A stretch of DNA of 64,000 nt from Betaproteobacteria bacterium (GTDB lineage Bacteria; Pseudomonadota; Gammaproteobacteria; Burkholderiales; WYBJ01): NCBI GenBank assembly GCA_009377585.1, contig WHTS01000012.1, positions 4,867 to 68,866 of the forward strand. The letters run 5' to 3'. Below the pieces are notes generated by a model, which saw nothing but the letters and a program-made list of their open reading frames with translations, searched no databases and was not told where the DNA came from. This document shows positions 1 to 64,000 of this stretch, in pieces; the first letter of the stretch is position 1, and every line of letters begins with the position of its first letter. The position numbers and the translations under genes are program-made.

Positions 1-48
1 CTCGCTCATGACAGCCTCCAGCCCGCCTTTACGCTCAACCGTTGCAGA

Positions 49-1026
49 CTAGTTCAATTGTACGCCCACGCTCTTGACGACCCTGGACCACTTGGCGATC
101 TCGGCGTGATAGTCCTTGGTGAACTGCTCCTGCGAGCTGCCCACTGCATCCAGCCCCTGCGCGAGCAGCGTCTTGCGCATTTCGGGATCGTGCACCAGCC
201 GCGTCACCGCTGCCTGCACCTTGGTGGCGATCGCCTTGTTGGTCGCGCCGGGCATGAACAGCGCATACCAGTTTTCCACCCCGAAACCCGGAACACCCGA
301 CTCCGCAATCGTCGGATACTCGGGCAGCGCCGGCGTGCGCTTCGGTCCGACCACGGCCAGGGCGCGCAGCTTGCCGGTGGTGAAAAACGGCCGGGTCGAT
401 ATGACGCTCGCCACCGTGAGGGCGACGCGTCCGCCGACGAGGTCGGTAATGCTCGGCGCCGTACCCTTGTAGGGGATATGGGTCATCTTCAGGCCGGTCA
501 TCTGGTTGAACAGCTCGATCGACAGGTGCTGCGCCGAGCCCAGCCCGGACGAGGAGTAGAGCAATTGCTCGGGCCGTGTCTTGGCGAAGGCAACCAGCTC
601 CTTGACGTTTTTCACCGGAATGGACGGATGCGTCACCAATACGCCGGGAGAGACCACCGCCATCGTGACCGGAAGCAGATCCTTGGCCGGATCGTACGGC
701 AGCTTCATGATGCTCGGCGTGATGGCGAGTCCGGATGAGGTCATCAGCACCGTATAGCCGTCGGGTGCCGCGCGCGCCACCGCGTCGGCCGCGATCGTGC
801 CGCCGGCGCCGGGCCGATTGTCGGCCACGAACGACTGGCCCCACGACTCGCCCAGTTTCTGCGCGATGATGCGCCCGGTCGTGTCCACGCCGCCGCCGGG
901 TGCGAGCGCAATGATCATGCGGATCGGTTTGGTGGGATACGCTGGCGCCTGCGCCTGAGCGGCGCTGGCGCAGATCGCCGCCGCGAGCGCCGCCAACGCC
1001 CGATCTCGAATGGGCCTGCAATGCAT
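49..1026 (-). CDS. Bug-family (TctC-like) tripartite tricarboxylate transporter periplasmic substrate-binding protein
   Basis: Track ORF 49..1077(-) trimmed to ATG 1026, which is preceded by AGGAGA. Signal peptide ALAALAAAICASAAQAQA. Bug-family motifs PIRMIIALAPGGGVDTTGR, NRPGAGG, YSSSGLGSAQHL, YKGTAP. Confidence 0.9.
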   Translation of the reverse strand: MHCRPIRDRALAALAAAICASAAQAQAPAYPTKPIRMIIALAPGGGVDTTGRIIAQKLGESWGQSFVADNRPGAGGTIAADAVARAAPDGYTVLMTSSGLAITPSIMKLPYDPAKDLLPVTMAVVSPGVLVTHPSIPVKNVKELVAFAKTRPEQLLYSSSGLGSAQHLSIELFNQMTGLKMTHIPYKGTAPSITDLVGGRVALTVASVISTRPFFTTGKLRALAVVGPKRTPALPEYPTIAESGVPGFGVENWYALFMPGATNKAIATKVQAAVTRLVHDPEMRKTLLAQGLDAVGSSQEQFTKDYHAEIAKWSRVVKSVGVQLN

Positions 1027-1173
1027 CGTATTCTCCTGGTGTGATTTTGCAGCGCTATGCTCGAGCTGCGGGCGCAAGTATAGCGGCGCGCTGCATCACA
1101 CCGGGTGATTATTGATGCGTGCCGGACAGGCGGACAGGTTCCTGGGTGGCAGGAGCGACGTAATGTTGCCCGA

Positions 1174-1971
1174 TCAGTGGCGGGCTGCCTGATAGAGCGG
1201 CGTCATCTTGGGCACCAGTTGCTGCAGGTTCGCGATTCGGGTTTGGTCCGAGGGGTGGGTGCTCAGCCACTCCGGTGCGCCCGAACCGCCGCTCAGCTTC
1301 GCCATCTTTTGCCACAGCGAGATGGCCGCGTTCGGGTTGTATCCTGCCCGCGCCGCGATCTCGATGCCCAGCCGGTCTGCTTCGGTTTCTCCGGTGCGGC
1401 TGTTCGGCAGCTCGAGCGCCACCATCGCCACGTTCTCCAGGCCGCTCAAATTCACGCCGGTCGCAATCGATCCCAGGGTGAGGGCGGCATTGGTCGCGAC
1501 GGCGCGCGACATCCGTTCGCGCCCGTGTTGCAGCAACGCATGCGAGATCTCGTGCGCCATCACCTGCGCCAGCTCGTCATCGGTGGGATTGATTTTCTGA
1601 ATGAGACCCGTGTACACGGCCATCTTGCCGCCCGGCATGCACCAGGCGTTGACGCTGGAATCTTCGATCACGTGCACTTGCCATTGCCAATCGGCGCTCG
1701 CCGGAATGATCTTTTCGGCCTGGGCCACGAGCCGGCTGGTGATTCTCTGCACGCGCGCGGCGCTGGCGCTGTTGGTATCGAGCTTGCGCTGGCTGCGCGC
1801 CTGCGACACCGTCTTGGCATAAGCCTGCGCCGACGCCGATTGCGCTTGTTCTTCCGAGACGAGCATCACTTGCGAGCGGCCGGTGACCGGATTGGTCTCG
1901 CAGCCGGCGACCAGCATGCCAGCACCGACGAACGAACACGAGAGCAAGAGGGAACGAAGCTGGGCGTGCAT
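1174..1971 (-). CDS. M48-family zinc metallopeptidase, lipoprotein
   Basis: Track ORF 1174..2484(-) trimmed to ATG 1971. Lipobox MLVAGC, HEISH zinc motif, downstream GETEADRLG and STHPS typical of M48 peptidases. Confidence 0.88.
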   Translation of the reverse strand: MHAQLRSLLLSCSFVGAGMLVAGCETNPVTGRSQVMLVSEEQAQSASAQAYAKTVSQARSQRKLDTNSASAARVQRITSRLVAQAEKIIPASADWQWQVHVIEDSSVNAWCMPGGKMAVYTGLIQKINPTDDELAQVMAHEISHALLQHGRERMSRAVATNAALTLGSIATGVNLSGLENVAMVALELPNSRTGETEADRLGIEIAARAGYNPNAAISLWQKMAKLSGGSGAPEWLSTHPSDQTRIANLQQLVPKMTPLYQAARH

Positions 1972-2042
1972 GACGGACCTCCGGGAAGCGACGGAACGTT
2001 CGATATTTGGCGCGCAACGGCTGGATGGGAGCCTTGTCATCG

Positions 2043-3133
2043 CTAGATCGTGTAGCGGGCGAGCCGGTCGCGATCGATCATCGCGGCGAATCCGGGCTTG
2101 TCCTCCAGGCTCAGCATCCCATCGCGAATGCGCGGCGGCTCGTGCAGAATCTGATCGGCATACGCGAGGTAGTAGCTCGTTTCCGCCGGCAACGTATCGG
2201 CGTGACGCGGAAAGGCCGCGGCCACGTGCGAGGCGGCGAGCGAGCCCAGCGCACTTTCGGCATGCAGGCCGACGTTGACACGCACGTTGCCCTGGTCGCA
2301 GGCGCGCGCGGTTTCCAGCGCGCTGCTGGCGCCGACTCGCGTGGGCTTGATGCCGATGGCGCGCGCCCCGCGCTCGAGGAAGAGCCGCGCGTCGGCGAGC
2401 GTCTGGCAACGCGAATCGACCACCAGAGGCACGGAACTTTCGGCCTGGGTTTTTTCGAACCAGGCGTCGGGGCGTAAATCGCACGGATCCTCGGCGTGCG
2501 TGGCACCCGCTTCGGCCAACAACCGCAGATACGCGGGCGCTTCATCCTGCCGATAGGCGCTATTGGCGTCGACATAGAGCGCAACCGACGCACCGACCGC
2601 CGCGCGGATCTCCTGCAAGGCGCGCGCATCGATCTCGAATCCTTGTCCGCCCTTGATCTTCAAAGTGCGAAAGCCGAAGCGAGTCACCATGTCGGCCGCT
2701 TCCTGCGCCATGACCTTGGGGCGTCGCGCGTAACGGTCCACGAGAGCGCGACCTCGCGCACGCCGCCCCACAGCCGCCACAACGGAGCGCCCTTGGCTTG
2801 CGCGCGCAGGTCCCAGCAGGCGTTGTCGATGAGTCCCTGGGCGAGCGTGTTCTCGGGAAAGCGGTCGAGCCGGCTGCGGACCGCGGCCGGCTCGGAGAGA
2901 TCGACGTCCTCCAGCGCCGGCAGCAGCAGGTCCTCGAGCGCCGCTGCGAGCACGCGCGGCGTGGTTCCGGTCCACGTCGGCTTGATGGGACCTTCTGCAA
3001 CGCCTTCGAGTCCTGCGTCGGTGACAAGTCGAAGAAGCATGAAAAGCCCGCTGTCCTCCACCGTATCCTTCCAGCGCACGGGACGGGGATAGGGCAGCTC
3101 GTAGACGACCACATGGGAACGGACGAGGCGCAT
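2043..3133 (-). pseudogene. Enolase-superfamily (mandelate racemase/muconate lactonizing enzyme-like) gene with a 1-nt frameshift
   Basis: Two overlapping minus-strand ORFs together form one enolase-superfamily protein. N-terminal part: MRLVRSHVVVYELPYPRPV...APLWRLWGGVREVALSWTVTRDAP. C-terminal part: PKVMAQEAADMVTRFGFRTLKIKGG...LYVDANSAY...IKPTRVG. The frames join at the G4 run 2718..2721. Confidence 0.75.
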
Positions 3134-3523
3134 GGCGGGGACTCGCTTTGTTGTTCGGGGGACGAGTCTACCTTGTCGAAAGGCGGTGCACGTTTGCGCT
3201 CGTTGCGTCCGTATCGGATTGCAGGGGCTACTTCGTGCAACAGCATTCGACGGCTCGTGGCTTCGCATGCCAATGGGCTGTTGCCTCGCTCGCCAAAGCG
3301 TCGCGTCGGCCGATTCGTGACGCAGCGTACGGCCTGTGGCAAGCCGCACCCCTCGTGCCCGAGTCCACGATACGATCCGGCAAGCCGACAAATCGTCGCT
3401 GCCGCTTGCCCGGGTTGCCGCGCACGCCGCATAATCCACTCATCTTTCGAATGAATCCGGCACGCGCGAGCCGATCTTCCTCACGTCCTGCTGGTCACTG
3501 CAGCGGGCAACGCGCACACAACA

Positions 3524-4672
3524 ATGGCGGAACAGCAACAGAGCGAGGCATCGCGGTCCGCGCCTGAAAGGACCCCATCCTCGCGGATACGCCGCACCGG
3601 ACGCGGCAAGCTCATCCTGGTTCTCGTTGCCGCCGTTGCCTTGCTCGTCTGGGGCGGGCAGTGGCTGTATTACCGCTATACGCACGTCTACACCGACGAC
3701 GCCCGCATCGACGGCGAAGTGATCACGATTTCCAGCCGCACCGCGGGCTGGCTCACGGAAATGAACGTGATCGAGGGCGACACCGTGACCAAGGACCAGG
3801 TGCTTGCCCGGGTCGATGCGCGCGATTCGCTGCTGCAGCGCGAAGTCCTCATGTCCAAGCTCGAATCGATCCAGAGCCAGATGGCCGTCGTGCGCGCCCA
3901 ATCGGGCAAGGTCGATCAGGAGACGCTCGGCAAGGTGCAAAGCGACACCAACCGCCTGGCGGCAGCCGAGGCCGAGGTGGCATCGCTGGAAGCGCAACTG
4001 AAGCAGGCGCGCTTCGACTACGAGCGTGCGCGCGACCTGACGGCGCAGAAGTGGTTATCGCAGCAGGCGATGGAGCGGGCCCGCACGGCCTTGCGGCAGA
4101 CCGAGGAGCAGTACAACAAGTCGGTGGCCGAGGTGGCAGCCGCGCGCGGAATGCTCGCCGTCGCCGGCGGCGGCCGCAAGCAGTTGCAGGTGCTGGAGAG
4201 TCAGATCGAGGTGCTCGCGCGTCAAGCCGACGAGATCCGCGCCGAGATCAAGCGCCAGGAAGTGGACATCTCCAACCGGATCATCGTGAGCCCCACCGAC
4301 GGCCGCATCGTCATGACCTTCGTTCGCAAAGGCGAGCACGTCTCTGTCGGCCAGCGCATCCTGATGTTCCACGATCCGACCAAGATCTGGGTCGAGGCGA
4401 ACATCAAGGAAACCGACATCGGCCTGCTCGAGCCCGGCATGAACGCGCGAATTCGGGTCGATGCCTACCCGGATAGCGAGTTCGAAGGCACGGTGCATCG
4501 AATCGGCCGGGCCGCGACCAGCCAGTTCGCCTTGCTGCCGGACCCGAACCCCAGTGGCAATTTCACCAAAATCACCCAGCGCCTGCCCGTGCGCATCCTG
4601 CTCGACGAGACCGACGTGCGGCTACGGCCCGGCATGATGGTGGAAGTCGACATTGGCGTCCGAAACCGCTGA
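3524..4672 (+). CDS. HlyD/EmrA-family membrane fusion protein of an MFS efflux pump
   Basis: N-terminal TM anchor (LILVLVAAVALLVWGGQWLYY), the YTDDARIDGEVITISSRTAGWL lipoyl-like motif, a long coiled-coil, and a C-terminal beta-barrel. Overlaps the downstream MFS gene. Confidence 0.9.
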   Translation: MAEQQQSEASRSAPERTPSSRIRRTGRGKLILVLVAAVALLVWGGQWLYYRYTHVYTDDARIDGEVITISSRTAGWLTEMNVIEGDTVTKDQVLARVDARDSLLQREVLMSKLESIQSQMAVVRAQSGKVDQETLGKVQSDTNRLAAAEAEVASLEAQLKQARFDYERARDLTAQKWLSQQAMERARTALRQTEEQYNKSVAEVAAARGMLAVAGGGRKQLQVLESQIEVLARQADEIRAEIKRQEVDISNRIIVSPTDGRIVMTFVRKGEHVSVGQRILMFHDPTKIWVEANIKETDIGLLEPGMNARIRVDAYPDSEFEGTVHRIGRAATSQFALLPDPNPSGNFTKITQRLPVRILLDETDVRLRPGMMVEVDIGVRNR

Positions 4673-6209
4673 AGTCCTGGCCGCGCGCTACGGGCCGCGG
4701 CTGCGTCTGTACGCCACCGGCACCGCCATGCTCGGCATGGTGTCCGCCGTGCTCACGACCACCATCGTCAACGTGGCGATTCCCGACATCATGGGGGCGT
4801 TCGGCATCGGCCAGGACCAGGCGCAGTGGCTCGCGACCGGGGCATTGGCCGCGATGACGGTCGGCATGCTGACCAATGCATGGCTGGTGCGCAGTTTCGG
4901 CGAGCGGCGTACCTTCATCGGGGCGCTGATGCTGTTCGTTTGCGCGCTGCTGATGGCTGGATTCAGTCCGAACGAAGACATCCTCATCTTCGCCCGCATC
5001 CTGCAGGGCGCGGTTGCAGGCATCTTGCAGCCGCTGTCCATGTACGTTCTGTTCCGCGTCTTTCCGCCCGAGCAGCGCGGCACGGCGATGGGCTTCTTCG
5101 GCATGAGCGTCATCCTCGGACCGGCCATGGGCCCGACGCTGGGCGGCATCCTGATCGAGCACTTCAACTGGCGCTACGTGTTCTTCGCCGCGGTTCCGGT
5201 CGCGTTGGCGGCGATGCTGCTCGGCAGCTTCTTCATGCCCGAGCGCGACGAGTCGGGCAAGCGGGCGGAGTTCGATTTCGTCGGCTTCGCGTTGCTGGGG
5301 CTCGCGCTGGGCACATTGCTGACCGGGTTGAGCAATGGCCAGCGCGAAGGCTGGGATTCCGACTTCGTCTTGTCGCTGTTCGCGCTCGCGATCGCGTGCG
5401 GCCTGGCATTTCTCGCCTGGGAGCTCAGGGTCGCGCAACCGCTGGTCGAATTGCGGGTCCTCGGCAACAGCCAGTTCACGGCTGCCGCGGTGGTGGCTTT
5501 CATCTTCGGGGTCGGGCTCTTCGGCACGGTCTACCTGGTGCCGCTGTTCGTGCAGCTGGTGCAGAAGTACACGGCGCTCAACGCGGGGCTGCTGCTGATG
5601 CCCGCCGGACTGATTCTCGGCGCCTTCATGCCGGTCGCCGGCTACATCGCCGACCACACCCCGGCGCGGGTGCTCATCATCGCGGGGCTGCTGTGCTTCG
5701 GCATTTCTTCGTACTGGCTCGCCGCGGTCGATGCGAACACGCCGTTCTGGACCATCGCCTGGCTGGTGGTGCTGAGCCGCGTCGGGCTGGCGCTGATCAA
5801 GCCCTCGCTCAATCTCGCGGCGCTCCGACCGTTGCGCGCCGAGCAGCTATCGCAGGGCGCGGGTATGATCAATTTCGCCCGTCAGCTCGGCGGCGCATTC
5901 GGCGTCAATACGCTTTCCGTGGTGCTGGACCGGCGCACGATGTTCCACAGCGAGGCGCTGACGAGCACCCAGTCCGGAGCGAATACGGCAACCGCCGAGC
6001 TGTTGCAGCACATGCAGGCGCTGCTCGCGCAGGCAGGCGTCTCGCCCGACGTGCAGGTCTCGGGCGCACTGCATTTCCTCGGCCGGGTAGTGCAGGCGCA
6101 GGCCTACACCGCCGGCTTTCGCGACAGCTTCCTGGTGTGCGCGCTGATTTTCACTGTGGCACTGATACCGGCGTGGATCATGGGGATGGGTCGATCGAAG
6201 CCGGCCTGA
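4653..6209 (+). CDS. DHA2-family (EmrB/QacA-type, 14-TMS) MFS drug efflux transporter
   Basis: 518-aa polytopic protein. Motifs VLTTTIVNVAIPDI and GERRTFIGALMLF are typical of EmrB. 20-nt overlap with the emrA-like gene. TTG start at 4653 is uncertain. Confidence 0.88.
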   Translation: MASETAEVLAARYGPRLRLYATGTAMLGMVSAVLTTTIVNVAIPDIMGAFGIGQDQAQWLATGALAAMTVGMLTNAWLVRSFGERRTFIGALMLFVCALLMAGFSPNEDILIFARILQGAVAGILQPLSMYVLFRVFPPEQRGTAMGFFGMSVILGPAMGPTLGGILIEHFNWRYVFFAAVPVALAAMLLGSFFMPERDESGKRAEFDFVGFALLGLALGTLLTGLSNGQREGWDSDFVLSLFALAIACGLAFLAWELRVAQPLVELRVLGNSQFTAAAVVAFIFGVGLFGTVYLVPLFVQLVQKYTALNAGLLLMPAGLILGAFMPVAGYIADHTPARVLIIAGLLCFGISSYWLAAVDANTPFWTIAWLVVLSRVGLALIKPSLNLAALRPLRAEQLSQGAGMINFARQLGGAFGVNTLSVVLDRRTMFHSEALTSTQSGANTATAELLQHMQALLAQAGVSPDVQVSGALHFLGRVVQAQAYTAGFRDSFLVCALIFTVALIPAWIMGMGRSKPA

Positions 6210-6239
6210 GCCGGCCCGACTTGCCGCCCGGCGAAGATC

Positions 6240-6569
6240 TCAGGGGTTGCCGTGCACGATAACCGCGGTACCGCTTACGGTGACCATCAGCATGCCGTTG
6301 CTTTCCCCGAGCACCTCGTAGTCGAGGTCGATGCCGACGATCGCGTTGGCGCCCAGCTCGGCGGCGGCGGCTTCCATGTCCTGCATGGCAATCGTACGCG
6401 CGTCGGCGAGCTTGGATTCGTACGCACCCGCGCGGCCGCCGACGATGTCGCGAACGCGGGCGAAGAAATCGCTGAAGACGTTCGCCCCGATGATCGCTTC
6501 GCCGGTCACGATGCCGACATAGCGCGAAATGGGGTGGCCTTCGATGCTGGGCGTGGTGGTCACGATCAT
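6240..6569 (-). CDS. ybjQ: YbjQ/UPF0145-family (heavy-metal-binding domain) protein
   Basis: 109 aa, [14 protein letters not shown]...[10 protein letters not shown]...[12 protein letters not shown] matches the YbjQ family pattern. AGGAGA RBS upstream. Confidence 0.85.
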
Positions 6570-7525
6570 GGCTGCTCTCCTTTCACCGCGTGAATCGTCT
6601 TCGGTTCGGGCGGTCCGCGGTCGAAGAACGCGGCTGCGGCCCGCGCCGGATTCGCCTGGTACGCCTGGGCGAAGGCGGCGTCGAAATCTGCGCCGTTCTG
6701 CAGCGAGATCAGTAAGCGGCGAAACGCCTGCGGATCACGCCGGTGCAGCCAGCGCACGAACAGCAGCGCCTGGCGGTAGAAGACGCTGACGGGCAGCTTC
6801 CAGTCGTCCGCCATGCGGCGGCTCTGCCACGGCAGGTGTTGCTCGTCGGGCAGGAAGTAGTGCTGGCTCGCGGCCGCTGCCCAGGCCTGCTCGTCGCTGG
6901 CGAGATCGGCACCGCCGCCGTGCGCGACGAACGATGCAAGTCCCTCATGGAACCAGACCGGGATGCCGAGGCTGTAGTGGCCGCGCACCTGGCCCATGTG
7001 CAGGTGGGACAGCTCATGCAGCAGGATCGGAACGAGTCGCTGCGGCTCGCGATCGAACAGCCGCGGCGCGAGCAGCAGCCGGTTGTCGTACACCACCGCC
7101 GCGGTGAAGTTCCAGCGCGGATCGACGAAGCGATGAAAGCAGGCGTCGTTGCCGCACACGTACACCACCGGCTCGTCCCGGAACGGCCGGTAGTGCATCG
7201 TTTCGACGTGCGCGGTTGCGGCCGGAAGCAACGCCGCGACCTGGCGCGCGAATGCTTCGGCGCCCGGCGCATACCGCACCTGGCTCGATTGCGCGAGCGG
7301 CCGGAAGTGCGACAAGCTCTCGATCGCATCGTCGTATCCGACGTGGGCGCAACCGCCATGCGCGAGCACGGATACGACGCACAAGGTGCGTGTCAGCGAT
7401 CGAAATTCTGCGGCGGACTTCGTCGTCGACGCATTCCGATAACCTGCGGCGAGCTTCATCGTTGACGCATTCCTTGGCGAACCGGCCGCTGCCGGGCGGT
7501 CGGGCGGAAAACGATAGCACATCAC
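6566..7525 (-). CDS. Putative secreted gluzincin-type metallopeptidase (HELSH...WFHEG), function unknown
   Basis: HELSH zinc motif with a downstream WFHEGLA glutamate. N-terminal hydrophobic segment [17 protein letters not shown] overlap with ybjQ. Start uncertain (GTG 7525, ATG 7522 or ATG 7459). Confidence 0.6.
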
Positions 7526-8406
7526 TACGCGGGTCCGGTGGCGTCGATCGCTGCGGGCAAGCCGTCGAACACCGTCGGATAACGCAGCTGCACGCCGAGC
7601 TCTTCTCGCATGCGCCGGTTCGACAGGCGGCGCGACTCGCTCATGAACGACAGCAAGGCGGCCGGGATGCGGCTCGCCGCTTGCGCGCGTGCGATGCGGG
7701 GCGGGCGCGGCAGGCCGGCGCGATCGGCGAGGAGATCGAACCAGTCGCCCATGCTGAGCTGCGTGTCGTCGCAGGCGTTGTAGATGCCGTGCGCGCCGGG
7801 ATGAGTAAGCGCCGTAACGCTGATTGCTGCGAGGTCGTCGGCATGGATGTGATTGGTGTAGACGTCGTCCTCAGGCCGGAGCACCGGCGTGCCTTTGCGC
7901 AGGCGCTCGAGCGGAAGCCGATCCGCGGCATAGATGCCCGGTGCACGCAGGATCACGCAGCGCACTGCATGGGCGCGTTGGAATGCCACGATCTGCGCCT
8001 CCGCGTCGACGCGGCGGCGCGCCCGATCCGTCGCCGGGTTCACCGCGCGCGTCTCGTCCACCCAGGCGCCTGCGCAATCGCCGTAGACGCCGCTGGTGCT
8101 GATGTACACGAGGCGCTGCGGCAACGCGCAGGAGGCCAGCATCGCGAGCAGGTTCGCCGTGCGCGGATCGGTCGTGTCCGTGCCCGCAGGCGGGGCGCAG
8201 TGCAGGACGTGGCTCGCGCGGCCGGCGAAGCGTCGCAGCGACGCCGGATCGTCCAGGTCGCCTGGTTCGATGGCGAGCCCCGGACGGGTCGGGATCTCGC
8301 GGACGCGTTCAGGGCGCACGAGCGCAGTGACGCAGAAGCGAGCGGTGAGCCGCGGCAAGGCGCGCTGCGCAATATCGCCGAAGCCGGCGATCAGGAGCGT
8401 GTTCAT
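7525..8406 (-). CDS. SDR-family NAD-dependent epimerase/dehydratase
   Basis: N-terminal Rossmann motif MNTLLIAGFGDIA, YISTSGVYGD, and the overall extended-SDR pattern. Confidence 0.8.
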   Translation of the reverse strand: MNTLLIAGFGDIAQRALPRLTARFCVTALVRPERVREIPTRPGLAIEPGDLDDPASLRRFAGRASHVLHCAPPAGTDTTDPRTANLLAMLASCALPQRLVYISTSGVYGDCAGAWVDETRAVNPATDRARRRVDAEAQIVAFQRAHAVRCVILRAPGIYAADRLPLERLRKGTPVLRPEDDVYTNHIHADDLAAISVTALTHPGAHGIYNACDDTQLSMGDWFDLLADRAGLPRPPRIARAQAASRIPAALLSFMSESRRLSNRRMREELGVQLRYPTVFDGLPAAIDATGPA

Positions 8407-8464
8407 GGCATCATGCTAGCTGCGAATGCGGCTCGCGGGGAAGCGGGTCCGTGTTGGAGATGTG

Positions 8465-9730
8465 ATGCTTCTCGGATGCATTGCCGACGATTTCACCGGT
8501 GCGACCGACCTGGCGAGCATGCTGGTCGCGGGCGGGATGCGCACGGTCCAGAAGATTGGAATTCCCCGGGATCGGTCGATCGCCGACGGCGCCGACGCGG
8601 TCGTGGTGGCGCTCAAGTCACGCACGATCGCCGCCGCCGATGCGGTCGCGCAATCGCTTGCCGCTTTGGAATGGCTGCGTGGCAGCGGCGCGCGCCAGAT
8701 CTACTTCAAGTACTGCTCGACCTTCGATTCGACCGATTGCGGCAACATCGGCCCGGTTGCGGATGCGCTCATGCAGGCGTTGGGCACCGACTTCACCATC
8801 GCCTGCCCGGCGCTACCGGCCAACCGGCGCACGATCTATCTGGGCCACTTGTTCGTCGGCGACATGCTGCTGTCCGATTCGCCCATGCGCCATCATCCGC
8901 TCACGCCGATGACCGACGCCAATCTCGTGCGCGTGCTCGGGCGCCAGACCCGGCGCAAGGTCGGCTTGGTTGCGTATCCCGAGGTTGCGGGCGGCTCGGA
9001 ACGTATTCGGGCCGCGTTCGATCGGCTGCGTGGCAACGGGGTGAACTACGCAATCGTCGACGCGTTGTGCGACGAGGATCTGAGTGCGATCGGCGCTGCT
9101 TGCGCTGATTTGCCGTTGGTCACGGCCGGGTCGGGCGTGGCGCTCGGGCTGCCGCAGAATTTCGTGCGCCAGGGGCTGCTGTCGCTTCGAAAGGACGCCG
9201 CGCTATTGCCTTCGGCGGGTGGTCGCGCCGCCGTGCTGGCCGGAAGCTGCTCCGAAGCAACGCGGCGCCAGGTGGCTGTCATGGCCAGGCACCATCCTGC
9301 TGTGGCGATCGATCCGTTGAGCGGCGGTGATGCGGATACGCTCGCGGGCTCTGCCATCGAGCGTGCGCGGGCCGATATCGCCGCTGGGAGGATCGTGTTG
9401 TTTTATTCCAGCGCCGAACCCAACCAGGTCGCGACGGTGCAGACGCAACTGGGTGCCGAACGGGCCGCTGCGCTGGTCGAAGGAGTGTTCGCGCAGCTCG
9501 CGCAAGAACTGGTCGCGCTCGGCGTGCGCCGGCTGGTGGTCGCGGGCGGCGAGACCTCGGGTGCGGTCGTCCAGGCGCTCGGCGTGAAGGCGCTTGCCAT
9601 CGGCGCGCCGATCGATCCCGGCGTGCCGTGGACCATGAGCCTCGGCGAGCCGCGCATCGCGCTCGCGCTCAAGTCGGGAAATTTTGGCGCGGACGATTTC
9701 TTCGACAAGGCGCTCGGGATGGCGTCGTGA
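8465..9730 (+). CDS. otnK: Four-carbon acid sugar kinase (3-oxo-tetronate kinase, YgbK/OtnK family)
   Basis: Start ATG 8465 after GGAGA. N-terminal CIADDFTGATD signature of the YgbK/DUF1537 kinase family. Followed by the class II aldolase-like partner. Confidence 0.85.
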   Translation: MLLGCIADDFTGATDLASMLVAGGMRTVQKIGIPRDRSIADGADAVVVALKSRTIAAADAVAQSLAALEWLRGSGARQIYFKYCSTFDSTDCGNIGPVADALMQALGTDFTIACPALPANRRTIYLGHLFVGDMLLSDSPMRHHPLTPMTDANLVRVLGRQTRRKVGLVAYPEVAGGSERIRAAFDRLRGNGVNYAIVDALCDEDLSAIGAACADLPLVTAGSGVALGLPQNFVRQGLLSLRKDAALLPSAGGRAAVLAGSCSEATRRQVAVMARHHPAVAIDPLSGGDADTLAGSAIERARADIAAGRIVLFYSSAEPNQVATVQTQLGAERAAALVEGVFAQLAQELVALGVRRLVVAGGETSGAVVQALGVKALAIGAPIDPGVPWTMSLGEPRIALALKSGNFGADDFFDKALGMAS

Positions 9731-9866
9731 GCGGGGCGGAAGCCGGCAAGGTCGCAGACGGAGCGCATTTCCCTCCGCCTTGCTTTACGCGCGGCCGAAG
9801 CCAAGCTATCCCGCGATCGTTTTGCATCCCGCTTGCGCGGCAATCGGCTCGGTAAAGGAACGTGCA

Positions 9867-10499
9867 ATGAAAGAAGCGACACTGCGCGAGGAAATCGCTG
9901 CGCTCGGCCGCTCGATGTTCGAGCGCGGGCTCACTCACGGATCGACCGGCAACATCAGCGCCAGGCTCGACGACGGCTGGCTCCTGACGCCTACCGGCTC
10001 CAATCTCGGGCGGCTCGATCCGGCGCGCATTTCGAAGCTCGACTGGAACGGGAGGCTGGTCGCGGGCGATGCACCGTCGAAGGAGTCGTTTCTGCATCTT
10101 GCGATGTACCAGGAGCGCGACAAGAGCGGGGCAGTCGTGCACCTGCATTCGGTCCATTCGGTCGCCGTCTCGGTGCTGGAACAGATCGACGCAGCCGATC
10201 CGTTGCCGCCGCTGACGGCGTACTATGTCATGCGCATCGGACGGCTCGCGCTGGTGCCGTATTACGCGCCCGGGGACATGGCGCTGGCCGAGGCCGTGCG
10301 TGGCGTGGCCGCGAAGCACCATGCCGTGCTGCTCGCGAATCATGGCCCGGTGGTCGCCGGATCGAGTCTCGCCGCTGCCGCGGACGCGGTCGAAGAGCTG
10401 GAGGCCACCGCGCAGCTCTATCTGCTGCTGCGCGGGAGCCGCGTGCGTGCGCTGACCGAAGCACAGGTTGCCGATCTGAAGCAACGTTTTCCGACCTGA
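9867..10499 (+). CDS. otnC: Class II aldolase/adducin-family protein (3-oxo-tetronate 4-phosphate decarboxylase, YgbL/OtnC-like)
   Basis: ATG 9867 after AAAGGAA. Motifs GSTGNISARL, VVHLHS, LLANHGPVV. Sits directly downstream of otnK. Confidence 0.82.
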   Translation: MKEATLREEIAALGRSMFERGLTHGSTGNISARLDDGWLLTPTGSNLGRLDPARISKLDWNGRLVAGDAPSKESFLHLAMYQERDKSGAVVHLHSVHSVAVSVLEQIDAADPLPPLTAYYVMRIGRLALVPYYAPGDMALAEAVRGVAAKHHAVLLANHGPVVAGSSLAAAADAVEELEATAQLYLLLRGSRVRALTEAQVADLKQRFPT

Positions 10500-10502
10500 C
10501 CG

Positions 10503-10985
10503 ATGGAGGAAGAGATGGCCGAACAGCCGCAATCCCTGCTGAGCGCAGCAGCGATCGCCGCGATGGCGGAGCGCAAGTTCCAGCACATGTTCAATGCCAA
10601 CGGGATCCGCATGACACGTTCCTTGAGCGACGCCTGCGGCTTGAAGCAGCTCGGCGTGCACCTGGTCCGGGTCGAGCCGGGGCGCGAATCGACCGAGTAT
10701 CACACCCATTCGCACGACGAGGAGTGGATCTACATCCTCTCGGGGCGCGCAATCGCCGAAATTGACGGGCGCAAGACCGAGGTCAAGGTCGGCGATTTCA
10801 TGGGCTTCGTCGCAGGTTCGGCGCCGCACACCATGAAGAACGAATCGACCGAGGATCTTGTGTATCTGGTCGGCGGCACCCGGCATGCCTACGACGTGGT
10901 CGACTATCCGCGCCGCGGCATCCGCTCCTACAAGTACGACGGCAAGCGCGACAACGTTGACACGAAGAAGCTCGGGGTGGAATGA
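10503..10985 (+). CDS. Cupin-domain protein
   Basis: Cupin metal motif HTHSHDEEWIYILSG...GDFMGF...PH. 160 aa. An alternative start at ATG 10515 follows GGAGGA. Confidence 0.75.
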   Translation: MEEEMAEQPQSLLSAAAIAAMAERKFQHMFNANGIRMTRSLSDACGLKQLGVHLVRVEPGRESTEYHTHSHDEEWIYILSGRAIAEIDGRKTEVKVGDFMGFVAGSAPHTMKNESTEDLVYLVGGTRHAYDVVDYPRRGIRSYKYDGKRDNVDTKKLGVE

Positions 10986-10989
10986 CCTA

Positions 10990-11068
10990 CTCATTGCGAT
11001 GCGTGGGTGAGTGGAGTGCTCCCCAGGATTGGGTGGTGTGGGCCGATATATCCAGTCCGATCCGATCG
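10990..11068 (+). other. Degenerate remnant of the 3' end of an Rhs/YD-repeat core (ends ...GRYIQSDPI)
   Basis: Translates to ...SPGLGGVGRYIQSDPI, the xGRYIxxDPIG core junction motif. It is truncated right after DPI and has an in-frame TGA upstream. A 29-nt stretch, 11040..11068, is 27/29 identical to 12378..12406. Confidence 0.6.
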
Positions 11069-11223
11069 CAGTACGCGCACCTTCGACCCCGCCTGCTCCA
11101 TTGCAGCGAGCAGGCGCCTCCACTACACTGGCCGCCAACAGGTCGTACGGCGCGATCCCGCCTGAGTGGCTCTTGGCTTGCGGCGGCGGTCGCGGATTCG
11201 ATGCTTACAGCCCGGAGGGGAAC

Positions 11224-12267
11224 ATGAACGCGCCTACCGCAACTTCCGCAGCCACGCGTCCCGCCGCTGTCCGTTCTGACGCGCCGAAGTTCGAGCTCGA
11301 TCCGAAGTGGCCCAAGCCGTTGCCCGAGGGCTGGATCACCGGCCAGCTGCCCTGCGTGTACGTCGATCACAATGACAGTATCCTGATCGTCAATCGCGGC
11401 AACATCACCGACGAAGAACGCGAGACCTGCATCCAGGCACCGCCGGTGATGATCTTCGATCAGGGCGGCAACCTCGTCCACGCCTGGGGCGACTGGGACG
11501 TGATGCCCTCGACGCCGCACAGCTGCGCGGTGGATCGCGACAACAACGTGTGGGTTTCCGCCAACGGCGACGGCATGGTGCAGAAGTACACCTACGACGG
11601 CAAGCTGCTGCTGCAGATCGGCCAGAAAGGGGTGTTCGACACGGCCGACGGCGGCAAGAAAGGCCCGGGGCTCAATGCGGCGCACGATCGCTTCAACAAG
11701 CCGGCCGGCATCGCCTGCGATCCGGCCAACGGCGACGTCTACTTCGCCGACGGCTACGGCAACCGCCGCGTGGTCGTGTTCGACAAGGACGGCAAATACC
11801 TGCGCCAGTGGGGACGGCAGGCGACGCCGGAAGAGATGGAAGCCGGCGTGGGCGGCGCGTTCGCCGAGGTGGTGCACAGCGTCGATATCGGCAACGACGG
11901 GCTGGTCTACGTGGGCGACCGCCAGGGAGACCGTGTCCAGGTGTTCGACAAGCAGGGCAACTTCAAGCGCAATATCTGGGTACGCACTGGCACGCCGCAG
12001 CTTCCCGACAAGCGCGGCACCGCGTGGTGGACGGCGTTCTCACGCGATGCGTCACAGAAATATCTGTACGTGATGAACGGGCGCAACGAGCAGGTGCACA
12101 TCCTCGATCGCGAGAGCGGGGAGATCCTGTCGAGCTTCGGCCGGCCGGGCCACCAGCTGGGCGATTTCACCCATGGGCACAGCATCGCGGTCGATACGCG
12201 CGGTAATCTGTACGTGGCGGAAACGAATTGGGGCCGGCGCGTGCACCGCTTCCGCCCGGCTGGCTAA
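11224..12267 (+). CDS. NHL-repeat beta-propeller protein (peptidyl-alpha-hydroxyglycine alpha-amidating lyase-like)
   Basis: ATG 11224 after GGAGGGG. Repeated NHL-type blades (VDRDNNVWVSANGDGMVQKYTYDGK, IACDPANGDVYFADGYGNRRVVVFDKDGK, VDIGNDGLVYVGDRQGDRVQVFDKQG, IAVDTRGNLYVAE). Confidence 0.8.
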   Translation: MNAPTATSAATRPAAVRSDAPKFELDPKWPKPLPEGWITGQLPCVYVDHNDSILIVNRGNITDEERETCIQAPPVMIFDQGGNLVHAWGDWDVMPSTPHSCAVDRDNNVWVSANGDGMVQKYTYDGKLLLQIGQKGVFDTADGGKKGPGLNAAHDRFNKPAGIACDPANGDVYFADGYGNRRVVVFDKDGKYLRQWGRQATPEEMEAGVGGAFAEVVHSVDIGNDGLVYVGDRQGDRVQVFDKQGNFKRNIWVRTGTPQLPDKRGTAWWTAFSRDASQKYLYVMNGRNEQVHILDRESGEILSSFGRPGHQLGDFTHGHSIAVDTRGNLYVAETNWGRRVHRFRPAG

Positions 12268-12363
12268 CACGCCACTTGCGCGCATCCGGCGTTGGGGCTG
12301 GCTGCGCAGCGTTCGGCGGTGTGATGCTCTACGCGTTTCGGGCTGCTGGCCGATACGTTGTAA

Positions 12364-12819
12364 GCAGCTGCCACCCTGGGCCGATATTTCCAATCCGATC
12401 CGATCGGGCTCGCGGGCGGCATCAATACCTATGCATATGTTCAAAGCAATCCGCTGACTTGGATCGACCCGGATGGTCGCCAGAGCAGAGAAGGAAGAGA
12501 ACGTCCGAGTGATCGAACCCCGCGAGACCGACCCGATGGGCCGTATGGTCCCATTGGTCAGGCAAGCACTGATCCTTCAAAAGTACCCACGCCCTCGGTG
12601 CCTTCGACGTCACTGGTTCCGACGACGTTCCAGGCATGCATGGCGAAAAATCTCGCCGACTGTCCACTCGCTGTAGTGGGTTCGTGCGCGCCAATCTGTG
12701 CAATTGCCGCTCCGACCGGACCTGGGGCATTAGGCTGCGCGATCGGATGCGCATGCACCATCAGCTACACGTGTTATGAGCTTAGCCGGATGCAGTGTAA
12801 CTACTTATCTGGCCGATAG
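12364..12819 (+). pseudogene. Orphan, 5'-truncated Rhs-family C-terminal cassette: core junction plus an unrecognised Cys-rich C-terminal tip
   Basis: The frame opens right after a TAA at 12361..12363 and has no plausible start. It encodes [38 protein letters not shown] (RHS repeat-associated core junction). This is followed by about 113 aa: an R/P/S/T-rich linker, then a hydrophobic tail with 9 Cys. Further degenerate core-like sequence lies in another frame at about 12320..12363. Local GC is clearly below the window average. Confidence 0.75.
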
Positions 12820-12838
12820 TCGTTCAGGGGACGACTCG

Positions 12839-13183
12839 ATGGTTACGATTCGAAAACGCGTTTACTTCAAGTGCCCGAAGTGTGGTCATGCGACGAGCTA
12901 TGCTCTTCAAATCGCCGGAGAGAAAAATAGCTACGTGTGCGAGCGCTGCAGTTCCATTTCGACCCCGAGGAACTATCTGCTCGCAAGCTTTGTTTACGGG
13001 GCGGTCCTCGGCGGGCTCATGGGCGTTATAGCCTATTGGATCTTTACTCGGCATCTGTTCACCGCATCGCCGGCGTTCGCGATATTGGCCGCCGTGCCTA
13101 TCGGGTTAATTCTTGCATGGCTTGTTGCGCCAATCCTGTCGCGAGTGTTTTACCGATGGACCTTGATAAAACCAGGTTCGTAG
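12839..13183 (+). CDS. Small membrane protein with N-terminal zinc ribbon; putative immunity protein for the adjacent Rhs tip
   Basis: ATG 12839 after AGGGGA, 20 nt after the toxin stop. CPKCGH...CERC zinc ribbon, then two or three hydrophobic helices (LLASFVYGAVLGGLMGVIAYWIF; AFAILAAVPIGLILAWLVAPIL). Low GC, like the toxin tip. Confidence 0.6.
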   Translation: MVTIRKRVYFKCPKCGHATSYALQIAGEKNSYVCERCSSISTPRNYLLASFVYGAVLGGLMGVIAYWIFTRHLFTASPAFAILAAVPIGLILAWLVAPILSRVFYRWTLIKPGS

Positions 13184-13288
13184 CGACGAAGGTCCAGTAA
13201 CGGGCAATCGCGGCGATGGACTGGCGTAATGCATCCTGAGTGGTCTCGTTGGGCGCCTGAGTTTTGCGAAGGACGAGGCAGTGCTGCG

Positions 13289-14218
13289 TCAAGGCTGCGA
13301 TTCAGCGTCATCGTCGCCCAAGAGCTTGCCCTGCTCGGGCCCGCGCTCATGGCGAATGACCTGCACGATGCTGTAGATGGCCTTGAGCTTGCCGAGCTCG
13401 ATCCACTGGCGGATCTGTAGCTTCACGTGCAGGATGTCGTTCTTACGGAAAGCCGCCTCGCCCGACTGCACGGCGTGCATGAAGGCTTCATCCTCGATCG
13501 CGACGTAAATCGTGCGGCTGCCATCGGAAACGCGCCACTTGTTCTCTTCCTCGAACGAAGGCGCGACGATGGTGACGCGCGTGTCGGTGACGGAGATCGT
13601 CTCGCCCTCGTGCTCGGTCGGGGCGACGAAGGCGGGGAAGTCGTCGCGCGTGACCTCGACGGTGTCTTTGCCCTTATGGCGGACCTTGAAGAGGTCGATG
13701 CCGCGGCTCTTGAGCGGCTCGACGATGCGCTCGACTGCTTTGCGGGCGCGCAGATTCTTGAACAGCTCCCACACGCGCCGGTCGACGCTGACGGGTTCGG
13801 CATCGCCTTCGAAGGTGATCTTCACCCGTTCGGTATGCTCGACGGTGACGGAGGTGGTTCTCCGACCGCGGCCATGCTTGATGAGCTGGAACAGGCCGAA
13901 CCCTGTGCCGAGGACACCGGAAATCCCGAGGATCTGGAAGAGGTTCGCCCAGGCGCTCGCCTCGCTGCTGCCGAAGAGACTGACGATCTGCTGATAGAAA
14001 GTGGCGAGCTCGAGGCTGACCTCGAAAGAACCCTGCTCGAAGCCGGCGCGCACGCGAAGCCGGATCTGCACCTCGGGCGGCAAGGCCAGGTCGTGGGCCT
14101 CGTCGAAGAGCTCGGCGAGCGCGAGCAGCGCCGGTGCCAGATCCTTCGCGTCAATCGCGCCTTCGGCGACATCCTCCCCGTCGTACACGATGCTGAAGCG
14201 TGCATCGTCTGCCGCCAT
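13289..14218 (-). CDS. Hypothetical protein, 309 aa, no recognisable domain (last gene of the XRE-ORF6N operon)
   Basis: Long ORF with good coding character, 27 nt downstream of the ORF6N gene. Acidic N-terminal region, one Gly-rich hydrophobic segment (ANLFQILGISGVLGTGFGLFQLI) followed by KHGRGRR, and a beta-rich charged C-terminal half. Confidence 0.7.
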   Translation of the reverse strand: MAADDARFSIVYDGEDVAEGAIDAKDLAPALLALAELFDEAHDLALPPEVQIRLRVRAGFEQGSFEVSLELATFYQQIVSLFGSSEASAWANLFQILGISGVLGTGFGLFQLIKHGRGRRTTSVTVEHTERVKITFEGDAEPVSVDRRVWELFKNLRARKAVERIVEPLKSRGIDLFKVRHKGKDTVEVTRDDFPAFVAPTEHEGETISVTDTRVTIVAPSFEEENKWRVSDGSRTIYVAIEDEAFMHAVQSGEAAFRKNDILHVKLQIRQWIELGKLKAIYSIVQVIRHERGPEQGKLLGDDDAESQP

Positions 14219-14245
14219 GGAACTCCTCCCCTTCTTCTTAGCTGC

Positions 14246-14800
14246 TTACTTCTCCTGCGGATGCACGAAGCCGATCGGCCGTCGCCTGGGTACGGGCTCG
14301 GGCGGGGCCATGAGCTTCTTGATCGCGTCGAGGATCTCGAAGATCGTCTCGTCCTGGGTGTCGATGCGCTGCTCAAGGGCGGTGAGCTTGCGAGCAAGGG
14401 CCTTGTGCGTGGCGAGGACCTCGCGCATCTGCACGAAGGCGCGCACGACGTAGACGCCCATCTCGATGGCGCGAGGGCTGTTGAGCACGTTGGCGGCCTG
14501 GATTGCGCCATGTTCGGTGAAGGCGAAGGGAGTGAAGCGCGGGTCGCGGTGCTTCTGGGAACCGGTCGCAATTTGCGACCGGTTCAGCGTATCGAGCTCG
14601 GCACGGGTGAGCCGGAACATGAAGTCCTCGGGGAAGCGCTCGATGTTGCGCTTCACCTGCTCGTTGAGCCGTCGAGTTTCAACGCCATAGAGTGACGCGA
14701 GGTCGGCATCGAGGATGACCTTGTGGGCGCGTACGAGAAGGATGCGGCTGGTGATGGCCTCGACGGCGATCGCGACCGATGCTCGCTTCGATCCCGCCAT
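14246..14800 (-). CDS. ORF6N (KilA-N-like) DNA-binding domain protein with C-terminal coiled coil
   Basis: ILLVRAHKVILDADLASLYGVETRRLNEQVKRNIERFPEDFMFRLT...FTEHGAIQAANVLNS is the ORF6N pattern seen in phage and mobile-element proteins. 5-nt gap to the upstream XRE gene. Confidence 0.85.
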   Translation of the reverse strand: MAGSKRASVAIAVEAITSRILLVRAHKVILDADLASLYGVETRRLNEQVKRNIERFPEDFMFRLTRAELDTLNRSQIATGSQKHRDPRFTPFAFTEHGAIQAANVLNSPRAIEMGVYVVRAFVQMREVLATHKALARKLTALEQRIDTQDETIFEILDAIKKLMAPPEPVPRRRPIGFVHPQEK

Positions 14801-14805
14801 GGGTC

Positions 14806-15198
14806 TCAGTGGCTCGTGCCTGCGAGCACGTCTTCGAGCATCTGAATGACGAGCGGCTGCTTGGCGCGGGGAAGCTGCGCGATGCGCTCCATCTGCTGCT
14901 GGAGCTTCGGTGCCGGCCCGCGTTTACCGGCCGCGCGCACGGGCTCGCCGAGGAGCTCTTCCACACCGACGTGGAGCGTGCGCGCCATTTGCACGACCAT
15001 CGACACTGGCGGGCGGGCGCGTCCCACCGCGTATTGGGGCAAGCGTTTGCTGGGCGATGCCGAGCTCGTCGGCGAGCGCCTGCTGCGACAGACCCTGGAC
15101 TTGCGTGCGGCGGCGAGCCGCGCGCCCAGGTCCTTGAAGAACTGCTGTTCCCCGGGGTTCATGGAAGGCGCTGCTGCAAGCTGCGAGGCGCTCAGCAT
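14806..15198 (-). pseudogene. XRE-family HTH regulator interrupted by two compensating 1-nt frameshifts
   Basis: Frame A gives MNPGEQQFFKDLGARLAAARKS... and ...QYAVGRARPPVSMVVQMARTLHVGVEELLGEP...KRGPAPKLQQQMERIAQLP. The HTH core QGLSQQALADELGIAQQTLA is encoded only in another frame, between the homopolymer sites 15097..15098 and 15036..15039. Confidence 0.7.
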
Positions 15199-15228
15199 AA
15201 GGCCGTGTCCGAGGAGGATGACCGACTC

Positions 15229-15245
15229 TACTCACAATGTGAGTA
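15229..15245. promoter_or_regulatory. Perfect palindrome TACTCACA-A-TGTGAGTA, candidate operator upstream of the XRE-ORF6N operon
   Basis: 8-bp inverted arms, 31 nt upstream of the first ATG (15198) of the XRE gene, within a lower-GC intergenic region. Confidence 0.5.
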
Positions 15246-15506
15246 ACTATATCGCAGAGCGATTGGTACTCAAAACCCTTTCGACAGCGTGCCAGGTCGG
15301 CGGCGAAACCGCACGAGACGGAGTGTGGCGCGGATTCGATCGTTAATCGCCGAAACGCATCTCTTGCCGCTTGCCGCCGGCGTTGCTCTTTGCTGGTTAA
15401 AGCGATCCTGGCCGAGTGCGCCTTCATTCTCGAGCTGCAAGCAACGGATGAATCAAGCAAAGTAGCCTCGACTACGACGCAAGCATGTCGGGTCAACTAT
15501 AGAGTA

Positions 15507-16016
15507 TCAGCGCTGCCTGCTGTGAGCGGGCGGTGTTGTATCAGGCGGCGTAATCATGCCTGCTCGCGCCGCGAACTTCTTGGCGGTGGGGTGATAGACG
15601 TAAGGCTGGTCGTCGACGAGCGCAAGAAATTCCGCGCGTGCCTGCACCGCGCGCTCGAAGGCGCCGCGTTCGCCGTACTTGCACACCGCGAAAGTCCTTG
15701 TTATTTGCTTACCGTCAGGACGTTTGAGCCGCGCCTGCCACGAACCCTGAGGCTGATTGTATGGGCGGATGAAGTGCACGCCGGGCACGCCGCTGGTATT
15801 GGACGAGCGAACGAGCTGATGAAATTCGCGCTTCGCGAGCGTGCGGGTTCGGGCGAGCACCCGATCGCGCCAGGCGATAGCGGCGGCCAGGGCCTTCTTC
15901 GAGCCCCCGCATCGAAGATCGTAGAAGCTCTTGTAGTAGGTCTTGCCGCGCCGGCGGATCGCGACCGCCCAACACCAGACGCTGGGTTTGGCTTGGATAC
16001 GGCTGATGGCGTACAT
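15507..16016 (-). CDS. AP2/ERF-type DNA-binding domain protein (two AP2-like repeats)
   Basis: Track ORF 15507..16220(-) trimmed to ATG 16016. Motifs WCWAVAIRRRGKTYYKSF and SGVPGVHFIRPYNQPQGSWQARLKRPDGKQITRTFAVCKYGERGAFERAVQAR are typical of bacterial AP2 domains. Confidence 0.7.
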   Translation of the reverse strand: MYAISRIQAKPSVWCWAVAIRRRGKTYYKSFYDLRCGGSKKALAAAIAWRDRVLARTRTLAKREFHQLVRSSNTSGVPGVHFIRPYNQPQGSWQARLKRPDGKQITRTFAVCKYGERGAFERAVQARAEFLALVDDQPYVYHPTAKKFAARAGMITPPDTTPPAHSRQR

Positions 16017-16054
16017 AACGATGCCGAACAGAATGGATCGGCTACACTCTCGCT

Positions 16055-18079
16055 TCAGTTGCCGGTTCGCGGGACGCGCTCCTCGAACTCGCGTTCGAAC
16101 ACGTTCGCATCGCCTTCGTAGGCTGCGAGCTTCCCGCGGATGACGAACTCCCGCTTGGTGCACGAGACCTGCGTCCGACTCTGCGTGCGGATGCGCCAGT
16201 CCCCGCGCTCGAACTCCCACGTCCAGTCCACTCTAGCGGTCGCGGACAGCGGATCGTCCTCGACCACGCAATAACGCTCGGTCGAGCGCGCTTCCGCGAT
16301 CAGATCGATCTCGTCGTAACGGTTGCGCCCGCTCGTATCGTGCACCTCGACCACGGTCAAACCCTTGCCTAGATCGGTCGTGATGACGCGATTGCGGCTG
16401 CCGGGCGTGAGCGCCGTGCGCGCGACCGGGGCAGCGGATTCCGGCGCCTTGAAGCGCGACAGTTTGCCGTCGGCGCGCGAGGCTGGCCGAATCGGCAGCT
16501 CGAGCGCGCTCTTTCCGGTGACGAGCGTGAGCGTTACCGGCTCGGGCGAAGGCCACACGAGTGGCCAATACGTGGTCGAGAGCGCGACCCGGATGCGGTG
16601 GCCCTTGGCGAACGAGTAGGCGCAGTCGATCAGATCGAAGCGCACCGTGTACTGCTTGCCCGGCGTGAGCCGGGCCACCTTGTCGGCGCCTTCACGATGC
16701 GTGAGGTTGAAGGTCTGGTACGTGACGCGAGTGGATGCGCCGTCGGGCGCGACATCGCACACGCGCACGCACACGAACGCGACCGGCCGATCGACCGAGA
16801 ACGTGAGCGTGACTGCGGGGGTGCCGAGGATCTCGAGATTCTTGCGCAGCCGCGCGCTGTCGAAGCAGATCGACTGGCCGTCGTCGGCGCGCTGATCGCC
16901 GGGAAGCTCCGGACTGGGCCCGTGCTGGAACCAGGGCATGAGCTCGCCGGCGCCAAGGCCGAGCGTCTGCGGCGATTTCCACGCAAGCTTGGCCGAGCGC
17001 CCGGCGCGTGCGTCGAGCGTGCCGCCGGCATTCATGAAAAAACGCTGTGGCCTGATGCGCGGGCTCGGCCATTGCGCTTCGCTCACCCAGCGCCCGGGCG
17101 ATTCGGCATAGAAGCTCTTGGCGGGCACCGAGCGCGGCATCCAGGCGATGAGTTTGGGATCGCGCGTGACGCCCGTGTCCCGGCCGCGCATCCAGTGGTC
17201 GTACCAGCGCAGCGCTTCCTGCAGGAAACCGATCGCGGGCCCGGGCATGCCGAGGTGCCCGTAACGATGGCCCCATGGCCCGATGAGGCCTTTGCACGGC
17301 GCCTCGAGCTTGCTCAGCGATTCGCTCACCGCCCCGACGTAGGCCCCGTCGGCCCAGCCGCTCACGGCGAAGAACGGCACCTTGATGCGTGCGTGGTCGA
17401 TCGCGCGGCTGCGCCAGTACTTGTCGAACCTCTGGTGCTTCAGCGCCGAGATGATCTGCGGCGTGTTGTTCTCCACGCGCGCCATCCACATTTCGCGCCA
17501 GCGGCTGCCGACCAGCGCCGGATCGGGTGGCCGCGACTTGTAGCCGAACACCTGGCTGGACCAGCGGATCGCTCGCAGGAGAAAACATCCGCCGCGATAG
17601 ACCTGACTGTAGCGAAAACGGTCGGGTGCATACGACTGCGCGATCACGGCCTTGAGCTGCGGCGGCGCGCGAAACGCCGTCTGTATGCCCTGAAAGCCGC
17701 CCCACGATATCCCGAACATGCCGACCTGGCCATCGCTCCATGGCTGTTGCGCGATCCAAGCGAGCACCTGCACGGTGTCTTCGGATTCGTCGCTCGTGGC
17801 GAACACGCCCTGGATGCCGTCGGAATCACCCGAGCCGCGAATGTCCACGCGCATCGTGGCATAGCCGTGGCCGGCGAAGTAGCGGTGATGCATGGCATCG
17901 CGCGGCGCGTAGATGTCACGCTTGCGATACGGAATGACCTCGATGATGGTCGGCACGCGCTGCGTCGATACGATATCGGGCAGCCACAGCTTGGCGGCCA
18001 GCCGCACCCCGTCGGGCATTGGAATCCAGCAATCTTCGGTTTCGGTGTACTTGTGGGGGAAGCGGGTGAGGGTTTTCAA
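16055..18079 (-). CDS. CocE/NonD-family (S15, X-Pro dipeptidyl-peptidase-like) alpha/beta hydrolase
   Basis: 674 aa. Motifs GYATMRVDIRGSGDSDG, the nucleophile elbow GMFGISWGG, and a C-terminal jelly-roll domain. TTG start. Confidence 0.88.
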   Translation of the reverse strand: MKTLTRFPHKYTETEDCWIPMPDGVRLAAKLWLPDIVSTQRVPTIIEVIPYRKRDIYAPRDAMHHRYFAGHGYATMRVDIRGSGDSDGIQGVFATSDESEDTVQVLAWIAQQPWSDGQVGMFGISWGGFQGIQTAFRAPPQLKAVIAQSYAPDRFRYSQVYRGGCFLLRAIRWSSQVFGYKSRPPDPALVGSRWREMWMARVENNTPQIISALKHQRFDKYWRSRAIDHARIKVPFFAVSGWADGAYVGAVSESLSKLEAPCKGLIGPWGHRYGHLGMPGPAIGFLQEALRWYDHWMRGRDTGVTRDPKLIAWMPRSVPAKSFYAESPGRWVSEAQWPSPRIRPQRFFMNAGGTLDARAGRSAKLAWKSPQTLGLGAGELMPWFQHGPSPELPGDQRADDGQSICFDSARLRKNLEILGTPAVTLTFSVDRPVAFVCVRVCDVAPDGASTRVTYQTFNLTHREGADKVARLTPGKQYTVRFDLIDCAYSFAKGHRIRVALSTTYWPLVWPSPEPVTLTLVTGKSALELPIRPASRADGKLSRFKAPESAAPVARTALTPGSRNRVITTDLGKGLTVVEVHDTSGRNRYDEIDLIAEARSTERYCVVEDDPLSATARVDWTWEFERGDWRIRTQSRTQVSCTKREFVIRGKLAAYEGDANVFEREFEERVPRTGN

Positions 18080-18361
18080 ATCGTGGGCTTGGGGGATGAT
18101 CGTGTGAGGCTTTCGATGCTATCAACAGCACGAGCCTGTGTACATGTCGCTCCGACATCGTGCGTGCGGTTCGCGGCGCGCGATTGCTATACTTGGCGCA
18201 ATCCTTCCTGGATGGGGAACGCGACATCCGCGCGGGTATACGCGAGGTCAAGGCGGGGTCGATCGCCGACGGCGGCAAGAAGCGACAGTTCGCCTACTGG
18301 GAAGACATCATGCGCAAGGTCGCGCAAAGCGGTCCAACGCAGAAGTCAGCAGGAGACATCG

Positions 18362-18874
18362 ATGCCCGACACGGTAGCACCGCGCTATTCTCCGCTTGTT
18401 CCGCAGGACATGCTGGACGAGATTTTCTGGAAGGATGGACGTGAGCCGAAGGACGAGCGGCTGTGGGTGCCAAACGGCCCCGGCCGCTGGTCCAGGCCGC
18501 TGTGCCTGAACGTGAGCCAAGGGTATTGGGTGCACCTGGTGAAGATCACACAGGCGGGCGTCGTGTCGCGCCATCGCCATCCTGCGCCCGTCCACGGCTT
18601 CGTTCTCGAAGGTCGCTGGCGCTATCTCGAGCGCGATTGGATTGCAACGGCTGGAAGCTATTTGTTCGAACCGCCGGGTGATGTGCACACGCTGGTCGTC
18701 GACGAAGGCGACTCGATGATTACCCTTTTCCACAACACCGGTGCGCTGCTGTACTGCGACGAGGAGGGCCGAACCGTCGGCTCAACCGACGTGTTCGACA
18801 GGGTCGCCGCAGCGCGCAAGCACTTCGAATCGGTCGGCCTCGGCGCCGACTACGTGAAGCGCTTTATCCGCTAG
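18362..18874 (+). CDS. 2,4'-dihydroxyacetophenone dioxygenase-family cupin protein
   Basis: ATG 18362 after AGGAGA. 170 aa with WVHLVKI...SRHRHPAPVHGFVLEGRWRYLE...FEPPGDVHTL, characteristic of the DAD cupin family. The long upstream part of track ORF 16598..18874 is a shadow of the minus-strand gene. Confidence 0.8.
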   Translation: MPDTVAPRYSPLVPQDMLDEIFWKDGREPKDERLWVPNGPGRWSRPLCLNVSQGYWVHLVKITQAGVVSRHRHPAPVHGFVLEGRWRYLERDWIATAGSYLFEPPGDVHTLVVDEGDSMITLFHNTGALLYCDEEGRTVGSTDVFDRVAAARKHFESVGLGADYVKRFIR

Positions 18875-18882
18875 AAGGAAGC

Positions 18883-18909
18883 GAGCCCCGCGACTCGCGC
18901 CGCGGGGCT
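18883..18909. terminator. GC-rich hairpin between convergent genes (candidate bidirectional terminator)
   Basis: AGCCCCGCG-actcgcgc-CGCGGGGCT, 9-bp stem, located between the stops at 18874 (+) and 18915 (-). Confidence 0.5.
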
Positions 18910-18914
18910 GCCGC

Positions 18915-19454
18915 TCAGTTCTGCTCCTGCCCTTCGCGCAGCAGGTCGATCACCTGCGGTGCGATCTCCCGAGCGCGTTGATCGAGCTGCTCCGGAGTCA
19001 GGTTGGCAATCGGGTGCGGCATCATGACGAAACGGAAATCCGGCAAGCCCCAGGTGCGGGCCATCGCCTTTCCGGTCTTTTCAAAAACGTCCGTGATGAT
19101 GGACGCGGACGGTACGCCTTGCTGTTCGAATACGATACTGTCGAGCACACTGCCCGAGCTGCAGGACCCTCAATCGCCGACGCCGGCTATGACGATGTCG
19201 CAGCCGGCCTTGTACTCCTCGACGATTTCGGTGTGGGGCGCAGAGCCCGAGCTCTTCTTGCGCCGGATGAGATGGGTCTTGGCGCCATGCTCCTTTTCCA
19301 GGATGTCGGCGATGCGCAGCAGCAACTGATCGGAGTTGTGCTTGGTGTTGTCGATCAACCCGATGCGCAATCCGGCCAGGGATTCCGGCCGGGCCGCGTA
19401 GTTGATGCGCCGGTTGCTCACTTCGGTGGTGGGATCCAGAATCTGCACTGCCAT
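18915..19454 (-). CDS. UGSC-family selenoprotein; in-frame TGA at 19170..19172 read as selenocysteine
   Basis: ATG 19454 (MAVQILDPTT...). Track ORFs 19170..19874 and 18915..19148 share one frame and are separated only by one TGA. Read-through gives ...CDIVIAGVGD-U-GSCSSGSVLDSIVFEQQGVP..., the U-G-S-C signature. The 3' half has no RBS or ATG of its own. Confidence 0.8.
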
Positions 19455-19491
19455 ATCGGCTCCTTTCGTGTGAGTTGCCGGCCCCAAGGCT

Positions 19492-20526
19492 TTAGGGCCG
19501 GCGGATCTCCTTGCTGACGCTTTGTGAACCGTTCTTGCCGCCCCAACCCGGGATGTAGCACGACTGCACGCCGGCGCGGCCTCCGGCGGAAATGACCAGA
19601 AAGTCGGACGGCTCCTGCACCAGCGGCACCAGAGTGCGTTCGTCTTCGGCGGTGACGTCATCCGGCTTGACGTGTGCGCGCTTCTGCTCCGCCACCGAGG
19701 TCTGCGAATGCTCGAACGCGTATTGCTGCACTTGTTCGCGCGTCCAGCCGGACTTCTTGATGGTTGCGGAATGCTCGCCGGCGAACACCATTGCGTATTG
19801 CGGCTGGCGCGCCGTACCCGCCGACATGCGCATGTGCGCGCACATGGTTTCGAGTACGCCTTCGGCCGTGGCACTCAGCTGGTTGGAAATCTGGTGCGGT
19901 GCGAGCGCGGCGAAGACGGTGACTGCGTTCTGGTCGGCGCGAAATCCGCGCGTGGTATGAAAGGGCGGCCAGGGACTCTCCGCTTCGTTTTCGGCGATGC
20001 AATAGCTGTATTTGCCGCCGTGCCCCAGGCTGCTGCGGTCGAGCTCGCCCGGAAGCGTGCCGATGACGTTGCGCATGACCAGCCGCACCGCGCGGCCTAT
20101 GGTCGCGTTGGCGCGCCAGCCCGGTCCGAACAGGTTGTCGCCGCAATTGATGTCGAGCTCGCGCGCGATCGGGCCGTTCACGACCATGAATACGGCCGAG
20201 CCGCCGGTGCTGGTGGCGGGCCCGTGATAGCCGTAGAGCGGATCGGCGAGCGCTTCGATGGCGGCGGCAACCACCGGCATGTAATCCGCCTTGCACCCGG
20301 CCATGACCGCATTGATCGCAACCTTCTCGGCGGTCACCGACACCTGCCGGTTCTCGATGAATGCGAGCTGGTGATCGGGCGCCATGCCCGCGGCGTTGAG
20401 CATGGCTTCGACGCGATCGGGCGTGGGCGGTATCACGGGCAACCCGTCGGTCCAGCCGTTGGTGTAGCAAAGCTCGATCGCACCGGACAAATCGGGCGCC
20501 ATGTGGCGTCGCGATCTCAGTTCCAT
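19492..20526 (-). CDS. Conserved hypothetical protein, 344 aa, upstream partner of the UGSC selenoprotein
   Basis: ATG 20526 after AAAGGGG. Strong coding character (CYTNGWTDGLPVIPPT..., INAVMAGC, GPATSTGGSAVFMVVNGP, FGPGWRANATIGRAVRL). 37-nt gap to the UGSC gene. I could not assign a family. Confidence 0.75.
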   Translation of the reverse strand: MELRSRRHMAPDLSGAIELCYTNGWTDGLPVIPPTPDRVEAMLNAAGMAPDHQLAFIENRQVSVTAEKVAINAVMAGCKADYMPVVAAAIEALADPLYGYHGPATSTGGSAVFMVVNGPIARELDINCGDNLFGPGWRANATIGRAVRLVMRNVIGTLPGELDRSSLGHGGKYSYCIAENEAESPWPPFHTTRGFRADQNAVTVFAALAPHQISNQLSATAEGVLETMCAHMRMSAGTARQPQYAMVFAGEHSATIKKSGWTREQVQQYAFEHSQTSVAEQKRAHVKPDDVTAEDERTLVPLVQEPSDFLVISAGGRAGVQSCYIPGWGGKNGSQSVSKEIRRP

Positions 20527-20683
20527 TTCAGCCCCTTTGTCGTTCGTTCGATTCGCAACCCGCTCACCGGCATTGCCGTCACTCCGGCTCCGGCGGAAGC
20601 GACCTCCCGCGCAAGCGGAAATTCGATTCGCAGAAAGTATGCACCGTTCCAGCGACGGGGAAAAGGCTCATGCCGCGACCGGC

Positions 20684-21505
20684 TCATGCTGCCGGTCTGC
20701 CGGCATGGCGCTCGATGAAGGCCAGCGTCTCGCGGGCGCACAGGTCGGAATCGCTCGCCGCGACGTGATACGAGCTGCCTGGGAGAACGAGAAGCTCCGA
20801 GCCGGCGATCTGCCGCTGCCAGGCGCGGGTCTCCTCCACCGACGCGACGCCGCTGCCCTCGGAGGTGATCACCAGGGTCGGGCAGCGGATATTCGGCAGA
20901 TCGGCGCGGATGTCGGCCGTCTCGATATGCGACATGAAGCCGATCTGGCTTTCCAGGTCTGTGCGGCCCATGAGCTCGGCCCACCAGGCGATGCCCGCGG
21001 CGGGAAAGCGTTCGCCCAGCCGGCTGCCCATGCTGTGACGCGCCCACTGCGCCACGCCGAGCCAGCGTAGCTCGGCGATCAGCGCAGGCAACCGTTCGGC
21101 TCGCCCGGGCCACAACGGCGGGGGGGAGCCGACCACCGTGAGCGTGTGGACCCGCTCGGGATGGCGGGCGGCCAGCGCCCGCGCTACGGTGCCCGCCAGC
21201 TTTGCGCCGACCACGTGCACGCGCGCGCAACCGAGGGCATCCGTGAGGGCGACGAAGTCGGCGACCAGGCGCTCGACGCTCCACGCGAATCCGGCCGGCA
21301 TGGGCGTCGACGCGCCGAAGCCGCGCATATCCGGCCTGATGATGCGCAGATGCCGTGCAAGGTGCGGAACCCAGCCGAACCAGACCGCGCCGCTTTCACC
21401 GAGACCGTGCAGCAGCAGGATCGATTCCGGCGCGCGCCACGGATCGGTGTAGTCGTCGAGCGTGTAGTGCAGCAGGCAGCCGTCGTCGAGACGCAGTTCG
21501 GGCAT
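20684..21505 (-). CDS. Alpha/beta-fold hydrolase-family protein with a non-canonical nucleophile elbow
   Basis: LLLHGLGESGAVW...IIRPDMRGFGAS...VHVVGAKLAGTVARALAARHPERV. The fold is clear, but the GxSxG position reads G-A-K-L-A-G. Confidence 0.8.
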   Translation of the reverse strand: MPELRLDDGCLLHYTLDDYTDPWRAPESILLLHGLGESGAVWFGWVPHLARHLRIIRPDMRGFGASTPMPAGFAWSVERLVADFVALTDALGCARVHVVGAKLAGTVARALAARHPERVHTLTVVGSPPPLWPGRAERLPALIAELRWLGVAQWARHSMGSRLGERFPAAGIAWWAELMGRTDLESQIGFMSHIETADIRADLPNIRCPTLVITSEGSGVASVEETRAWQRQIAGSELLVLPGSSYHVAASDSDLCARETLAFIERHAGRPAA

Positions 21506-21569
21506 GGCGCGCTCCTCGCTGCGATTCTATTGGAACTTTCGCAGAGTGAACGATGCCCCTCACCCCCAA

Positions 21570-21592
21570 CCCCTCTCCCGGCGGGAGAGGGG
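21570..21592. repeat. REP-like GC hairpin CCCCTCTCCC-ggc-GGGAGAGGGG
   Basis: Perfect 10-bp stem in the divergent intergenic region between the hydrolase and capA-like genes. Same CCCCTC.../...GAGGGG flavour as the elements at 23.3 and 59.2 kb. Confidence 0.6.
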
Positions 21593-21680
21593 AGCATTGC
21601 GCGCCAGGCAATCGGGCTGGCGCCGCCCCGCGTCTTGCTGCATGATGCGGCAGATCGAAACGCGTGCGGCAGGAGGAAAC

Positions 21681-22721
21681 GTGAAGCACACACTGGCCCT
21701 GATGGGCGACATCAACCTGATGAAGATTAGCGACGCCACGGTGCCGTTTCGCCAGGTGCGCGAGCTGGTGGCGGATGCGGACTGCCGGTTCGCCAACCTC
21801 GAGTGCTGCCTGTACGATCAGGCGACGCAGCACGAGTTGCGCGACGAAGGTTTCTTCGCGCTGCCGCGCATCGGCGAGGCGCTGAAGCTGCTCGGCATGG
21901 ATGCGATCGGCAATGCCAACAACGTCAACTACGGCGCCGATCCGATCCGGTCGTCGTGCGTCGCCCTGAAAGCGCTCGGCATTCCGAACACCGGCGCCGG
22001 AGAAAACCGTGAGGCTGCGTATGCGCCCGTGGTGGTCGAGCGCAAAGGCGTGCGCTACGGATTCCTGCAACGCAGCTCGGTCTACTGGCCGACCAATCAC
22101 GAGGCGGGTGAGAGCTCCCCGGGCATCGCGGTGTTGCAAGGCCATACCGCGTATCAGCCGATGCTGTACAAGATCCGTCCCGAACTGCCGCCGGCAAACC
22201 GTCCCGGCGTCCCGCCGGCGGTCGTCACCTGGGCCGATCCGAAATCGCTCGCGCGCTACAAGGAAGACGTCACGGCCTTGCGCGCGCGTTGCGACATCCT
22301 GACCGTATCGCACCACTGGGGCCTGTTCGAGGAGGTGCTCGACTACCAGGTCGAGATTGCGCATGCGGCGATCGACACGGGCGCCGATGTCGTCATCGGC
22401 CACGGACCGCACTACTCGCTGCCGATGGAGATGTACAAGGGAAAGCCCGTGTTCTATGGGCTGGGCAACTTCTCCTTCCATACCGGTCACGGCGGGCGCC
22501 TGCATGGCAACTGGGTCGGCGAGGCCGTGCGGGTCAGCTACGAGGACAAGGTGCTCAAGCGGGTGGCGCTGCGGCTCGTGAGGCACAACGAGGCGAACGA
22601 AACGCTCTTCACGCATCCGAAGGACGAGGCGCCGGCGATCGCGCGGCTGCAGTCGCTGTGCGACCGCTTCGGCACCAAGCTCACGCCCGAGGGCGACGAG
22701 CTGGTGGTGTGGAAGGCCTGA
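21681..22721 (+). CDS. CapA-family (poly-gamma-glutamate synthesis/metallophosphatase-like) protein
   Basis: GTG 21681 after AGGAGGA. Motifs LALMGDINL, NLECCL, GNANNVNYG, ILTVSHHWG, VVIGHGPH, YGLGNF are typical of CapA/PGA_cap. Confidence 0.82.
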   Translation: MKHTLALMGDINLMKISDATVPFRQVRELVADADCRFANLECCLYDQATQHELRDEGFFALPRIGEALKLLGMDAIGNANNVNYGADPIRSSCVALKALGIPNTGAGENREAAYAPVVVERKGVRYGFLQRSSVYWPTNHEAGESSPGIAVLQGHTAYQPMLYKIRPELPPANRPGVPPAVVTWADPKSLARYKEDVTALRARCDILTVSHHWGLFEEVLDYQVEIAHAAIDTGADVVIGHGPHYSLPMEMYKGKPVFYGLGNFSFHTGHGGRLHGNWVGEAVRVSYEDKVLKRVALRLVRHNEANETLFTHPKDEAPAIARLQSLCDRFGTKLTPEGDELVVWKA

Positions 22722-22831
22722 GGGTCGTTGAGAGGTCGAGTCATACAGCTTCACCGGTGCGATCAGGTCGTAGTCGTACCTAGTCGTACCGTATCTTTTG
22801 CGAGCAAGTACGTTGACGCGAAGAGGAGCCC

Positions 22832-23212
22832 ATGAGCCAAAGCCCGATTCGAAGCTACACGGTGCAAGCGCGCTCGACCGACACGTTCGGGCGCGTGCTG
22901 TGCGCCGCGCGCAATCATCATTTCGTCGTCGACGGGCCGGTGCAGAATGGTTGCCCTGGCGAGGCGGTGAATCCGGGAGAGCTTTTTCTCGCCGGCGTCG
23001 CTGCCTGCGGCGTGGAGCTGGTGCAGGTGATCGCCAAGGAGCAGCAGCTCGCACCGAGCTCGATCGCGGTCGACATCGAAGGCACGATGGATCGAAGCCG
23101 GCCGGTGCGGCAGGACGTCACCGTCTTCAACGCCGTCACGCTACGCTTTCAGCTCTCCGGCGTGACGCAGCCGCAGGCGGTCGATCTCATCGAACGCTTC
23201 AAATCGAGGTGA
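22832..23212 (+). CDS. OsmC-family protein
   Basis: 126 aa. NPGELFLAGVAACGVEL... is the OsmC/Ohr-like pattern. GAGGAG RBS. Confidence 0.8.
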   Translation: MSQSPIRSYTVQARSTDTFGRVLCAARNHHFVVDGPVQNGCPGEAVNPGELFLAGVAACGVELVQVIAKEQQLAPSSIAVDIEGTMDRSRPVRQDVTVFNAVTLRFQLSGVTQPQAVDLIERFKSR

Positions 23213-23290
23213 CCGCTCTACGGCAGCGTCGCAGTTGCGACGCCGGATGTGAAAGTCGACGTGAGCGTCGCGGATTGATTTTCCGCGGAC

Positions 23291-23470
23291 CACCCCGTCC
23301 GCGCGGCTCGCGCGTCCCGCCCCTCCTTCACAGGAGGGGAAGTGACCAAGCATTCCCCTCCTCTCTCAAGAAACCCAACCAGGTTTCTTAACTGCGCCTG
23401 CCCGCCTGCGGGCTAATACTGCTCATGAGGAGGGGTGGCGCGAAGCGCCGGGGTGGTGTGGTTTATTCCG
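23291..23470. repeat. Mosaic REP/BIME-like cluster (CCCCTCCTT-N3-AGGAGGGG hairpin plus GAGGAGGGGTG...GGGGTGGTGTGGTTT module)
   Basis: 23291..23358 aligns closely with 59133..59200 (CACCCCGTCCGCG...CGCGTCC..CCCCTCCTTnnnAGGAGGGGA...). The module at 23428..23460 recurs at about 59226..59296. Also contains the hairpin AAGAAACC-caacca-GGTTTCTT at 23369..23390. Confidence 0.7.
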
Positions 23471-23509
23471 GGGCGGTACGGCTTTACTCGCAGGTTATGT
23501 GAGGCTCCC

Positions 23510-23881
23510 TCAACCGCGCAGCGCCGCCTCTTCCCAGTGCTGTCCGTCGAAGTGCCGGATCTCGATGCCGGGCAGCAGGCGATGGAAGTCGTCCAGCGTG
23601 CGGAGGTTGACCGCATATTGATCCGGCGCACGGCGCGGATTGCTGAAGACGTGCATGCCGCACTGCTTGCAGTACCAATGCTTGGCGGTATGCGTGCCGA
23701 ACTGATAGAGCCCGAGCGTGTCATCGCCCCGCACGATGCTCAGGCGTTCGGGCGCGACGCGATGGTTGATCACGCCCTTTTTGGTGCAGATCGAGCAGTT
23801 GCACTCGGTCGCGGTCTTCAGTTCCGATTCGATCGCGTAGCGCACGGCCCCGCAATGACAGCCGCCTTCGTAGCGTTCCAT
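23510..23881 (-). CDS. GFA-family (glutathione-dependent formaldehyde-activating/CENP-V-like) zinc protein
   Basis: ATG 23881. GGCHCGAVRY...CNCSIC...WYCKQCG cysteine pattern of the GFA family. Only the last 123 codons of track ORF 23510..24910 are credible. Confidence 0.85.
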   Translation of the reverse strand: MERYEGGCHCGAVRYAIESELKTATECNCSICTKKGVINHRVAPERLSIVRGDDTLGLYQFGTHTAKHWYCKQCGMHVFSNPRRAPDQYAVNLRTLDDFHRLLPGIEIRHFDGQHWEEAALRG

Positions 23882-23904
23882 TATCGCCTCTCCGTGATCA
23901 CCGC

Positions 23905-25434
23905 TCAGGAATCGAGCAGAAACTCCAGCAGCTTGAGCCGCTGCACCTTGCCCGACGGACCCTTGGGCAATTCCTGCAGCAGGAGTATCGTCTTCGGCGT
24001 CTTGTAGCGGCCGAGCTCGCGCTCGCAGAACGCTTTCAGTTCCGTTGCGTCGCACGCTAGCCCGGATTTCAACACCACGGCCGCGGCGATCTCCTGACCG
24101 TACTGCGCGTCGGGAATGCCGACCGCGGCGGCTTCGAGCACGGCGGGGTGCGCGAGCAGCACCTCGTCGATCTCGCGCGGCGCGATGTTCTCGCCGCCCT
24201 TGATGATGAGCTCCTTGATGCGGCCGGTGACGAACACGAAGCCGTCGGCGTCCATGAAAGCCAGGTCGCCGCTGTGCATCCAGCCATCCGCGTGCAAGGT
24301 GCGCGCGGTGTTCTCCGGGTCCTTGTAATAACCCTTCATGACATTGTCGCCGCGCACCATGATTTCGCCCGCCTGTCCGGGTGGCAGCGGACCGCCGCTG
24401 GCCGGATCGACGATCTTCGCCTCGTTGCCGAAGGCGCGCCCCGGGCTTCCGATCTTGCGTTGCTCTGGCTGGTACGGATTGGTGAAACACGGCGCCGCGG
24501 TCTCGGTCATGCCGAAGGTCTCGATAATGCCGATGCCGAAGCGGCGCTCGAACGCGCGATGCTGCTCCGGGGGCAGCGGCGCCGAGGCCGAGCGGCAGAA
24601 TCGCACCTGGTCGATCGACAGTCCGCGCGCGCGCGGGTCGGCGCCGTTCAACAGGTAGGCGATGATGGTCGGGACGACGTTGATCCAGCTGCAGCGGTAG
24701 TCGGAGACCAGTCGCCAGTAGCTCGAAGCGCTGAAGCGGTGCGGCATGACGATCGAACCGCCGTGCACGAGGGGTGCTACCGCGGTCACGATCTGGCCGT
24801 TGATGTGGTAGAGCGGGAGCGCGCACAGCACGCGATCGGACTCGGTCAGGCGGTGCGCGCTGGAAGTGAACTCGCCGCCCGCGACGCAGTTCCGCTGGCT
24901 CAGCAGGCAACCTTTGGGCATTCCGGTCGTGCCCGAGGTGTACATCAGCAGCGCAGCATCGTCCTCGTCGATGTCGGGCAGCGCGCTCTCGGCTGGAAGT
25001 GCCGCGTCGAACAACTGCTCGGCATCGACGTCGGTGGGCACGACATGAATCGGCCGATCGATCGCGGCCAAGGCCTCGTCCAGGCGGCTACGGTACTCGT
25101 CGGCCACGAACACCGCGCATGTGTCCGCATGGGCCAACACGTATTCGAGCTGCGAGCGTTGCGACAGCAGGTTGATCGGCTGTACGACGAATCCGCCGTA
25201 CATGGCCCCGATCAGCAGTCGCGCCGCCTGGTAGCCGTTGTGCAGCATGAACGACACTTTGTCGCCCTTGCTCAAGCCCAGGCCGAGGAGATGGTGCGTG
25301 AGCGAGCGCGACTTGCGCTGCAGTCCGGCATACGTCAACGCAAGCCCGGTCTCGGGCGCAAGCAGATAGGGTCGATCGCCTTGGATCTCGGCGCGCCAGT
25401 CGACGTAGTGGCGGATCGTTCGTACGGCGCTCAT
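23905..25434 (-). CDS. AMP-dependent acyl-CoA synthetase/ligase
   Basis: ATG 25434. AMP-binding motifs LMYTSGTTGMPKG, FGMTE, GWMHSGDL, IKGGENI, PKGPSGKV. Confidence 0.9.
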   Translation of the reverse strand: MSAVRTIRHYVDWRAEIQGDRPYLLAPETGLALTYAGLQRKSRSLTHHLLGLGLSKGDKVSFMLHNGYQAARLLIGAMYGGFVVQPINLLSQRSQLEYVLAHADTCAVFVADEYRSRLDEALAAIDRPIHVVPTDVDAEQLFDAALPAESALPDIDEDDAALLMYTSGTTGMPKGCLLSQRNCVAGGEFTSSAHRLTESDRVLCALPLYHINGQIVTAVAPLVHGGSIVMPHRFSASSYWRLVSDYRCSWINVVPTIIAYLLNGADPRARGLSIDQVRFCRSASAPLPPEQHRAFERRFGIGIIETFGMTETAAPCFTNPYQPEQRKIGSPGRAFGNEAKIVDPASGGPLPPGQAGEIMVRGDNVMKGYYKDPENTARTLHADGWMHSGDLAFMDADGFVFVTGRIKELIIKGGENIAPREIDEVLLAHPAVLEAAAVGIPDAQYGQEIAAAVVLKSGLACDATELKAFCERELGRYKTPKTILLLQELPKGPSGKVQRLKLLEFLLDS

Positions 25435-25454
25435 GCGGCGCTCGCGGCTGCGAA

Positions 25455-26873
25455 TCAGAGGCCGTACTTGGCGCGGTAGCCGGCGAACACGTCCTCCGCG
25501 CTCGGCTCGTTCGGCGCGATCGGACGCACGATGCGCGTCGTATTCAGGAAATGCCGGTAGTTGAGATTCTCGGAGAAGCCGTTGCCGCCCCAGGTGCCGC
25601 AACCCATCGAGAGCGAGAACGGCAGCCCGTTGTCGAAGCTGCCGCCGTTGGCGATCGCATGCGCCTGATTGACGATGACGCGGCACACGGTCATCTCCAG
25701 GCCGAGCTTCATGACGTGCGCATCGTCGCTGGTGTGGATGCCCACCGAGTGGCCGTTGCCCTGGTAGTCGTAGATCGACTGCGCGAGCGCGAACGCATGC
25801 TCGAAGTCGCGCGCCCGATACACGGTGAGAACGGGGCAAAGTTTTTCGCCCGAGAACGGGTGCTCGCGTCCGGTGCCGCTCTCCTCGACCATGAGGAAGC
25901 TCGCGCGCGTCAGCTCGGACCGCGTGAGCCCGGCAAGCTCGCAAATCCTCGCTACCGATTGCGCCGTCGTTGCCGAGCCGAGCTTTCCATGCGGGAACAT
26001 CACCGCCTGCAGTCTTGCCTTTTCCTCGGCATTCAGAAGCGCGCCGCCCTGGCGTTCGAATTCATTCAGCATCACAGCATAAATCGGTGCGAGCAGCACG
26101 GCGGAATTCTCCGACGAGCAACTGGTTGCGTGATCGAAGACCTTCGAACGCGCGATCTTGGCCGCGGCCGCCGCGAGATCGGCGCTCTCGTCCACGATCA
26201 CCACCACGTTGCCCGCGCCCACGCCGAGCGCCGGCGTCCCGCTCGAATAGGCTGCGCGCACGTTGGCCTGTGAGCCGGTGACCACGACCAGGTCGGCCTG
26301 CTTCATCAGTTCTTCGCTCATCGCCTTCGAAACCGGCTGCGGCAGCATCTGCACCAGATCCTGCGGCGCACCCGTACGGCCGAGCTCGGCATGAACGAAT
26401 TCGAGCAGCTTGGCACTGGTGGAATGGCCCTTGGGTGACGGCGCCAGGATGACCGCGTTGGCGCCTTTCAATGCGTTGATGATGTTGTTGGCCGGGGTGG
26501 CACCCGGATTGGTCGAAGGCACGACCGCGGCGACGACGCCGACCGGGCGTGCGATCTCGACGATGCCCTTCTCGGGATATATGGCCACCACGCCGACCGA
26601 TTTTGCACCGCGCAGATCGCGCAGCAAGCCGAGGGTCTTGCGATGATTCTTGTCGAGCTTGTCCTGGACGCGCCCCAGCCCAGTGTCGCGTACGGCGAGC
26701 TCGGCCAGTATGCGATTGCGCTCCGGTGCCATGATCGCCCAGCCGGCGGCGAGCACCAGCTCGTCGATCCGGGACTGATCGTAGCTTGCCGCGATGCGCT
26801 GCGCCGCGCGTGCGCGCGCCACCAGGCGGGCAACGATGTCCTTCGCCGGGATCTCGGGCACTGCGGTATTCAT
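25455..26873 (-). CDS. Acylating (CoA-dependent) aldehyde dehydrogenase-family protein (EutE/PduP/SauS-like)
   Basis: ATG 26873. VVPSTNPGATP, catalytic-Cys region FDHATSCSSENS, and an overall length of 472 aa. Confidence 0.8.
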   Translation of the reverse strand: MNTAVPEIPAKDIVARLVARARAAQRIAASYDQSRIDELVLAAGWAIMAPERNRILAELAVRDTGLGRVQDKLDKNHRKTLGLLRDLRGAKSVGVVAIYPEKGIVEIARPVGVVAAVVPSTNPGATPANNIINALKGANAVILAPSPKGHSTSAKLLEFVHAELGRTGAPQDLVQMLPQPVSKAMSEELMKQADLVVVTGSQANVRAAYSSGTPALGVGAGNVVVIVDESADLAAAAAKIARSKVFDHATSCSSENSAVLLAPIYAVMLNEFERQGGALLNAEEKARLQAVMFPHGKLGSATTAQSVARICELAGLTRSELTRASFLMVEESGTGREHPFSGEKLCPVLTVYRARDFEHAFALAQSIYDYQGNGHSVGIHTSDDAHVMKLGLEMTVCRVIVNQAHAIANGGSFDNGLPFSLSMGCGTWGGNGFSENLNYRHFLNTTRIVRPIAPNEPSAEDVFAGYRAKYGL

Positions 26874-27042
26874 GGCTCTGCTCCTCTGCACCGGCGCACG
26901 CACGACGCTCGACTGCAATGATAGCAAGACGCCTCATGCCGCTTCGGACTTGCTTTTTGCGATGCAGAAACGATATTGCTACACTCGCCCGGTTTGCTCG
27001 GCTGTCGAGCAGGCGCTGCATTCATGGAGGCTCTATCGAGAA

Positions 27043-28461
27043 ATGATCGAGGAAACGAAGCATGCCCGGCTTCCGGGGAAATTGGTGTTCGTCGGTTTCG
27101 GTTCGGTGGGTCAGGGCACGTTGCCGTTGCTGCTGCGCCACTTGGACATTCGCAAGGACGGTGTCCTCATCATCAACGCCGACGAGCGGGGTGCAGCCGA
27201 AGCTGCAGAGTACGGAATTCCGTACCGCGTCGAACCGCTGACCCAGGCGAACTGGCGCACGGTGCTCGATCGTGTCCTCGAGCCTGGAGACTTTCTGCTC
27301 AACGTTTCGGTCGACGTAGGCAGCGTGGACCTGATCGATTACAGCCTCGAGCGCGGCATTGCCTATCTCGACACCTGCATCGAGCCCTGGCTGGGCGGCT
27401 ACACCGATCAGAGCGTACCGGCAGCGTGGCGCACCAACTACGCGCTGCGCGAAAAGGCGCTCGCCTTGAACGAGAAGCACGGCAAGCGCTCGACCGCGAT
27501 CGTGACACACGGCGCGAATCCCGGGTTGGTGTCGCACTTCGTCAAGCAGGCGCTGCTCGATCTGGCGCGCGACCGTGGGCTGGATGTCGCTGTGCCGACC
27601 TCGCGCAGCCAGTGGGCGCTGTTCGCCGAGCGCATCGGCATGAAGGTCGTGCACGTCGCCGAACGCGACACGCAGTTCGCGATCCCACAAAAGCGCCCGG
27701 ACGAGTTCGTCAACACCTGGTCGGTGGATGGCTTCGTCGGCGAAGGCGCGCAGCCAGCCGAGCTCGGTTGGGGCTCGCACGAGCGCCATTTTCCTCAAGA
27801 TGGCAGCGAGTACGACTTCGGCCGGCGCTGCGCGATCTATCTGAATCGCCCCGGCGTCTCGGTGCGCGTGCGCAGCTGGACGCCGCTCAACGGCCCCTTC
27901 CACGGCTTTCTCATCACGCACAGCGAATCGATCTCGATCGCAGACTACTTCACCGTGAAGGATGGGGATCGGGTGCGCTTCCGTCCCACGGCCCATTACG
28001 CCTACCACCCGTGCGATGGCGCGGTGCTTTCGATCCATGAGTTTTGCGGGCGCAACTACCAGCCGCAATCGCGCTATCGCGTGCTCATGGACGACATCCA
28101 GGGCGGCATCGACGAGCTCGGCGTCCTGCTGATGGGGCACGAGCGCGGCGGCTACTGGTTCGGCTCGCAATTGAGCGTCGGGGAAGCACGCAAGCTCGCG
28201 CCGTACAACAACGCGACCACGCTGCAGGTGGCTGCCGGAGTGCTCGGCGCGATTGTATGGGCGTGCGAGAACCCGAATGCCGGCGTGGTCGATCCGGACG
28301 ACATCGACTTCGAGCGCGTGCTCGAAGTCGCCCGGCCGTATCTCGGTAACCTGGTCGGTGTGTATACCGACTGGAATCCGCTGCAAGCCCGCGGCACGCT
28401 GTTTCCCGAGGAGCTGGATGCCACCGACCCGTGGCAGTTCAGGAATTTTCGGGTGATCTGA
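27043..28461 (+). CDS. hss: Homospermidine synthase (bacterial type)
   Basis: ATG 27043, 472 aa. Near-continuous similarity to the bacterial Hss pattern: FVGFGSVGQGTLPLL, THGANPGLVSHFVKQAL, HVAERDTQ, FVNTWSVDGFVGEG, PAELGWGSHE, AHYAYHPCDGAVLS, DPWQFRNF. Confidence 0.9.
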   Translation: MIEETKHARLPGKLVFVGFGSVGQGTLPLLLRHLDIRKDGVLIINADERGAAEAAEYGIPYRVEPLTQANWRTVLDRVLEPGDFLLNVSVDVGSVDLIDYSLERGIAYLDTCIEPWLGGYTDQSVPAAWRTNYALREKALALNEKHGKRSTAIVTHGANPGLVSHFVKQALLDLARDRGLDVAVPTSRSQWALFAERIGMKVVHVAERDTQFAIPQKRPDEFVNTWSVDGFVGEGAQPAELGWGSHERHFPQDGSEYDFGRRCAIYLNRPGVSVRVRSWTPLNGPFHGFLITHSESISIADYFTVKDGDRVRFRPTAHYAYHPCDGAVLSIHEFCGRNYQPQSRYRVLMDDIQGGIDELGVLLMGHERGGYWFGSQLSVGEARKLAPYNNATTLQVAAGVLGAIVWACENPNAGVVDPDDIDFERVLEVARPYLGNLVGVYTDWNPLQARGTLFPEELDATDPWQFRNFRVI

Positions 28462-28655
28462 CCTCTCAGGCGGTGCCTCCTCGGCGCCGCCTTCTTGTCG
28501 CAATACGTCCACGCAGCGTCCGGTACGGTGCACAGCTTCTGCGCGATGCACTGCTGCAGTGCGGCGAAAGGTTTCCGTGGGTGCGTCGCGCGCTCGCCGA
28601 AACCGTTAAAAATCCTGTGATGCCAAGGCCCTAGCGACGCGCGTGCAACATGGCA

Positions 28656-28780
28656 CGTCGGTTGCTCAGCAGCAACCGACGCCGCTTGATCGAAGCGCGA
28701 CCGGTGGGCCGGTTGCGGTAAACGGGGACAACGGCGTCCATGTGTGCGGACCTATCGCCGCCATGGACGCCTTCATTTGC
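28656..28780 (+). promoter_or_regulatory. Structured leader of the nitrate-assimilation operon (candidate antitermination/attenuation region)
   Basis: Perfect 11-bp hairpin CGTCGGTTGCT-cagc-AGCAACCGACG (28656..28681). Second stem GGCGTCCATG...CATGGACGCC (28733..28771) is followed by TTCATTTGC just before the cobA ATG. Confidence 0.4.
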
Positions 28781-28781
28781 G

Positions 28782-29585
28782 ATGCGCGAAGCGATATCCA
28801 GCCAAGGCAAGGTGTACCTGATCGGAGCGGGGCCGGGCGCGGCCGACCTGCTCACGTTGCGCGCGGCCCGTGTGCTCGCGACGGCGGAAGTCGTGCTGGT
28901 CGACGCGCTGGTCGATCGCAGCGTGCTCGATCACTGCGCCGCGCAGGCACGCATCGTCCATGTTGGCAAGCGCGGCGGCTGCCGCAGCACCCCGCAGGCT
29001 TTCATCCAGCGGCTCATGGTGCGCTATGCCCGGCAGGGACGGATAGTGGCGCGTCTCAAGGGCGGCGATGCCTTCGTGTTCGGCCGCGGCGGCGAGGAAG
29101 CCGCCTTCCTGCGCCGCCATGGCATCGCAGTCGAGATCGTCCCGGGCCTGACCGCCGGCATCGCCGTGCCGGCCGCGCTCGGCATCCCGGTCACCCAGCG
29201 CGGAATCGCACACGGCGTCACCTTCGTCACCGGTCATGCCAGCGGCATTGCGGAGCCCGACTGGCGCGCACTGGCGCAAAGCCGCACCACACTCGTCATC
29301 TATATGGGCCTGCAGCGGCTGGCGGACATTGCGCGTGCCCTCATGGCAGGCGGTTTGAGCGGGGCAACGCCGGCTGCCGCGATTGCGCAGGGCACGCTGC
29401 CGGGCGAGCGCCACGTCATCGCGCCGCTGTCCGATATCGCGCGCGCGGTCGCGCAAGCAGCGCTCGCCGCGCCGGTCGTAATCGTCGTCGGCGAAGTCGT
29501 GTCACTCGCCGACGCGCGCATGGACGCTCCAGCGACGTTCGCGCGCCGCAGTGGAACACAGGCAAGGGAGGCAACGCAGGCATGA
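28782..29585 (+). CDS. cobA: Uroporphyrinogen-III C-methyltransferase (siroheme branch)
   Basis: ATG 28782. VYLIGAGPGAADLLTLRA, LKGGDAFVFGRGGEE, VPGLTAG. ATGA overlap with nirB. Confidence 0.88.
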   Translation: MREAISSQGKVYLIGAGPGAADLLTLRAARVLATAEVVLVDALVDRSVLDHCAAQARIVHVGKRGGCRSTPQAFIQRLMVRYARQGRIVARLKGGDAFVFGRGGEEAAFLRRHGIAVEIVPGLTAGIAVPAALGIPVTQRGIAHGVTFVTGHASGIAEPDWRALAQSRTTLVIYMGLQRLADIARALMAGGLSGATPAAAIAQGTLPGERHVIAPLSDIARAVAQAALAAPVVIVVGEVVSLADARMDAPATFARRSGTQAREATQA

Positions 29586-32077
29586 AACGCGCAAACCTGG
29601 TGATGGTCGGCAACGGCATGGCGGGCTGCCGCACGCTCGAGGAGCTGTTGAAGATCGCGCCCGACTTGTATGCCATCACGGTGTTCGGCTCGGAGCCGCA
29701 TCCGAACTACAACCGCATCCTGCTCTCGCCGGTGCTCGCCGGGGAGATGACGGTGCAGGACATCATCCTGAACGATCTCGATTGGTACCGCGACAACGGC
29801 ATTACCCTGCACGCCGGCAAGCGGATCGCGCGCATCGACCGCATCGCCCGCAAGGTGATCGCCGAGGACGGCACACAGGCCGAGTACGACCGGCTGTTGC
29901 TGGCAAGCGGCTCCGACCCGTTCATTCTCCCGGTGCCGGGAAAGGATCTGCCCGGGGTCATCAGCTATCGCGACATCGCCGATACCGAAGCGATGATCGA
30001 GGCGGCCGGCCGTCACAAGCAGGCCGTCGTCATCGGCGCCGGATTGCTCGGGCTGGAGGCGGCCAACGGCCTGGCGCTGCGCGGTATGGATGTGACCGTC
30101 GTGCATCTCATGCCGTGGATCATGGAGCGGCAGCTCGATCGCGTCGCCGCCGGCATGCTGCAACGCTCGCTGGAGTCGAAGGGCCTGCGCTTTTTGCTCG
30201 AGAGGCAGACCAGCGCAATCGTGGCCAATGCCGCCGGTCGGGTCGGTGCGGTTCAGTTCGCCGACGGCGGCTCGATCGCGGCCGACCTGGTGGTGATGGC
30301 GGCTGGTATCCGCCCGAACGCCGAGCTCGCCCGGGCGGCGGGTTTGCACTGCAACCGCGGCGTGGTGGTGAGCGACACGATGCAGACCTTCGATCCGCGC
30401 ATCTACGCCGTGGGGGAATGCGCCGAGCACCGCGGCACTGCCTACGGACTGGTGGCGCCGCTGTTCGAGCAGGCGAAAGTCTGCGCCACGCATCTCGCCT
30501 ACTTCGGCATCGGCCGTTACTCGGGCTCGTTCGTATCCACCAAGCTCAAGGTCACCGGCATCGACGTGTTCTCCGCGGGCGATTTCACGGGCGGCGAGGG
30601 CATCGACGAGATCACGCTCAACGATCCGTCCGGCGGCGTGTACAAGAAGCTGATGCTGAAGGACGACCGCATCATCGGCGGCGTTCTGTACGGCGATACC
30701 GTGGACAGCTCCTGGTATCTGCAGCTCATGCGCGACCGGCAGAACGTGCACGAGATCCGCGACCACCTCATGTTCGGCCAGACCAACCTGGGTGATGCCG
30801 GCCACCAGGGCGAGAGCCGCGCCGCAGCCATGCCCGATCACGAGCAGATCTGCGGCTGCAACGGCGTGTGCAAGGGCACCATTGTCAAGGCGATCAAGGA
30901 AAAGGGCCTGTTCACGCTCGAGGACGTGCGCAAGCACACCAAGGCATCCAGCTCCTGCGGATCGTGCACGGGCCTGGTCGAGCAGTTGCTCGCCTCGACC
31001 ATCGGCGGCGCCTACCAGCCCGCGGAGGGCAAGGACAAGGCGGTGTGCGGCTGCACCGATCTGTCGCACGGCGCGCTGCGACGTGCGATCCGCGAGAACA
31101 AGTGGCTCGACATTCCGACCGTCACGCGCGCGCTGGAGTGGCGCACGCCGAACGGCTGCGCCACCTGCCGCCCGGCGCTCAACTATTACCTGATCGCCAC
31201 CTGGCCGCACGAGGCGCGCGACGATCCGCAAAGCCGCTTCATCAACGAGCGCGCGCACGCCAACATCCAGAAGGACGGCACGTTCTCGGTGGTGCCGCGC
31301 ATGTGGGGCGGCGTCACCACGCCGCAGGAGCTGCGCGCGATCGCCGACGTGGCCGAGAAGTATGCCGTGCCGACGGTCAAGGTCACCGGCGGCCAGCGCA
31401 TCGACCTCCTGGGCGTGCGCAAGGCGGACTTGCCGAAGGTCTGGGCGGAGCTCGGTCAGGCCGGGCTCGTATCGGGTCATGCCTACGGCAAGTCGCTGCG
31501 CACGGTCAAGACCTGCGTCGGCGCCGAGCATTGCCGCTTCGGCACCCAGTCGTCGATGAGCATGGGGGCCGAGATCGAGCGCATGCTCTTCGGCATGTGG
31601 GCGCCCCACAAGGTGAAGCTCGCGGTCTCCGGCTGCCCGCGCAACTGCGCCGAGTCGGGCATCAAGGATGTCGGCGTCATCGGGCTCGAAGGTGCCTGGG
31701 AGATCTACGTCGCGGGCAACGGCGGCATCAAGACCGAGGTGGCGCAGTTCCTGTGCAAGGTCGCCACGCGCGAGGAAGTGCTCGAACACACGGCGGCCTT
31801 CCTGCAGCTCTACCGCGAAGAAGGCTACTACCTCGAGCGCACGGTGCACTTCGTTGCGCGCGTGGGGCTGGAGTACGTCAAGAAACAGGTCGTGGCCGAT
31901 GCCGCCAACCGGGCTGCGCTGGCGCAGCGACTGCAGTTCGCGCTCCAGAACCATGTCGATCCGTGGGCGCAGCGCGCCGGCAACGAGCGCTCCGACGACA
32001 GGCCGGCGACGCTGCGCCGGGAATTCGAGCCGCTTGCGCTTGGGTCCGAACGGCGCGAGGAGACGGCCCGTGGCTGA
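29582..32077 (+). CDS. nirB: NAD(P)H-dependent assimilatory nitrite reductase, large subunit
   Basis: ATG 29582, 831 aa. FAD/NAD folds (VMVGNGMAG, AVVIGAGLLGLE), BFD-like CGCNGVCKG, and a siroheme/4Fe-4S region (KTCVGAEHCRFG, VSGCPRNCAE). Confidence 0.93.
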   Translation: MKRANLVMVGNGMAGCRTLEELLKIAPDLYAITVFGSEPHPNYNRILLSPVLAGEMTVQDIILNDLDWYRDNGITLHAGKRIARIDRIARKVIAEDGTQAEYDRLLLASGSDPFILPVPGKDLPGVISYRDIADTEAMIEAAGRHKQAVVIGAGLLGLEAANGLALRGMDVTVVHLMPWIMERQLDRVAAGMLQRSLESKGLRFLLERQTSAIVANAAGRVGAVQFADGGSIAADLVVMAAGIRPNAELARAAGLHCNRGVVVSDTMQTFDPRIYAVGECAEHRGTAYGLVAPLFEQAKVCATHLAYFGIGRYSGSFVSTKLKVTGIDVFSAGDFTGGEGIDEITLNDPSGGVYKKLMLKDDRIIGGVLYGDTVDSSWYLQLMRDRQNVHEIRDHLMFGQTNLGDAGHQGESRAAAMPDHEQICGCNGVCKGTIVKAIKEKGLFTLEDVRKHTKASSSCGSCTGLVEQLLASTIGGAYQPAEGKDKAVCGCTDLSHGALRRAIRENKWLDIPTVTRALEWRTPNGCATCRPALNYYLIATWPHEARDDPQSRFINERAHANIQKDGTFSVVPRMWGGVTTPQELRAIADVAEKYAVPTVKVTGGQRIDLLGVRKADLPKVWAELGQAGLVSGHAYGKSLRTVKTCVGAEHCRFGTQSSMSMGAEIERMLFGMWAPHKVKLAVSGCPRNCAESGIKDVGVIGLEGAWEIYVAGNGGIKTEVAQFLCKVATREEVLEHTAAFLQLYREEGYYLERTVHFVARVGLEYVKKQVVADAANRAALAQRLQFALQNHVDPWAQRAGNERSDDRPATLRREFEPLALGSERREETARG

Positions 32078-32378
32078 ATGGATACGCATCTGCACGCTGG
32101 ACGAGATTCCGGTGCTCGGTGCGCGTGTCGTGCGCGATCCGTTCGGCGATATCTGCGTGTTCCGCAACGCGAACGACGAAGTGTTCGCCCTTAACGACCG
32201 GTGCCCGCACAAGGGCGGCCCGCTGTCGCAAGGCATCGTGCACGGGCGCAGCGTGACCTGCCCGCTGCACGGCTGGAGGATCGACCTGGCCAGCGGCGAC
32301 GCGGTCGCGCCGGACCAGGGTTGCACGCATTCGTATTCCGTCAAGGTGGAGAACGGCGATGTGCTGCTTGCGTTGTGA
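32070..32378 (+). CDS. nirD: Nitrite reductase small subunit (Rieske-like)
   Basis: GTG 32070 after GGAGA. WIRICTLDEIPVLGARVV...DRCPHKGGPLSQG...CPLHGW. 8-nt overlap with nirB. Confidence 0.85.
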   Translation: MAEWIRICTLDEIPVLGARVVRDPFGDICVFRNANDEVFALNDRCPHKGGPLSQGIVHGRSVTCPLHGWRIDLASGDAVAPDQGCTHSYSVKVENGDVLLAL

Positions 32379-32459
32379 TTTGGCGCGCGGCGTGCGTGCG
32401 TGCGCGTCCGCTTGCCTTGGATGCGAACGGCGTGTGAATGGCGCACGGGGGAAACGCGC

Positions 32460-33674
32460 ATGAACCGCGAGTCGTTCCTGCGGGCCGGACATCTGCCCAC
32501 GCTGATCGCCGCATTCCTCTACTTCGACCTCGCGTTCATGGTCTGGGTGATGCTGGGCCCGCTCGGCGTCCAGATCGCCGCAGAGCTGCACTTGAGCCAT
32601 GCGCAAAAGGGCTTGATGGTCGCCACACCCGTGCTCGCCGGTGCGTTGCTGCGCATCGTCATGGGCCTCATGGTCGATCACTTCAAGCCCAAGCTCGCCG
32701 GCGCGATCGGCCAGGCGATCGTGCTGGTCGCGCTTCTGTGGGCGTGGCATTTCGGCGTGCAAAGCTACCACGGCGTGCTGCTGCTCGGCGTATTCCTCGG
32801 GGTCGCCGGCGCTTCTTTCGCCGCGGCGCTGCCGCTTGCTTCGCGCTGGTATCGCGCCGAGCACCAGGGAACGGCGCTCGGCATTGCGGGCGCCGGCAAC
32901 TCCGGCACGGTGCTGGCGGCGCTGTTCGCTCCCGCGCTCGCGGCGGCATTCGGCTGGCGCAACGTGTTCGGCCTGGCCGCGATCCCGCTGGCGCTCGTGT
33001 TCGTGCTCTATCTCGTGCTCGCGCGCGACGCGCCAGACTGTCCGCCGGCCAAGCGGCTCCCCGAATATTTCCGCGTGTTGAAGGAAATCGACGCCTGGTG
33101 GTTCATGTTTCTGTACTCGATCACGTTCGGCGGCTTCGTCGGCCTCGCCTCCTCGCTCACCATCTACTTCAATTCGCAATACGGTCTGGATGCGACCACG
33201 GCCGGCTTCTTTACCGCCGCGTGCGTGTTCGCGGGCTCGCTGGTGCGACCGATCGGCGGGATGGTCGCCGACGGGATAGGCGGCGTGCGCACCTTGTCGG
33301 TGATGTACGTGCTGGCCGCGGCGGCGCTCGCGCTGGTGAGCATCGGGCTGGCGCATGCCTGGGCCGCGCTGGCGGTGTTCGTGATCGCGATGCTGGCACT
33401 GGGCATGGGCAACGGCGCGATCTTCCAACTGGTGCCACAGCGCTTTCGCCAGGAGATCGGCGTCATGACCGGCATGGTCGGCATGGCGGGCGGCGTCGGC
33501 GGCTTCTACCTCGCCTCCTCCCTCGGCTACTCCAGGCAGTTCACCGGCAGCTATCAGGCGGGGTTGGTGACGTTCGCTGCCCTGGCTGTGCTGGCCTTGC
33601 TCGCATTGAGTGGGGTCAAGCAGCGCTGGCGCACGACCTGGGGGGCGCCGCATCTCAGCGCGGCCAGGATCTGA
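32460..33674 (+). CDS. narK: MFS nitrate/nitrite transporter (NarK/NasA-type)
   Basis: ATG 32460. A 12-TMS protein with NNP-family motifs (GLMVATPVLAGALLRIVMG, GIAGAGNSGT). Confidence 0.88.
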   Translation: MNRESFLRAGHLPTLIAAFLYFDLAFMVWVMLGPLGVQIAAELHLSHAQKGLMVATPVLAGALLRIVMGLMVDHFKPKLAGAIGQAIVLVALLWAWHFGVQSYHGVLLLGVFLGVAGASFAAALPLASRWYRAEHQGTALGIAGAGNSGTVLAALFAPALAAAFGWRNVFGLAAIPLALVFVLYLVLARDAPDCPPAKRLPEYFRVLKEIDAWWFMFLYSITFGGFVGLASSLTIYFNSQYGLDATTAGFFTAACVFAGSLVRPIGGMVADGIGGVRTLSVMYVLAAAALALVSIGLAHAWAALAVFVIAMLALGMGNGAIFQLVPQRFRQEIGVMTGMVGMAGGVGGFYLASSLGYSRQFTGSYQAGLVTFAALAVLALLALSGVKQRWRTTWGAPHLSAARI

Positions 33675-33684
33675 TCGGCTGGCG

Positions 33685-36396
33685 ATGGTCGAGACACGCT
33701 CTACCTGCTGCTATTGCGGCGTCGGCTGCGGGCTTGTCATCGAGCATGACGGCAGCCGCATTCACGGCGTGCGCGGCGATCCCGATCATCCGGCCAACCA
33801 CGGCATGCTGTGCAGCAAGGGCGCGACCCTGCACTTGACGGCAACGCGGCAGGGACGGGCGCTGTATCCGCAACTGCGCCGCAATCGCTCCGAGCCCCGT
33901 GCCCGCGTTGGCTGGGATGCCGCGCTCGATACGGCCGCCGCGACCTTCGGTCGCATCATCGCGGCGCACGGTCCCGACGCAGTGGCCTTCTATGTCTCCG
34001 GCCAGTTCCTGACCGAGGACTACTACGTCTTCAACAAGCTCGCCAAGGGACTGATCGGAACCAACAACCTCGACAGCAATTCGCGCCTGTGCATGTCTTC
34101 GGCCGTGGCGGGCTACAAGCTGACGCTGGGCGCGGACGCGCAGCCGGCATGCTACGAGGATATCGACCACGCCGATTGCGTGCTCGTCTGGGGTGCGAAT
34201 CCCGCGTTCGCGCATCCGGTGCTGTTCCAGCGCCTGGAGCAAGCCAAGGCACGCAATCCGGCGCTGCGGCTGATCGTGGTCGATCCGCGTCGTACCGATA
34301 CCGCGCAGGGTGCGGACTTGCACCTGCCGATCCTGCCCGGTACCGATCTCGTCTTGCTGAACGCGATGCTGCACGTTCTGCTGTGGGAGGGGCTCATCGA
34401 TTGGGCGTTCGTGCGCGCGCACACCGAGGGCTTCGACGTCCTGCGCGATGCCGTGCGGGAGACGACGCCGGTCACCGCCAGCCAGATCTGCGGGCTGCCC
34501 GCGGACGCCATCGTGACGGCGGCGCGCTGGTTCGGCCAGGCGAAAGCGGCGCTGTCGATGTGGTGCCAGGGCCTGAACCAGTCCACGCACGGCACGCACA
34601 ACAGCGCCGCGCTGATTCACCTGCACCTGGCCACGGGACAGATCGGGCGTCCCGGCGCCGGACCGCTCTCGCTCACCGGCCAGCCGAACGCCATGGGCGG
34701 ACGCGAAGTGGGCGCCATGGCGAACCTCATGAGCGCGCATCGCAGCCTTGCCGATGCCGCCGATCGCGCCTGGATCGCGCGCTTCTGGGGCGTGGAGGCG
34801 GTGCCGGAGCGCCCGGGAAGAACCGCGGTCGAAATGTTCGATGCGCTGGGCTCGGGAGAGATCAAGGCGGTGTGGATTGCCTGCACCAACCCGGCGCAAT
34901 CGATGCCGCACCAAAGCCGCATTCGCGAGGCACTGACTCACGCCGAGTTCGTGGTGGTGCAGGAGGCATTCGCGACCACCGAGACAGCTGCCTTCGCCGA
35001 CCTGCTTCTGCCGGCGGCGACCTGGGGCGAAAAAGAAGGCACGGTGACCAACTCCGAGCGGCGCATCACGCACGTGCGCAAGGCGATCGAAGCGCCGGGC
35101 GAGGCGCGAGCCGATTGGCGCATCGGCTGCGACTTCGCTTTGCGGCTCGGTGCGCGGATCGGCAAGGATGCTGCGGCGCTGTTTGCCTACGACAAGCCCG
35201 AGGACGTGTTCGTGGAGCACGCGGCGAGCACCCGCGGGCGCGACCTCGACATCTCGGCCCTGAGTTATGAAGTGCTCGATCGCGATGGGCCGCAGCAGTG
35301 GCCGTATCGCGAGGGCGCCGCAACGCCACGGCTTTACGGCGACGCCCGCTTCGCGACGCCCAGCGGGCGCGCGCGCTTCGTCGCGATCGAACCGCGCACC
35401 GTCGCCGAGCCGATCGATGCGCGCCATCCGTTGCGGCTCTCGACCGGGCGCCTGCGCGATCAGTGGCACGGCATGAGCCGTACCGGGCGGGCCGCGCGCC
35501 TGTTCGGCCATGCGCCGCAGCCGGTAGCCTCGATGCATGCCGACGACATGGCGCGGCGCGGGTTGCGCAGCGGAGATCTCGCCTGGTTGAGCAGCCGGCG
35601 CGGGCGTGTCTTGCTCGAGGTCGAAGCATCGACCGAGATGTACCCCGGACAGGTGTTCGTGCCCATGCATTTCGGTGCGCGCCATCTCTCGCATGCCGGC
35701 ATCAACGAGCTGACGCTCGCGGCCTTCGACCCGTTCTCGAAGCAGCCCGAGCTCAAGCACGCCGCCATCCAGGTGGACAAAGCCGTGCTGCCGTGGAATC
35801 TGCTCGCGGTGCGGGCCGCGGCCCCCGGCGATGCCGAGCAGGTGCTCGCATGGCTCGACCGGTTGCAACCGCTGCTGGCCGGTTTCGCCTACGCCTATGC
35901 TGGATTGCTCGGCCACGACCGCTCCGCGGTCGCCCTGCGCGTCGCGCACGACCAGCCGATTGCCCCGGAGCGGATCGCGCAGATCGACGCCTGCCTGGAC
36001 TTGTCCGCGGAAGCGTGCGCGTCCTATACCGATGCGCGCCGCAATATCGCCAAGCAGGCGCTGCTCGCGGACGGCCGCCTGCACGGCTTTCGGCTGTGCG
36101 GGGATCTGGCCGCCGCCGACTGGCTGCGGGAAACGCTGCTGGACGCACGCCCGGCGGACGCGCTGCGGCGCTGGATGCTGGGTCCGTTCGAATCGCCGCC
36201 GGTGGGTGCGCAGGCGCGCAGGCGCGGCCGGATCGTGTGCAATTGCCTCGACGTATCGCAAGCCGAGATCGAAGCGAAGCTCGATGCCGGCGCAAGCGTG
36301 GAAGACATCCAGTCCGCGCTGCGCTGCGGCACTTCGTGCGGATCGTGCCTGCCCGAGCTGCGGCGCATGGCGCGCTCGGCGACGCAAGCCGTCTAG
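33685..36396 (+). CDS. nasA: Assimilatory nitrate reductase catalytic subunit (molybdopterin), with C-terminal BFD-like [2Fe-2S] domain
   Basis: ATG 33685. N-terminal 4Fe-4S motif CCYCGVGCG...C, molybdopterin oxidoreductase body, C-terminal CNCLDVS...CGTSCGSC. Confidence 0.92.
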   Translation: MVETRSTCCYCGVGCGLVIEHDGSRIHGVRGDPDHPANHGMLCSKGATLHLTATRQGRALYPQLRRNRSEPRARVGWDAALDTAAATFGRIIAAHGPDAVAFYVSGQFLTEDYYVFNKLAKGLIGTNNLDSNSRLCMSSAVAGYKLTLGADAQPACYEDIDHADCVLVWGANPAFAHPVLFQRLEQAKARNPALRLIVVDPRRTDTAQGADLHLPILPGTDLVLLNAMLHVLLWEGLIDWAFVRAHTEGFDVLRDAVRETTPVTASQICGLPADAIVTAARWFGQAKAALSMWCQGLNQSTHGTHNSAALIHLHLATGQIGRPGAGPLSLTGQPNAMGGREVGAMANLMSAHRSLADAADRAWIARFWGVEAVPERPGRTAVEMFDALGSGEIKAVWIACTNPAQSMPHQSRIREALTHAEFVVVQEAFATTETAAFADLLLPAATWGEKEGTVTNSERRITHVRKAIEAPGEARADWRIGCDFALRLGARIGKDAAALFAYDKPEDVFVEHAASTRGRDLDISALSYEVLDRDGPQQWPYREGAATPRLYGDARFATPSGRARFVAIEPRTVAEPIDARHPLRLSTGRLRDQWHGMSRTGRAARLFGHAPQPVASMHADDMARRGLRSGDLAWLSSRRGRVLLEVEASTEMYPGQVFVPMHFGARHLSHAGINELTLAAFDPFSKQPELKHAAIQVDKAVLPWNLLAVRAAAPGDAEQVLAWLDRLQPLLAGFAYAYAGLLGHDRSAVALRVAHDQPIAPERIAQIDACLDLSAEACASYTDARRNIAKQALLADGRLHGFRLCGDLAAADWLRETLLDARPADALRRWMLGPFESPPVGAQARRRGRIVCNCLDVSQAEIEAKLDAGASVEDIQSALRCGTSCGSCLPELRRMARSATQAV

Positions 36397-37604
36397 CGGG
36401 CGCGCGCCCGGGTCGCCGCACGCAGATGGTCCAGCACGCGACCGCCAGCCCGACCATCCGCCGGCAAGCCGTTCGCCGACTGATAGGCGCGAATCGCCTC
36501 ACGCGTCTTCGGTCCGATCATGCCATCCGCATTGCCGATGTCGAACCCCTGGCCGATGAGGTGCTCCTGTACTTCGCGCCGCTCGGTGCGCGACAGGCCG
36601 CGATCGTCGGTCGGCCAGGGCGTTTGGAACGTGCCGGCGCCGCGCAGCCGATCGGATAGATGCGCGATGGCGAGCGCGTACGACTCGGCGGCGTTGTAGG
36701 AATAGATCGCGTCGTAGTTCTTGAAGGCGAGAAATGCCGGGCCCGCGGCTCCAGCAGGGAGCAGCAGTGCCGCCGCGCCCGCACCGGTGAGCGCGGCGCC
36801 GTCGATTCGCCGAATGCCGAGCGCCGACCACTGCGCGAGGCTTTGCTTCTGGCGGCGTCCGGAGGGTCCGCTGTAGCCCGCCGGCAGCCGCACTTCGTAT
36901 CCCCAAGGGGCGCCAGTCACCCAGCCCGCCCGGCGCAGATAGTTCGCGGTCGAGCCGAGCGCATCGGGCACCGAGGCGACGATGTCGCGGCGGCCGTCGC
37001 CGTCGAAATCGACCGCGAGGCGCAGATAGGTCGATGGCATGAACTGGGTCTGGCCGAAAGCGCCCGCCCAGGAGCCGGTCAGCATGTCAGGCGTCAGGTC
37101 GCCGCTTTGGACGATCTTGAGCGTGTCGAGGAGCTCGCCGCGAAAGAACCGCTGCCGCGAACCGAAACAGGCGACGGTTGCGAGCGAGCGCAGCAGCGGA
37201 CGCGTGCCCATGACGCGCCCGTAATCCGACTCGACTCCCCAAACCGCGAGGATCGTGTAGCGGTCGACGCCGAACTGTTGTTCCGCTTTGGCGAGCGTCG
37301 CCTCCCATTGCTGCAGCTTGCTGCGGCCGTCGGCGATCCGCTGCTCGTCGACCAGGCCGGCAAGGTAATCCCAGATCGACAAGCGAAACTCCGGCTGGAA
37401 GCTCATCGCCTCGAGCACGCTCGGATCGGGCTCGATCGTCGCCAGCGCGGTATCGAATGTTTCCGCGCGCACGCCCTTGTTCATCGCCTCGGTGCGGATC
37501 TGCGCGAGGCAATCGCGGAATTCACCCGCCGGCGCATCGGCAGCGCGCGCGGCCGGGCTTGCCAAGGCGAGGGTCAAGGAGCAGACCAGGAGCGCTATTC
37601 TCAA
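36393..37604 (-). CDS. Lytic murein transglycosylase (MltB-like) with C-terminal peptidoglycan-binding domain
   Basis: Signal peptide LTLALASPAARA, catalytic region ILAVWGVESDYG, GAFGQTQFMPSTY, and a PG_binding_1-like tail (EVQEHLIGQGFDIGNADGMIGPKTREAIRAYQ). TTG start. Confidence 0.88.
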   Translation of the reverse strand: MRIALLVCSLTLALASPAARAADAPAGEFRDCLAQIRTEAMNKGVRAETFDTALATIEPDPSVLEAMSFQPEFRLSIWDYLAGLVDEQRIADGRSKLQQWEATLAKAEQQFGVDRYTILAVWGVESDYGRVMGTRPLLRSLATVACFGSRQRFFRGELLDTLKIVQSGDLTPDMLTGSWAGAFGQTQFMPSTYLRLAVDFDGDGRRDIVASVPDALGSTANYLRRAGWVTGAPWGYEVRLPAGYSGPSGRRQKQSLAQWSALGIRRIDGAALTGAGAAALLLPAGAAGPAFLAFKNYDAIYSYNAAESYALAIAHLSDRLRGAGTFQTPWPTDDRGLSRTERREVQEHLIGQGFDIGNADGMIGPKTREAIRAYQSANGLPADGRAGGRVLDHLRAATRARAR

Positions 37605-37761
37605 ATCGGTGTTCCAATCGTGGTCGAGAATGGTTGCGGGCGCGACAGGCGCCTGCGCCGGTTTCTAGACGGTGCGCCTGCGCCGGTTTCTATAATAGCG
37701 GCGTGCCCGCGCTGCCGATGGCATTGCCGATGGTTGCGGGCGCGACTGGCGAGACGAGCGA

Positions 37762-38334
37762 ATGACTGCAGCCGATACGAATCACGCCGCACCAGGGCCT
37801 TCGGTCTGGGTGCGCCGTTGGGCCGACCATATTCCCCGCGGCGGGCGGGTGCTCGACCTGGCGGCGGGTTCCGGCCGGCATGCCCGGCTGCTCGCCGCGC
37901 TCGGTCACCCGGTGGAAGTGGTCGATCGCGATGCGGCGGCGATGAGCGGGCTCAAGGGCGTCGCCGGCATCCGTACCCGCGTCGCCGATATCGAGGCGGG
38001 CAGCTGGCCTTACCCGGGCGAAGCGTTCGCTGGCGTGGTCGTTACCAACTATCTGCATCGGCCCTTGCTTGCTTTGCTGGTTGCCGCCGTCGCGCCGGGC
38101 GGCGTGCTCATCTACGAAACGTTCGCTGCCGGCAACGAGCGTTTCGGCCGTCCAACCAACCCGGATTTCCTGCTCAGGCCCGGCGAGCTGCTCGATGCGG
38201 TGCGAGGGCGGCTGCGCGTGCTGGCCTACGAGGACCTGGAAGTCGAGGTGCCGAAGCGGGCCATGGTGCAGCGAATCTGCGCACAGAGAAGCACTGCGCA
38301 GAGAAGCACTGCGCAACGAGGCGCTTCCGAGTAG
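37762..38334 (+). CDS. Class I SAM-dependent methyltransferase
   Basis: VLDLAAGSGRHA motif I, GGVLIYETF. The C-terminal end contains the AQRST tandem repeat. Confidence 0.8.
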   Translation: MTAADTNHAAPGPSVWVRRWADHIPRGGRVLDLAAGSGRHARLLAALGHPVEVVDRDAAAMSGLKGVAGIRTRVADIEAGSWPYPGEAFAGVVVTNYLHRPLLALLVAAVAPGGVLIYETFAAGNERFGRPTNPDFLLRPGELLDAVRGRLRVLAYEDLEVEVPKRAMVQRICAQRSTAQRSTAQRGASE

Positions 38335-38421
38335 CCCGGCCGCAGGCTTGTCCAAGTCGAGTCCCGCGGTCCGTGCGCCGAAACGATGCGATAGAATAGC
38401 CACCTTTCAAGCGAGAGACCC

Positions 38422-39300
38422 ATGCTCACCGGCAGCCTGGTCGCTATCGTAACGCCCATGCACGAGGACGGCAGCCTGGACCTGGAACGGTTCCGGCGCC
38501 TGATCGACTTCCATGTGCACGAGGGCACCGACGGCATCGTCGTGGTCGGAACGACCGGTGAGTCGCCTACGGTCGACTGGGACGAGCATCGGCTGCTCAT
38601 CAAGACCGCGGTGGATCACGTGGCCGGCCGTGTCCCCGTGATCGCAGGCACCGGCGCCAACTCCACCCGCGAGGCGATCGAGCTTTCCGCGTACGCGAAG
38701 GAGGCGGGCGCGGACATGAGCCTGTCGGTCGTCCCGTACTACAACAAGCCCACGCAGGAGGGGCTGTATCTGCACTTCAAGGCGATCGCCGAGGCCGTCG
38801 ACATTCCGCAGATCGTATACAACGTACCCGGGCGCACAGTGGCCGATCTTTCCAACGGCACGCTGCTGCGACTGGCCCGCATTCCGAATATCGTGGGTGT
38901 GAAGGACGCGACCGGCAATATCGAGCGCGGCTGTGATCTCGTCCGTAACGCGCCGGAACGTTTCACCATCTACAGCGGCGACGACGGAACGGGGCTGGCG
39001 CTCATGCTGGTCGGCGGCCATGGCGTCGTTTCGGTGACGGCCAACGTGGCGCCGCGGCTGATGCACGAGATGTGCGTGGCTGCCATTGCTGGTGACACGC
39101 GTCGCGCCCGCGAGCTGAACGCGCGGCTGATCCCGCTGCACAAGGCGCTGTTCGTCGAGCCCAGTCCGATACCCGTGAAATGGGCGGTGCGCGAGCTCGG
39201 TCTGATCGAGCCGGGCATTCGTCTCCCCCTCACGCCGCTCTCCACCAGTTGCCACGATGTCGTGCGCAACGCCATGCGCCAGGCGGAACTCATCGCTTGA
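38422..39300 (+). CDS. dapA: 4-hydroxy-tetrahydrodipicolinate synthase
   Basis: [10 protein letters not shown]...[11 protein letters not shown]...[10 protein letters not shown]...[10 protein letters not shown], the classic DapA pattern. Followed by bamC as in many proteobacteria. Confidence 0.95.
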
Positions 39301-39344
39301 ATGCGCGTCTCACAGGCTCTTCTCCGAGCCGCTTCGAGAGTTCT

Positions 39345-40490
39345 ATGAAGTCGATTGCCGCTGTGATCATCGCCGTTGCGTCGGTTGCCGCGGGGTGTTC
39401 GTCGCTGGACGGCATGCTCGACTCGCGTAAGGTCGATTACAAGAGCGCCGGACAATTGCCACCGCTCGAGATCCCGCCCGACCTGACGCGTCCTACGACC
39501 GACGACCGTTTCGCCGTTCCGGACATCAACCCCAAGGGCAGCGCAACCTACTCGGCCTATTCCAGGGAGCGATCGGCCAAGCAGGTCTCGACCAATTCCG
39601 ACATCCTGCCGAAGGTGAGCAACGCGCACATCGAGCGCGCGGGCACGCAGCGCTGGCTGGTGGTCGAGGCCAACCCGGATGCGTTGTGGCCCACGGTGAA
39701 GGCGTTCTGGCAGGAGATCGGCTTCCTGGTCAACCTCGAGGTGCCCGAGGCGGGTGTGATGGAGACCGACTGGGCCGAAAGCCGCGCTCGGATCGATGAC
39801 GGCGTGATTCGCGGCGCACTCGGCAAGCTGTTCGGGAGCGTGTCCTCCACGGCCGAGCGCGACAAGTTTCGCACCCGCCTGGAGCGCGGCGTCAACGGCA
39901 AGACGACGGAGATCTACATCAGTCATCGCGGCATGATCGAAGTGTTCGCGAACTCGGCCATCGGCGACGAGAAAACCATGTGGCAGCCGCGCCCGGCCGA
40001 TCCGGACCTGGAAGCCGAGATGCTGCGCCGCTTGATGGTGCGCTTCGGTGTGCAGGAGGCGCGCGCGCAAGCCGATCTGCAGCGCGCCAGCGCCAACCCC
40101 AACCCCAAGGCGCAGATCACGCGCTCCGCCGATGGCGCTGGGCGTCTCACCATCGAAGACCCGTTCGACCGTGCCTGGCGGCGGGTGGGGCTCGCACTGG
40201 ACCGGGTCGGCTTCACGGTCGAGGATCGGGACCGCTCCAAGGGTCTGTACTTCGTGCGCTACGTCGACCCGGACGCCGATGCCCGCAGCAAGAAGTCCAC
40301 GGGTCTGCTGTCGAAGCTCGCCTTCTGGCGCGACGATGACGATCCCAAGAACCGCAAAGCGCAGTACCGCATCGCGGTCAAGGATGCGGCCAACGGCTCG
40401 GAAGTGAACGTGCTGGACATGGAAGGCAAGCTCGACCGCTCGGCGACGGCCAACCGCATCCTGACGCTGCTCTACGAGCAGCTCAAATGA
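39345..40490 (+). CDS. bamC: Outer membrane protein assembly factor BamC (NlpB) lipoprotein
   Basis: ATG 39345. Lipobox VAAGCSS, LEIPPDL motif, conserved dapA-bamC synteny. Confidence 0.8.
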   Translation: MKSIAAVIIAVASVAAGCSSLDGMLDSRKVDYKSAGQLPPLEIPPDLTRPTTDDRFAVPDINPKGSATYSAYSRERSAKQVSTNSDILPKVSNAHIERAGTQRWLVVEANPDALWPTVKAFWQEIGFLVNLEVPEAGVMETDWAESRARIDDGVIRGALGKLFGSVSSTAERDKFRTRLERGVNGKTTEIYISHRGMIEVFANSAIGDEKTMWQPRPADPDLEAEMLRRLMVRFGVQEARAQADLQRASANPNPKAQITRSADGAGRLTIEDPFDRAWRRVGLALDRVGFTVEDRDRSKGLYFVRYVDPDADARSKKSTGLLSKLAFWRDDDDPKNRKAQYRIAVKDAANGSEVNVLDMEGKLDRSATANRILTLLYEQLK

Positions 40491-40650
40491 GCGGTGAAGG
40501 GCGCCGGGCGAGCATCTCCCCGCAGCCTTCGAGTGTTCGCGTCACCCTGCCGATCTGCGCCGAGCAGGTCATGCCTGCATGCCCCGGTTCGCCCGAGTAC
40601 GCGCCGCGCTGCCGCGCCTTGGCTCGCAGGCGCAGGCCGGGCTGATCGCC

Positions 40651-41418
40651 ATGCGCTTCGCCTCGCTCGGTAGCGGCAGTCGCGGCAACGCCTTGCTGGT
40701 GGAGGCGGGCGGCAAGCGCGTGCTGCTCGACTGCGGCTTCTCGTTCGCCGAGACGGTCGCGCGGCTGCAAAGGCTCGGCTGCGCGGCCGAGGACATCGAC
40801 GCCATCGTCGTCACGCACGAGCACGACGACCATATCGGCGGGGTGGCGCGCTTCGCTGCGCGCGTCTGCATTCCGGTCTACATGACGCCCGGCACGCGGG
40901 CGGCTGCCGGGTCGCGCTTCGACGACGTGGATTGCCGCGCGTTCGACCCCCATACGGCTTTCAAGCTGGGCGAGCTCACCGTGGAGCCGTTTCCCGTTCC
41001 GCACGACGCGCGCGAGCCGGCCCAGGTGGTTTTCGACGACGGCCGTCATCGGCTCGGCGTATTGACCGATGTCGGGGTCCCGACCGCCCATATTCGCACG
41101 GTGCTCTCCGGCTGCTCGGCGCTCGTGCTGGAGTGCAACTACGATGCCGCGCTGCTGCGCGACGGGCCATATCCGCCGTCGCTCAAGGCCCGCATCGGCT
41201 CGCGCTTCGGTCATATGCGCAACGAGGATGCCGCCGAGCTGCTCGCGGCGCTGGACCGTTCGCGCCTGCGTCACGTGATCGGCGCTCACCTGTCCGAAAC
41301 CAACAACCATCCGGAACTGGTCCAGGCGACTCTCGCGCAGGCGCTGGGAACGGGCGCCACGGCGGCCGTCTCGGTCGCGCACCAGGACCAGGGATTCGAC
41401 TGGGTCTGCCTGGATTGA
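40651..41418 (+). CDS. MBL-fold metallo-hydrolase
   Basis: ATG 40651 (MRFASLGSGSRGN...). HEHDDH metal motif. Confidence 0.85.
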   Translation: MRFASLGSGSRGNALLVEAGGKRVLLDCGFSFAETVARLQRLGCAAEDIDAIVVTHEHDDHIGGVARFAARVCIPVYMTPGTRAAAGSRFDDVDCRAFDPHTAFKLGELTVEPFPVPHDAREPAQVVFDDGRHRLGVLTDVGVPTAHIRTVLSGCSALVLECNYDAALLRDGPYPPSLKARIGSRFGHMRNEDAAELLAALDRSRLRHVIGAHLSETNNHPELVQATLAQALGTGATAAVSVAHQDQGFDWVCLD

Positions 41419-41428
41419 CGCCTGCAAA

Positions 41429-41450
41429 AAGCCGGCCAAGGGGCCGGCTT
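41429..41450. terminator. Bidirectional rho-independent terminator
   Basis: AAGCCGGCC-aagg-GGCCGGCTT, 9-bp stem flanked by A-run and T residues, between convergent stops at 41418 (+) and 41474 (-). Confidence 0.7.
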
Positions 41451-41473
41451 GTGTGGGTGAATCCCGGAAGACG

Positions 41474-41875
41474 TTACTTCTTCATGGCATCCGTGACCGC
41501 TTCCTTGGCGTCCTTCGCCATCTCCTTGGTCTTGTCCGCGGCATCCTTGGCCATCTGCTTGGATTCTTCCGCAGTGTAGGAAGGCGTGGTCTCGAGCGCA
41601 GGCGACTTGGGATCCATCGGGTGGCCGGCGGAGGTGGCGCTATCGGAGGGTTTGGACTCCGCGGTGCTCGGAGCCCCCGCGGGCGCGCTGGCATCGGCCG
41701 CTGGAGCGCTGGTGGTCGGCGCGGCGGGCGCGGTTGCCGGGTCGGCCGCCGGCGCAGGAGTGGCTGGTGCCGTTGTCGTAGGAGCGGGTGCGGACGCGGG
41801 CTTGTCGCCAGACTGCTCGCCACAGCCGGCCAGGAACAATGCAAGTACGGCGCCAGCGATCATGGTGCGGTTCAT
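41474..41875 (-). CDS. Lipoprotein with Pro/Ala/Thr-rich linker and Lys/Glu-rich C-terminal tail
   Basis: ATG 41875 after AGGAGA. Lipobox LFLAGC, a low-complexity PAPTTTAPATPAPAADPATAPAAP region, and the tail EESKQMAKDAADKTKEMAKDAKEAVTDAMKK. Confidence 0.7.
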   Translation of the reverse strand: MNRTMIAGAVLALFLAGCGEQSGDKPASAPAPTTTAPATPAPAADPATAPAAPTTSAPAADASAPAGAPSTAESKPSDSATSAGHPMDPKSPALETTPSYTAEESKQMAKDAADKTKEMAKDAKEAVTDAMKK

Positions 41876-42007
41876 CGTTTCTCCTAATTTGTGAATGACA
41901 ATCGAAGCAGCGTATTGCCCGATCATCACAGCTTCTACGGCAAATGCGTACAGTCTAGCACGTACCGTATGATCTGCTGCAACGAAAATCGGGCAAGCGC
42001 ATTCGCA

Positions 42008-42535
42008 TCATAGACCCAGTGTTGTACCGGTCACAGCGGGCTGCGACGCCTCCCAGATCTCCTCGAAGCGCTGCACCAGCAAGCCCGCGCCGTCGGCATC
42101 GTTCAGGACCAGAATGCCGCGTGCATTATCGAAGTGGAAGCGGCGGGCATAGTGGCTGCCGTCGACGACGCAGAACGGGTCGTAGACGCCGCGCGCGATC
42201 GGCTGTGTGCGGTGGATGCTTACGGCATGGGCGAAGTAGCGCTGCAAGGCGACCAGGCGCGGGCAATCGAGCCGTATGCGGTCGGCATCGTGCACCACGA
42301 TGGCGACTCGGTTCGCCTTGTCGGCGAGCAGAAACCGGCGCAGAGCGTCGGTGCGCGCTTGCGCGTTGTGAGCGCGATGGAGGCTCCGATCGAAGATCCG
42401 GATGCGGCCGAGCGCCATGCCGATCAGCTTGTCGATCGCCGCTTCGTAGGCGCTGACCCCGGAAAGCGGCTGCTCGTCGCGCAACAGCGCGGCCCCGTGT
42501 TCGCCGTCGTGCGGGGTTTCAGGCGAGCTCGACAT
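42008..42535 (-). CDS. Hypothetical protein
   Basis: ATG 42535, overlapping the stop of the upstream cupin gene by 17 nt. 175 aa, no confident family. Confidence 0.55.
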   Translation of the reverse strand: MSSSPETPHDGEHGAALLRDEQPLSGVSAYEAAIDKLIGMALGRIRIFDRSLHRAHNAQARTDALRRFLLADKANRVAIVVHDADRIRLDCPRLVALQRYFAHAVSIHRTQPIARGVYDPFCVVDGSHYARRFHFDNARGILVLNDADGAGLLVQRFEEIWEASQPAVTGTTLGL

Positions 42536-43637
42536 AACCGGCTCGATACCATTCGTGCATTTGTCGCGCAGCCTGCAGCGAACGGCTGCGCCACGGCAGG
42601 GCCGCGCGTTCGTCGGCCAAGGCAATCAGCGCGGCGCGCGCCGAGGGCGGCATACGAACGCACTCGCCGTTGACGAACAGGCGATCGCCGCGAAACAGCA
42701 TCCGCGTGGAAGCCGCGAGCCGAACGCCGTGCGCGCGCGCATGTGCGAGGAAGCGCGCGAACGGTACGATGCGCTCCGGCGCGCGGAACCAGACCTGCGC
42801 CTTGGGCTCGGTCAGCTGCTCGCCGGCGAATTGCTCGACGGTGGCGCGCGACCAGCGAACGGCGGCCAGCATCGCTTCGATCTCGCGCACCATGGAAGTG
42901 CCGATCTGTGCCGGGTGCTTCGGCAACGTCGTTTCGCGATCGCGATAGCGCCCGGTCAGTGTGAGCCTGTCCGGCAGCCATTGCAGGAAGCTGGTCGCGA
43001 TCTCCTGCCGGCTCGGCGCACGAAAGCCGACCGAGCAGGTGATGCACTGGGTCGTGGCCACGCCTTCGTGCGCATAGCGCGGCGGCAGGTACAGGACATC
43101 CCCGGGCTCGACCGCGTACTCGCGCTCGGGGCGAAACGATTTCAGGATGCGCAGGGGAGCGTCAGGCTGAAGCGCGAGATCGCGCTGGCGCCCGATGCGC
43201 CAGCGCCGGCAGCCAAGAGCTTGCACCAGGAATACGTCGTAGGAGTCGAAGTGCGCGCCGACTCCACCCCCCGGGGGAGACAAGCTCAGCATCACGTCGT
43301 CGTGGCGCGCATACGGAATGAAGTCGAACCGGTCCATCAGTGCGCGCGCCGCAGGCAGATGCAGATCCGCGCCTTGCACGAGCAGCGACCAGCCGCGCGC
43401 AGGCAGGCGCTCGAGCCGCCGGCGCGGGAACGGACCGTGCTCGACGCTCCAACGTTTGCCTTCTCGGCGCACCAGGCGCGATTCGACGTCGTCGCGGCTC
43501 GCGAGCTCGATCAGCATCGCGGGCTCGAATCGTTGTGCGACTTCGGTGAGCGCGGATCTCGCGAACAGCGCTTTTTTCTGCCAATAGGTGCGCAGGAAAC
43601 GCGCTGCCGTGAGCGCGCCTGCCGTGCCCTCGCTCAT
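42519..43637 (-). CDS. JmjC/cupin-domain ribosomal oxygenase-like protein (RoxA/YcfD family)
   Basis: FLRTYWQKKALF N-terminus, metal site GVGAHFDSYDVFLVQ...H, and a winged-helix C-terminal part. The start was chosen by analogy with YcfD (ATG 43637); upstream ATGs at 43655..43685 are also possible. Confidence 0.75.
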   Translation of the reverse strand: MSEGTAGALTAARFLRTYWQKKALFARSALTEVAQRFEPAMLIELASRDDVESRLVRREGKRWSVEHGPFPRRRLERLPARGWSLLVQGADLHLPAARALMDRFDFIPYARHDDVMLSLSPPGGGVGAHFDSYDVFLVQALGCRRWRIGRQRDLALQPDAPLRILKSFRPEREYAVEPGDVLYLPPRYAHEGVATTQCITCSVGFRAPSRQEIATSFLQWLPDRLTLTGRYRDRETTLPKHPAQIGTSMVREIEAMLAAVRWSRATVEQFAGEQLTEPKAQVWFRAPERIVPFARFLAHARAHGVRLAASTRMLFRGDRLFVNGECVRMPPSARAALIALADERAALPWRSRSLQAARQMHEWYRAGYVELA

Positions 43638-43790
43638 CCATTCGTGCCCGCGCATGTTCACATCGGCCTCGTCAGCCATCCGCATGCACGCCGTGCGCGC
43701 GGCATCTCGCGACAGCGGAACTGGCGCTACGCTTGTTCGTCGCCACGCGATTATAGCGGCCGCGATCGCGCGCGTTCTCCGGGGCGCGCT

Positions 43791-43947
43791 CCGTGCGCGG
43801 CTTTTATGCGCACGCAACAGATCCGTGCGCGGCTTTTATGCGCACGCAACAGATCGGTGCGCGGCTTTTATGCGCACGCAACAGGTTGGTGCGAGGTTTG
43901 TGTGCACGCAGCAGTTTCGTGCGAGGCTTCCGCGCACGCAAAAGGTT
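43791..43947. repeat. Five head-to-tail 30-32 bp repeat units, each with an internal GTGCGC-N9-GCGCAC hairpin
   Basis: Units at 43791..43822, 43823..43854 and 43855..43886 are near-identical: CCGTGCGCGGCTTTTATGCGCACGCAACAGAT. Units at 43887..43916 and 43917..43947 are degenerate. The array ends at a TATACT -10-like hexamer (43948..43953), 48 nt upstream of the bcp ATG. Confidence 0.9.
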
Positions 43948-44000
43948 TATACTGTTGCCCGATTCTTCGCGCGAGGCGATCGGTCGAAAGGATTCAGCCT

Positions 44001-44474
44001 ATGCAGCTTCGGGCCGGGCAACCTGCACCGCAGTTCACGCTTCCTGATGCGGACATGGAGATGGTGAGCCTTGCGGATTTTCGCGCTCAGAGCAACGTCG
44101 TGCTCTATTTCTATCCGAAGGACGACACGCCCGGCTGCACGCGCGAGGCGATCGATTTTTCCGATCTCGAGAACGAATTCACCGAGCTGCACACGGTCGT
44201 ACTGGGAGTGAGCCGCGACGACTGCCTGTCGCACGGCGCCTTCCGCGACAAGCACGGTCTGTCGCTGCGGCTGCTCTCGGACGCGGATTCGGAAGTCTGC
44301 GAGCAATACCGCGTGTTGCAGGAAAAGGAAGTCGAGGGTGTGCGCCGGGTGGGAATCTCGCGCTCGACCTTCATCATCGACCGGCAGGGCGTGCTGCGTC
44401 ACGTGCTCTACGGCGTGAAGGCGGCCGGACACGCGCACGAGGTCCTGGAGCTCTTGCGCCGAATGAAAAAGTGA
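44001..44474 (+). CDS. bcp: Thiol peroxidase/peroxiredoxin Bcp
   Basis: ATG 44001. FTLPDADMEMVSLADF...VLYFYPKDDTPGCT peroxidatic Cys motif. Confidence 0.92.
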   Translation: MQLRAGQPAPQFTLPDADMEMVSLADFRAQSNVVLYFYPKDDTPGCTREAIDFSDLENEFTELHTVVLGVSRDDCLSHGAFRDKHGLSLRLLSDADSEVCEQYRVLQEKEVEGVRRVGISRSTFIIDRQGVLRHVLYGVKAAGHAHEVLELLRRMKK

Positions 44475-44481
44475 GCCGACC

Positions 44482-44961
44482 ATGAAGATCCAGAAGGACA
44501 CGGTGGTGTCGTTGAACTTCGAGATGAGCGATGCCGAAGGAGCGGTGCTGGAAAAAAGCGACGAGCCGGTGGGCTATCTGCACGGCGGCTATTCCGGCAT
44601 GTTCGAGGCCGTGGAGGAAAGACTCGAAGGGCTGGACGAGGGCGCCGAGGTTGCGGTGACACTCGAGCCCGACGACGCCTTCGGCGAGTACGACGAGAGC
44701 CTGAAACGCAGCGAACCGCGATCGGCGTTCCCGGCCAATATCGCGGTCGGCATGCGCTTCGAAGGCACCGGCGCGGAGTCGGGCGAGACTCGCGTCTATA
44801 CCATCACGGCCGTACAAGGCGATCAGGTCGATGTCGACGGCAATCATCCCTATGCCGGCAAGACGCTCGACTTTCGCTGCACGGTGTTGTCGGTGCGTCC
44901 GGCGACCAGCGAGGAACTGACGCACGGGCACGCGCACGGCCCTGGCGGCCATCACCACTAA
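44482..44961 (+). CDS. slyD: FKBP-type peptidyl-prolyl cis-trans isomerase SlyD-like
   Basis: MKIQKDTVVSLNFEM..., an IF-domain insertion, DGNHPYAGKTLDF, and the His-rich tail HGHAHGPGGHHH. Confidence 0.88.
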   Translation: MKIQKDTVVSLNFEMSDAEGAVLEKSDEPVGYLHGGYSGMFEAVEERLEGLDEGAEVAVTLEPDDAFGEYDESLKRSEPRSAFPANIAVGMRFEGTGAESGETRVYTITAVQGDQVDVDGNHPYAGKTLDFRCTVLSVRPATSEELTHGHAHGPGGHHH

Positions 44962-44986
44962 GACGCCCGCCATCCGCCCCTGAGGC

Positions 44987-45013
44987 GTCATTCCCGCGAA
45001 AGCGGGAATCCAG
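44987..45013. repeat. REP hairpin GTCATTCCCGCGAAAGCGGGAATCCAG
   Basis: 8-bp stem ATTCCCGC/GCGGGAAT with a GAAA loop. A second copy is at 51714..51740. Confidence 0.85.
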
Positions 45014-45160
45014 GCTGCGGCGCGCAGGCTGTCCGATGGCGCAGCGGCGCACGCAGTCTTCATCCACCATCACGCCGAGCCGCGGCTGCATCGCCAGGTT
45101 CGCATGGCCGGCTGTGACGGCGAACAGTTTGCGCGTCACGTCGGCTGGGAGGTTGCTTGC

Positions 45161-45937
45161 TCAGCGCGGCGCGCGCAGCTCGCGGCGGAATTCCATCGAG
45201 TACGTAAAGCGTCCCTCGGGGTGAATGGTCACCGTGGTCTCGAAGTTGCGCGCGTCCCTGTCGATGTAGCGCCGGATGATCGTGATCGCCGGCGTGCCCG
45301 TCTTCACTTCCAGCAGCGGCGCGATCTTTCGCGGCACGCGGCTGGGAAAAAGCTGCAGGCGCGCGCACTCGGTGGTCTGGCCGAACATGCGCTCGAGCTG
45401 CGCGTAGACGGGCTCGCGGTCGAGGTTCGGCGAGCGCACCACGCCGGCAAAGGGCGGCAGGATGTAGATGTCCTGCCACGCGAGCGGAAGCGCGATTCCT
45501 CCGGAGCGGCGCACGCCGCTGATGCGAAACCAGCGCGTCCCGACCGGACAGCCGAGCAGGGCGGCGAGCCGCCGGTCCGCCACGACGTTCGCGGTCGTGC
45601 TGCCGTCGCGGTACGTCTCCGAGGGATAGCTCAGGATCTCGCCGAGCGAATTGAGCGTCTGCGTGTACACCGAGGGTTGCGCGGCCGCGATCACGATGGA
45701 TCCCGCGCCCGGCCGGCGCGTGACCAGCCCTTTCTCGGTGATGACGCGCAGCGCCTCGCGCACGGTATAGCGGCTGGCGCGGAAGCGGGCGCACAGCTCG
45801 ATCTCGGTCGGCAGCAACGTGCCGACAGCGTGCTTGCCGCTCGCGATCTCGGCCAGCAGGCGCTCGGCGATCACGCGATAACGTGGGCGCGAGCGCCCGC
45901 GACGGGAACCGTCGACCCGGCTGGGCGCGCGCAACAT
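45161..45937 (-). CDS. GntR-family (HutC subfamily, UTRA domain) transcriptional regulator
   Basis: ATG 45937. HTH LPTEIELCARFRASRYTVREALRVITEKGLV plus a UTRA-like C-terminal half. Confidence 0.85.
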   Translation of the reverse strand: MLRAPSRVDGSRRGRSRPRYRVIAERLLAEIASGKHAVGTLLPTEIELCARFRASRYTVREALRVITEKGLVTRRPGAGSIVIAAAQPSVYTQTLNSLGEILSYPSETYRDGSTTANVVADRRLAALLGCPVGTRWFRISGVRRSGGIALPLAWQDIYILPPFAGVVRSPNLDREPVYAQLERMFGQTTECARLQLFPSRVPRKIAPLLEVKTGTPAITIIRRYIDRDARNFETTVTIHPEGRFTYSMEFRRELRAPR

Positions 45938-45977
45938 GGCGGGCGCGGAAGATGCCGAACGCGGGCTTCCCATTCGC

Positions 45978-47714
45978 TTACCAGGCGAGCGCGTAGGCCT
46001 CGCGGCGCGGGTCCGCGCCCGCGTGCAGCAAGCGAGTGTCCGGATCGCGGCGCACGGCGCACACGGCGCCCGCGAGCCAGACGGCCGCACCCCAACGCTC
46101 GACGTTGTGCCCCAGCCGCTCCAGGTCCGCAAGGCAACTTTCCGGGATGCGGCTTTCCGCGCACAGGCGTCCCGGCAGGTAGGCATGGGGCGCAAACGAA
46201 TTCGGGAAACTGAACGTGCCAAAACGCGGCGCTTCGATCGCCCGCTGCAATGGCATGCCGAGCTCGGTGACGTTCAGGAATGCCTGCAGCATCGCCTGGC
46301 TCTGGATATCGCCGCCCGGCGTACCGAACGCCATGAAGAACTTGCCGTCACGAAGCGCGAGCGCCGGGCTCGGCGTCAGGCGCGGCCGTTTTCCCGGCGT
46401 GACGCAAGCCGGATGATCGGGCTCGAGCCGTGACTGGCTGCCGCGCGAGCTGATCGACAGGCCCATGCCGGGCACCATCGGATTGTCGTAGCTGGTATCG
46501 GACAGCGTGGCCGAGTATGCATTGCCGAAGCGATCCACGGTGCAGGCGTAGCTGGTATCCGCCGGGGCCGGCACCTTGCCGTGTGCGTGGCGCAGCGCCG
46601 CTGTGCGCTGCGCCGACGCACCAGGCGGCAATCCGGGCTGGGGCATCGCACCGAACGCCCGCTCGGGATCGATCCGGCTGCGCTGGCTGCCCGCGTAGTC
46701 GTCGCTGAGCAACCCGGCCACCGGCACGGCGACGAATTTCGGGTCGCCGACGTACGCTTCCCGATCGGCAAAGGCGAGGTTCAGCGCCTCGGCCACCGTG
46801 TGGACGTAGGCGCTGCTGTTGAAGCCCAGCGCAGGAAGATCGATGCCCTCCAGGATCTTCAGCGCTTCGAGCAGGACGATGCCCTGGCACCAGGTATCGC
46901 ACGAATGCACGGTGTAATGCTTGTAGCGACAGGCGATCGGATCCTCGACCGGAACTTCGAAGGAAGCGAGATCGGTACGCGTGAGGAATCCGCCTGCGCG
47001 CGCATGAAACTCGGTGATGTCGGCGGCGATCGGACCGCGATAGAAGCACGCGTGCACCGCGCGCAGCTTCGCATCCCGGTCGCCGCGGCAGGCGCGCTCG
47101 GCTTCGATCAGGCGCCACAGCGTACGAGCGAGGTTCTCCTGGCGCAGAAGGCTTCCCACCGCCGGGGTCTGCCCGTTGGGACGGAAGATGCTGCGGTTCT
47201 CCGGGTAGCGATCGAAGTCGGCCGCGTGCGATTCGATGCCGTAATGCAGGAAGGGATAGAGATAGAAGCCCTGCCGTGCGAGCTCGAACGCGGGGCCGAC
47301 GGCTTGCTCGAACGAGAGCGTTCCCCAACGGCGCAGCGCCTCGATATGCGTGGCGGGCGCGGCCGGCAGCACGGTACGCAGGATGCCTTCGGGAACGGCT
47401 TCGCCGCCTTCGCGACGCAGTCGCTCGACATCGGTGGCTGCGGGCCAATAGCCGAGCCCGGCGAGGCTGACGACGCGCGCTTCGTTTTCCAGGTAGATCA
47501 GCGTCGGCGCCACGCCGGCGAAGCTGACGATGTCCGGTTGCAGCACGGCGAGCGCCATGGCAGCCGTGACGCCGGCATCGATCGCATTGCCGCCTGCGTC
47601 CAGGACGCGTTGCGCGGCGAGGGTAGCGAGATAATGGCCGCTCGCCACGGCGCATTCGCGCCCGGCGAGGGTCGGGCGCCAGCTCAACGCATCGAATGTG
47701 CCGTTACCGGCCAT
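45978..47714 (-). CDS. Gamma-glutamyltransferase-family protein (paralog 1)
   Basis: ATG 47714 after AAGGAGG. GNAIDAGV, autoprocessing region DTSYACTVDRFGNAYSATLS, GTPGGDIQ. Confidence 0.85.
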   Translation of the reverse strand: MAGNGTFDALSWRPTLAGRECAVASGHYLATLAAQRVLDAGGNAIDAGVTAAMALAVLQPDIVSFAGVAPTLIYLENEARVVSLAGLGYWPAATDVERLRREGGEAVPEGILRTVLPAAPATHIEALRRWGTLSFEQAVGPAFELARQGFYLYPFLHYGIESHAADFDRYPENRSIFRPNGQTPAVGSLLRQENLARTLWRLIEAERACRGDRDAKLRAVHACFYRGPIAADITEFHARAGGFLTRTDLASFEVPVEDPIACRYKHYTVHSCDTWCQGIVLLEALKILEGIDLPALGFNSSAYVHTVAEALNLAFADREAYVGDPKFVAVPVAGLLSDDYAGSQRSRIDPERAFGAMPQPGLPPGASAQRTAALRHAHGKVPAPADTSYACTVDRFGNAYSATLSDTSYDNPMVPGMGLSISSRGSQSRLEPDHPACVTPGKRPRLTPSPALALRDGKFFMAFGTPGGDIQSQAMLQAFLNVTELGMPLQRAIEAPRFGTFSFPNSFAPHAYLPGRLCAESRIPESCLADLERLGHNVERWGAAVWLAGAVCAVRRDPDTRLLHAGADPRREAYALAW

Positions 47715-47775
47715 GCGTGTTGCCTCCTTGTGGGCATCGCGGCCGCGAAGCGCGCTCGTCGGCGATGCGCCGCAA

Positions 47776-48234
47776 TCAGCCCGACGCCTGTTCCTTGACA
47801 CTCACCTGGGTCGAAACCGAGTTGGCGATGAAGCAGCCGTGATGCGCTTCGTCGTGCATCCGCCGCAGCATCTCGGCATCGGGCTGGCGCTCGCCGGCAA
47901 ATACGATGCGCGGGCTGAGCTCCGCGCGCGTGATAGCGAGCTTGCTTTGCGCATTCTTCTCCAGATATCCGACCGCGGCGTCCTCGTAGCGATCCACCAC
48001 GAAGCCGTGCTTGGCGGCGACGGCCAGGAAGGTGAGCATGTGGCAGCTCGACAGCGCGGCGACGAATGCATCCTCCGGATCGGGCAGATCGGGGTTGCCC
48101 TTGTACTGCGGCGAGGCCGAAGCGCCGACCGTCACTGCACTCTTGAAGCGCCATTCGTGATCGCGGTTGTAGCTGGCGTAGGTGAAGTCGGCAGACGTTC
48201 GCTGCCAGATCGTCTGTATGCGGTGCTCGGACAT
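47776..48234 (-). CDS. OsmC-family peroxiredoxin-like protein
   Basis: 152 aa. PEDAFVAALSSCHMLTFL and HHGCFIANS are the two OsmC Cys motifs. Confidence 0.82.
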   Translation of the reverse strand: MSEHRIQTIWQRTSADFTYASYNRDHEWRFKSAVTVGASASPQYKGNPDLPDPEDAFVAALSSCHMLTFLAVAAKHGFVVDRYEDAAVGYLEKNAQSKLAITRAELSPRIVFAGERQPDAEMLRRMHDEAHHGCFIANSVSTQVSVKEQASG

Positions 48235-48253
48235 TGCCCTGCTCCGGAAGAAT

Positions 48254-49831
48254 CTAGAAACCGACCGCCTGGCCGTCGGTGCGCCATTCGGATGCGCCGA
48301 CGTAGCCGCCTTCGGTCTTCAGAATGATTTGCGCGCGGCCGAAGTCGGTATCGAAGCGCTCGGCGACCACGACCGAATGGCCCAGACGCTGCAAGGCTTC
48401 GATCGCTTGTTGCGGCATCGCTTCCTCGACATTCACGACCGATCCGTCCACGCGCCAGCGCGGCGCGTCGATCATCGCCTGCGGATTCTGCCCGTGGTCC
48501 ACCCGCCGCAGCGCCATTTGCAGGTGACCCTGCGCCTGCATGTAGCCTCCCATCACGCCGAATCCCATCACGGGCTCGGTGCCCCGCGTCATGAACGCCG
48601 GGATGATGGTATGGAACGGACGCTTGCGCGGGCCCACCTGGTTGACGTGGCCTTCGGTGAGCACGAAGCCGATGCCGCGGTTCTGCATACTGATGCCGGT
48701 TCCTGGAACTACGACTCCGGAGCCGAAGCCCTGGTAGTTCGACTGGATGTACGACACCATCATGCCGGAGGCATCGGCGGTGGTGAGGTACACCGTGCCG
48801 CCGCGCGGCGCACCGAAGGTTGGCGTGCCTGGACACGATCGGTCGATCAGCTTGGCGCGCTGCGCGAGATAGGCCTTGTCGAGCAGCGCAGCTGTGCTCA
48901 CGCGCATGGCTGCAGCATCTGCGACATGCTGTTGCGCATCGGCGAACGCGAGCTTCATCGCTTCGACCTGCAGGTGCAGCGACTGCGCCGATTCGGGCGC
49001 AAGGCTCGCCATGTCGAAATTCTCCAGCATGCCGAGCGCCATCAGGCAGGCTATGCCCCAGCCATTGGGCGGGATCTCGTGCACCTGGTAGCCGCGATAG
49101 TCGATCCCGATCGGCGCCACCCAATCGGCCTGGTGGCTCGCGAGATCCTCCATCGACAATGCGCCGCCGTTTTCCTTCGAATGCGCGACCATGCGCTCGG
49201 CGAGCTCGCCGTGATAGAACGCTTCGCCGCGGCTTTCGGCGATCAGCGCGAGCGTGCGCGCCTGTTCGGGATGGCGGAACAATTCCCCCGCCTGCGGCGC
49301 ACGCCCGCGCGGCATGAACGCCTCGCGAAAGCCCGGTTGATCGGCCAGGTCGGGCGCCTGTCTTGCCCATAGCCGCGCGATGGTCGGGCTCACGAGATAG
49401 CCGTCGGCGGCGTAGCGGATGGCCGGTTGCGCCAGATCCGCGAACGGCAGCTTGCCGAATTTTTCCGATAGCGTGCGCCAGGCGGAAACGCACCCTGGCA
49501 CCGTGACCGAGTCCCAGCCGCGCTTCGGGATCGCGCTCGAGCCCGCGAACCGTTTCGGGCTCCACGCCGCCGGCGAGCGGCCCGATGCGTTCAGGCCATG
49601 CAGTTGCTTGCCGTCCCAGACGAGTGCGAAGGCGTCGGCTCCGATGCCGTTGCTGGTGGGCTCCACCACGGTCAATGTCATCGCGGTAGCCAGCGCGGCA
49701 TCGACCGCGTTGCCGCCCGCAGCCAGTATGCGCAAACCGGCCTGGGCGGCCAGCGGTTGCGAGGTGGCGACGATGTTGGAGGCCAGCACGGGCATGCGCT
49801 GGGACGTATAGGGAAATTGCCACTCGAGCAT
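48254..49831 (-). CDS. ggt: Gamma-glutamyltransferase-family protein (paralog 2)
   Basis: ATG 49831. ATSQPLAAQAG, GGNAVDAA, nucleophile region GGTVYLTTADASGMMVSYIQSNY, GVMGGYMQ. Confidence 0.85.
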   Translation of the reverse strand: MLEWQFPYTSQRMPVLASNIVATSQPLAAQAGLRILAAGGNAVDAALATAMTLTVVEPTSNGIGADAFALVWDGKQLHGLNASGRSPAAWSPKRFAGSSAIPKRGWDSVTVPGCVSAWRTLSEKFGKLPFADLAQPAIRYAADGYLVSPTIARLWARQAPDLADQPGFREAFMPRGRAPQAGELFRHPEQARTLALIAESRGEAFYHGELAERMVAHSKENGGALSMEDLASHQADWVAPIGIDYRGYQVHEIPPNGWGIACLMALGMLENFDMASLAPESAQSLHLQVEAMKLAFADAQQHVADAAAMRVSTAALLDKAYLAQRAKLIDRSCPGTPTFGAPRGGTVYLTTADASGMMVSYIQSNYQGFGSGVVVPGTGISMQNRGIGFVLTEGHVNQVGPRKRPFHTIIPAFMTRGTEPVMGFGVMGGYMQAQGHLQMALRRVDHGQNPQAMIDAPRWRVDGSVVNVEEAMPQQAIEALQRLGHSVVVAERFDTDFGRAQIILKTEGGYVGASEWRTDGQAVGF

Positions 49832-50046
49832 GTGAACCACCGGCCGAAGGAGAGTGCTTCGATGATACACCCGGGGGTCGGGCCGGCGGAACGCGCGGGC
49901 GCGGATGCTAGACTGGCCGCAGCCGGCAGCCGCCAAGTCCCTGACCTGATTGGACGCCGCTGCCGTATGCCGCGCGCTCGAGGCTTTGCACCACGCGCTT
50001 TGCACCACCCAAATTGCGCGCCGATTTCTCCGAAAGGACGAAGGCC

Positions 50047-51654
50047 ATGACGCGACCCGATCCTCTCCTGCGCCCGCCGTTTCGGCATTGGTTGCGCGGG
50101 CTGGCTGCGCTGTGCGCGACCGTGCTGGCTGCGTTGCCCCTGCAGGCGATGGCCCAGACGCTGCGCATCGGCATGGCGGCCGACGTTACGGCGCTCGATC
50201 CGCACTACGCCAACATCGCGCCCAACAATGCCGTCGCCTGGCACGTGTTCGATGCGCTGGCGAACGTCGACGCGGATACGCGTCTCATCCCGGGCCTTGC
50301 CACGTCGTGGCGTGCGCTCGACGACACGAACTGGGAGTTCGTGCTGCGCAAAGGTGTGCGCTTCCACGACGGCTCGCCGTTCGACGCGCGCGATGTCGAG
50401 TTCTCCATCCGGCGCGCGGCCGCCCTGGCCGACAAGGGCGGGCAGTTCGGCGGCTTCGTGCGCGCAATCCGCGAAATCCAGATCGTCGATCCGCACACGA
50501 TCCGCTTCAAGACGGCCAAGCCGCACGCGGTGCTGCCGCAGGATCTGAATTCCATTTTCATCGTCTCGCGCGCCGTGGGGGACGCAGGCACCGAGGATTT
50601 CAATGCCGGGCGTGCGGCCGTCGGCACCGGGCCGTTCCGGCTGGAATCGTTCGCCCGCGGCAACCGCGTGGACCTGGTGCGCAACGATACCTACTGGGGC
50701 GACAAGCCGGCGTGGGCGCGCGTGACGCTGCGCATCCTGTCGCAGGACGCGGCGCGAATGGCGGCGCTGCTCGCCGGTGACGTCGATGCGATCGAGAACA
50801 TCCCGACCAGCGATGTCGCGCGCATCGCCCGCGATCAGCGCCTGCGCATCGAACGCAAGGTCTCGTGGCGCACGATCTTCCTGCATCTCGACCAATACCG
50901 CGACGCTCCCCCTGGCGCTACGGACGCAAACGGCAAGCCGCTCGCACGCAATCCGTTTCGCGACCGGCGCGTGCGCGCGGCGCTGTCGGCCGCGATCGAC
51001 CGCAAGGCGCTGGTCGACAAGGTGATGGAGGGGCTCGCCGTGCCTGCCGGCAACCTGGTGGCGCCGCCCGTGTTCGCGCACGACGCTTCGCTTCGCCCGC
51101 CGCCCTTCGATCCGAAGGCGGCGCGGCAGTTGCTCGCCGAAGCCGGCTATCCCGAAGGCTTTCGCCTGACGCTTTCGACGCCGAACAACCGCTATATCAA
51201 CGACGAGCAGGTGGCGCAGACGGTCGCGCAGATGTGGGCCCGGATCGGCGTGCAAGTTGTGCGGGTCGAGGCGCTGCCGGCCGCAACTTATTTCACCAAG
51301 GCTCGCAACGGCGATTTCGGCGTCGCGCTGCTCGGCTGGGGCTCCTTTGCCGGCGATCTCGCGTTGCGCTCGCTGGTCGCCACGCCTTCAGCGGAGAAAG
51401 GCCTGGGCAGCTGGAACTGGGGCGGCTATTCCGATGCGCAACTCGATCGCGCGGTCGAACAGGCGCTGGGAACGGTCGATCAGGCCAGGCGCGAGGCGCT
51501 CGCCAAGGCCGCCATGGCGATTGCGGTGAAGGATTACGCCGTCATTCTGCTGCATCATCAGGTCGCCACCTGGGCGATGCGCTCGGATTTGCGCTATCCG
51601 GGCCGCACCGACGAATACACGCTCGCGCAATTTTTCTCCGCGCGTCCGAAGTAA
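50047..51654 (+). CDS. ABC transporter substrate-binding protein, family 5 (peptide/glutathione/nickel type), orphan
   Basis: ATG 50047. Signal peptide LAALCATVLAALPLQAMA and the family-5 pattern (DPHYANIAPNNAV, WEFVLRKGVRFHDG, YINDEQVAQ). No permease or ATPase genes are adjacent. Confidence 0.85.
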   Translation: MTRPDPLLRPPFRHWLRGLAALCATVLAALPLQAMAQTLRIGMAADVTALDPHYANIAPNNAVAWHVFDALANVDADTRLIPGLATSWRALDDTNWEFVLRKGVRFHDGSPFDARDVEFSIRRAAALADKGGQFGGFVRAIREIQIVDPHTIRFKTAKPHAVLPQDLNSIFIVSRAVGDAGTEDFNAGRAAVGTGPFRLESFARGNRVDLVRNDTYWGDKPAWARVTLRILSQDAARMAALLAGDVDAIENIPTSDVARIARDQRLRIERKVSWRTIFLHLDQYRDAPPGATDANGKPLARNPFRDRRVRAALSAAIDRKALVDKVMEGLAVPAGNLVAPPVFAHDASLRPPPFDPKAARQLLAEAGYPEGFRLTLSTPNNRYINDEQVAQTVAQMWARIGVQVVRVEALPAATYFTKARNGDFGVALLGWGSFAGDLALRSLVATPSAEKGLGSWNWGGYSDAQLDRAVEQALGTVDQARREALAKAAMAIAVKDYAVILLHHQVATWAMRSDLRYPGRTDEYTLAQFFSARPK

Positions 51655-51713
51655 CGAAGAAGAGGTTGCGACTGCGTTGCGTCTTGCGCGAAGCGCGCTT
51701 TCGCTTGAAGCAC

Positions 51714-51740
51714 GTCATTCCCGCGGAGGCGGGAATCCAG
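51714..51740. repeat. REP hairpin GTCATTCCCGCGGAGGCGGGAATCCAG
   Basis: Second copy of the 44987..45013 element; only the loop differs. Sits between convergent genes. Confidence 0.85.
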
Positions 51741-51746
51741 AAGCGT

Positions 51747-53219
51747 TTACTTCGCCTGGGCCCCCGCTTCCGCGGGGGCGACGGGGGGCGTTTCCCAGCC
51801 GCCGCCCAACGCCTGCAGCAGGGCGGCGATAGCGACCCGATGCGCGCGTAACGCTTCGATGCGGTTCAGCTCGGCGGCCAGGAGATTGCGTTGCGCATCG
51901 AGCAGCTCCAGCTGGCTCGCAAGCCCACCTTCGTAGCGCAGGCGCGCGAGGCGCACGGTTTCGGCGAGCGCGCGCACGCGCGCCTGCTCCGCGTCGAAAC
52001 TTGCACGCGCCTGCGTCTGGCTTGCGAGCGCACTGCGAACGTCGCGGAACGCGGCCTAAATCACGCCCTGGTAAAGCGCGAGCATCTGGCGTTCGCGTGC
52101 ACTGGCGGCTTCGAGCTCGGCATCGAGGCGGCCGCCGGCGAATATCGGCTGCGCCAGCGCAGCCGCCAACTGCCAGATGCCGGCGGGGCCGGAGAACAGA
52201 CCGCCCAGCGCCGCGCTCTCGGTGCCGAGATAGCCGGTCAGCGCGATGGAAGGAAAGTGCGCGACGCGCGCAATGGCGACCCGGGCGTTCGCTGCCGCCA
52301 GCCGCCGCTCCGCCTCGACGATGTCGGGCCGCCGCAGCAACAGCTCAGAAGGAACGCCGGCCGGGACAACCGGGGCGATCAGACCGAGATCGGCGTCGCC
52401 CTGCGCGGCCACCACCTCGGCCATGATGGCTCGCGGCGAGCGCCCGAGCAGGACGGCCAGCGCCGCCTCTTCCCGCTCCCGGCCGCCGATCAGCGGAGGC
52501 AGCTGCGCACGCACGGCGGCAAGCTCCGCTTCCACCTGGCGCAGATCGAGCTCGGCCAATACGCCCGCTTCGACGCGCTTGCGCTGCAGCTCGAGCGCGC
52601 GCTCGCGCACATCGATCGTGCGCTGTGTGGTCGCGATTTGCAGGTCGAGCGCGCGCAGCGTGAAGTACGATTGGGCCACCGATGCCGCGACCGCGATGCG
52701 CACGGTGTCGCGTGCGGCCTGCGCGGCGAGCAGCTCGGCGCGCGCAGCCTCGGTCGCGTTGCGCAGGCGATTCCACAGGTCCAGCTCGTAGGAGGCATTG
52801 AGCGCAAGGCGGTAATTGTTGCGCTCGACCGGGCTGCCCGGCGGCAGGGCCCCCGTGCGCCGCGAAATCCGGCTGCGATCCGCGTCCGCGGTCACATCGA
52901 TTACGGGCCGGCGGTCGGCTTCGGTTACCGCGACCAGCGCACGTGCTTCGTCGACACGTGCCACGGCCGCGGCGATGTCGGTGCTTTGCGCCAGCGCTTC
53001 GTCGACCAGGCGCTCGAGCACCGGATCGCCGTAGACGTTCCACCAGTCGGCCACCGTGATTGCGCGTCCATCGGCCGGAAGCGCCTGCCATGCGGCCGGC
53101 ATCTCGAGTGCCGGCTTCACTGTCTCGGCGGCCTTCGGCAGGCAGCCGGCCAGCACGCACGCGGCCAACGCGACGGCGGCGCTGCGCAGCGGTGCGCGAA
53201 CGTCAATGCGGGCGCACAT
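51747..53219 (-). pseudogene. RND efflux outer-membrane factor lipoprotein (NodT family) interrupted by an in-frame TAG
   Basis: Track ORFs 52056..53219 and 51747..51977 are in the same frame. Translation reads ...RERQMLALYQGVI-TAG-AAFRDVRSALASQTQ... with no indel. Lipobox VLAGC. The combined length of 490 codons is typical of an OMF. Confidence 0.8.
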
Positions 53220-56200
53220 GCGGAAGGTCGGTTGCTTTATGGGCGACGTCGCGCACGTGCGCGACCTCGGCCTTCAGCTCGTCGGTGGAACGCCGTTCGA
53301 CGAGCTTGCGGTCGATCAGCACGCGGAAGAACAACGGCACGAAAAAGATCGCGAGAAACGTGGCCGCGATCATGCCGCCCATCACGCCGGTGCCCGCCGA
53401 GTGGCGCGCGCCCGCACCCGCGCCGGTGCTGATCGCCAACGGCAGCACGCCCAGGATGAACGCAAGCGAGGTCATGAGGATCGGCCGGAAGCGAAGGCGC
53501 GCGGCTTCGATGGCGGCGGCCGACGCGGTCATGCCCTCGTTCTTCTTGTAGATCGCATACTCGACGATCAGGATCGCGTTCTTGGCCGCGAGTCCCAGCA
53601 GCGTCACTAGTCCGATCTGGAAATAGACGTCGTTGGTGAGCCCGCGCAGATGCACGGCGGCCAGCGCGCCGAAGGTGCCGAACGGCATCGCCAGCAGCAC
53701 CGACAGCGGCAGTGACCAGCGCTCGTACTGTGCGGCCAGGATCAGGAACACCATGAATGCGCCCAGGCCGAGCGCGAGCGTCGAGGCGCCGCTTGCGCGC
53801 TTTTCCTGATACGAGGCGCCGCCCCAGTCGTAGCTGAATTCGCTCGGCAGCACTTCGGATGCGATTCGCTCGACCACCTGGATCGCCTGGCCGGAGCTCA
53901 CACCCGGAGCCGCCTGGCCGATCAGCTTCACGGCCGGGCGGTTGTTGAAGCGGTCGAGCGTGTCGGGACCCGCGGTGAAGCGGATGTCGGCGAGCGCGGA
54001 CAGCGGCACCATCTCACCGCGTACCGAGCGCAGGTAAATCTCGCCGATCGCGTCCGGGCGCATGCGGTAGGCGGGCTCGGCCGACATCAACACCTGCCAG
54101 GTGCGCCCGAAGCGGTTGAAGTCGTTGACGTAGTAGCTGCTCATCGTGGCGGCGAGCGTGCTGTACAGGTCGTCCAGCGCAATACCGCGTGCCTTGGCCG
54201 CGGTCCGGTCGAGGTCGACGTACAGCTGCGGCACCGATGCACGCCACAGCGTCTGCACGCCGGCCAGCATCGGCTCGCTGTTGGCCTTGGCAAGGAATTG
54301 CTGCATGACCTGCGCCATGCGATCCGGACCGCCCTCGCCTCGATTCTGAATGTAGAACTCGAAGCCGCCTGCCGTCCCCAGGCCGAAGATGGGCGGCGGC
54401 GCGAACGCCAGCACCAGGGCCTCCTTGATGTGCGCCGTCTTCATGAAGAGCTCGCCCACCAGCTGCGGTGTGGCAATACCCTTGCGCTCGTCCCAGTGCC
54501 TCTGCGTGACGAAGATGGTGGCGGCGTTGTTGCGAAATCCGCCGCCGATGAAGTCGAAGCCGGTGAAGGCGACCGCGTCCTCGTTGGCCGGATTGGATTG
54601 GATGACCTCGAGCACCTCGGCCACCACCTTGTCGGTGCGCTCCAAGGTCGCGCCGTCGGGCAGGATCACGGCCGCGATGTAGAAGCCCTGATCCTCGTCG
54701 GGCACGAGGCTGCCGGGCGTGAGGCGCCACAGCCACGCGGTGATCGCGACCATGCCGGCAAAGAGCAGCAGGCCGACGGCGCCGCGACGGATCATCCAGG
54801 CGACGCCGTTTTCGTAGCGATCCGTCACGCGTCCGAACCAGCGATTGAAGCCGCGGAAGAAGCGGTTGGGCTCGCCGCTGCCGTGCTTGAGCAGCAGCAC
54901 GCACAGCGCCGGGGTGAGCGTGAGCGCCACCAGGCCCGAGATCACCACCGCGATGGAGATCGTCACCGCGAACTGCCGATACAGCTCGCCGGTGAGGCCG
55001 CCGAAGAACGCGATCGGGACGAACACCGCGCACAGCGCCAGCACGATCGCGATCACGGGTCCGGTGACCTCGTGCATCGCCTTGATCGCCGCCTCGCGCA
55101 CCGACAAACCCTCTTCGCGCATGATGCGCTCGACGTTCTCCAGCACGACGATGGCGTCGTCGACCACGATGCCGATGGCGAGGACCATGCCGAACAGCGT
55201 CAGCGTGTTGATCGAGTAACCGAGCGCGAGCAAACCGGCGAAGGTGCCGATCAGCGACACCGGCACAGCGACGATCGGAATGAGCGTCGCGCGCCACTTC
55301 TGCAGGAACAGGAAGACGACCAGGAACACGAGGATCATCGCCTCGCCGAGCGTGAACAGCACCTCGCGGATCGACACCTCGACGAAGCGCGTGGTGTCGT
55401 ACGGGATCGAATAGGCGAGGCCGGCCGGAAAGCGCGTGGAGAGCTCCTGCATGGTATCGCGCACCTTCTGCGCGACTTCGAGCGCATTGGCGCCGGGCAG
55501 CAGGAAGATGCCCATGAGGGTGGCCGGCTGGCCGTTGATGCGGCCGATGAACTCGTAGTCCTTGGATGCGAGCTCCACCCGCGCCACGTCCTTCAACTTC
55601 AAGGTCGAGCCGTCGGGATTGGCGCGCACGATGATCTCTTCGAACTCGCGCGGTTCCGACAGCCGGCCCTTGGTCCTCACGGTGTAGACCAGCTCCTGCG
55701 GCCCGCTGGTCGGCGCGGCGCCGACCTTGCCGACGGCGAACTGGGCGTTCTGCTCGTTCAGCGCGTTGATGAGATCGACCGTGGTGAGCTCGAGCTGCGT
55801 CAGGCGATCGGGCCGCACCCAGATGCGCATGGCGTAGTCCTTGGCGCCGAAAATCTGCACGTTGGTCGTGCCCTGCAGGCGCTTCATCTCGTCCAGCACG
55901 TTGAGCGTGACGTAGTTGCTGGTGTAGAGATCGTCGAAGCGCCCGTCCGGGGAATAAAAGGCGAGCACCTGCAGGAACGAGGACGAACCCTTTTCCACCA
56001 TCACCCCGAGGCGACGTACCTCCAAGGGCAGGCGCGGCTCGGCCTGCTTCACCCGGTTGTTGACGGCGACCGCGGCCTGATCGACGTCGGTGCCGATGTC
56101 GAACGTCACCTGGATCTGCACGACGCCGTTGGAGCCCGAGCTCGAGCTCATGTAGATCATGCGCTCGACGCCGTTGATCTGGTTCTCCAGCGGGGCAGCG

Positions 56201-56385
56201 ACCGTCTGCTCCAGCACCTCGGCCGAAGCGCCGGGATAGGTTGCGGTGACGGTCACCACCGGCGGCGCGATCTCCGGATACTGCGCGATCGGCAGCACGC
56301 GCATGGCGGCGAGCCCGGCCAGCACGATGAACATCGAGAGCACCGCCGCGAAGATCGGGCGATCGATGAAGAAACGCGAGAGCAT
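53203..56385 (-). CDS. RND (HAE1, AcrB/MexB-type) multidrug efflux permease
   Basis: 1060 aa. MLSRFFIDRPIFAAVLS N-terminus, 12-TMS RND architecture. Confidence 0.95.
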   Translation of the reverse strand: MLSRFFIDRPIFAAVLSMFIVLAGLAAMRVLPIAQYPEIAPPVVTVTATYPGASAEVLEQTVAAPLENQINGVERMIYMSSSSGSNGVVQIQVTFDIGTDVDQAAVAVNNRVKQAEPRLPLEVRRLGVMVEKGSSSFLQVLAFYSPDGRFDDLYTSNYVTLNVLDEMKRLQGTTNVQIFGAKDYAMRIWVRPDRLTQLELTTVDLINALNEQNAQFAVGKVGAAPTSGPQELVYTVRTKGRLSEPREFEEIIVRANPDGSTLKLKDVARVELASKDYEFIGRINGQPATLMGIFLLPGANALEVAQKVRDTMQELSTRFPAGLAYSIPYDTTRFVEVSIREVLFTLGEAMILVFLVVFLFLQKWRATLIPIVAVPVSLIGTFAGLLALGYSINTLTLFGMVLAIGIVVDDAIVVLENVERIMREEGLSVREAAIKAMHEVTGPVIAIVLALCAVFVPIAFFGGLTGELYRQFAVTISIAVVISGLVALTLTPALCVLLLKHGSGEPNRFFRGFNRWFGRVTDRYENGVAWMIRRGAVGLLLFAGMVAITAWLWRLTPGSLVPDEDQGFYIAAVILPDGATLERTDKVVAEVLEVIQSNPANEDAVAFTGFDFIGGGFRNNAATIFVTQRHWDERKGIATPQLVGELFMKTAHIKEALVLAFAPPPIFGLGTAGGFEFYIQNRGEGGPDRMAQVMQQFLAKANSEPMLAGVQTLWRASVPQLYVDLDRTAAKARGIALDDLYSTLAATMSSYYVNDFNRFGRTWQVLMSAEPAYRMRPDAIGEIYLRSVRGEMVPLSALADIRFTAGPDTLDRFNNRPAVKLIGQAAPGVSSGQAIQVVERIASEVLPSEFSYDWGGASYQEKRASGASTLALGLGAFMVFLILAAQYERWSLPLSVLLAMPFGTFGALAAVHLRGLTNDVYFQIGLVTLLGLAAKNAILIVEYAIYKKNEGMTASAAAIEAARLRFRPILMTSLAFILGVLPLAISTGAGAGARHSAGTGVMGGMIAATFLAIFFVPLFFRVLIDRKLVERRSTDELKAEVAHVRDVAHKATDLPHVRPH

Positions 56386-56389
56386 GGCG

Positions 56390-57580
56390 CTATTTCTTTG
56401 CGGGTGACGGTTCGGCCGGCGGCTTGGGTGCGCCGGGTTTGGTGGCGTCCGGGCTCGCGATGCGCACCGGCGCTCCCGGGCCGATCTTCATCAGGCCCGC
56501 CACGATCACCTTGTCCCCCGTCGCGAGCCCCTTGTGGATGATCCAGTCATCGCCTTGCCAGTCGCCGACTTCGACCAAACGCATCTCGACCTTGCTTTGC
56601 GCGTCGACCAGATAGACGAACTTGCCTTGCGGTCCGTCGAGCACCGCGCGCTGCGGCACGGCGATCGCATTCGGACGCATGGCGCCGCTCAGGACGACGC
56701 GCACGAACTGACCGGGCCTGAGCCGCCCACCTGGGTTCGGAAGCTCGGCGCGCGTTTCGGTGGTGCCGGTGGCGGGATTCAGGCGCACGTCGGTGAAATC
56801 GAGCCGGCCCTTCGGGGCGTACTCGGCTCCGTCGGAGAGCCGCACTTTCACGTCGAACCCGCTGCCGCCGGGCAGTTTCAGCCGCCCCTCGTCGACGGCC
56901 TTCCGAATCGCCAGATGCTCGCGCTCCGGGATGCCGAACGTGACCCAGATGGGATCGACCTGCGTGATCGTGGTGAGAAGCACATTCGGCCCCGATACGA
57001 GCGTGCCTTCCGATTGGCTCGCGCGGCTGGTCAGGCCGGCGATCGGGGCTTCCACCCGCGTCCACTCCAGGTTCAGCTTCGCTTCGGCCAGGCGTGCATG
57101 CGCGAGCTTCACGTCCGCGCTGGCAATGCGCTCGGCCGCTACCGCATCGTCGTAGTCCTTCTGGCTCGCGGCCTTCGCCTCGGCGAGCGGCTTGAGCCGT
57201 GCGCTGTTGCGCCGGGCCTGATCGAGGCGTGCCTCGGCCGCGGCCAGCTCCGCGTCCGCTCTTTGCAGTGCGATCTGAAACGGCGCCGGATCGATCGTGA
57301 ACAACGATTGACCGCGCTTCACAGCCGCGCCCTCGCGATAGTTGCGTTTGAGCAGAATGCCGGTCACGCGCGCGCGCACTTCGACATCGCGCGATCCGGC
57401 AGTCTGGCCCACGTATTCGTAAGCGGCCGGCAGATCGCGCGGCTGTACCTCGACCACCGACACTTCCGGCGGGGGCCTGCCGCCGCTGGGCTGGGAGTCC
57501 GCACGCTCGCAGGCGGTGAGCGCCAGGCAAACGACGACGCAGCCGAGCCGTGACAAACCATGCAAGTGCGTTCGCTTCAT
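56390..57580 (-). CDS. RND efflux periplasmic adaptor (membrane fusion) lipoprotein
   Basis: ATG 57580. Lipobox LALTAC, lipoyl/hairpin/beta-barrel pattern (RVTGILLKRNYREGAAVKRGQSLFTIDP). 4-nt gap to the RND gene. Confidence 0.9.
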   Translation of the reverse strand: MKRTHLHGLSRLGCVVVCLALTACERADSQPSGGRPPPEVSVVEVQPRDLPAAYEYVGQTAGSRDVEVRARVTGILLKRNYREGAAVKRGQSLFTIDPAPFQIALQRADAELAAAEARLDQARRNSARLKPLAEAKAASQKDYDDAVAAERIASADVKLAHARLAEAKLNLEWTRVEAPIAGLTSRASQSEGTLVSGPNVLLTTITQVDPIWVTFGIPEREHLAIRKAVDEGRLKLPGGSGFDVKVRLSDGAEYAPKGRLDFTDVRLNPATGTTETRAELPNPGGRLRPGQFVRVVLSGAMRPNAIAVPQRAVLDGPQGKFVYLVDAQSKVEMRLVEVGDWQGDDWIIHKGLATGDKVIVAGLMKIGPGAPVRIASPDATKPGAPKPPAEPSPAKK

Positions 57581-57743
57581 AGGAGCGCAGCCGATGCGAG
57601 TGGGGTCAGGGCGATCGCGGCGGCGCTGCCGCGAAGGCAAGAGAAACGAAGCGCAGGACTTTACCGGCTTTCCGGGGGCAGTGTAAACGCCGCGTTTGTT
57701 GCCGGGATGTTATCGCCGGGCTGCAAGCGTATGATGCATTATG

Positions 57744-57850
57744 TACGCAACACGGCACGCAACACGAAGGCGCGAAATGCAACAAGGGCACGCAACACAC
57801 GGGCACGCTGGGCAAACCATACAACGGCACGCGACACAGGGCGCAACAAT
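57744..57850. repeat. Cluster of degenerate direct repeats with core (G)CACGCAACA
   Basis: TACGCAACACGG, CACGCAACACGAAGG, ATGCAACAAGGG, CACGCAACACACGGG, CACGCGACACAGGG and CGCAACAAT lie in series just upstream of the ATG at 57868. The core matches the TTATGCGCACGCAACAG part of the 43.8 kb units. Confidence 0.6.
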
Positions 57851-57867
57851 CCCGCGCCGATTCGGCC

Positions 57868-59088
57868 ATGGCGGTTTCGCATACTGAAGCGTCGTTGCGC
57901 ACGCTGCTGCACGACTGGCACGTCGGCAACGGCGCGCGCATGGTGGTCTTCGGCGGCTTCAGCATGCCGCTCAATTACGCCGAAGGCGTCGTCCGCGAGC
58001 ACCTGGCAACCCGCACGCAGGCCGGCTTGTTCGATGTGTCGCACATGGGCCGCTTTCGCGCCTCTGGGCAGGCCACGCAGGATTTTCTCTCGCGCGTGCT
58101 CACCAACGACGCGTCCGCACTGGCGCCGGGGCAAGCTCATTACACGCTGCTCGCCAACGAACGCGGCGGCGCGATCGACGACGCCTACCTGTATCGCCTG
58201 AGCGCGGAAGACTTCCTGCTGGTGGTGAACGCGTCGAACCGGGCGTGCGATTGGGATTGGCTGCACGCGCAGTCGATTCCCGATTCGGTGCGGGTGACCG
58301 ATCAGAGCGACGCGTTGGCGATGTTCGCCTTGCAGGGGCCGCGCTCGGAAGCCTTGCTTGCGGAGCTCGTGGATGCAAGCGCACTGCCGCAGGCGCGCCG
58401 CAACCGATTGCGCATGGGCAAGTACGAGGGTCACGCCCTGATCGTCGCGCGCACGGGATATACGGGCGAGGCGGTCGGCTTCGAGCTTTTCGTGGATGCG
58501 CAGGTTGCGGCCGCGTTATGGCAGCGCCTGGTCGATGCGGGCGCCGTACCCGCCGGCCTCGGCGCACGCGATTCGTTGCGCCTGGAAGCTGGTCTGCCGC
58601 TCTATGGCCACGAGCTCGGGAGCGATCGCGACGGCGCCGAGATCCCGATTTTCGCCAACCGGCTCGCGCGCTTCGGTGTGCGCAAGCCGGGGATGGGCGA
58701 CTATGTCGGTAGGCGTGCGCTGGATGCGCAATGCGAAGAGTATGATGCCGTCGTGGCGGGCGCCATCGGCTTTTCGCAAGCGCGATGGTTGCCGCGGCTG
58801 GTTCAGCCACTGGCGGTGTTCGATGGGCGCCGGCCGTTGCGCGCAGGCTACGATCTCCTGCTCGCTGACGAGCCGGTCGGTTACGTCACGTCGGGGACCA
58901 GTGTCCCGGTCGGCTGCGCCGGCGCGACCGAGCCCTACCGGATGCGCCCGGTCGGTCTCGCCCTGGTCCGCTGCGATATCCGTTTCGATCCCGCAGCGCC
59001 CGTGCGCTTCACCGTGCGCGCTGCGCGCCAGGCGCTGATGGAGGCGCAGCTGGTCGAGCGCAATCTGCCGCCGGCTCGCATGACCTAG
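57868..59088 (+). CDS. Glycine cleavage T-protein-family aminomethyltransferase (folate-binding)
   Basis: GLFDVSHMGRF, ARTGYTGEAVGFEL, ARDSLRLEAGLPLYGHEL. No gcvH or gcvP nearby, so it may not be the canonical gcvT. Confidence 0.85.
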   Translation: MAVSHTEASLRTLLHDWHVGNGARMVVFGGFSMPLNYAEGVVREHLATRTQAGLFDVSHMGRFRASGQATQDFLSRVLTNDASALAPGQAHYTLLANERGGAIDDAYLYRLSAEDFLLVVNASNRACDWDWLHAQSIPDSVRVTDQSDALAMFALQGPRSEALLAELVDASALPQARRNRLRMGKYEGHALIVARTGYTGEAVGFELFVDAQVAAALWQRLVDAGAVPAGLGARDSLRLEAGLPLYGHELGSDRDGAEIPIFANRLARFGVRKPGMGDYVGRRALDAQCEEYDAVVAGAIGFSQARWLPRLVQPLAVFDGRRPLRAGYDLLLADEPVGYVTSGTSVPVGCAGATEPYRMRPVGLALVRCDIRFDPAAPVRFTVRAARQALMEAQLVERNLPPARMT

Positions 59089-59132
59089 GCGTCGAGTTCA
59101 GGTCAGTGCGCGCGGCGGCTTGCGAATTGGAC

Positions 59133-59300
59133 CACCCCGTCCGCGACGTTGTCGCGTCCAGCCCCTCCTTGTCAGGAGGGGAGGGCCTTCACTTTCCCGC
59201 CTGTCGCGAGAAGCGGTTCCCGCGATTGCGGGCGAGGTGGTGTGGTTTCGCCTCCTTTTACGAGGAGGGGTGCCTGCGATCGCGGGCGGGGTGGTGCGGT
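59133..59300. repeat. Mosaic REP/BIME-like cluster, same family as 23291..23470
   Basis: CACCCCGTCCGCGACGTTGTCGCGTCCAGCCCCTCCTTGTCAGGAGGGGAGG..., then GGTGGTGTGGTTT and GAGGAGGGGTGCCTGCGATCGCGGGCGGGGTGGTGCGGT modules. Confidence 0.7.
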
Positions 59301-59304
59301 CAAC

Positions 59305-59811
59305 TCAACTCACATGGACGGTATGGCTGGCCGGCTTTCCGGGTGAAGCTTTCGGCAGCACGACTTTCAGCACCCCATCGTTGTAGCTCGCGCTCGCCTG
59401 GTCGGGAAGCACCCGGGTCGCGAGCGGCACCACGCGGCGGAAGTTGCCGTAAGCGCATTGCAGTACCCGGTAGCGGCCCTCGGCCGACTCGCGCTCGAAG
59501 CGCTTCTCGCCGCTCACCACCAGCGCGTCGTCGGTGACCTCGATCTTGATCTCGTCCTTGCGCATACCCGGGATTTCGACTCGCACCAGCACGCGCTGGT
59601 CGTCCTCGAACACGTCTCCGCCCAGCAGAGCCCAACCCTGCGACGGGAAGTAGAAGTCGTCGTCGACTTCCGACTTCCCGGGCAGGGCGGAGTTCTCACT
59701 CGGCATGAAGCGGATCAGCGCCCCGGCGGCCGACTGGCGCACGCGTTGCCAGCCTTCCGATACCGATTCCCACAGCGATGCAAAGCCTTGTCTGACGTCG
59801 TTCAATACCAT
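59305..59811 (-). CDS. Hsp20/alpha-crystallin-family small heat-shock protein (long N-terminal arm)
   Basis: Alpha-crystallin domain: DVFEDDQRVLVRVEIPGMRKDEIKIEVTDDALVVSGEK...F.R...LP...A.Y.DGVLKVVLPK. Confidence 0.9.
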   Translation of the reverse strand: MVLNDVRQGFASLWESVSEGWQRVRQSAAGALIRFMPSENSALPGKSEVDDDFYFPSQGWALLGGDVFEDDQRVLVRVEIPGMRKDEIKIEVTDDALVVSGEKRFERESAEGRYRVLQCAYGNFRRVVPLATRVLPDQASASYNDGVLKVVLPKASPGKPASHTVHVS

Positions 59812-59851
59812 GGTTCGCTTCTCCGCATTTCGCTTGCCGTTTGCTTGCCGA

Positions 59852-60244
59852 TCAATTCGCGCGCACCTCGATGCGTCGCGGCTGCGCGTGTTGCGCCTTT
59901 GGAATGCGCAACTTCAACACGCCTTGCGCAAACTCGGCCGAGATCTTGCCCGCATCGAGCTCCTTGCTGAGCGTGAACACGCGCCGAAATTGCGACGAGT
60001 TGACTTCCGCATAGCTCGCCTGCATGGCTTGCGGCATGGCGATCGAAACGGTGCCCTCGATGCTGAGCACGTCGCCTTCGACGTTCAGGTTGAGCTGGTC
60101 CTTCGGTACGCCCGGCATGTCGGCATACAGGGTGATGCCGGTGCTGTCTTCGATCACGTCCACCGGAGGCATCAGCGGGATTGCGTCCTGGCCCGCCCCG
60201 TTGCCGCGCTTGTCCTGGCTCTTGACGGCACTTGACTGGTTCAT
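59852..60244 (-). CDS. Hsp20/alpha-crystallin-family small heat-shock protein
   Basis: PPVDVIEDSTGITLYADMPGVPKDQLNLNVEGDVLSIEG...FRRVFTLSKELD...AEFAQGVLKLRIPK. Confidence 0.9.
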   Translation of the reverse strand: MNQSSAVKSQDKRGNGAGQDAIPLMPPVDVIEDSTGITLYADMPGVPKDQLNLNVEGDVLSIEGTVSIAMPQAMQASYAEVNSSQFRRVFTLSKELDAGKISAEFAQGVLKLRIPKAQHAQPRRIEVRAN

Positions 60245-60258
60245 GGCATGCTCCTTCG

Positions 60259-60693
60259 TTACTGGATGGTGATGCGGCGCGGCTGCGAGTGCTCGCGACG
60301 CTTGATCTTGATGTGCAATATGCCGTCGCGATAATCGGCGCTCACGCCGTTCGGGTCGGCATCGTCGGGCAGCGATACGACACGCTGAAACTTGCCCTGG
60401 AAGCGCTCGTTGATGTGCACCGAGGCCTTCTGCTCCGGCGCCGGCAGCTCGGTCTTGCGGCTGCCTGCGATGCTCAGCACAGCACGATCGAGGTTCACTT
60501 CCACGGTGGTCGGATCGAGCCCGGGTGCGAACACGTAGAGCTCGAGCGTTTCGGGCAAGGTGCCGACATTGATCGCCGGAAACCCGCCGCGGCCCAGCCC
60601 GCGAATGCTGGGCGAGATATCGAAAGCCCGCTGAACCTCGCCTTGCAGGCGGCTCAGTTCAGCCAGGACATCGCGCGGAAATAACCCATACAT
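60259..60693 (-). CDS. Hsp20/alpha-crystallin-family small heat-shock protein
   Basis: PAINVGTLPETLELYVFAPGLDPTTVEVNLDRAVLSIAG...GKFQRVVSLPDDADPNGVSADYRDGILHIKIKR. AAGGAGAA RBS. Confidence 0.9.
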   Translation of the reverse strand: MYGLFPRDVLAELSRLQGEVQRAFDISPSIRGLGRGGFPAINVGTLPETLELYVFAPGLDPTTVEVNLDRAVLSIAGSRKTELPAPEQKASVHINERFQGKFQRVVSLPDDADPNGVSADYRDGILHIKIKRREHSQPRRITIQ

Positions 60694-60924
60694 TGTCCGT
60701 TCTCCTTACATAGCCGGTAGACAGCCCGTCTGCGGGCCAATTGCAAGCCTGCCAAGCGAGCCGACCAAATGCCCGCCAGGCGGGCCCAGACTTAAAATCG
60801 GGTCGTGGCCCGTGAATTCAATGGCCTTGATGAATGGCCTTGATGTTTGGTGCGACGGCCACCAAGTAGTTCGGGATCAATGCGTGCAGGCACCGGCCGG
60901 GCGCCGCTATCACGGGAGAGCGGG

Positions 60925-61899
60925 TTGGATTTCAAGGACTACTACGCGACCTTGGGCGTTGCCAAGGATGCGACCGCGGACGACGTCAAGAAGTCGTTCC
61001 GCAAGCTCGCGCGCAAGTACCACCCGGACGTTTCCAAGGAGCCCGATGCCGACGCGCGCATGAAGGAGATCAACGAGGCGTATACGGTGCTCTCCGATCC
61101 GGAGAAGCGTGCCGCCTACGATCAGCTCGGACGCGCGTATCAGCCGGGGCAGGATTTCCGCCCGCCGCCGGATTGGGATGCCGGTTTCGAATTCTCCGGT
61201 CGCCGCGGCCCGGGCGCCGGGGCCGGCGATTACGGCGACTACAGCGATTTCTTCGCCGAGCTGTTCGGCCGCATGGGCGCCCGTGGCGCGCGTGCGCGCG
61301 GCGAGCCATTCGAAGCCGAAGGTTTGCATGCGCGCGGCGAAGATCATCACGCTAAGATCCTGGTGGACCTCGAGGACGTATATCGCGGTGCATCGCGCCA
61401 GATTTCGCTGCGTGTGCCGAAGGTCGATGCCGAAGGGCGGCTCCTGCTGCAGACTCGCACGCTCAACGTGCAGATTCCAAAAGGTCTGCGGGAAGGCCAG
61501 TTGATGCGTTTGGCGGGCCAGGGCGGGCCCGGGCTGGGCGAGGGCAAGCCGGGCGACCTGATGCTCGAAGTGCACTTCAAGCCGCATCCGCGCTTCCAAG
61601 CGCAGGGCGCTGACGTGACAATGACGCTGCCGGTGGCGCCGTGGGAAGCAGCCTTGGGCGCGGTCGTTGCGTTGCGTCTACCGGATGGCGCGAATCTGAA
61701 CGTCCGTATTCCTCCGGGCGCACAAAGCGGGCGCCAATTGCGCGTACGCGGCAAGGGGATACCGGCGAACCCGGCCGGCGACTTGGTGCTCGATGTGCGG
61801 GTGGTCGTGCCGCCGGCCGATACGCCGCGCGCGAAGGAGCTGTACGAAGCGATGGCGCGCGATCTCGAATTCGATCCGCGCGCCGGCATGGAGAACTGA
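60925..61899 (+). CDS. cbpA: Curved-DNA-binding DnaJ-like co-chaperone CbpA
   Basis: J-domain KDYYATLGVAKDATADDVKKSFRKLARKYHPDV. No zinc-finger region, and DnaJ C-terminal domains are present. TTG 60925 after GGGAGAG is preferred; ATG 60880 is possible. Confidence 0.85.
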   Translation: MDFKDYYATLGVAKDATADDVKKSFRKLARKYHPDVSKEPDADARMKEINEAYTVLSDPEKRAAYDQLGRAYQPGQDFRPPPDWDAGFEFSGRRGPGAGAGDYGDYSDFFAELFGRMGARGARARGEPFEAEGLHARGEDHHAKILVDLEDVYRGASRQISLRVPKVDAEGRLLLQTRTLNVQIPKGLREGQLMRLAGQGGPGLGEGKPGDLMLEVHFKPHPRFQAQGADVTMTLPVAPWEAALGAVVALRLPDGANLNVRIPPGAQSGRQLRVRGKGIPANPAGDLVLDVRVVVPPADTPRAKELYEAMARDLEFDPRAGMEN

Positions 61900-61900
61900 A

Positions 61901-62206
61901 ATGCACGACGAGGAACTGCTGCAGGGCACGATTCTGGACGACGCCGCATTGAGCGCCGACGAACTGGCCTGCGCCTGTTCCGTCTCCACGGAGTGGGTCG
62001 TACGCCATGTTCGCGAGGGCTCCTTCGGCGAGATTCGCGCCAGCGCCACCGAATGGCGCTTCAGCAGTCGCGACCTCGGACGCGCACGCCGTATCCGGGC
62101 ACTGGAGCGCGATTTCGATGCGGTACCCGAGCTTGCCGCGCTGGTGGCCGACATGCTGGAAGAGCTCGATTCGCTGCGCGTCCGCGTCCGCCGTGCCGGG
62201 CTCTAG
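61901..62206 (+). CDS. cbpM: Chaperone-modulator protein CbpM (MerR-like)
   Basis: ATG 61901, 1 nt after the cbpA stop. 101 aa. LSADELACACSVSTEWVVRHVREG...RIRALERDFDAVPELAALVADMLEEL fits CbpM. Confidence 0.8.
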   Translation: MHDEELLQGTILDDAALSADELACACSVSTEWVVRHVREGSFGEIRASATEWRFSSRDLGRARRIRALERDFDAVPELAALVADMLEELDSLRVRVRRAGL

Positions 62207-62380
62207 CGCCACGGCGGCAATGCCGAACCGCATGGCAGCGAATCCGACAGGCTGAGCCACCCATGCCGTGCGCGATTGCGGCCCGGAGCCTCCCGTGCTA
62301 CGGTGCTTCTTCGCCATCGCCGACAAGCAATCATGCTGCGCGCCCCCGGCGCGCATGCCGCCCGTCTGGGGAGATCTGCA

Positions 62381-62938
62381 ATGAAAGTTCACGAGCTGGT
62401 AGCGCGCTGTACCGATGCCGCACAGAGCGCCGAGCCGATGCGCGCGGTGCGCGAGGTGGTGGAATCCTGGAAAGATCGCATCGCGCAGATCGAGCAGGCG
62501 CTGGCCTACGTTTCGGGCGTGGGCGGCAACGCCCGTCAGGTGTTCTACCGCTCGCCCGATCTCACCCTGTTGAAGGTCTGCTTTCCCGAGGGCCGCCGCA
62601 CGCCGCCGCACGATCACGGCGCCTGGGCGATGATCCTGCTGCTGTCGGGACGCGAGAAGAATACGCTCTATCGGCGCGAGCCTGGCGGGCTGCGCAAGGC
62701 AGGCGAGGTGACGCTCGAGCCCGGAGCGATACTCCCCATGCTCGCAGACACCGTGCACGTGGCCGAATCGATCGGAGACAAGCCCGCGATCGGCTTGCAC
62801 GTCTATGGCGGCGACATCCTGGAGTTGCCGCGGCGCATGTGGGATCCGCAGACGCTTGCCGAGCATCCGCTCGACTGGACGTTGTACGAGAATTTCGCGC
62901 GGGTTGCTTCCAAGGCGGGCTCCGCTCCGCTGGCCTAG
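62381..62938 (+). CDS. Cupin-fold (cysteine dioxygenase type I-like) metal-dependent protein
   Basis: ATG 62381 after GGGGAGA. PPHDHGAWAMILLLSG...VHV...GLHVYGG double-stranded beta-helix metal motif. Confidence 0.65.
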   Translation: MKVHELVARCTDAAQSAEPMRAVREVVESWKDRIAQIEQALAYVSGVGGNARQVFYRSPDLTLLKVCFPEGRRTPPHDHGAWAMILLLSGREKNTLYRREPGGLRKAGEVTLEPGAILPMLADTVHVAESIGDKPAIGLHVYGGDILELPRRMWDPQTLAEHPLDWTLYENFARVASKAGSAPLA

Positions 62939-62982
62939 GCAGCGCCGCCCGAGGCATTGGGGCGCCGTTCTCGCCAGCGTCC

Positions 62983-63468
62983 TCAGAACTCGATGGAAGA
63001 CCCGGCCCAGTTTGCATCGCGCGGCCGGGCGCGCGCCAGTGCGTGCGCCGCCGAGGTCCATCCGTCGCATGCATTGCGCCCTGGACGTCCGCGCACGGCG
63101 TTCATGAGCCCCTTGCAGCGCGCGTAGAAGCGAAAGAAGCGCAACACGCGCTCGCATTCGGCGTAGGAAGGGATGGTCGCGCTGCAGACCAGCTTGTCAT
63201 CGCTCAGGCCGCGGTCGGTGAGCGTGATCGCACCCCAGGCCTTCAGGCGGACCCGTGTGCCGAGCGGTAGCCTGGGGCCCAGAACGAGCGCGTCGAGCAG
63301 GTCGCCTTCGAGCCCGATATGGGTCGGTACGCAGCCGTAGTTGTATGGGCACGGCAGCGGAGAGACGAAGCTCACGCGGCCGGTCGAATCGCGCTTCAGA
63401 TGACTTCCGCGCGGCACTTCGATCAGTACTTCGACTTCGGGTGCTGGCAATTCGGTATCGGTTCGCAC
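62983..63468 (-). CDS. Inorganic pyrophosphatase-like protein (family I fold, diverged metal site)
   Basis: VLIEVPRGSHLKRD...PYNYGCVPTHIGLEGDLLDALVLGP resembles IEIPxGSxxKYE...YPxNYGFIPxTxxxDGDPxDxLVL. The DGDPLD motif is replaced by EGDLLD. Confidence 0.55.
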   Translation of the reverse strand: MRTDTELPAPEVEVLIEVPRGSHLKRDSTGRVSFVSPLPCPYNYGCVPTHIGLEGDLLDALVLGPRLPLGTRVRLKAWGAITLTDRGLSDDKLVCSATIPSYAECERVLRFFRFYARCKGLMNAVRGRPGRNACDGWTSAAHALARARPRDANWAGSSIEF

Positions 63469-63480
63469 GCCGACCGGCTC

Positions 63481-64000
63481 TCAGCACGGAACGCCGCCGC
63501 CGACTGTTATGCGTTGCATCAGTCGGCGGTGCTTCGGCCACTCGTAATTGAACGTGGCCAAGTGCTGAACGGTGCAATTGTCCCACATGACGACGTCCCC
63601 GACTCGCCAGTGGTGGGTATGCCGAAACCGCGGCTCGACGATGCGATCGGCCAGGCGCTCGATCAAGGCGAGCGCCTCATCGCCGTCCATGCCTTCGATG
63701 GCCTGGCACTCTCCCTTGCTCAGGTAGAGGCACTTGCGGCCGGTATGGGGATGCGTGCGCACCACCGGGTGCACGACCGCGGGCTGTTCGCGTCGCAGCG
63801 CCTGATCCTGCTGTCCCGTTCCGGTGCGCGCGCGCCGTCCGGCGACCTGGTGCAGCGCGCGCAGGCCGGCAAGTTGCCGCCTCTGTTCCTGCGGCAGGCT
63901 GTCGTGGGCATCCGCCGCGCTGGCGTAATGCGTCTCGCCGAGCGCGACGCCGTTTTCCGTCGGGACTTCGATCGCGTAAAGCAGTGTCGCCCGCGGCGGT
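63481..64000 (-). CDS. TauD/TfdA-family Fe(II)/2-oxoglutarate dioxygenase, 5' end outside the window
   Basis: C-terminal pattern VHPVVRTHPHTGRKCLYLS...HHWRVGDVVMWDNCTVQHLA...R.M.R.T. The frame stays open up to position 64000. Confidence 0.75.
   Translation of the reverse strand, partial: PPRATLLYAIEVPTENGVALGETHYASAADAHDSLPQEQRRQLAGLRALHQVAGRRARTGTGQQDQALRREQPAVVHPVVRTHPHTGRKCLYLSKGECQAIEGMDGDEALALIERLADRIVEPRFRHTHHWRVGDVVMWDNCTVQHLATFNYEWPKHRRLMQRITVGGGVPC

What the first reader, a model, noticed from the sequence alone, without database searches (positions are those of the whole stretch)
18915..19454. In-frame TGA encodes selenocysteine in a UGSC-family protein; ORF callers split the gene in two
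The minus-strand ORFs 19170..19874 and 18915..19148 share one frame and are separated by a single TGA (19170..19172). The real start is ATG 19454. Read-through yields a 179-aa protein with ...IVEEYKAGCDIVIAGVGD-U-GSCSSGSVLDSIVFEQQGVPSASIITDVF..., where Sec is codon 95. U-G-S-C is the defining motif of the NCBIfam-described but functionally uncharacterised UGSC (seleno)protein family. The 3' half has neither an RBS nor an ATG of its own. A GC hairpin (CUGC-AGCUCGG-GCAG) starts 6 nt after the UGA, where bacterial SECIS elements sit. A U/C-x-x-C arrangement suggests a redox function.
Basis: partly seen in the sequence, partly recalled or inferred. Interest (0 to 1): 0.75.

Follow-up and report, generated by a model that had tools for sequence, protein, structure and literature searches.

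The report
UGSC selenoprotein gene with conserved partner
This is a genuine selenocysteine-encoding gene of the already catalogued but functionally unknown UGSC family, and it always sits beside (or is fused to) a large unannotated protein family that it probably serves as a redox helper.

Summary
Window 19454..18915 (minus strand) is one 179-codon gene with a single in-frame TGA at codon 95, which reads as U-G-S-C. It scores above the curated cut-offs of NCBIfam NF041046 and Pfam PF24696.

All 81 relatives read (80 Burkholderiales/Betaproteobacteria MAG loci, 68-94% identical, plus one metagenome contig) keep TGA at this codon, while more distant homologs have Cys there. Synonymous sites are frozen for about 10 codons after the UGA.

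The conserved element is UCGGGCA-GUG-UGCUCGA (19157..19141). It is 100% paired, has a compensatory C:G to G:C swap, and meets all four published bacterial SECIS criteria.

The family has been known since about 2005-2008, so this is a new member of a known kind. Two results go beyond the finding:
- The confident model of a Cys homolog is flavodoxin-like, not thioredoxin-like as the literature proposed.
- The upstream 344-aa gene (20526..19492) has no Pfam, NCBIfam or PDB match. It is adjacent in every locus with upstream DNA, is paired with UGSC across phyla, and is fused to UGSC in 34 of 150 representative clusters. In other members a Redoxin/AhpC-TSA domain or a ferredoxin:thioredoxin-reductase beta domain takes UGSC's place.

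I infer that UGSC is a selenol/thiol relay for this unknown enzyme. No Sec machinery lies in the window.

The parts
18915..19454 (-). UGSC-family selenoprotein gene: 179 codons plus a stop, and that terminal stop is itself TGA (18917..18915)
   Evidence: Translation. NF041046 scores 151.4 bits against a cut-off of 125. PF24696 scores 201.3 bits over residues 4-173. 81 orthologous loci align end to end.
19170..19172 (-). Sec codon UGA (codon 95), the first residue of the U-G-S-C motif
   Evidence: TGA in 81 of 81 related loci. Cys at the aligned position in about 95 more distant homologs.
19141..19157 (-). SECIS core hairpin UCGGGCA-GUG-UGCUCGA: a 7-bp upper stem with a 3-nt apical loop that starts with GU, 19 nt after the UGA
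   Evidence: All 7 pairs are 100% paired in 64 distinct sequences. C21:G27 changes to G:C in 8 sequences and to U:G in L090. The hairpin alone folds at -7.5 kcal/mol, z -3.1.
19135..19164 (-). Extended SECIS with a lower stem (alignment columns 9-12 paired with 35-38). This is weaker in the window itself, where it has a C-U mismatch and a G-U pair.
   Evidence: RNAalifold consensus. Folds of -9.3 to -12.2 kcal/mol, and -17.8 kcal/mol in the variant L015.
19140..19169 (-). Codons 96-105, where synonymous sites are frozen by the overlapping RNA structure
   Evidence: Mean synonymous-codon entropy is 0.29 bits for codons 95-105, against a gene-wide mean of 0.98. This is the global minimum.
19460..19466 (-). 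Ribosome-binding site AAAGGAG, 5 nt before ATG 19454
   Evidence: Read directly from the sequence.
18881..18898 (-). Terminator-like G+C-rich hairpin directly after the gene
   Evidence: Consensus scan. This is a pattern match only.
19492..20526 (-). Conserved 344-aa partner gene with no family assignment. It lies 37 nt upstream of the UGSC gene on the same strand.
   Evidence: No Pfam, NCBIfam or PDB sequence match. It is present immediately upstream in all 76 loci that have upstream DNA. It is paired with Cys-form UGSC in Paraburkholderia, Microbacter and Pseudonocardia. UGSC fusions occur in 34 of 150 representative clusters.

Best explanation
Shown: window 19454..18915 (minus strand) is a single gene for a 179-residue member of the UGSC (seleno)protein family. 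UGA at codon 95 is recoded to selenocysteine by a SECIS hairpin inside the coding sequence (UCGGGCA-GUG-UGCUCGA, 19 nt after the UGA). The same gene ends at an ordinary UGA stop, so reading of UGA here depends on context.

Inferred from a confident model of a homolog: the protein has a flavodoxin-like alternating beta/alpha fold. Sec sits immediately after strand 3 at the N-terminus of helix 3. The family's invariant residues cluster in the loops after strands 1, 3 and 5 (N36, K38; G91, G93, D94, U95, G96, C98, S99; H147, P148).

Inferred from gene linkage and domain fusions: Sec95 and Cys98 form a selenol/thiol pair that cycles with a selenenylsulfide. This pair works as a dedicated redox relay for the product of the upstream gene (20526..19492). 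That product is a 344-residue enzyme of an unannotated family with near-invariant Cys78 (in the motif AVMAGC) and Cys176. UGSC would reduce, or resolve an adduct on, that cysteine at each turnover.

Not identified: the partner's substrate and the upstream electron donor.
For: Family membership.

Sec rather than stop:
- Cys at the aligned position in about 95 homologs.
- TGA in 81 of 81 relatives with the downstream frame conserved.
- TGA also kept in two much more divergent lineages, L086 and L090.

SECIS:
- The synonymous-site freeze is confined to codons 95-105.
- The 7-bp stem is 100% paired, with a C:G to G:C compensatory change in 8 sequences and U:G in L090.
- L086 has a hairpin of the same geometry from a different sequence: 7 bp, loop UGUAU, 18 nt from the UGA, z -4.4.
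- All four criteria of the published bacterial SECIS model are met: loop of 3-9 nt with a stem of 4-16 bp, G in the first two loop positions, spacing of 16-37 nt, and MFE of -7.5 kcal/mol or lower (PMC13188914).

Fold: model with pLDDT 91 and pTM 0.87, five beta-alpha units. The best PDB matches are flavodoxin-like proteins.

Partner link:
- Adjacent and co-directional in 76 of 76 loci with upstream DNA.
- Adjacent, with the genes overlapping by 4 nt, in Cys-form loci of Proteobacteria and Actinobacteria in either gene order.
- Adjacent in L086 at 35% identity.
- 34 of 150 representative partner clusters carry a fused UGSC module in either order, many cut exactly at the Sec codon.
- Redoxin/AhpC-TSA CxxC domains (P0364, P0385) or a ferredoxin:thioredoxin reductase beta domain (P0305) occupy the same position in other members.
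- Conserved cysteines in the partner.
Against: - No selA, selB, selD or tRNA-Sec in the window or tRNA-Sec in 60 related loci. This is uninformative for a 64-kb piece, but it leaves the machinery unverified.
- Folding the window sequence alone over 40-66 nt is no more stable than shuffles. The SECIS argument rests on conservation and covariation.
- There is only one covarying pair, and its 8 sequences may descend from a single event.
- The fold was modelled on a 57%-identical Cys homolog, because the window protein could not be submitted. Structural matches are weak (TM 0.36-0.46).
- The redox-relay role is inference only. The partner model is poor (pLDDT 67) and matches nothing, so no catalytic chemistry can be named.
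- Some partner homologs (L087, L089) have no adjacent UGSC.
- No consistent reductase gene accompanies the pair.
Confidence: 0.9

Rival explanations
1. The TGA is a true stop. On this reading the locus is a pseudogene, a sequencing error, or two separate short genes, so only a 94-residue N-terminal product (plus perhaps an independent C-terminal fragment) is made.
For: Gene callers treat it this way in public data. The window contains no Sec machinery. The window sequence folded alone is not exceptional.
Against: TGA is at the identical codon in 81 of 81 relatives that are 68-94% identical, with the downstream 84 codons conserved in frame and under amino-acid constraint. Both family HMMs align across the stop. 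Cys occupies the position in other lineages. The 3' half has no ATG or RBS, and its only candidate start, a GTG, lies inside the conserved hairpin.
Confidence: 0.02
2. The UGA is read through, but by something other than Sec-tRNA: near-cognate Trp or Cys insertion, or a reassigned UGA. The protein would then be full length without selenium.
For: The Sec machinery could not be checked. One public gene call translates the orthologous TGA as W (P0001).
Against: UGA is also the gene's own terminator (18917..18915), so it is not reassigned. A structured element that meets the SelB-type SECIS model is conserved exactly where required. The W in P0001 is a translation-table artefact, since the DNA has TGA. 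The family is a recognised selenoprotein family with 255 Sec forms against 21 Cys forms in the GOS data (PMC2398784).
Confidence: 0.04
3. Sec is inserted, but UGSC is not a redox relay for the neighbouring gene. Instead it would be a free-standing oxidoreductase or a metal- or selenium-binding protein, and the linkage would reflect assembly, chaperoning or regulation.
For: The partner's chemistry is unknown, with no fold or family match. C/U-x-x-C motifs also bind metals (PMC1088965). A flavodoxin-like fold is unusual for a thiol-disulfide oxidoreductase. Some partner homologs lack an adjacent UGSC.
Against: The domains that replace UGSC in front of the partner are all thiol-disulfide redox modules: Redoxin/AhpC-TSA with CxxC, and FeThRed_B. 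That argues for exchange of reducing equivalents rather than metal delivery. The partner keeps near-invariant cysteines.
Confidence: 0.3

Closest known systems
UGSC-containing (seleno)protein family (NCBIfam NF041046, Pfam PF24696; reference protein ABI76733.1 of Hyphomonas neptunium; Zhang & Gladyshev 2008, PMC2398784)
   Same: Full-length match above the curated cut-offs. U-G-S-C motif at the aligned position. Sec and Cys forms alternate between lineages. It is abundant in non-marine aquatic and soil Betaproteobacteria. It is linked to the domain the 2008 paper called 'Unknown_1', which is very probably the partner family described here.
   Different: Nothing essential: it is an ordinary member. 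The model here indicates a flavodoxin-like fold rather than the 'Trx-like fold' suggested in 2008. I could not verify that Unknown_1 is the same as the partner family, because the supplementary figure is an image.
Thioredoxin-fold UxxC/CxxC redoxins (Trx, Grx, Prx-like and DsbA-like selenoproteins)
   Same: A U/C-x-x-C motif at the N-terminus of a helix directly after a beta strand. A presumed selenol/thiol-selenenylsulfide cycle. Trx-fold Redoxin domains occupy the same position as UGSC in fusions with the partner family.
   Different: A different fold: five alternating beta-alpha units, with flavodoxin-like structural neighbours and no Trx-fold protein among the 50 PDB matches listed. No sequence match to any Trx-clan Pfam family, even at E up to 10.
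Glycine reductase / D-proline reductase selenoprotein B systems (GrdB/PrdB, PF07355, with GrdE/PrdA partner subunits)
   Same: A UxxC selenoprotein that works with a separately encoded, tightly linked catalytic partner in a reductive reaction. Both are often found in catabolic gene clusters.
   Different: No detectable sequence relation between UGSC and PF07355, or between the partner and the Grd/Prd families, even at E up to 10. No grdA, trxB or trx genes in the conserved unit. The resemblance is an analogy in organisation only.
E. coli fdhF-type bacterial SECIS / bSECIS consensus model (Zhang & Gladyshev 2005, as summarised in PMC13188914)
   Same: A stem-loop in the coding sequence just 3' of the UGA. 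A small apical loop beginning with GU. 19 nt between the UGA and the loop. A 7-bp upper stem. MFE of -7.5 kcal/mol or lower.
   Different: The sequence is unrelated to fdhF. No Rfam family matched at gathering threshold. Whether the upper stem has a bulged U was not assessed. SelB binding is untested.

Membership tests
UGSC family (seleno)protein (NF041046 / PF24696) | Whole-protein score above the curated cut-off of the family models | tested here: met
   NF041046 scores 151.4 bits against 125. PF24696 scores 201.3 bits against 25, covering profile positions 1-171 of 172.
UGSC family (seleno)protein (NF041046 / PF24696) | U/C-G-S-C motif at the conserved position after ...G-x-G-D | tested here: met
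   The window reads GVGD-U-GSC. Homologs read GVGD-C-G(S/A)C. G91, G93, D94, G96, C98 and S99 are invariant.
Bacterial selenoprotein (Sec decoded at UGA) | In-frame UGA aligned with Cys in homologs and conserved among orthologs | tested here: met
   (81 of 81), plus 87 and 92.
Bacterial selenoprotein (Sec decoded at UGA) | SECIS stem-loop downstream of the UGA meeting the bSECIS model (loop 3-9 nt, stem 4-16 bp, G in the first two loop positions, 16-37 nt spacing, MFE of -7.5 kcal/mol or lower) | tested here: met
   Loop GUG, stem of 7 bp, spacing 19 nt, -7.5 kcal/mol for the core and -9.3 to -11.4 kcal/mol extended. The criteria come from PMC13188914. Covariation and a synonymous-site freeze support it.
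Bacterial selenoprotein (Sec decoded at UGA) | selA, selB, selC (tRNA-Sec) and selD present in the genome | not testable with these tools
   Only a 64-kb window is available. It holds no tRNA gene, and none of 20 large ORFs matches a sel family. No tRNA-Sec was found in 60 related loci. Absence from the window says nothing about the genome.
Bacterial selenoprotein (Sec decoded at UGA) | Selenium demonstrably incorporated (75Se labelling or mass spectrometry) | not testable with these tools
   This needs an experiment.
Thioredoxin-fold oxidoreductases | Thioredoxin fold (a mixed sheet with the beta-alpha-beta ... beta-beta-alpha arrangement) | tested here: not met
   The AF2 model of homolog P0005 (pLDDT 91) has five alternating beta-alpha units. 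Foldseek neighbours are flavodoxin, WrbA, FMN reductase, the FtsZ N-domain and lumazine synthase, and no Trx-fold entry is among the 50 matches listed.
GrdB/PrdB selenoprotein B (PF07355) | Sequence match to the family model | tested here: not met
   hmmscan at E up to 10 returns only PF24696 for UGSC and nothing relevant for the partner.

The most novel reading that the evidence does not exclude
UGSC and the unannotated 344-residue partner together form a widespread two-component (sometimes fused) selenoenzyme of a kind not yet described. The partner would be a catalytic family with no detectable relative of known structure or function, spanning more than 5,000 clusters at 50% identity. Its active-site cysteine would be recycled by interchangeable redox modules: a flavodoxin-fold U/CxxC module (UGSC), a Trx-fold Redoxin, or an FTR-beta domain. 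UGSC would then be the first thiol/selenol-disulfide oxidoreductase built on a flavodoxin-like scaffold.
Probability: 0.45. Interest if true: 0.55.

Novelty: new member of a known kind. Interest (0 to 1): 0.3.

Why it matters
As a selenoprotein call it matters mainly for annotation. This gene and at least 81 orthologs in public MAGs are routinely split or truncated by gene callers, and the correct SECIS is now defined for this clade.

The wider value is a concrete, testable lead on a family that has been listed as 'function unknown' for almost twenty years, even though it is among the most abundant selenoproteins in freshwater and soil metagenomes. That lead has three parts:
- UGSC has an obligate partner gene.
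- The partner belongs to a very large dark protein family.
- The pattern of domain swaps says the two exchange reducing equivalents.

Co-expressing the pair, using the Cys form from Paraburkholderia or Microbacter to avoid needing Sec insertion, is now an obvious experiment.

Tried and rejected
It is 73% paired, its outer pair is unpaired in 61 of 64 sequences, it is broken by the same C21G change that is compensated in the rival hairpin, and its loop lies only 9 nt from the UGA.
- Rfam scan of the window at gathering threshold: no hit.
- Single-sequence folding of 40-66 nt after the UGA: not distinguishable from shuffles. Thermodynamics alone would not have found the SECIS.
A 57%-identical Cys homolog was modelled instead.
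- Partner protein: no Pfam or NCBIfam hit even at E up to 10. No PDB hit by sequence or by profile. The AF2 model is only pLDDT 67, and Foldseek gives nothing meaningful (best E 0.037, TM at most 0.22). Its fold therefore remains undetermined rather than shown to be new.
- Relation to the Grd/Prd reductases: considered and not supported.
- Search for a conserved third gene, such as a dedicated reductase: the recurrent neighbours (TctC, SDR, methyltransferase, DUF3301, ABC-F, dUTPase, GST, cupin) look like clade synteny or generally abundant families. Pyr_redox_2/FMO-like flavoproteins and Amidohydro_2 recur in the distant loci L083-L087, but not consistently.
- tRNA-Sec and sel genes: none in the window or in 60 loci.
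- Identity of the partner with 'Unknown_1' of the 2008 paper: could not be checked, because the supplementary figure is stored as an image.

Full report
**1. What is in the sequence**

On the minus strand, 19454..18915 is one reading frame of 180 codons. It has a single internal stop, TGA at 19172..19170 (codon 95), which reads ...DIVIAGVGD-*-GSCSSGSVLDSIVFEQQGVPSASIITDVF....

ATG 19454 is preceded by AAAGGAG (19466..19460) and aligns with the N-termini of homologs. The second mechanical ORF begins at a GTG with no Shine-Dalgarno sequence in front. The gene's own terminator is also TGA (18917..18915), and a G+C-rich terminator-like hairpin follows it (18898..18881). UGA therefore has two meanings within 260 nt of the same mRNA.

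**2. Family**

With Cys substituted for the stop, the protein scores 151.4 bits on NCBIfam NF041046 'UGSC family (seleno)protein' (curated cut-off 125). It scores 201.3 bits on Pfam PF24696 (cut-off 25). Both alignments run straight across the TGA.

A search of 5.8 billion proteins found 116 relatives. About 95 are full length, with C-G-(S/A)-C at the aligned position. A set of fragments either ends at '...AGVGD' or starts just after the motif. That is what gene callers produce when they split a Sec gene.

**3. Is the UGA really conserved?**

A scan of one genome per species (GTDB) returned 80 loci, all from Burkholderiales or Betaproteobacteria MAGs, 68-94% identical over residues 1-176. In all 80, plus one metagenome contig, the codon is TGA and the downstream frame is intact: 81 of 81.

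Two much more divergent lineages also have TGA there. L086 reads 'GIAA-U-GSC'. L090 is 59% identical, and a gene caller had translated its TGA as W. Sequencing error, a pseudogene, and two independent genes are all excluded.

**4. SECIS**

In a gapless codon alignment of 81 orthologs, mean synonymous-codon entropy is 0.98 bits across the gene. It falls to 0.29 bits for codons 95-105, which is the global minimum. Codons 100, 102, 104 and 105 use a single codon in all 81 sequences. This is an RNA-level constraint laid over the protein constraint.

The conserved structure is UCGGGCA-GUG-UGCUCGA (window 19157..19141; alignment columns 16-22 paired with 26-32, counting the U of UGA as column 1).
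- All seven pairs are formed in all 64 distinct sequences.
- C21:G27 becomes G:C in 8 sequences, through synonymous changes GGC to GGG and GTG to GTC that always occur together.
- The same pair becomes U:G in L090.
- Shifted-register controls give 24-56% pairing against 99.8% for the proposed structure.
- RNAalifold adds a lower stem, columns 9-12 with 35-38.
- In sequences where Ser99 switches from AGC to UCG, the helix lengthens (L015: -17.8 kcal/mol, z -2.6).
- L086 has a hairpin of the same geometry made from an unrelated sequence: GUCUUGG-UGUAU-CCGAGAC, 18 nt after the UGA, -8.6 kcal/mol, with 0 of 200 shuffles folding as well.

The published bacterial SECIS model requires a loop of 3-9 nt with an upper stem of 4-16 bp, a G in the first two loop positions, 16-37 nt between the UGA and the loop, and an MFE of -7.5 kcal/mol or lower (PMC13188914). 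The window element has a GUG loop, a 7-bp stem and 19-nt spacing. Its core folds at -7.5 kcal/mol and its extended form at -9.3 to -11.4 kcal/mol. All four criteria are met.

Its outer pair is absent in 61 of 64 sequences, the C21G change breaks it, and its loop begins 9 nt after the UGA.

Two caveats apply. There is only one covarying pair, and it may reflect a single event. Longer single-sequence folds are no better than shuffles.

**5. Sec machinery**

ARAGORN finds no tRNA gene in the window. Rfam finds nothing at gathering threshold. None of 20 large ORFs matches the SelA, SelB or SelD families. No tRNA-Sec lies in 60 related loci. Because sel genes are normally unlinked to selenoprotein genes, this neither supports nor refutes the Sec reading. 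It remains the one defining feature I could not test.

**6. What is already known**

The 'UGSC-containing protein' is an established selenoprotein family.
- In the GOS survey it had 255 Sec forms against 21 Cys forms. [quoted passage not shown]
- Reviews from 2022 and 2026 still list it without a function, the latter under NF041046.

The finding is therefore a correct identification of a new member of a known kind.

**7. Fold**

The window protein could not be submitted for modelling. I modelled P0005 instead, a CGSC homolog 57% identical to it, with a 56-sequence alignment. The model has pLDDT 91.1 and pTM 0.87 and consists of five alternating beta-alpha units.

Foldseek against the PDB gives only weak matches (TM 0.36-0.46, best E 5e-4). 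All are flavodoxin-like or Rossmann-like proteins: the FMN reductase MsuE, WrbA, flavodoxins, the flavodiiron flavodoxin domain, the FtsZ N-domain and lumazine synthase. No thioredoxin-fold protein appears among the 50 matches listed. The 2008 suggestion of a Trx-like fold is not supported.

The Sec-equivalent residue lies directly after strand 3 at the N-terminus of helix 3. The invariant residues fall in the loops after strands 1, 3 and 5, which form the ligand-binding edge in flavodoxin-like folds. This placement is inferred from the secondary-structure layout; I did not measure distances.

**8. The partner gene**

The gene 37 nt upstream (20526..19492, 344 aa) has no Pfam or NCBIfam match even at E up to 10. 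It has no relative in the PDB by sequence or by profile. All its named homologs are 'hypothetical protein'. The family is nevertheless very large: 5,189 clusters at 50% identity with E of 0.001 or better.

Its link to UGSC rests on the following.
- It lies upstream on the same strand in all 76 related loci that retain upstream DNA, 17-310 nt away in nearly all of them. The five loci without it have at most about 170 nt of upstream sequence. By contrast, the window's other neighbours recur in at most 6 loci.
- Cys-form UGSC genes are paired with it too: Paraburkholderia (55% identical, upstream), Microbacter and Pseudonocardia (37% identical, downstream), with the genes overlapping by 4 nt.
- A partner only 35% identical, in L086, follows a Sec-form UGSC gene.
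- Among the 150 best representative clusters, 34 carry a fused UGSC module. These are full UGSC-partner fusions with a C-G-x-C motif (P0267, P0320), 22 proteins that begin with only the post-Sec half of UGSC, and partner-UGSC fusions that end at '...GD', one residue before the Sec codon. The last two groups are what Sec-containing fusions look like after truncation by gene callers.
- In other members the same N-terminal position holds a Redoxin/AhpC-TSA domain with CPTC or CATC (P0364, P0385), a ferredoxin:thioredoxin reductase catalytic beta-chain domain (P0305), or an unassigned domain with CADC (P0241).

Across 57 diverse members the invariant positions are D27, P30, G77, P84, G118, G144 and R145. 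C78 (in AVMAGC), C176, R138, N140 and E179 are at least 90% conserved.

Three limits should be stated. The AF2 model of the partner is poor (pLDDT 67), and its Foldseek matches are meaningless. Some partner homologs, including tandem duplications of about 710 aa, have no adjacent UGSC. No third gene is consistently linked, although Pyr_redox_2/FMO-like flavoproteins, Amidohydro_2, SDR and CoA-ligase genes recur around the distant pairs.

**9. Mechanism**

Shown: a Sec-encoding UGA with its SECIS, family membership, and strict genetic coupling to the partner.

Inferred: Sec95 and Cys98 cycle between the selenol/thiol state and a selenenylsulfide. In doing so they pass reducing equivalents to, or resolve an adduct on, a conserved cysteine of the partner enzyme. 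The inference rests on one pattern: every domain found in UGSC's place is a thiol-disulfide redox module. The partner's substrate and the upstream reductant are unknown.

I put confidence at about 0.9 for the selenoprotein reading and about 0.55-0.6 for the relay role.

**10. Verdict**

The family is already known, so interest is modest. The added value is the corrected fold class and a well-supported functional partner that makes this long-uncharacterised family experimentally approachable.

Noticed in passing
window 28610-36396 (+): An assimilatory nitrate/nitrite cluster. It comprises a NirB-type nitrite reductase large subunit (TIGR02374, 929 bits), a NarK-family transporter (32379-33674), and a NasA/Fdh-alpha-type molybdopterin oxidoreductase (33610-36396). 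The last is a Cys-type or non-Sec enzyme, with no in-frame TGA noted.
   Followed up: partly
window 45978-51654: Two adjacent gamma-glutamyltransferase paralogs on the minus strand (45978-47801 and 48254-50185), next to a divergently oriented GsiB-like glutathione/peptide ABC substrate-binding protein (49945-51654).
   Followed up: no
window 23905-26933 (-): An acylating sulfoacetaldehyde dehydrogenase SauS (NF047625, 739 bits against a cut-off of 600) beside an AMP-binding (acyl-CoA ligase-type) enzyme. This suggests a sulfoacetate or taurine-related catabolic module.
   Followed up: no
window 13289-14923 (-): An ORF6N-domain protein (14246-14923) followed by a 318-aa ORF with no Pfam match (13289-14245). 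This may be a mobile-element or defence-related pair.
   Followed up: no
P0305, P0364, P0385, P0241 (partner-family representatives): The partner domain is fused to a ferredoxin:thioredoxin reductase beta chain, to Redoxin/AhpC-TSA CxxC domains, or to an unassigned CADC domain instead of UGSC. Seven representatives (such as P0237, about 710 aa) are tandem duplications of the partner domain.
   Followed up: partly
L086:3362-3907 (+): A divergent Sec-form UGSC reading 'GIAA-U-GSCTSW', which lacks the otherwise invariant G-D before Sec. Its SECIS has the same geometry as the window's but an unrelated sequence. It is flanked by two FMO-like/Pyr_redox flavoprotein genes, an SDR and a CoA ligase.
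   Followed up: partly
L090:398-400 (P0001): A public gene call translates the orthologous Sec TGA as tryptophan, which is a genetic-code-4 artefact. This shows a second way, besides splitting, in which these genes are mis-annotated.
   Followed up: yes
L033:11354-12829 (-) and 25 other loci: An ORF family of about 199 aa with no Pfam match recurs on the opposite strand about 2.3 kb downstream of UGSC in 26 loci. It may be a real conserved gene or a spurious antisense ORF in high-GC DNA.
   Followed up: no
window 18360-18874 (+) and 22817-23212 (+): A ChrR-type cupin (Cupin_7) converges on the 3' end of the UGSC gene, and an OsmC-like peroxiredoxin-type gene lies about 3.4 kb upstream of the UGSC start. 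Both are stress or redox-related, but neither is conserved next to the pair in other loci (found in 0 and 1 loci respectively).
   Followed up: partly
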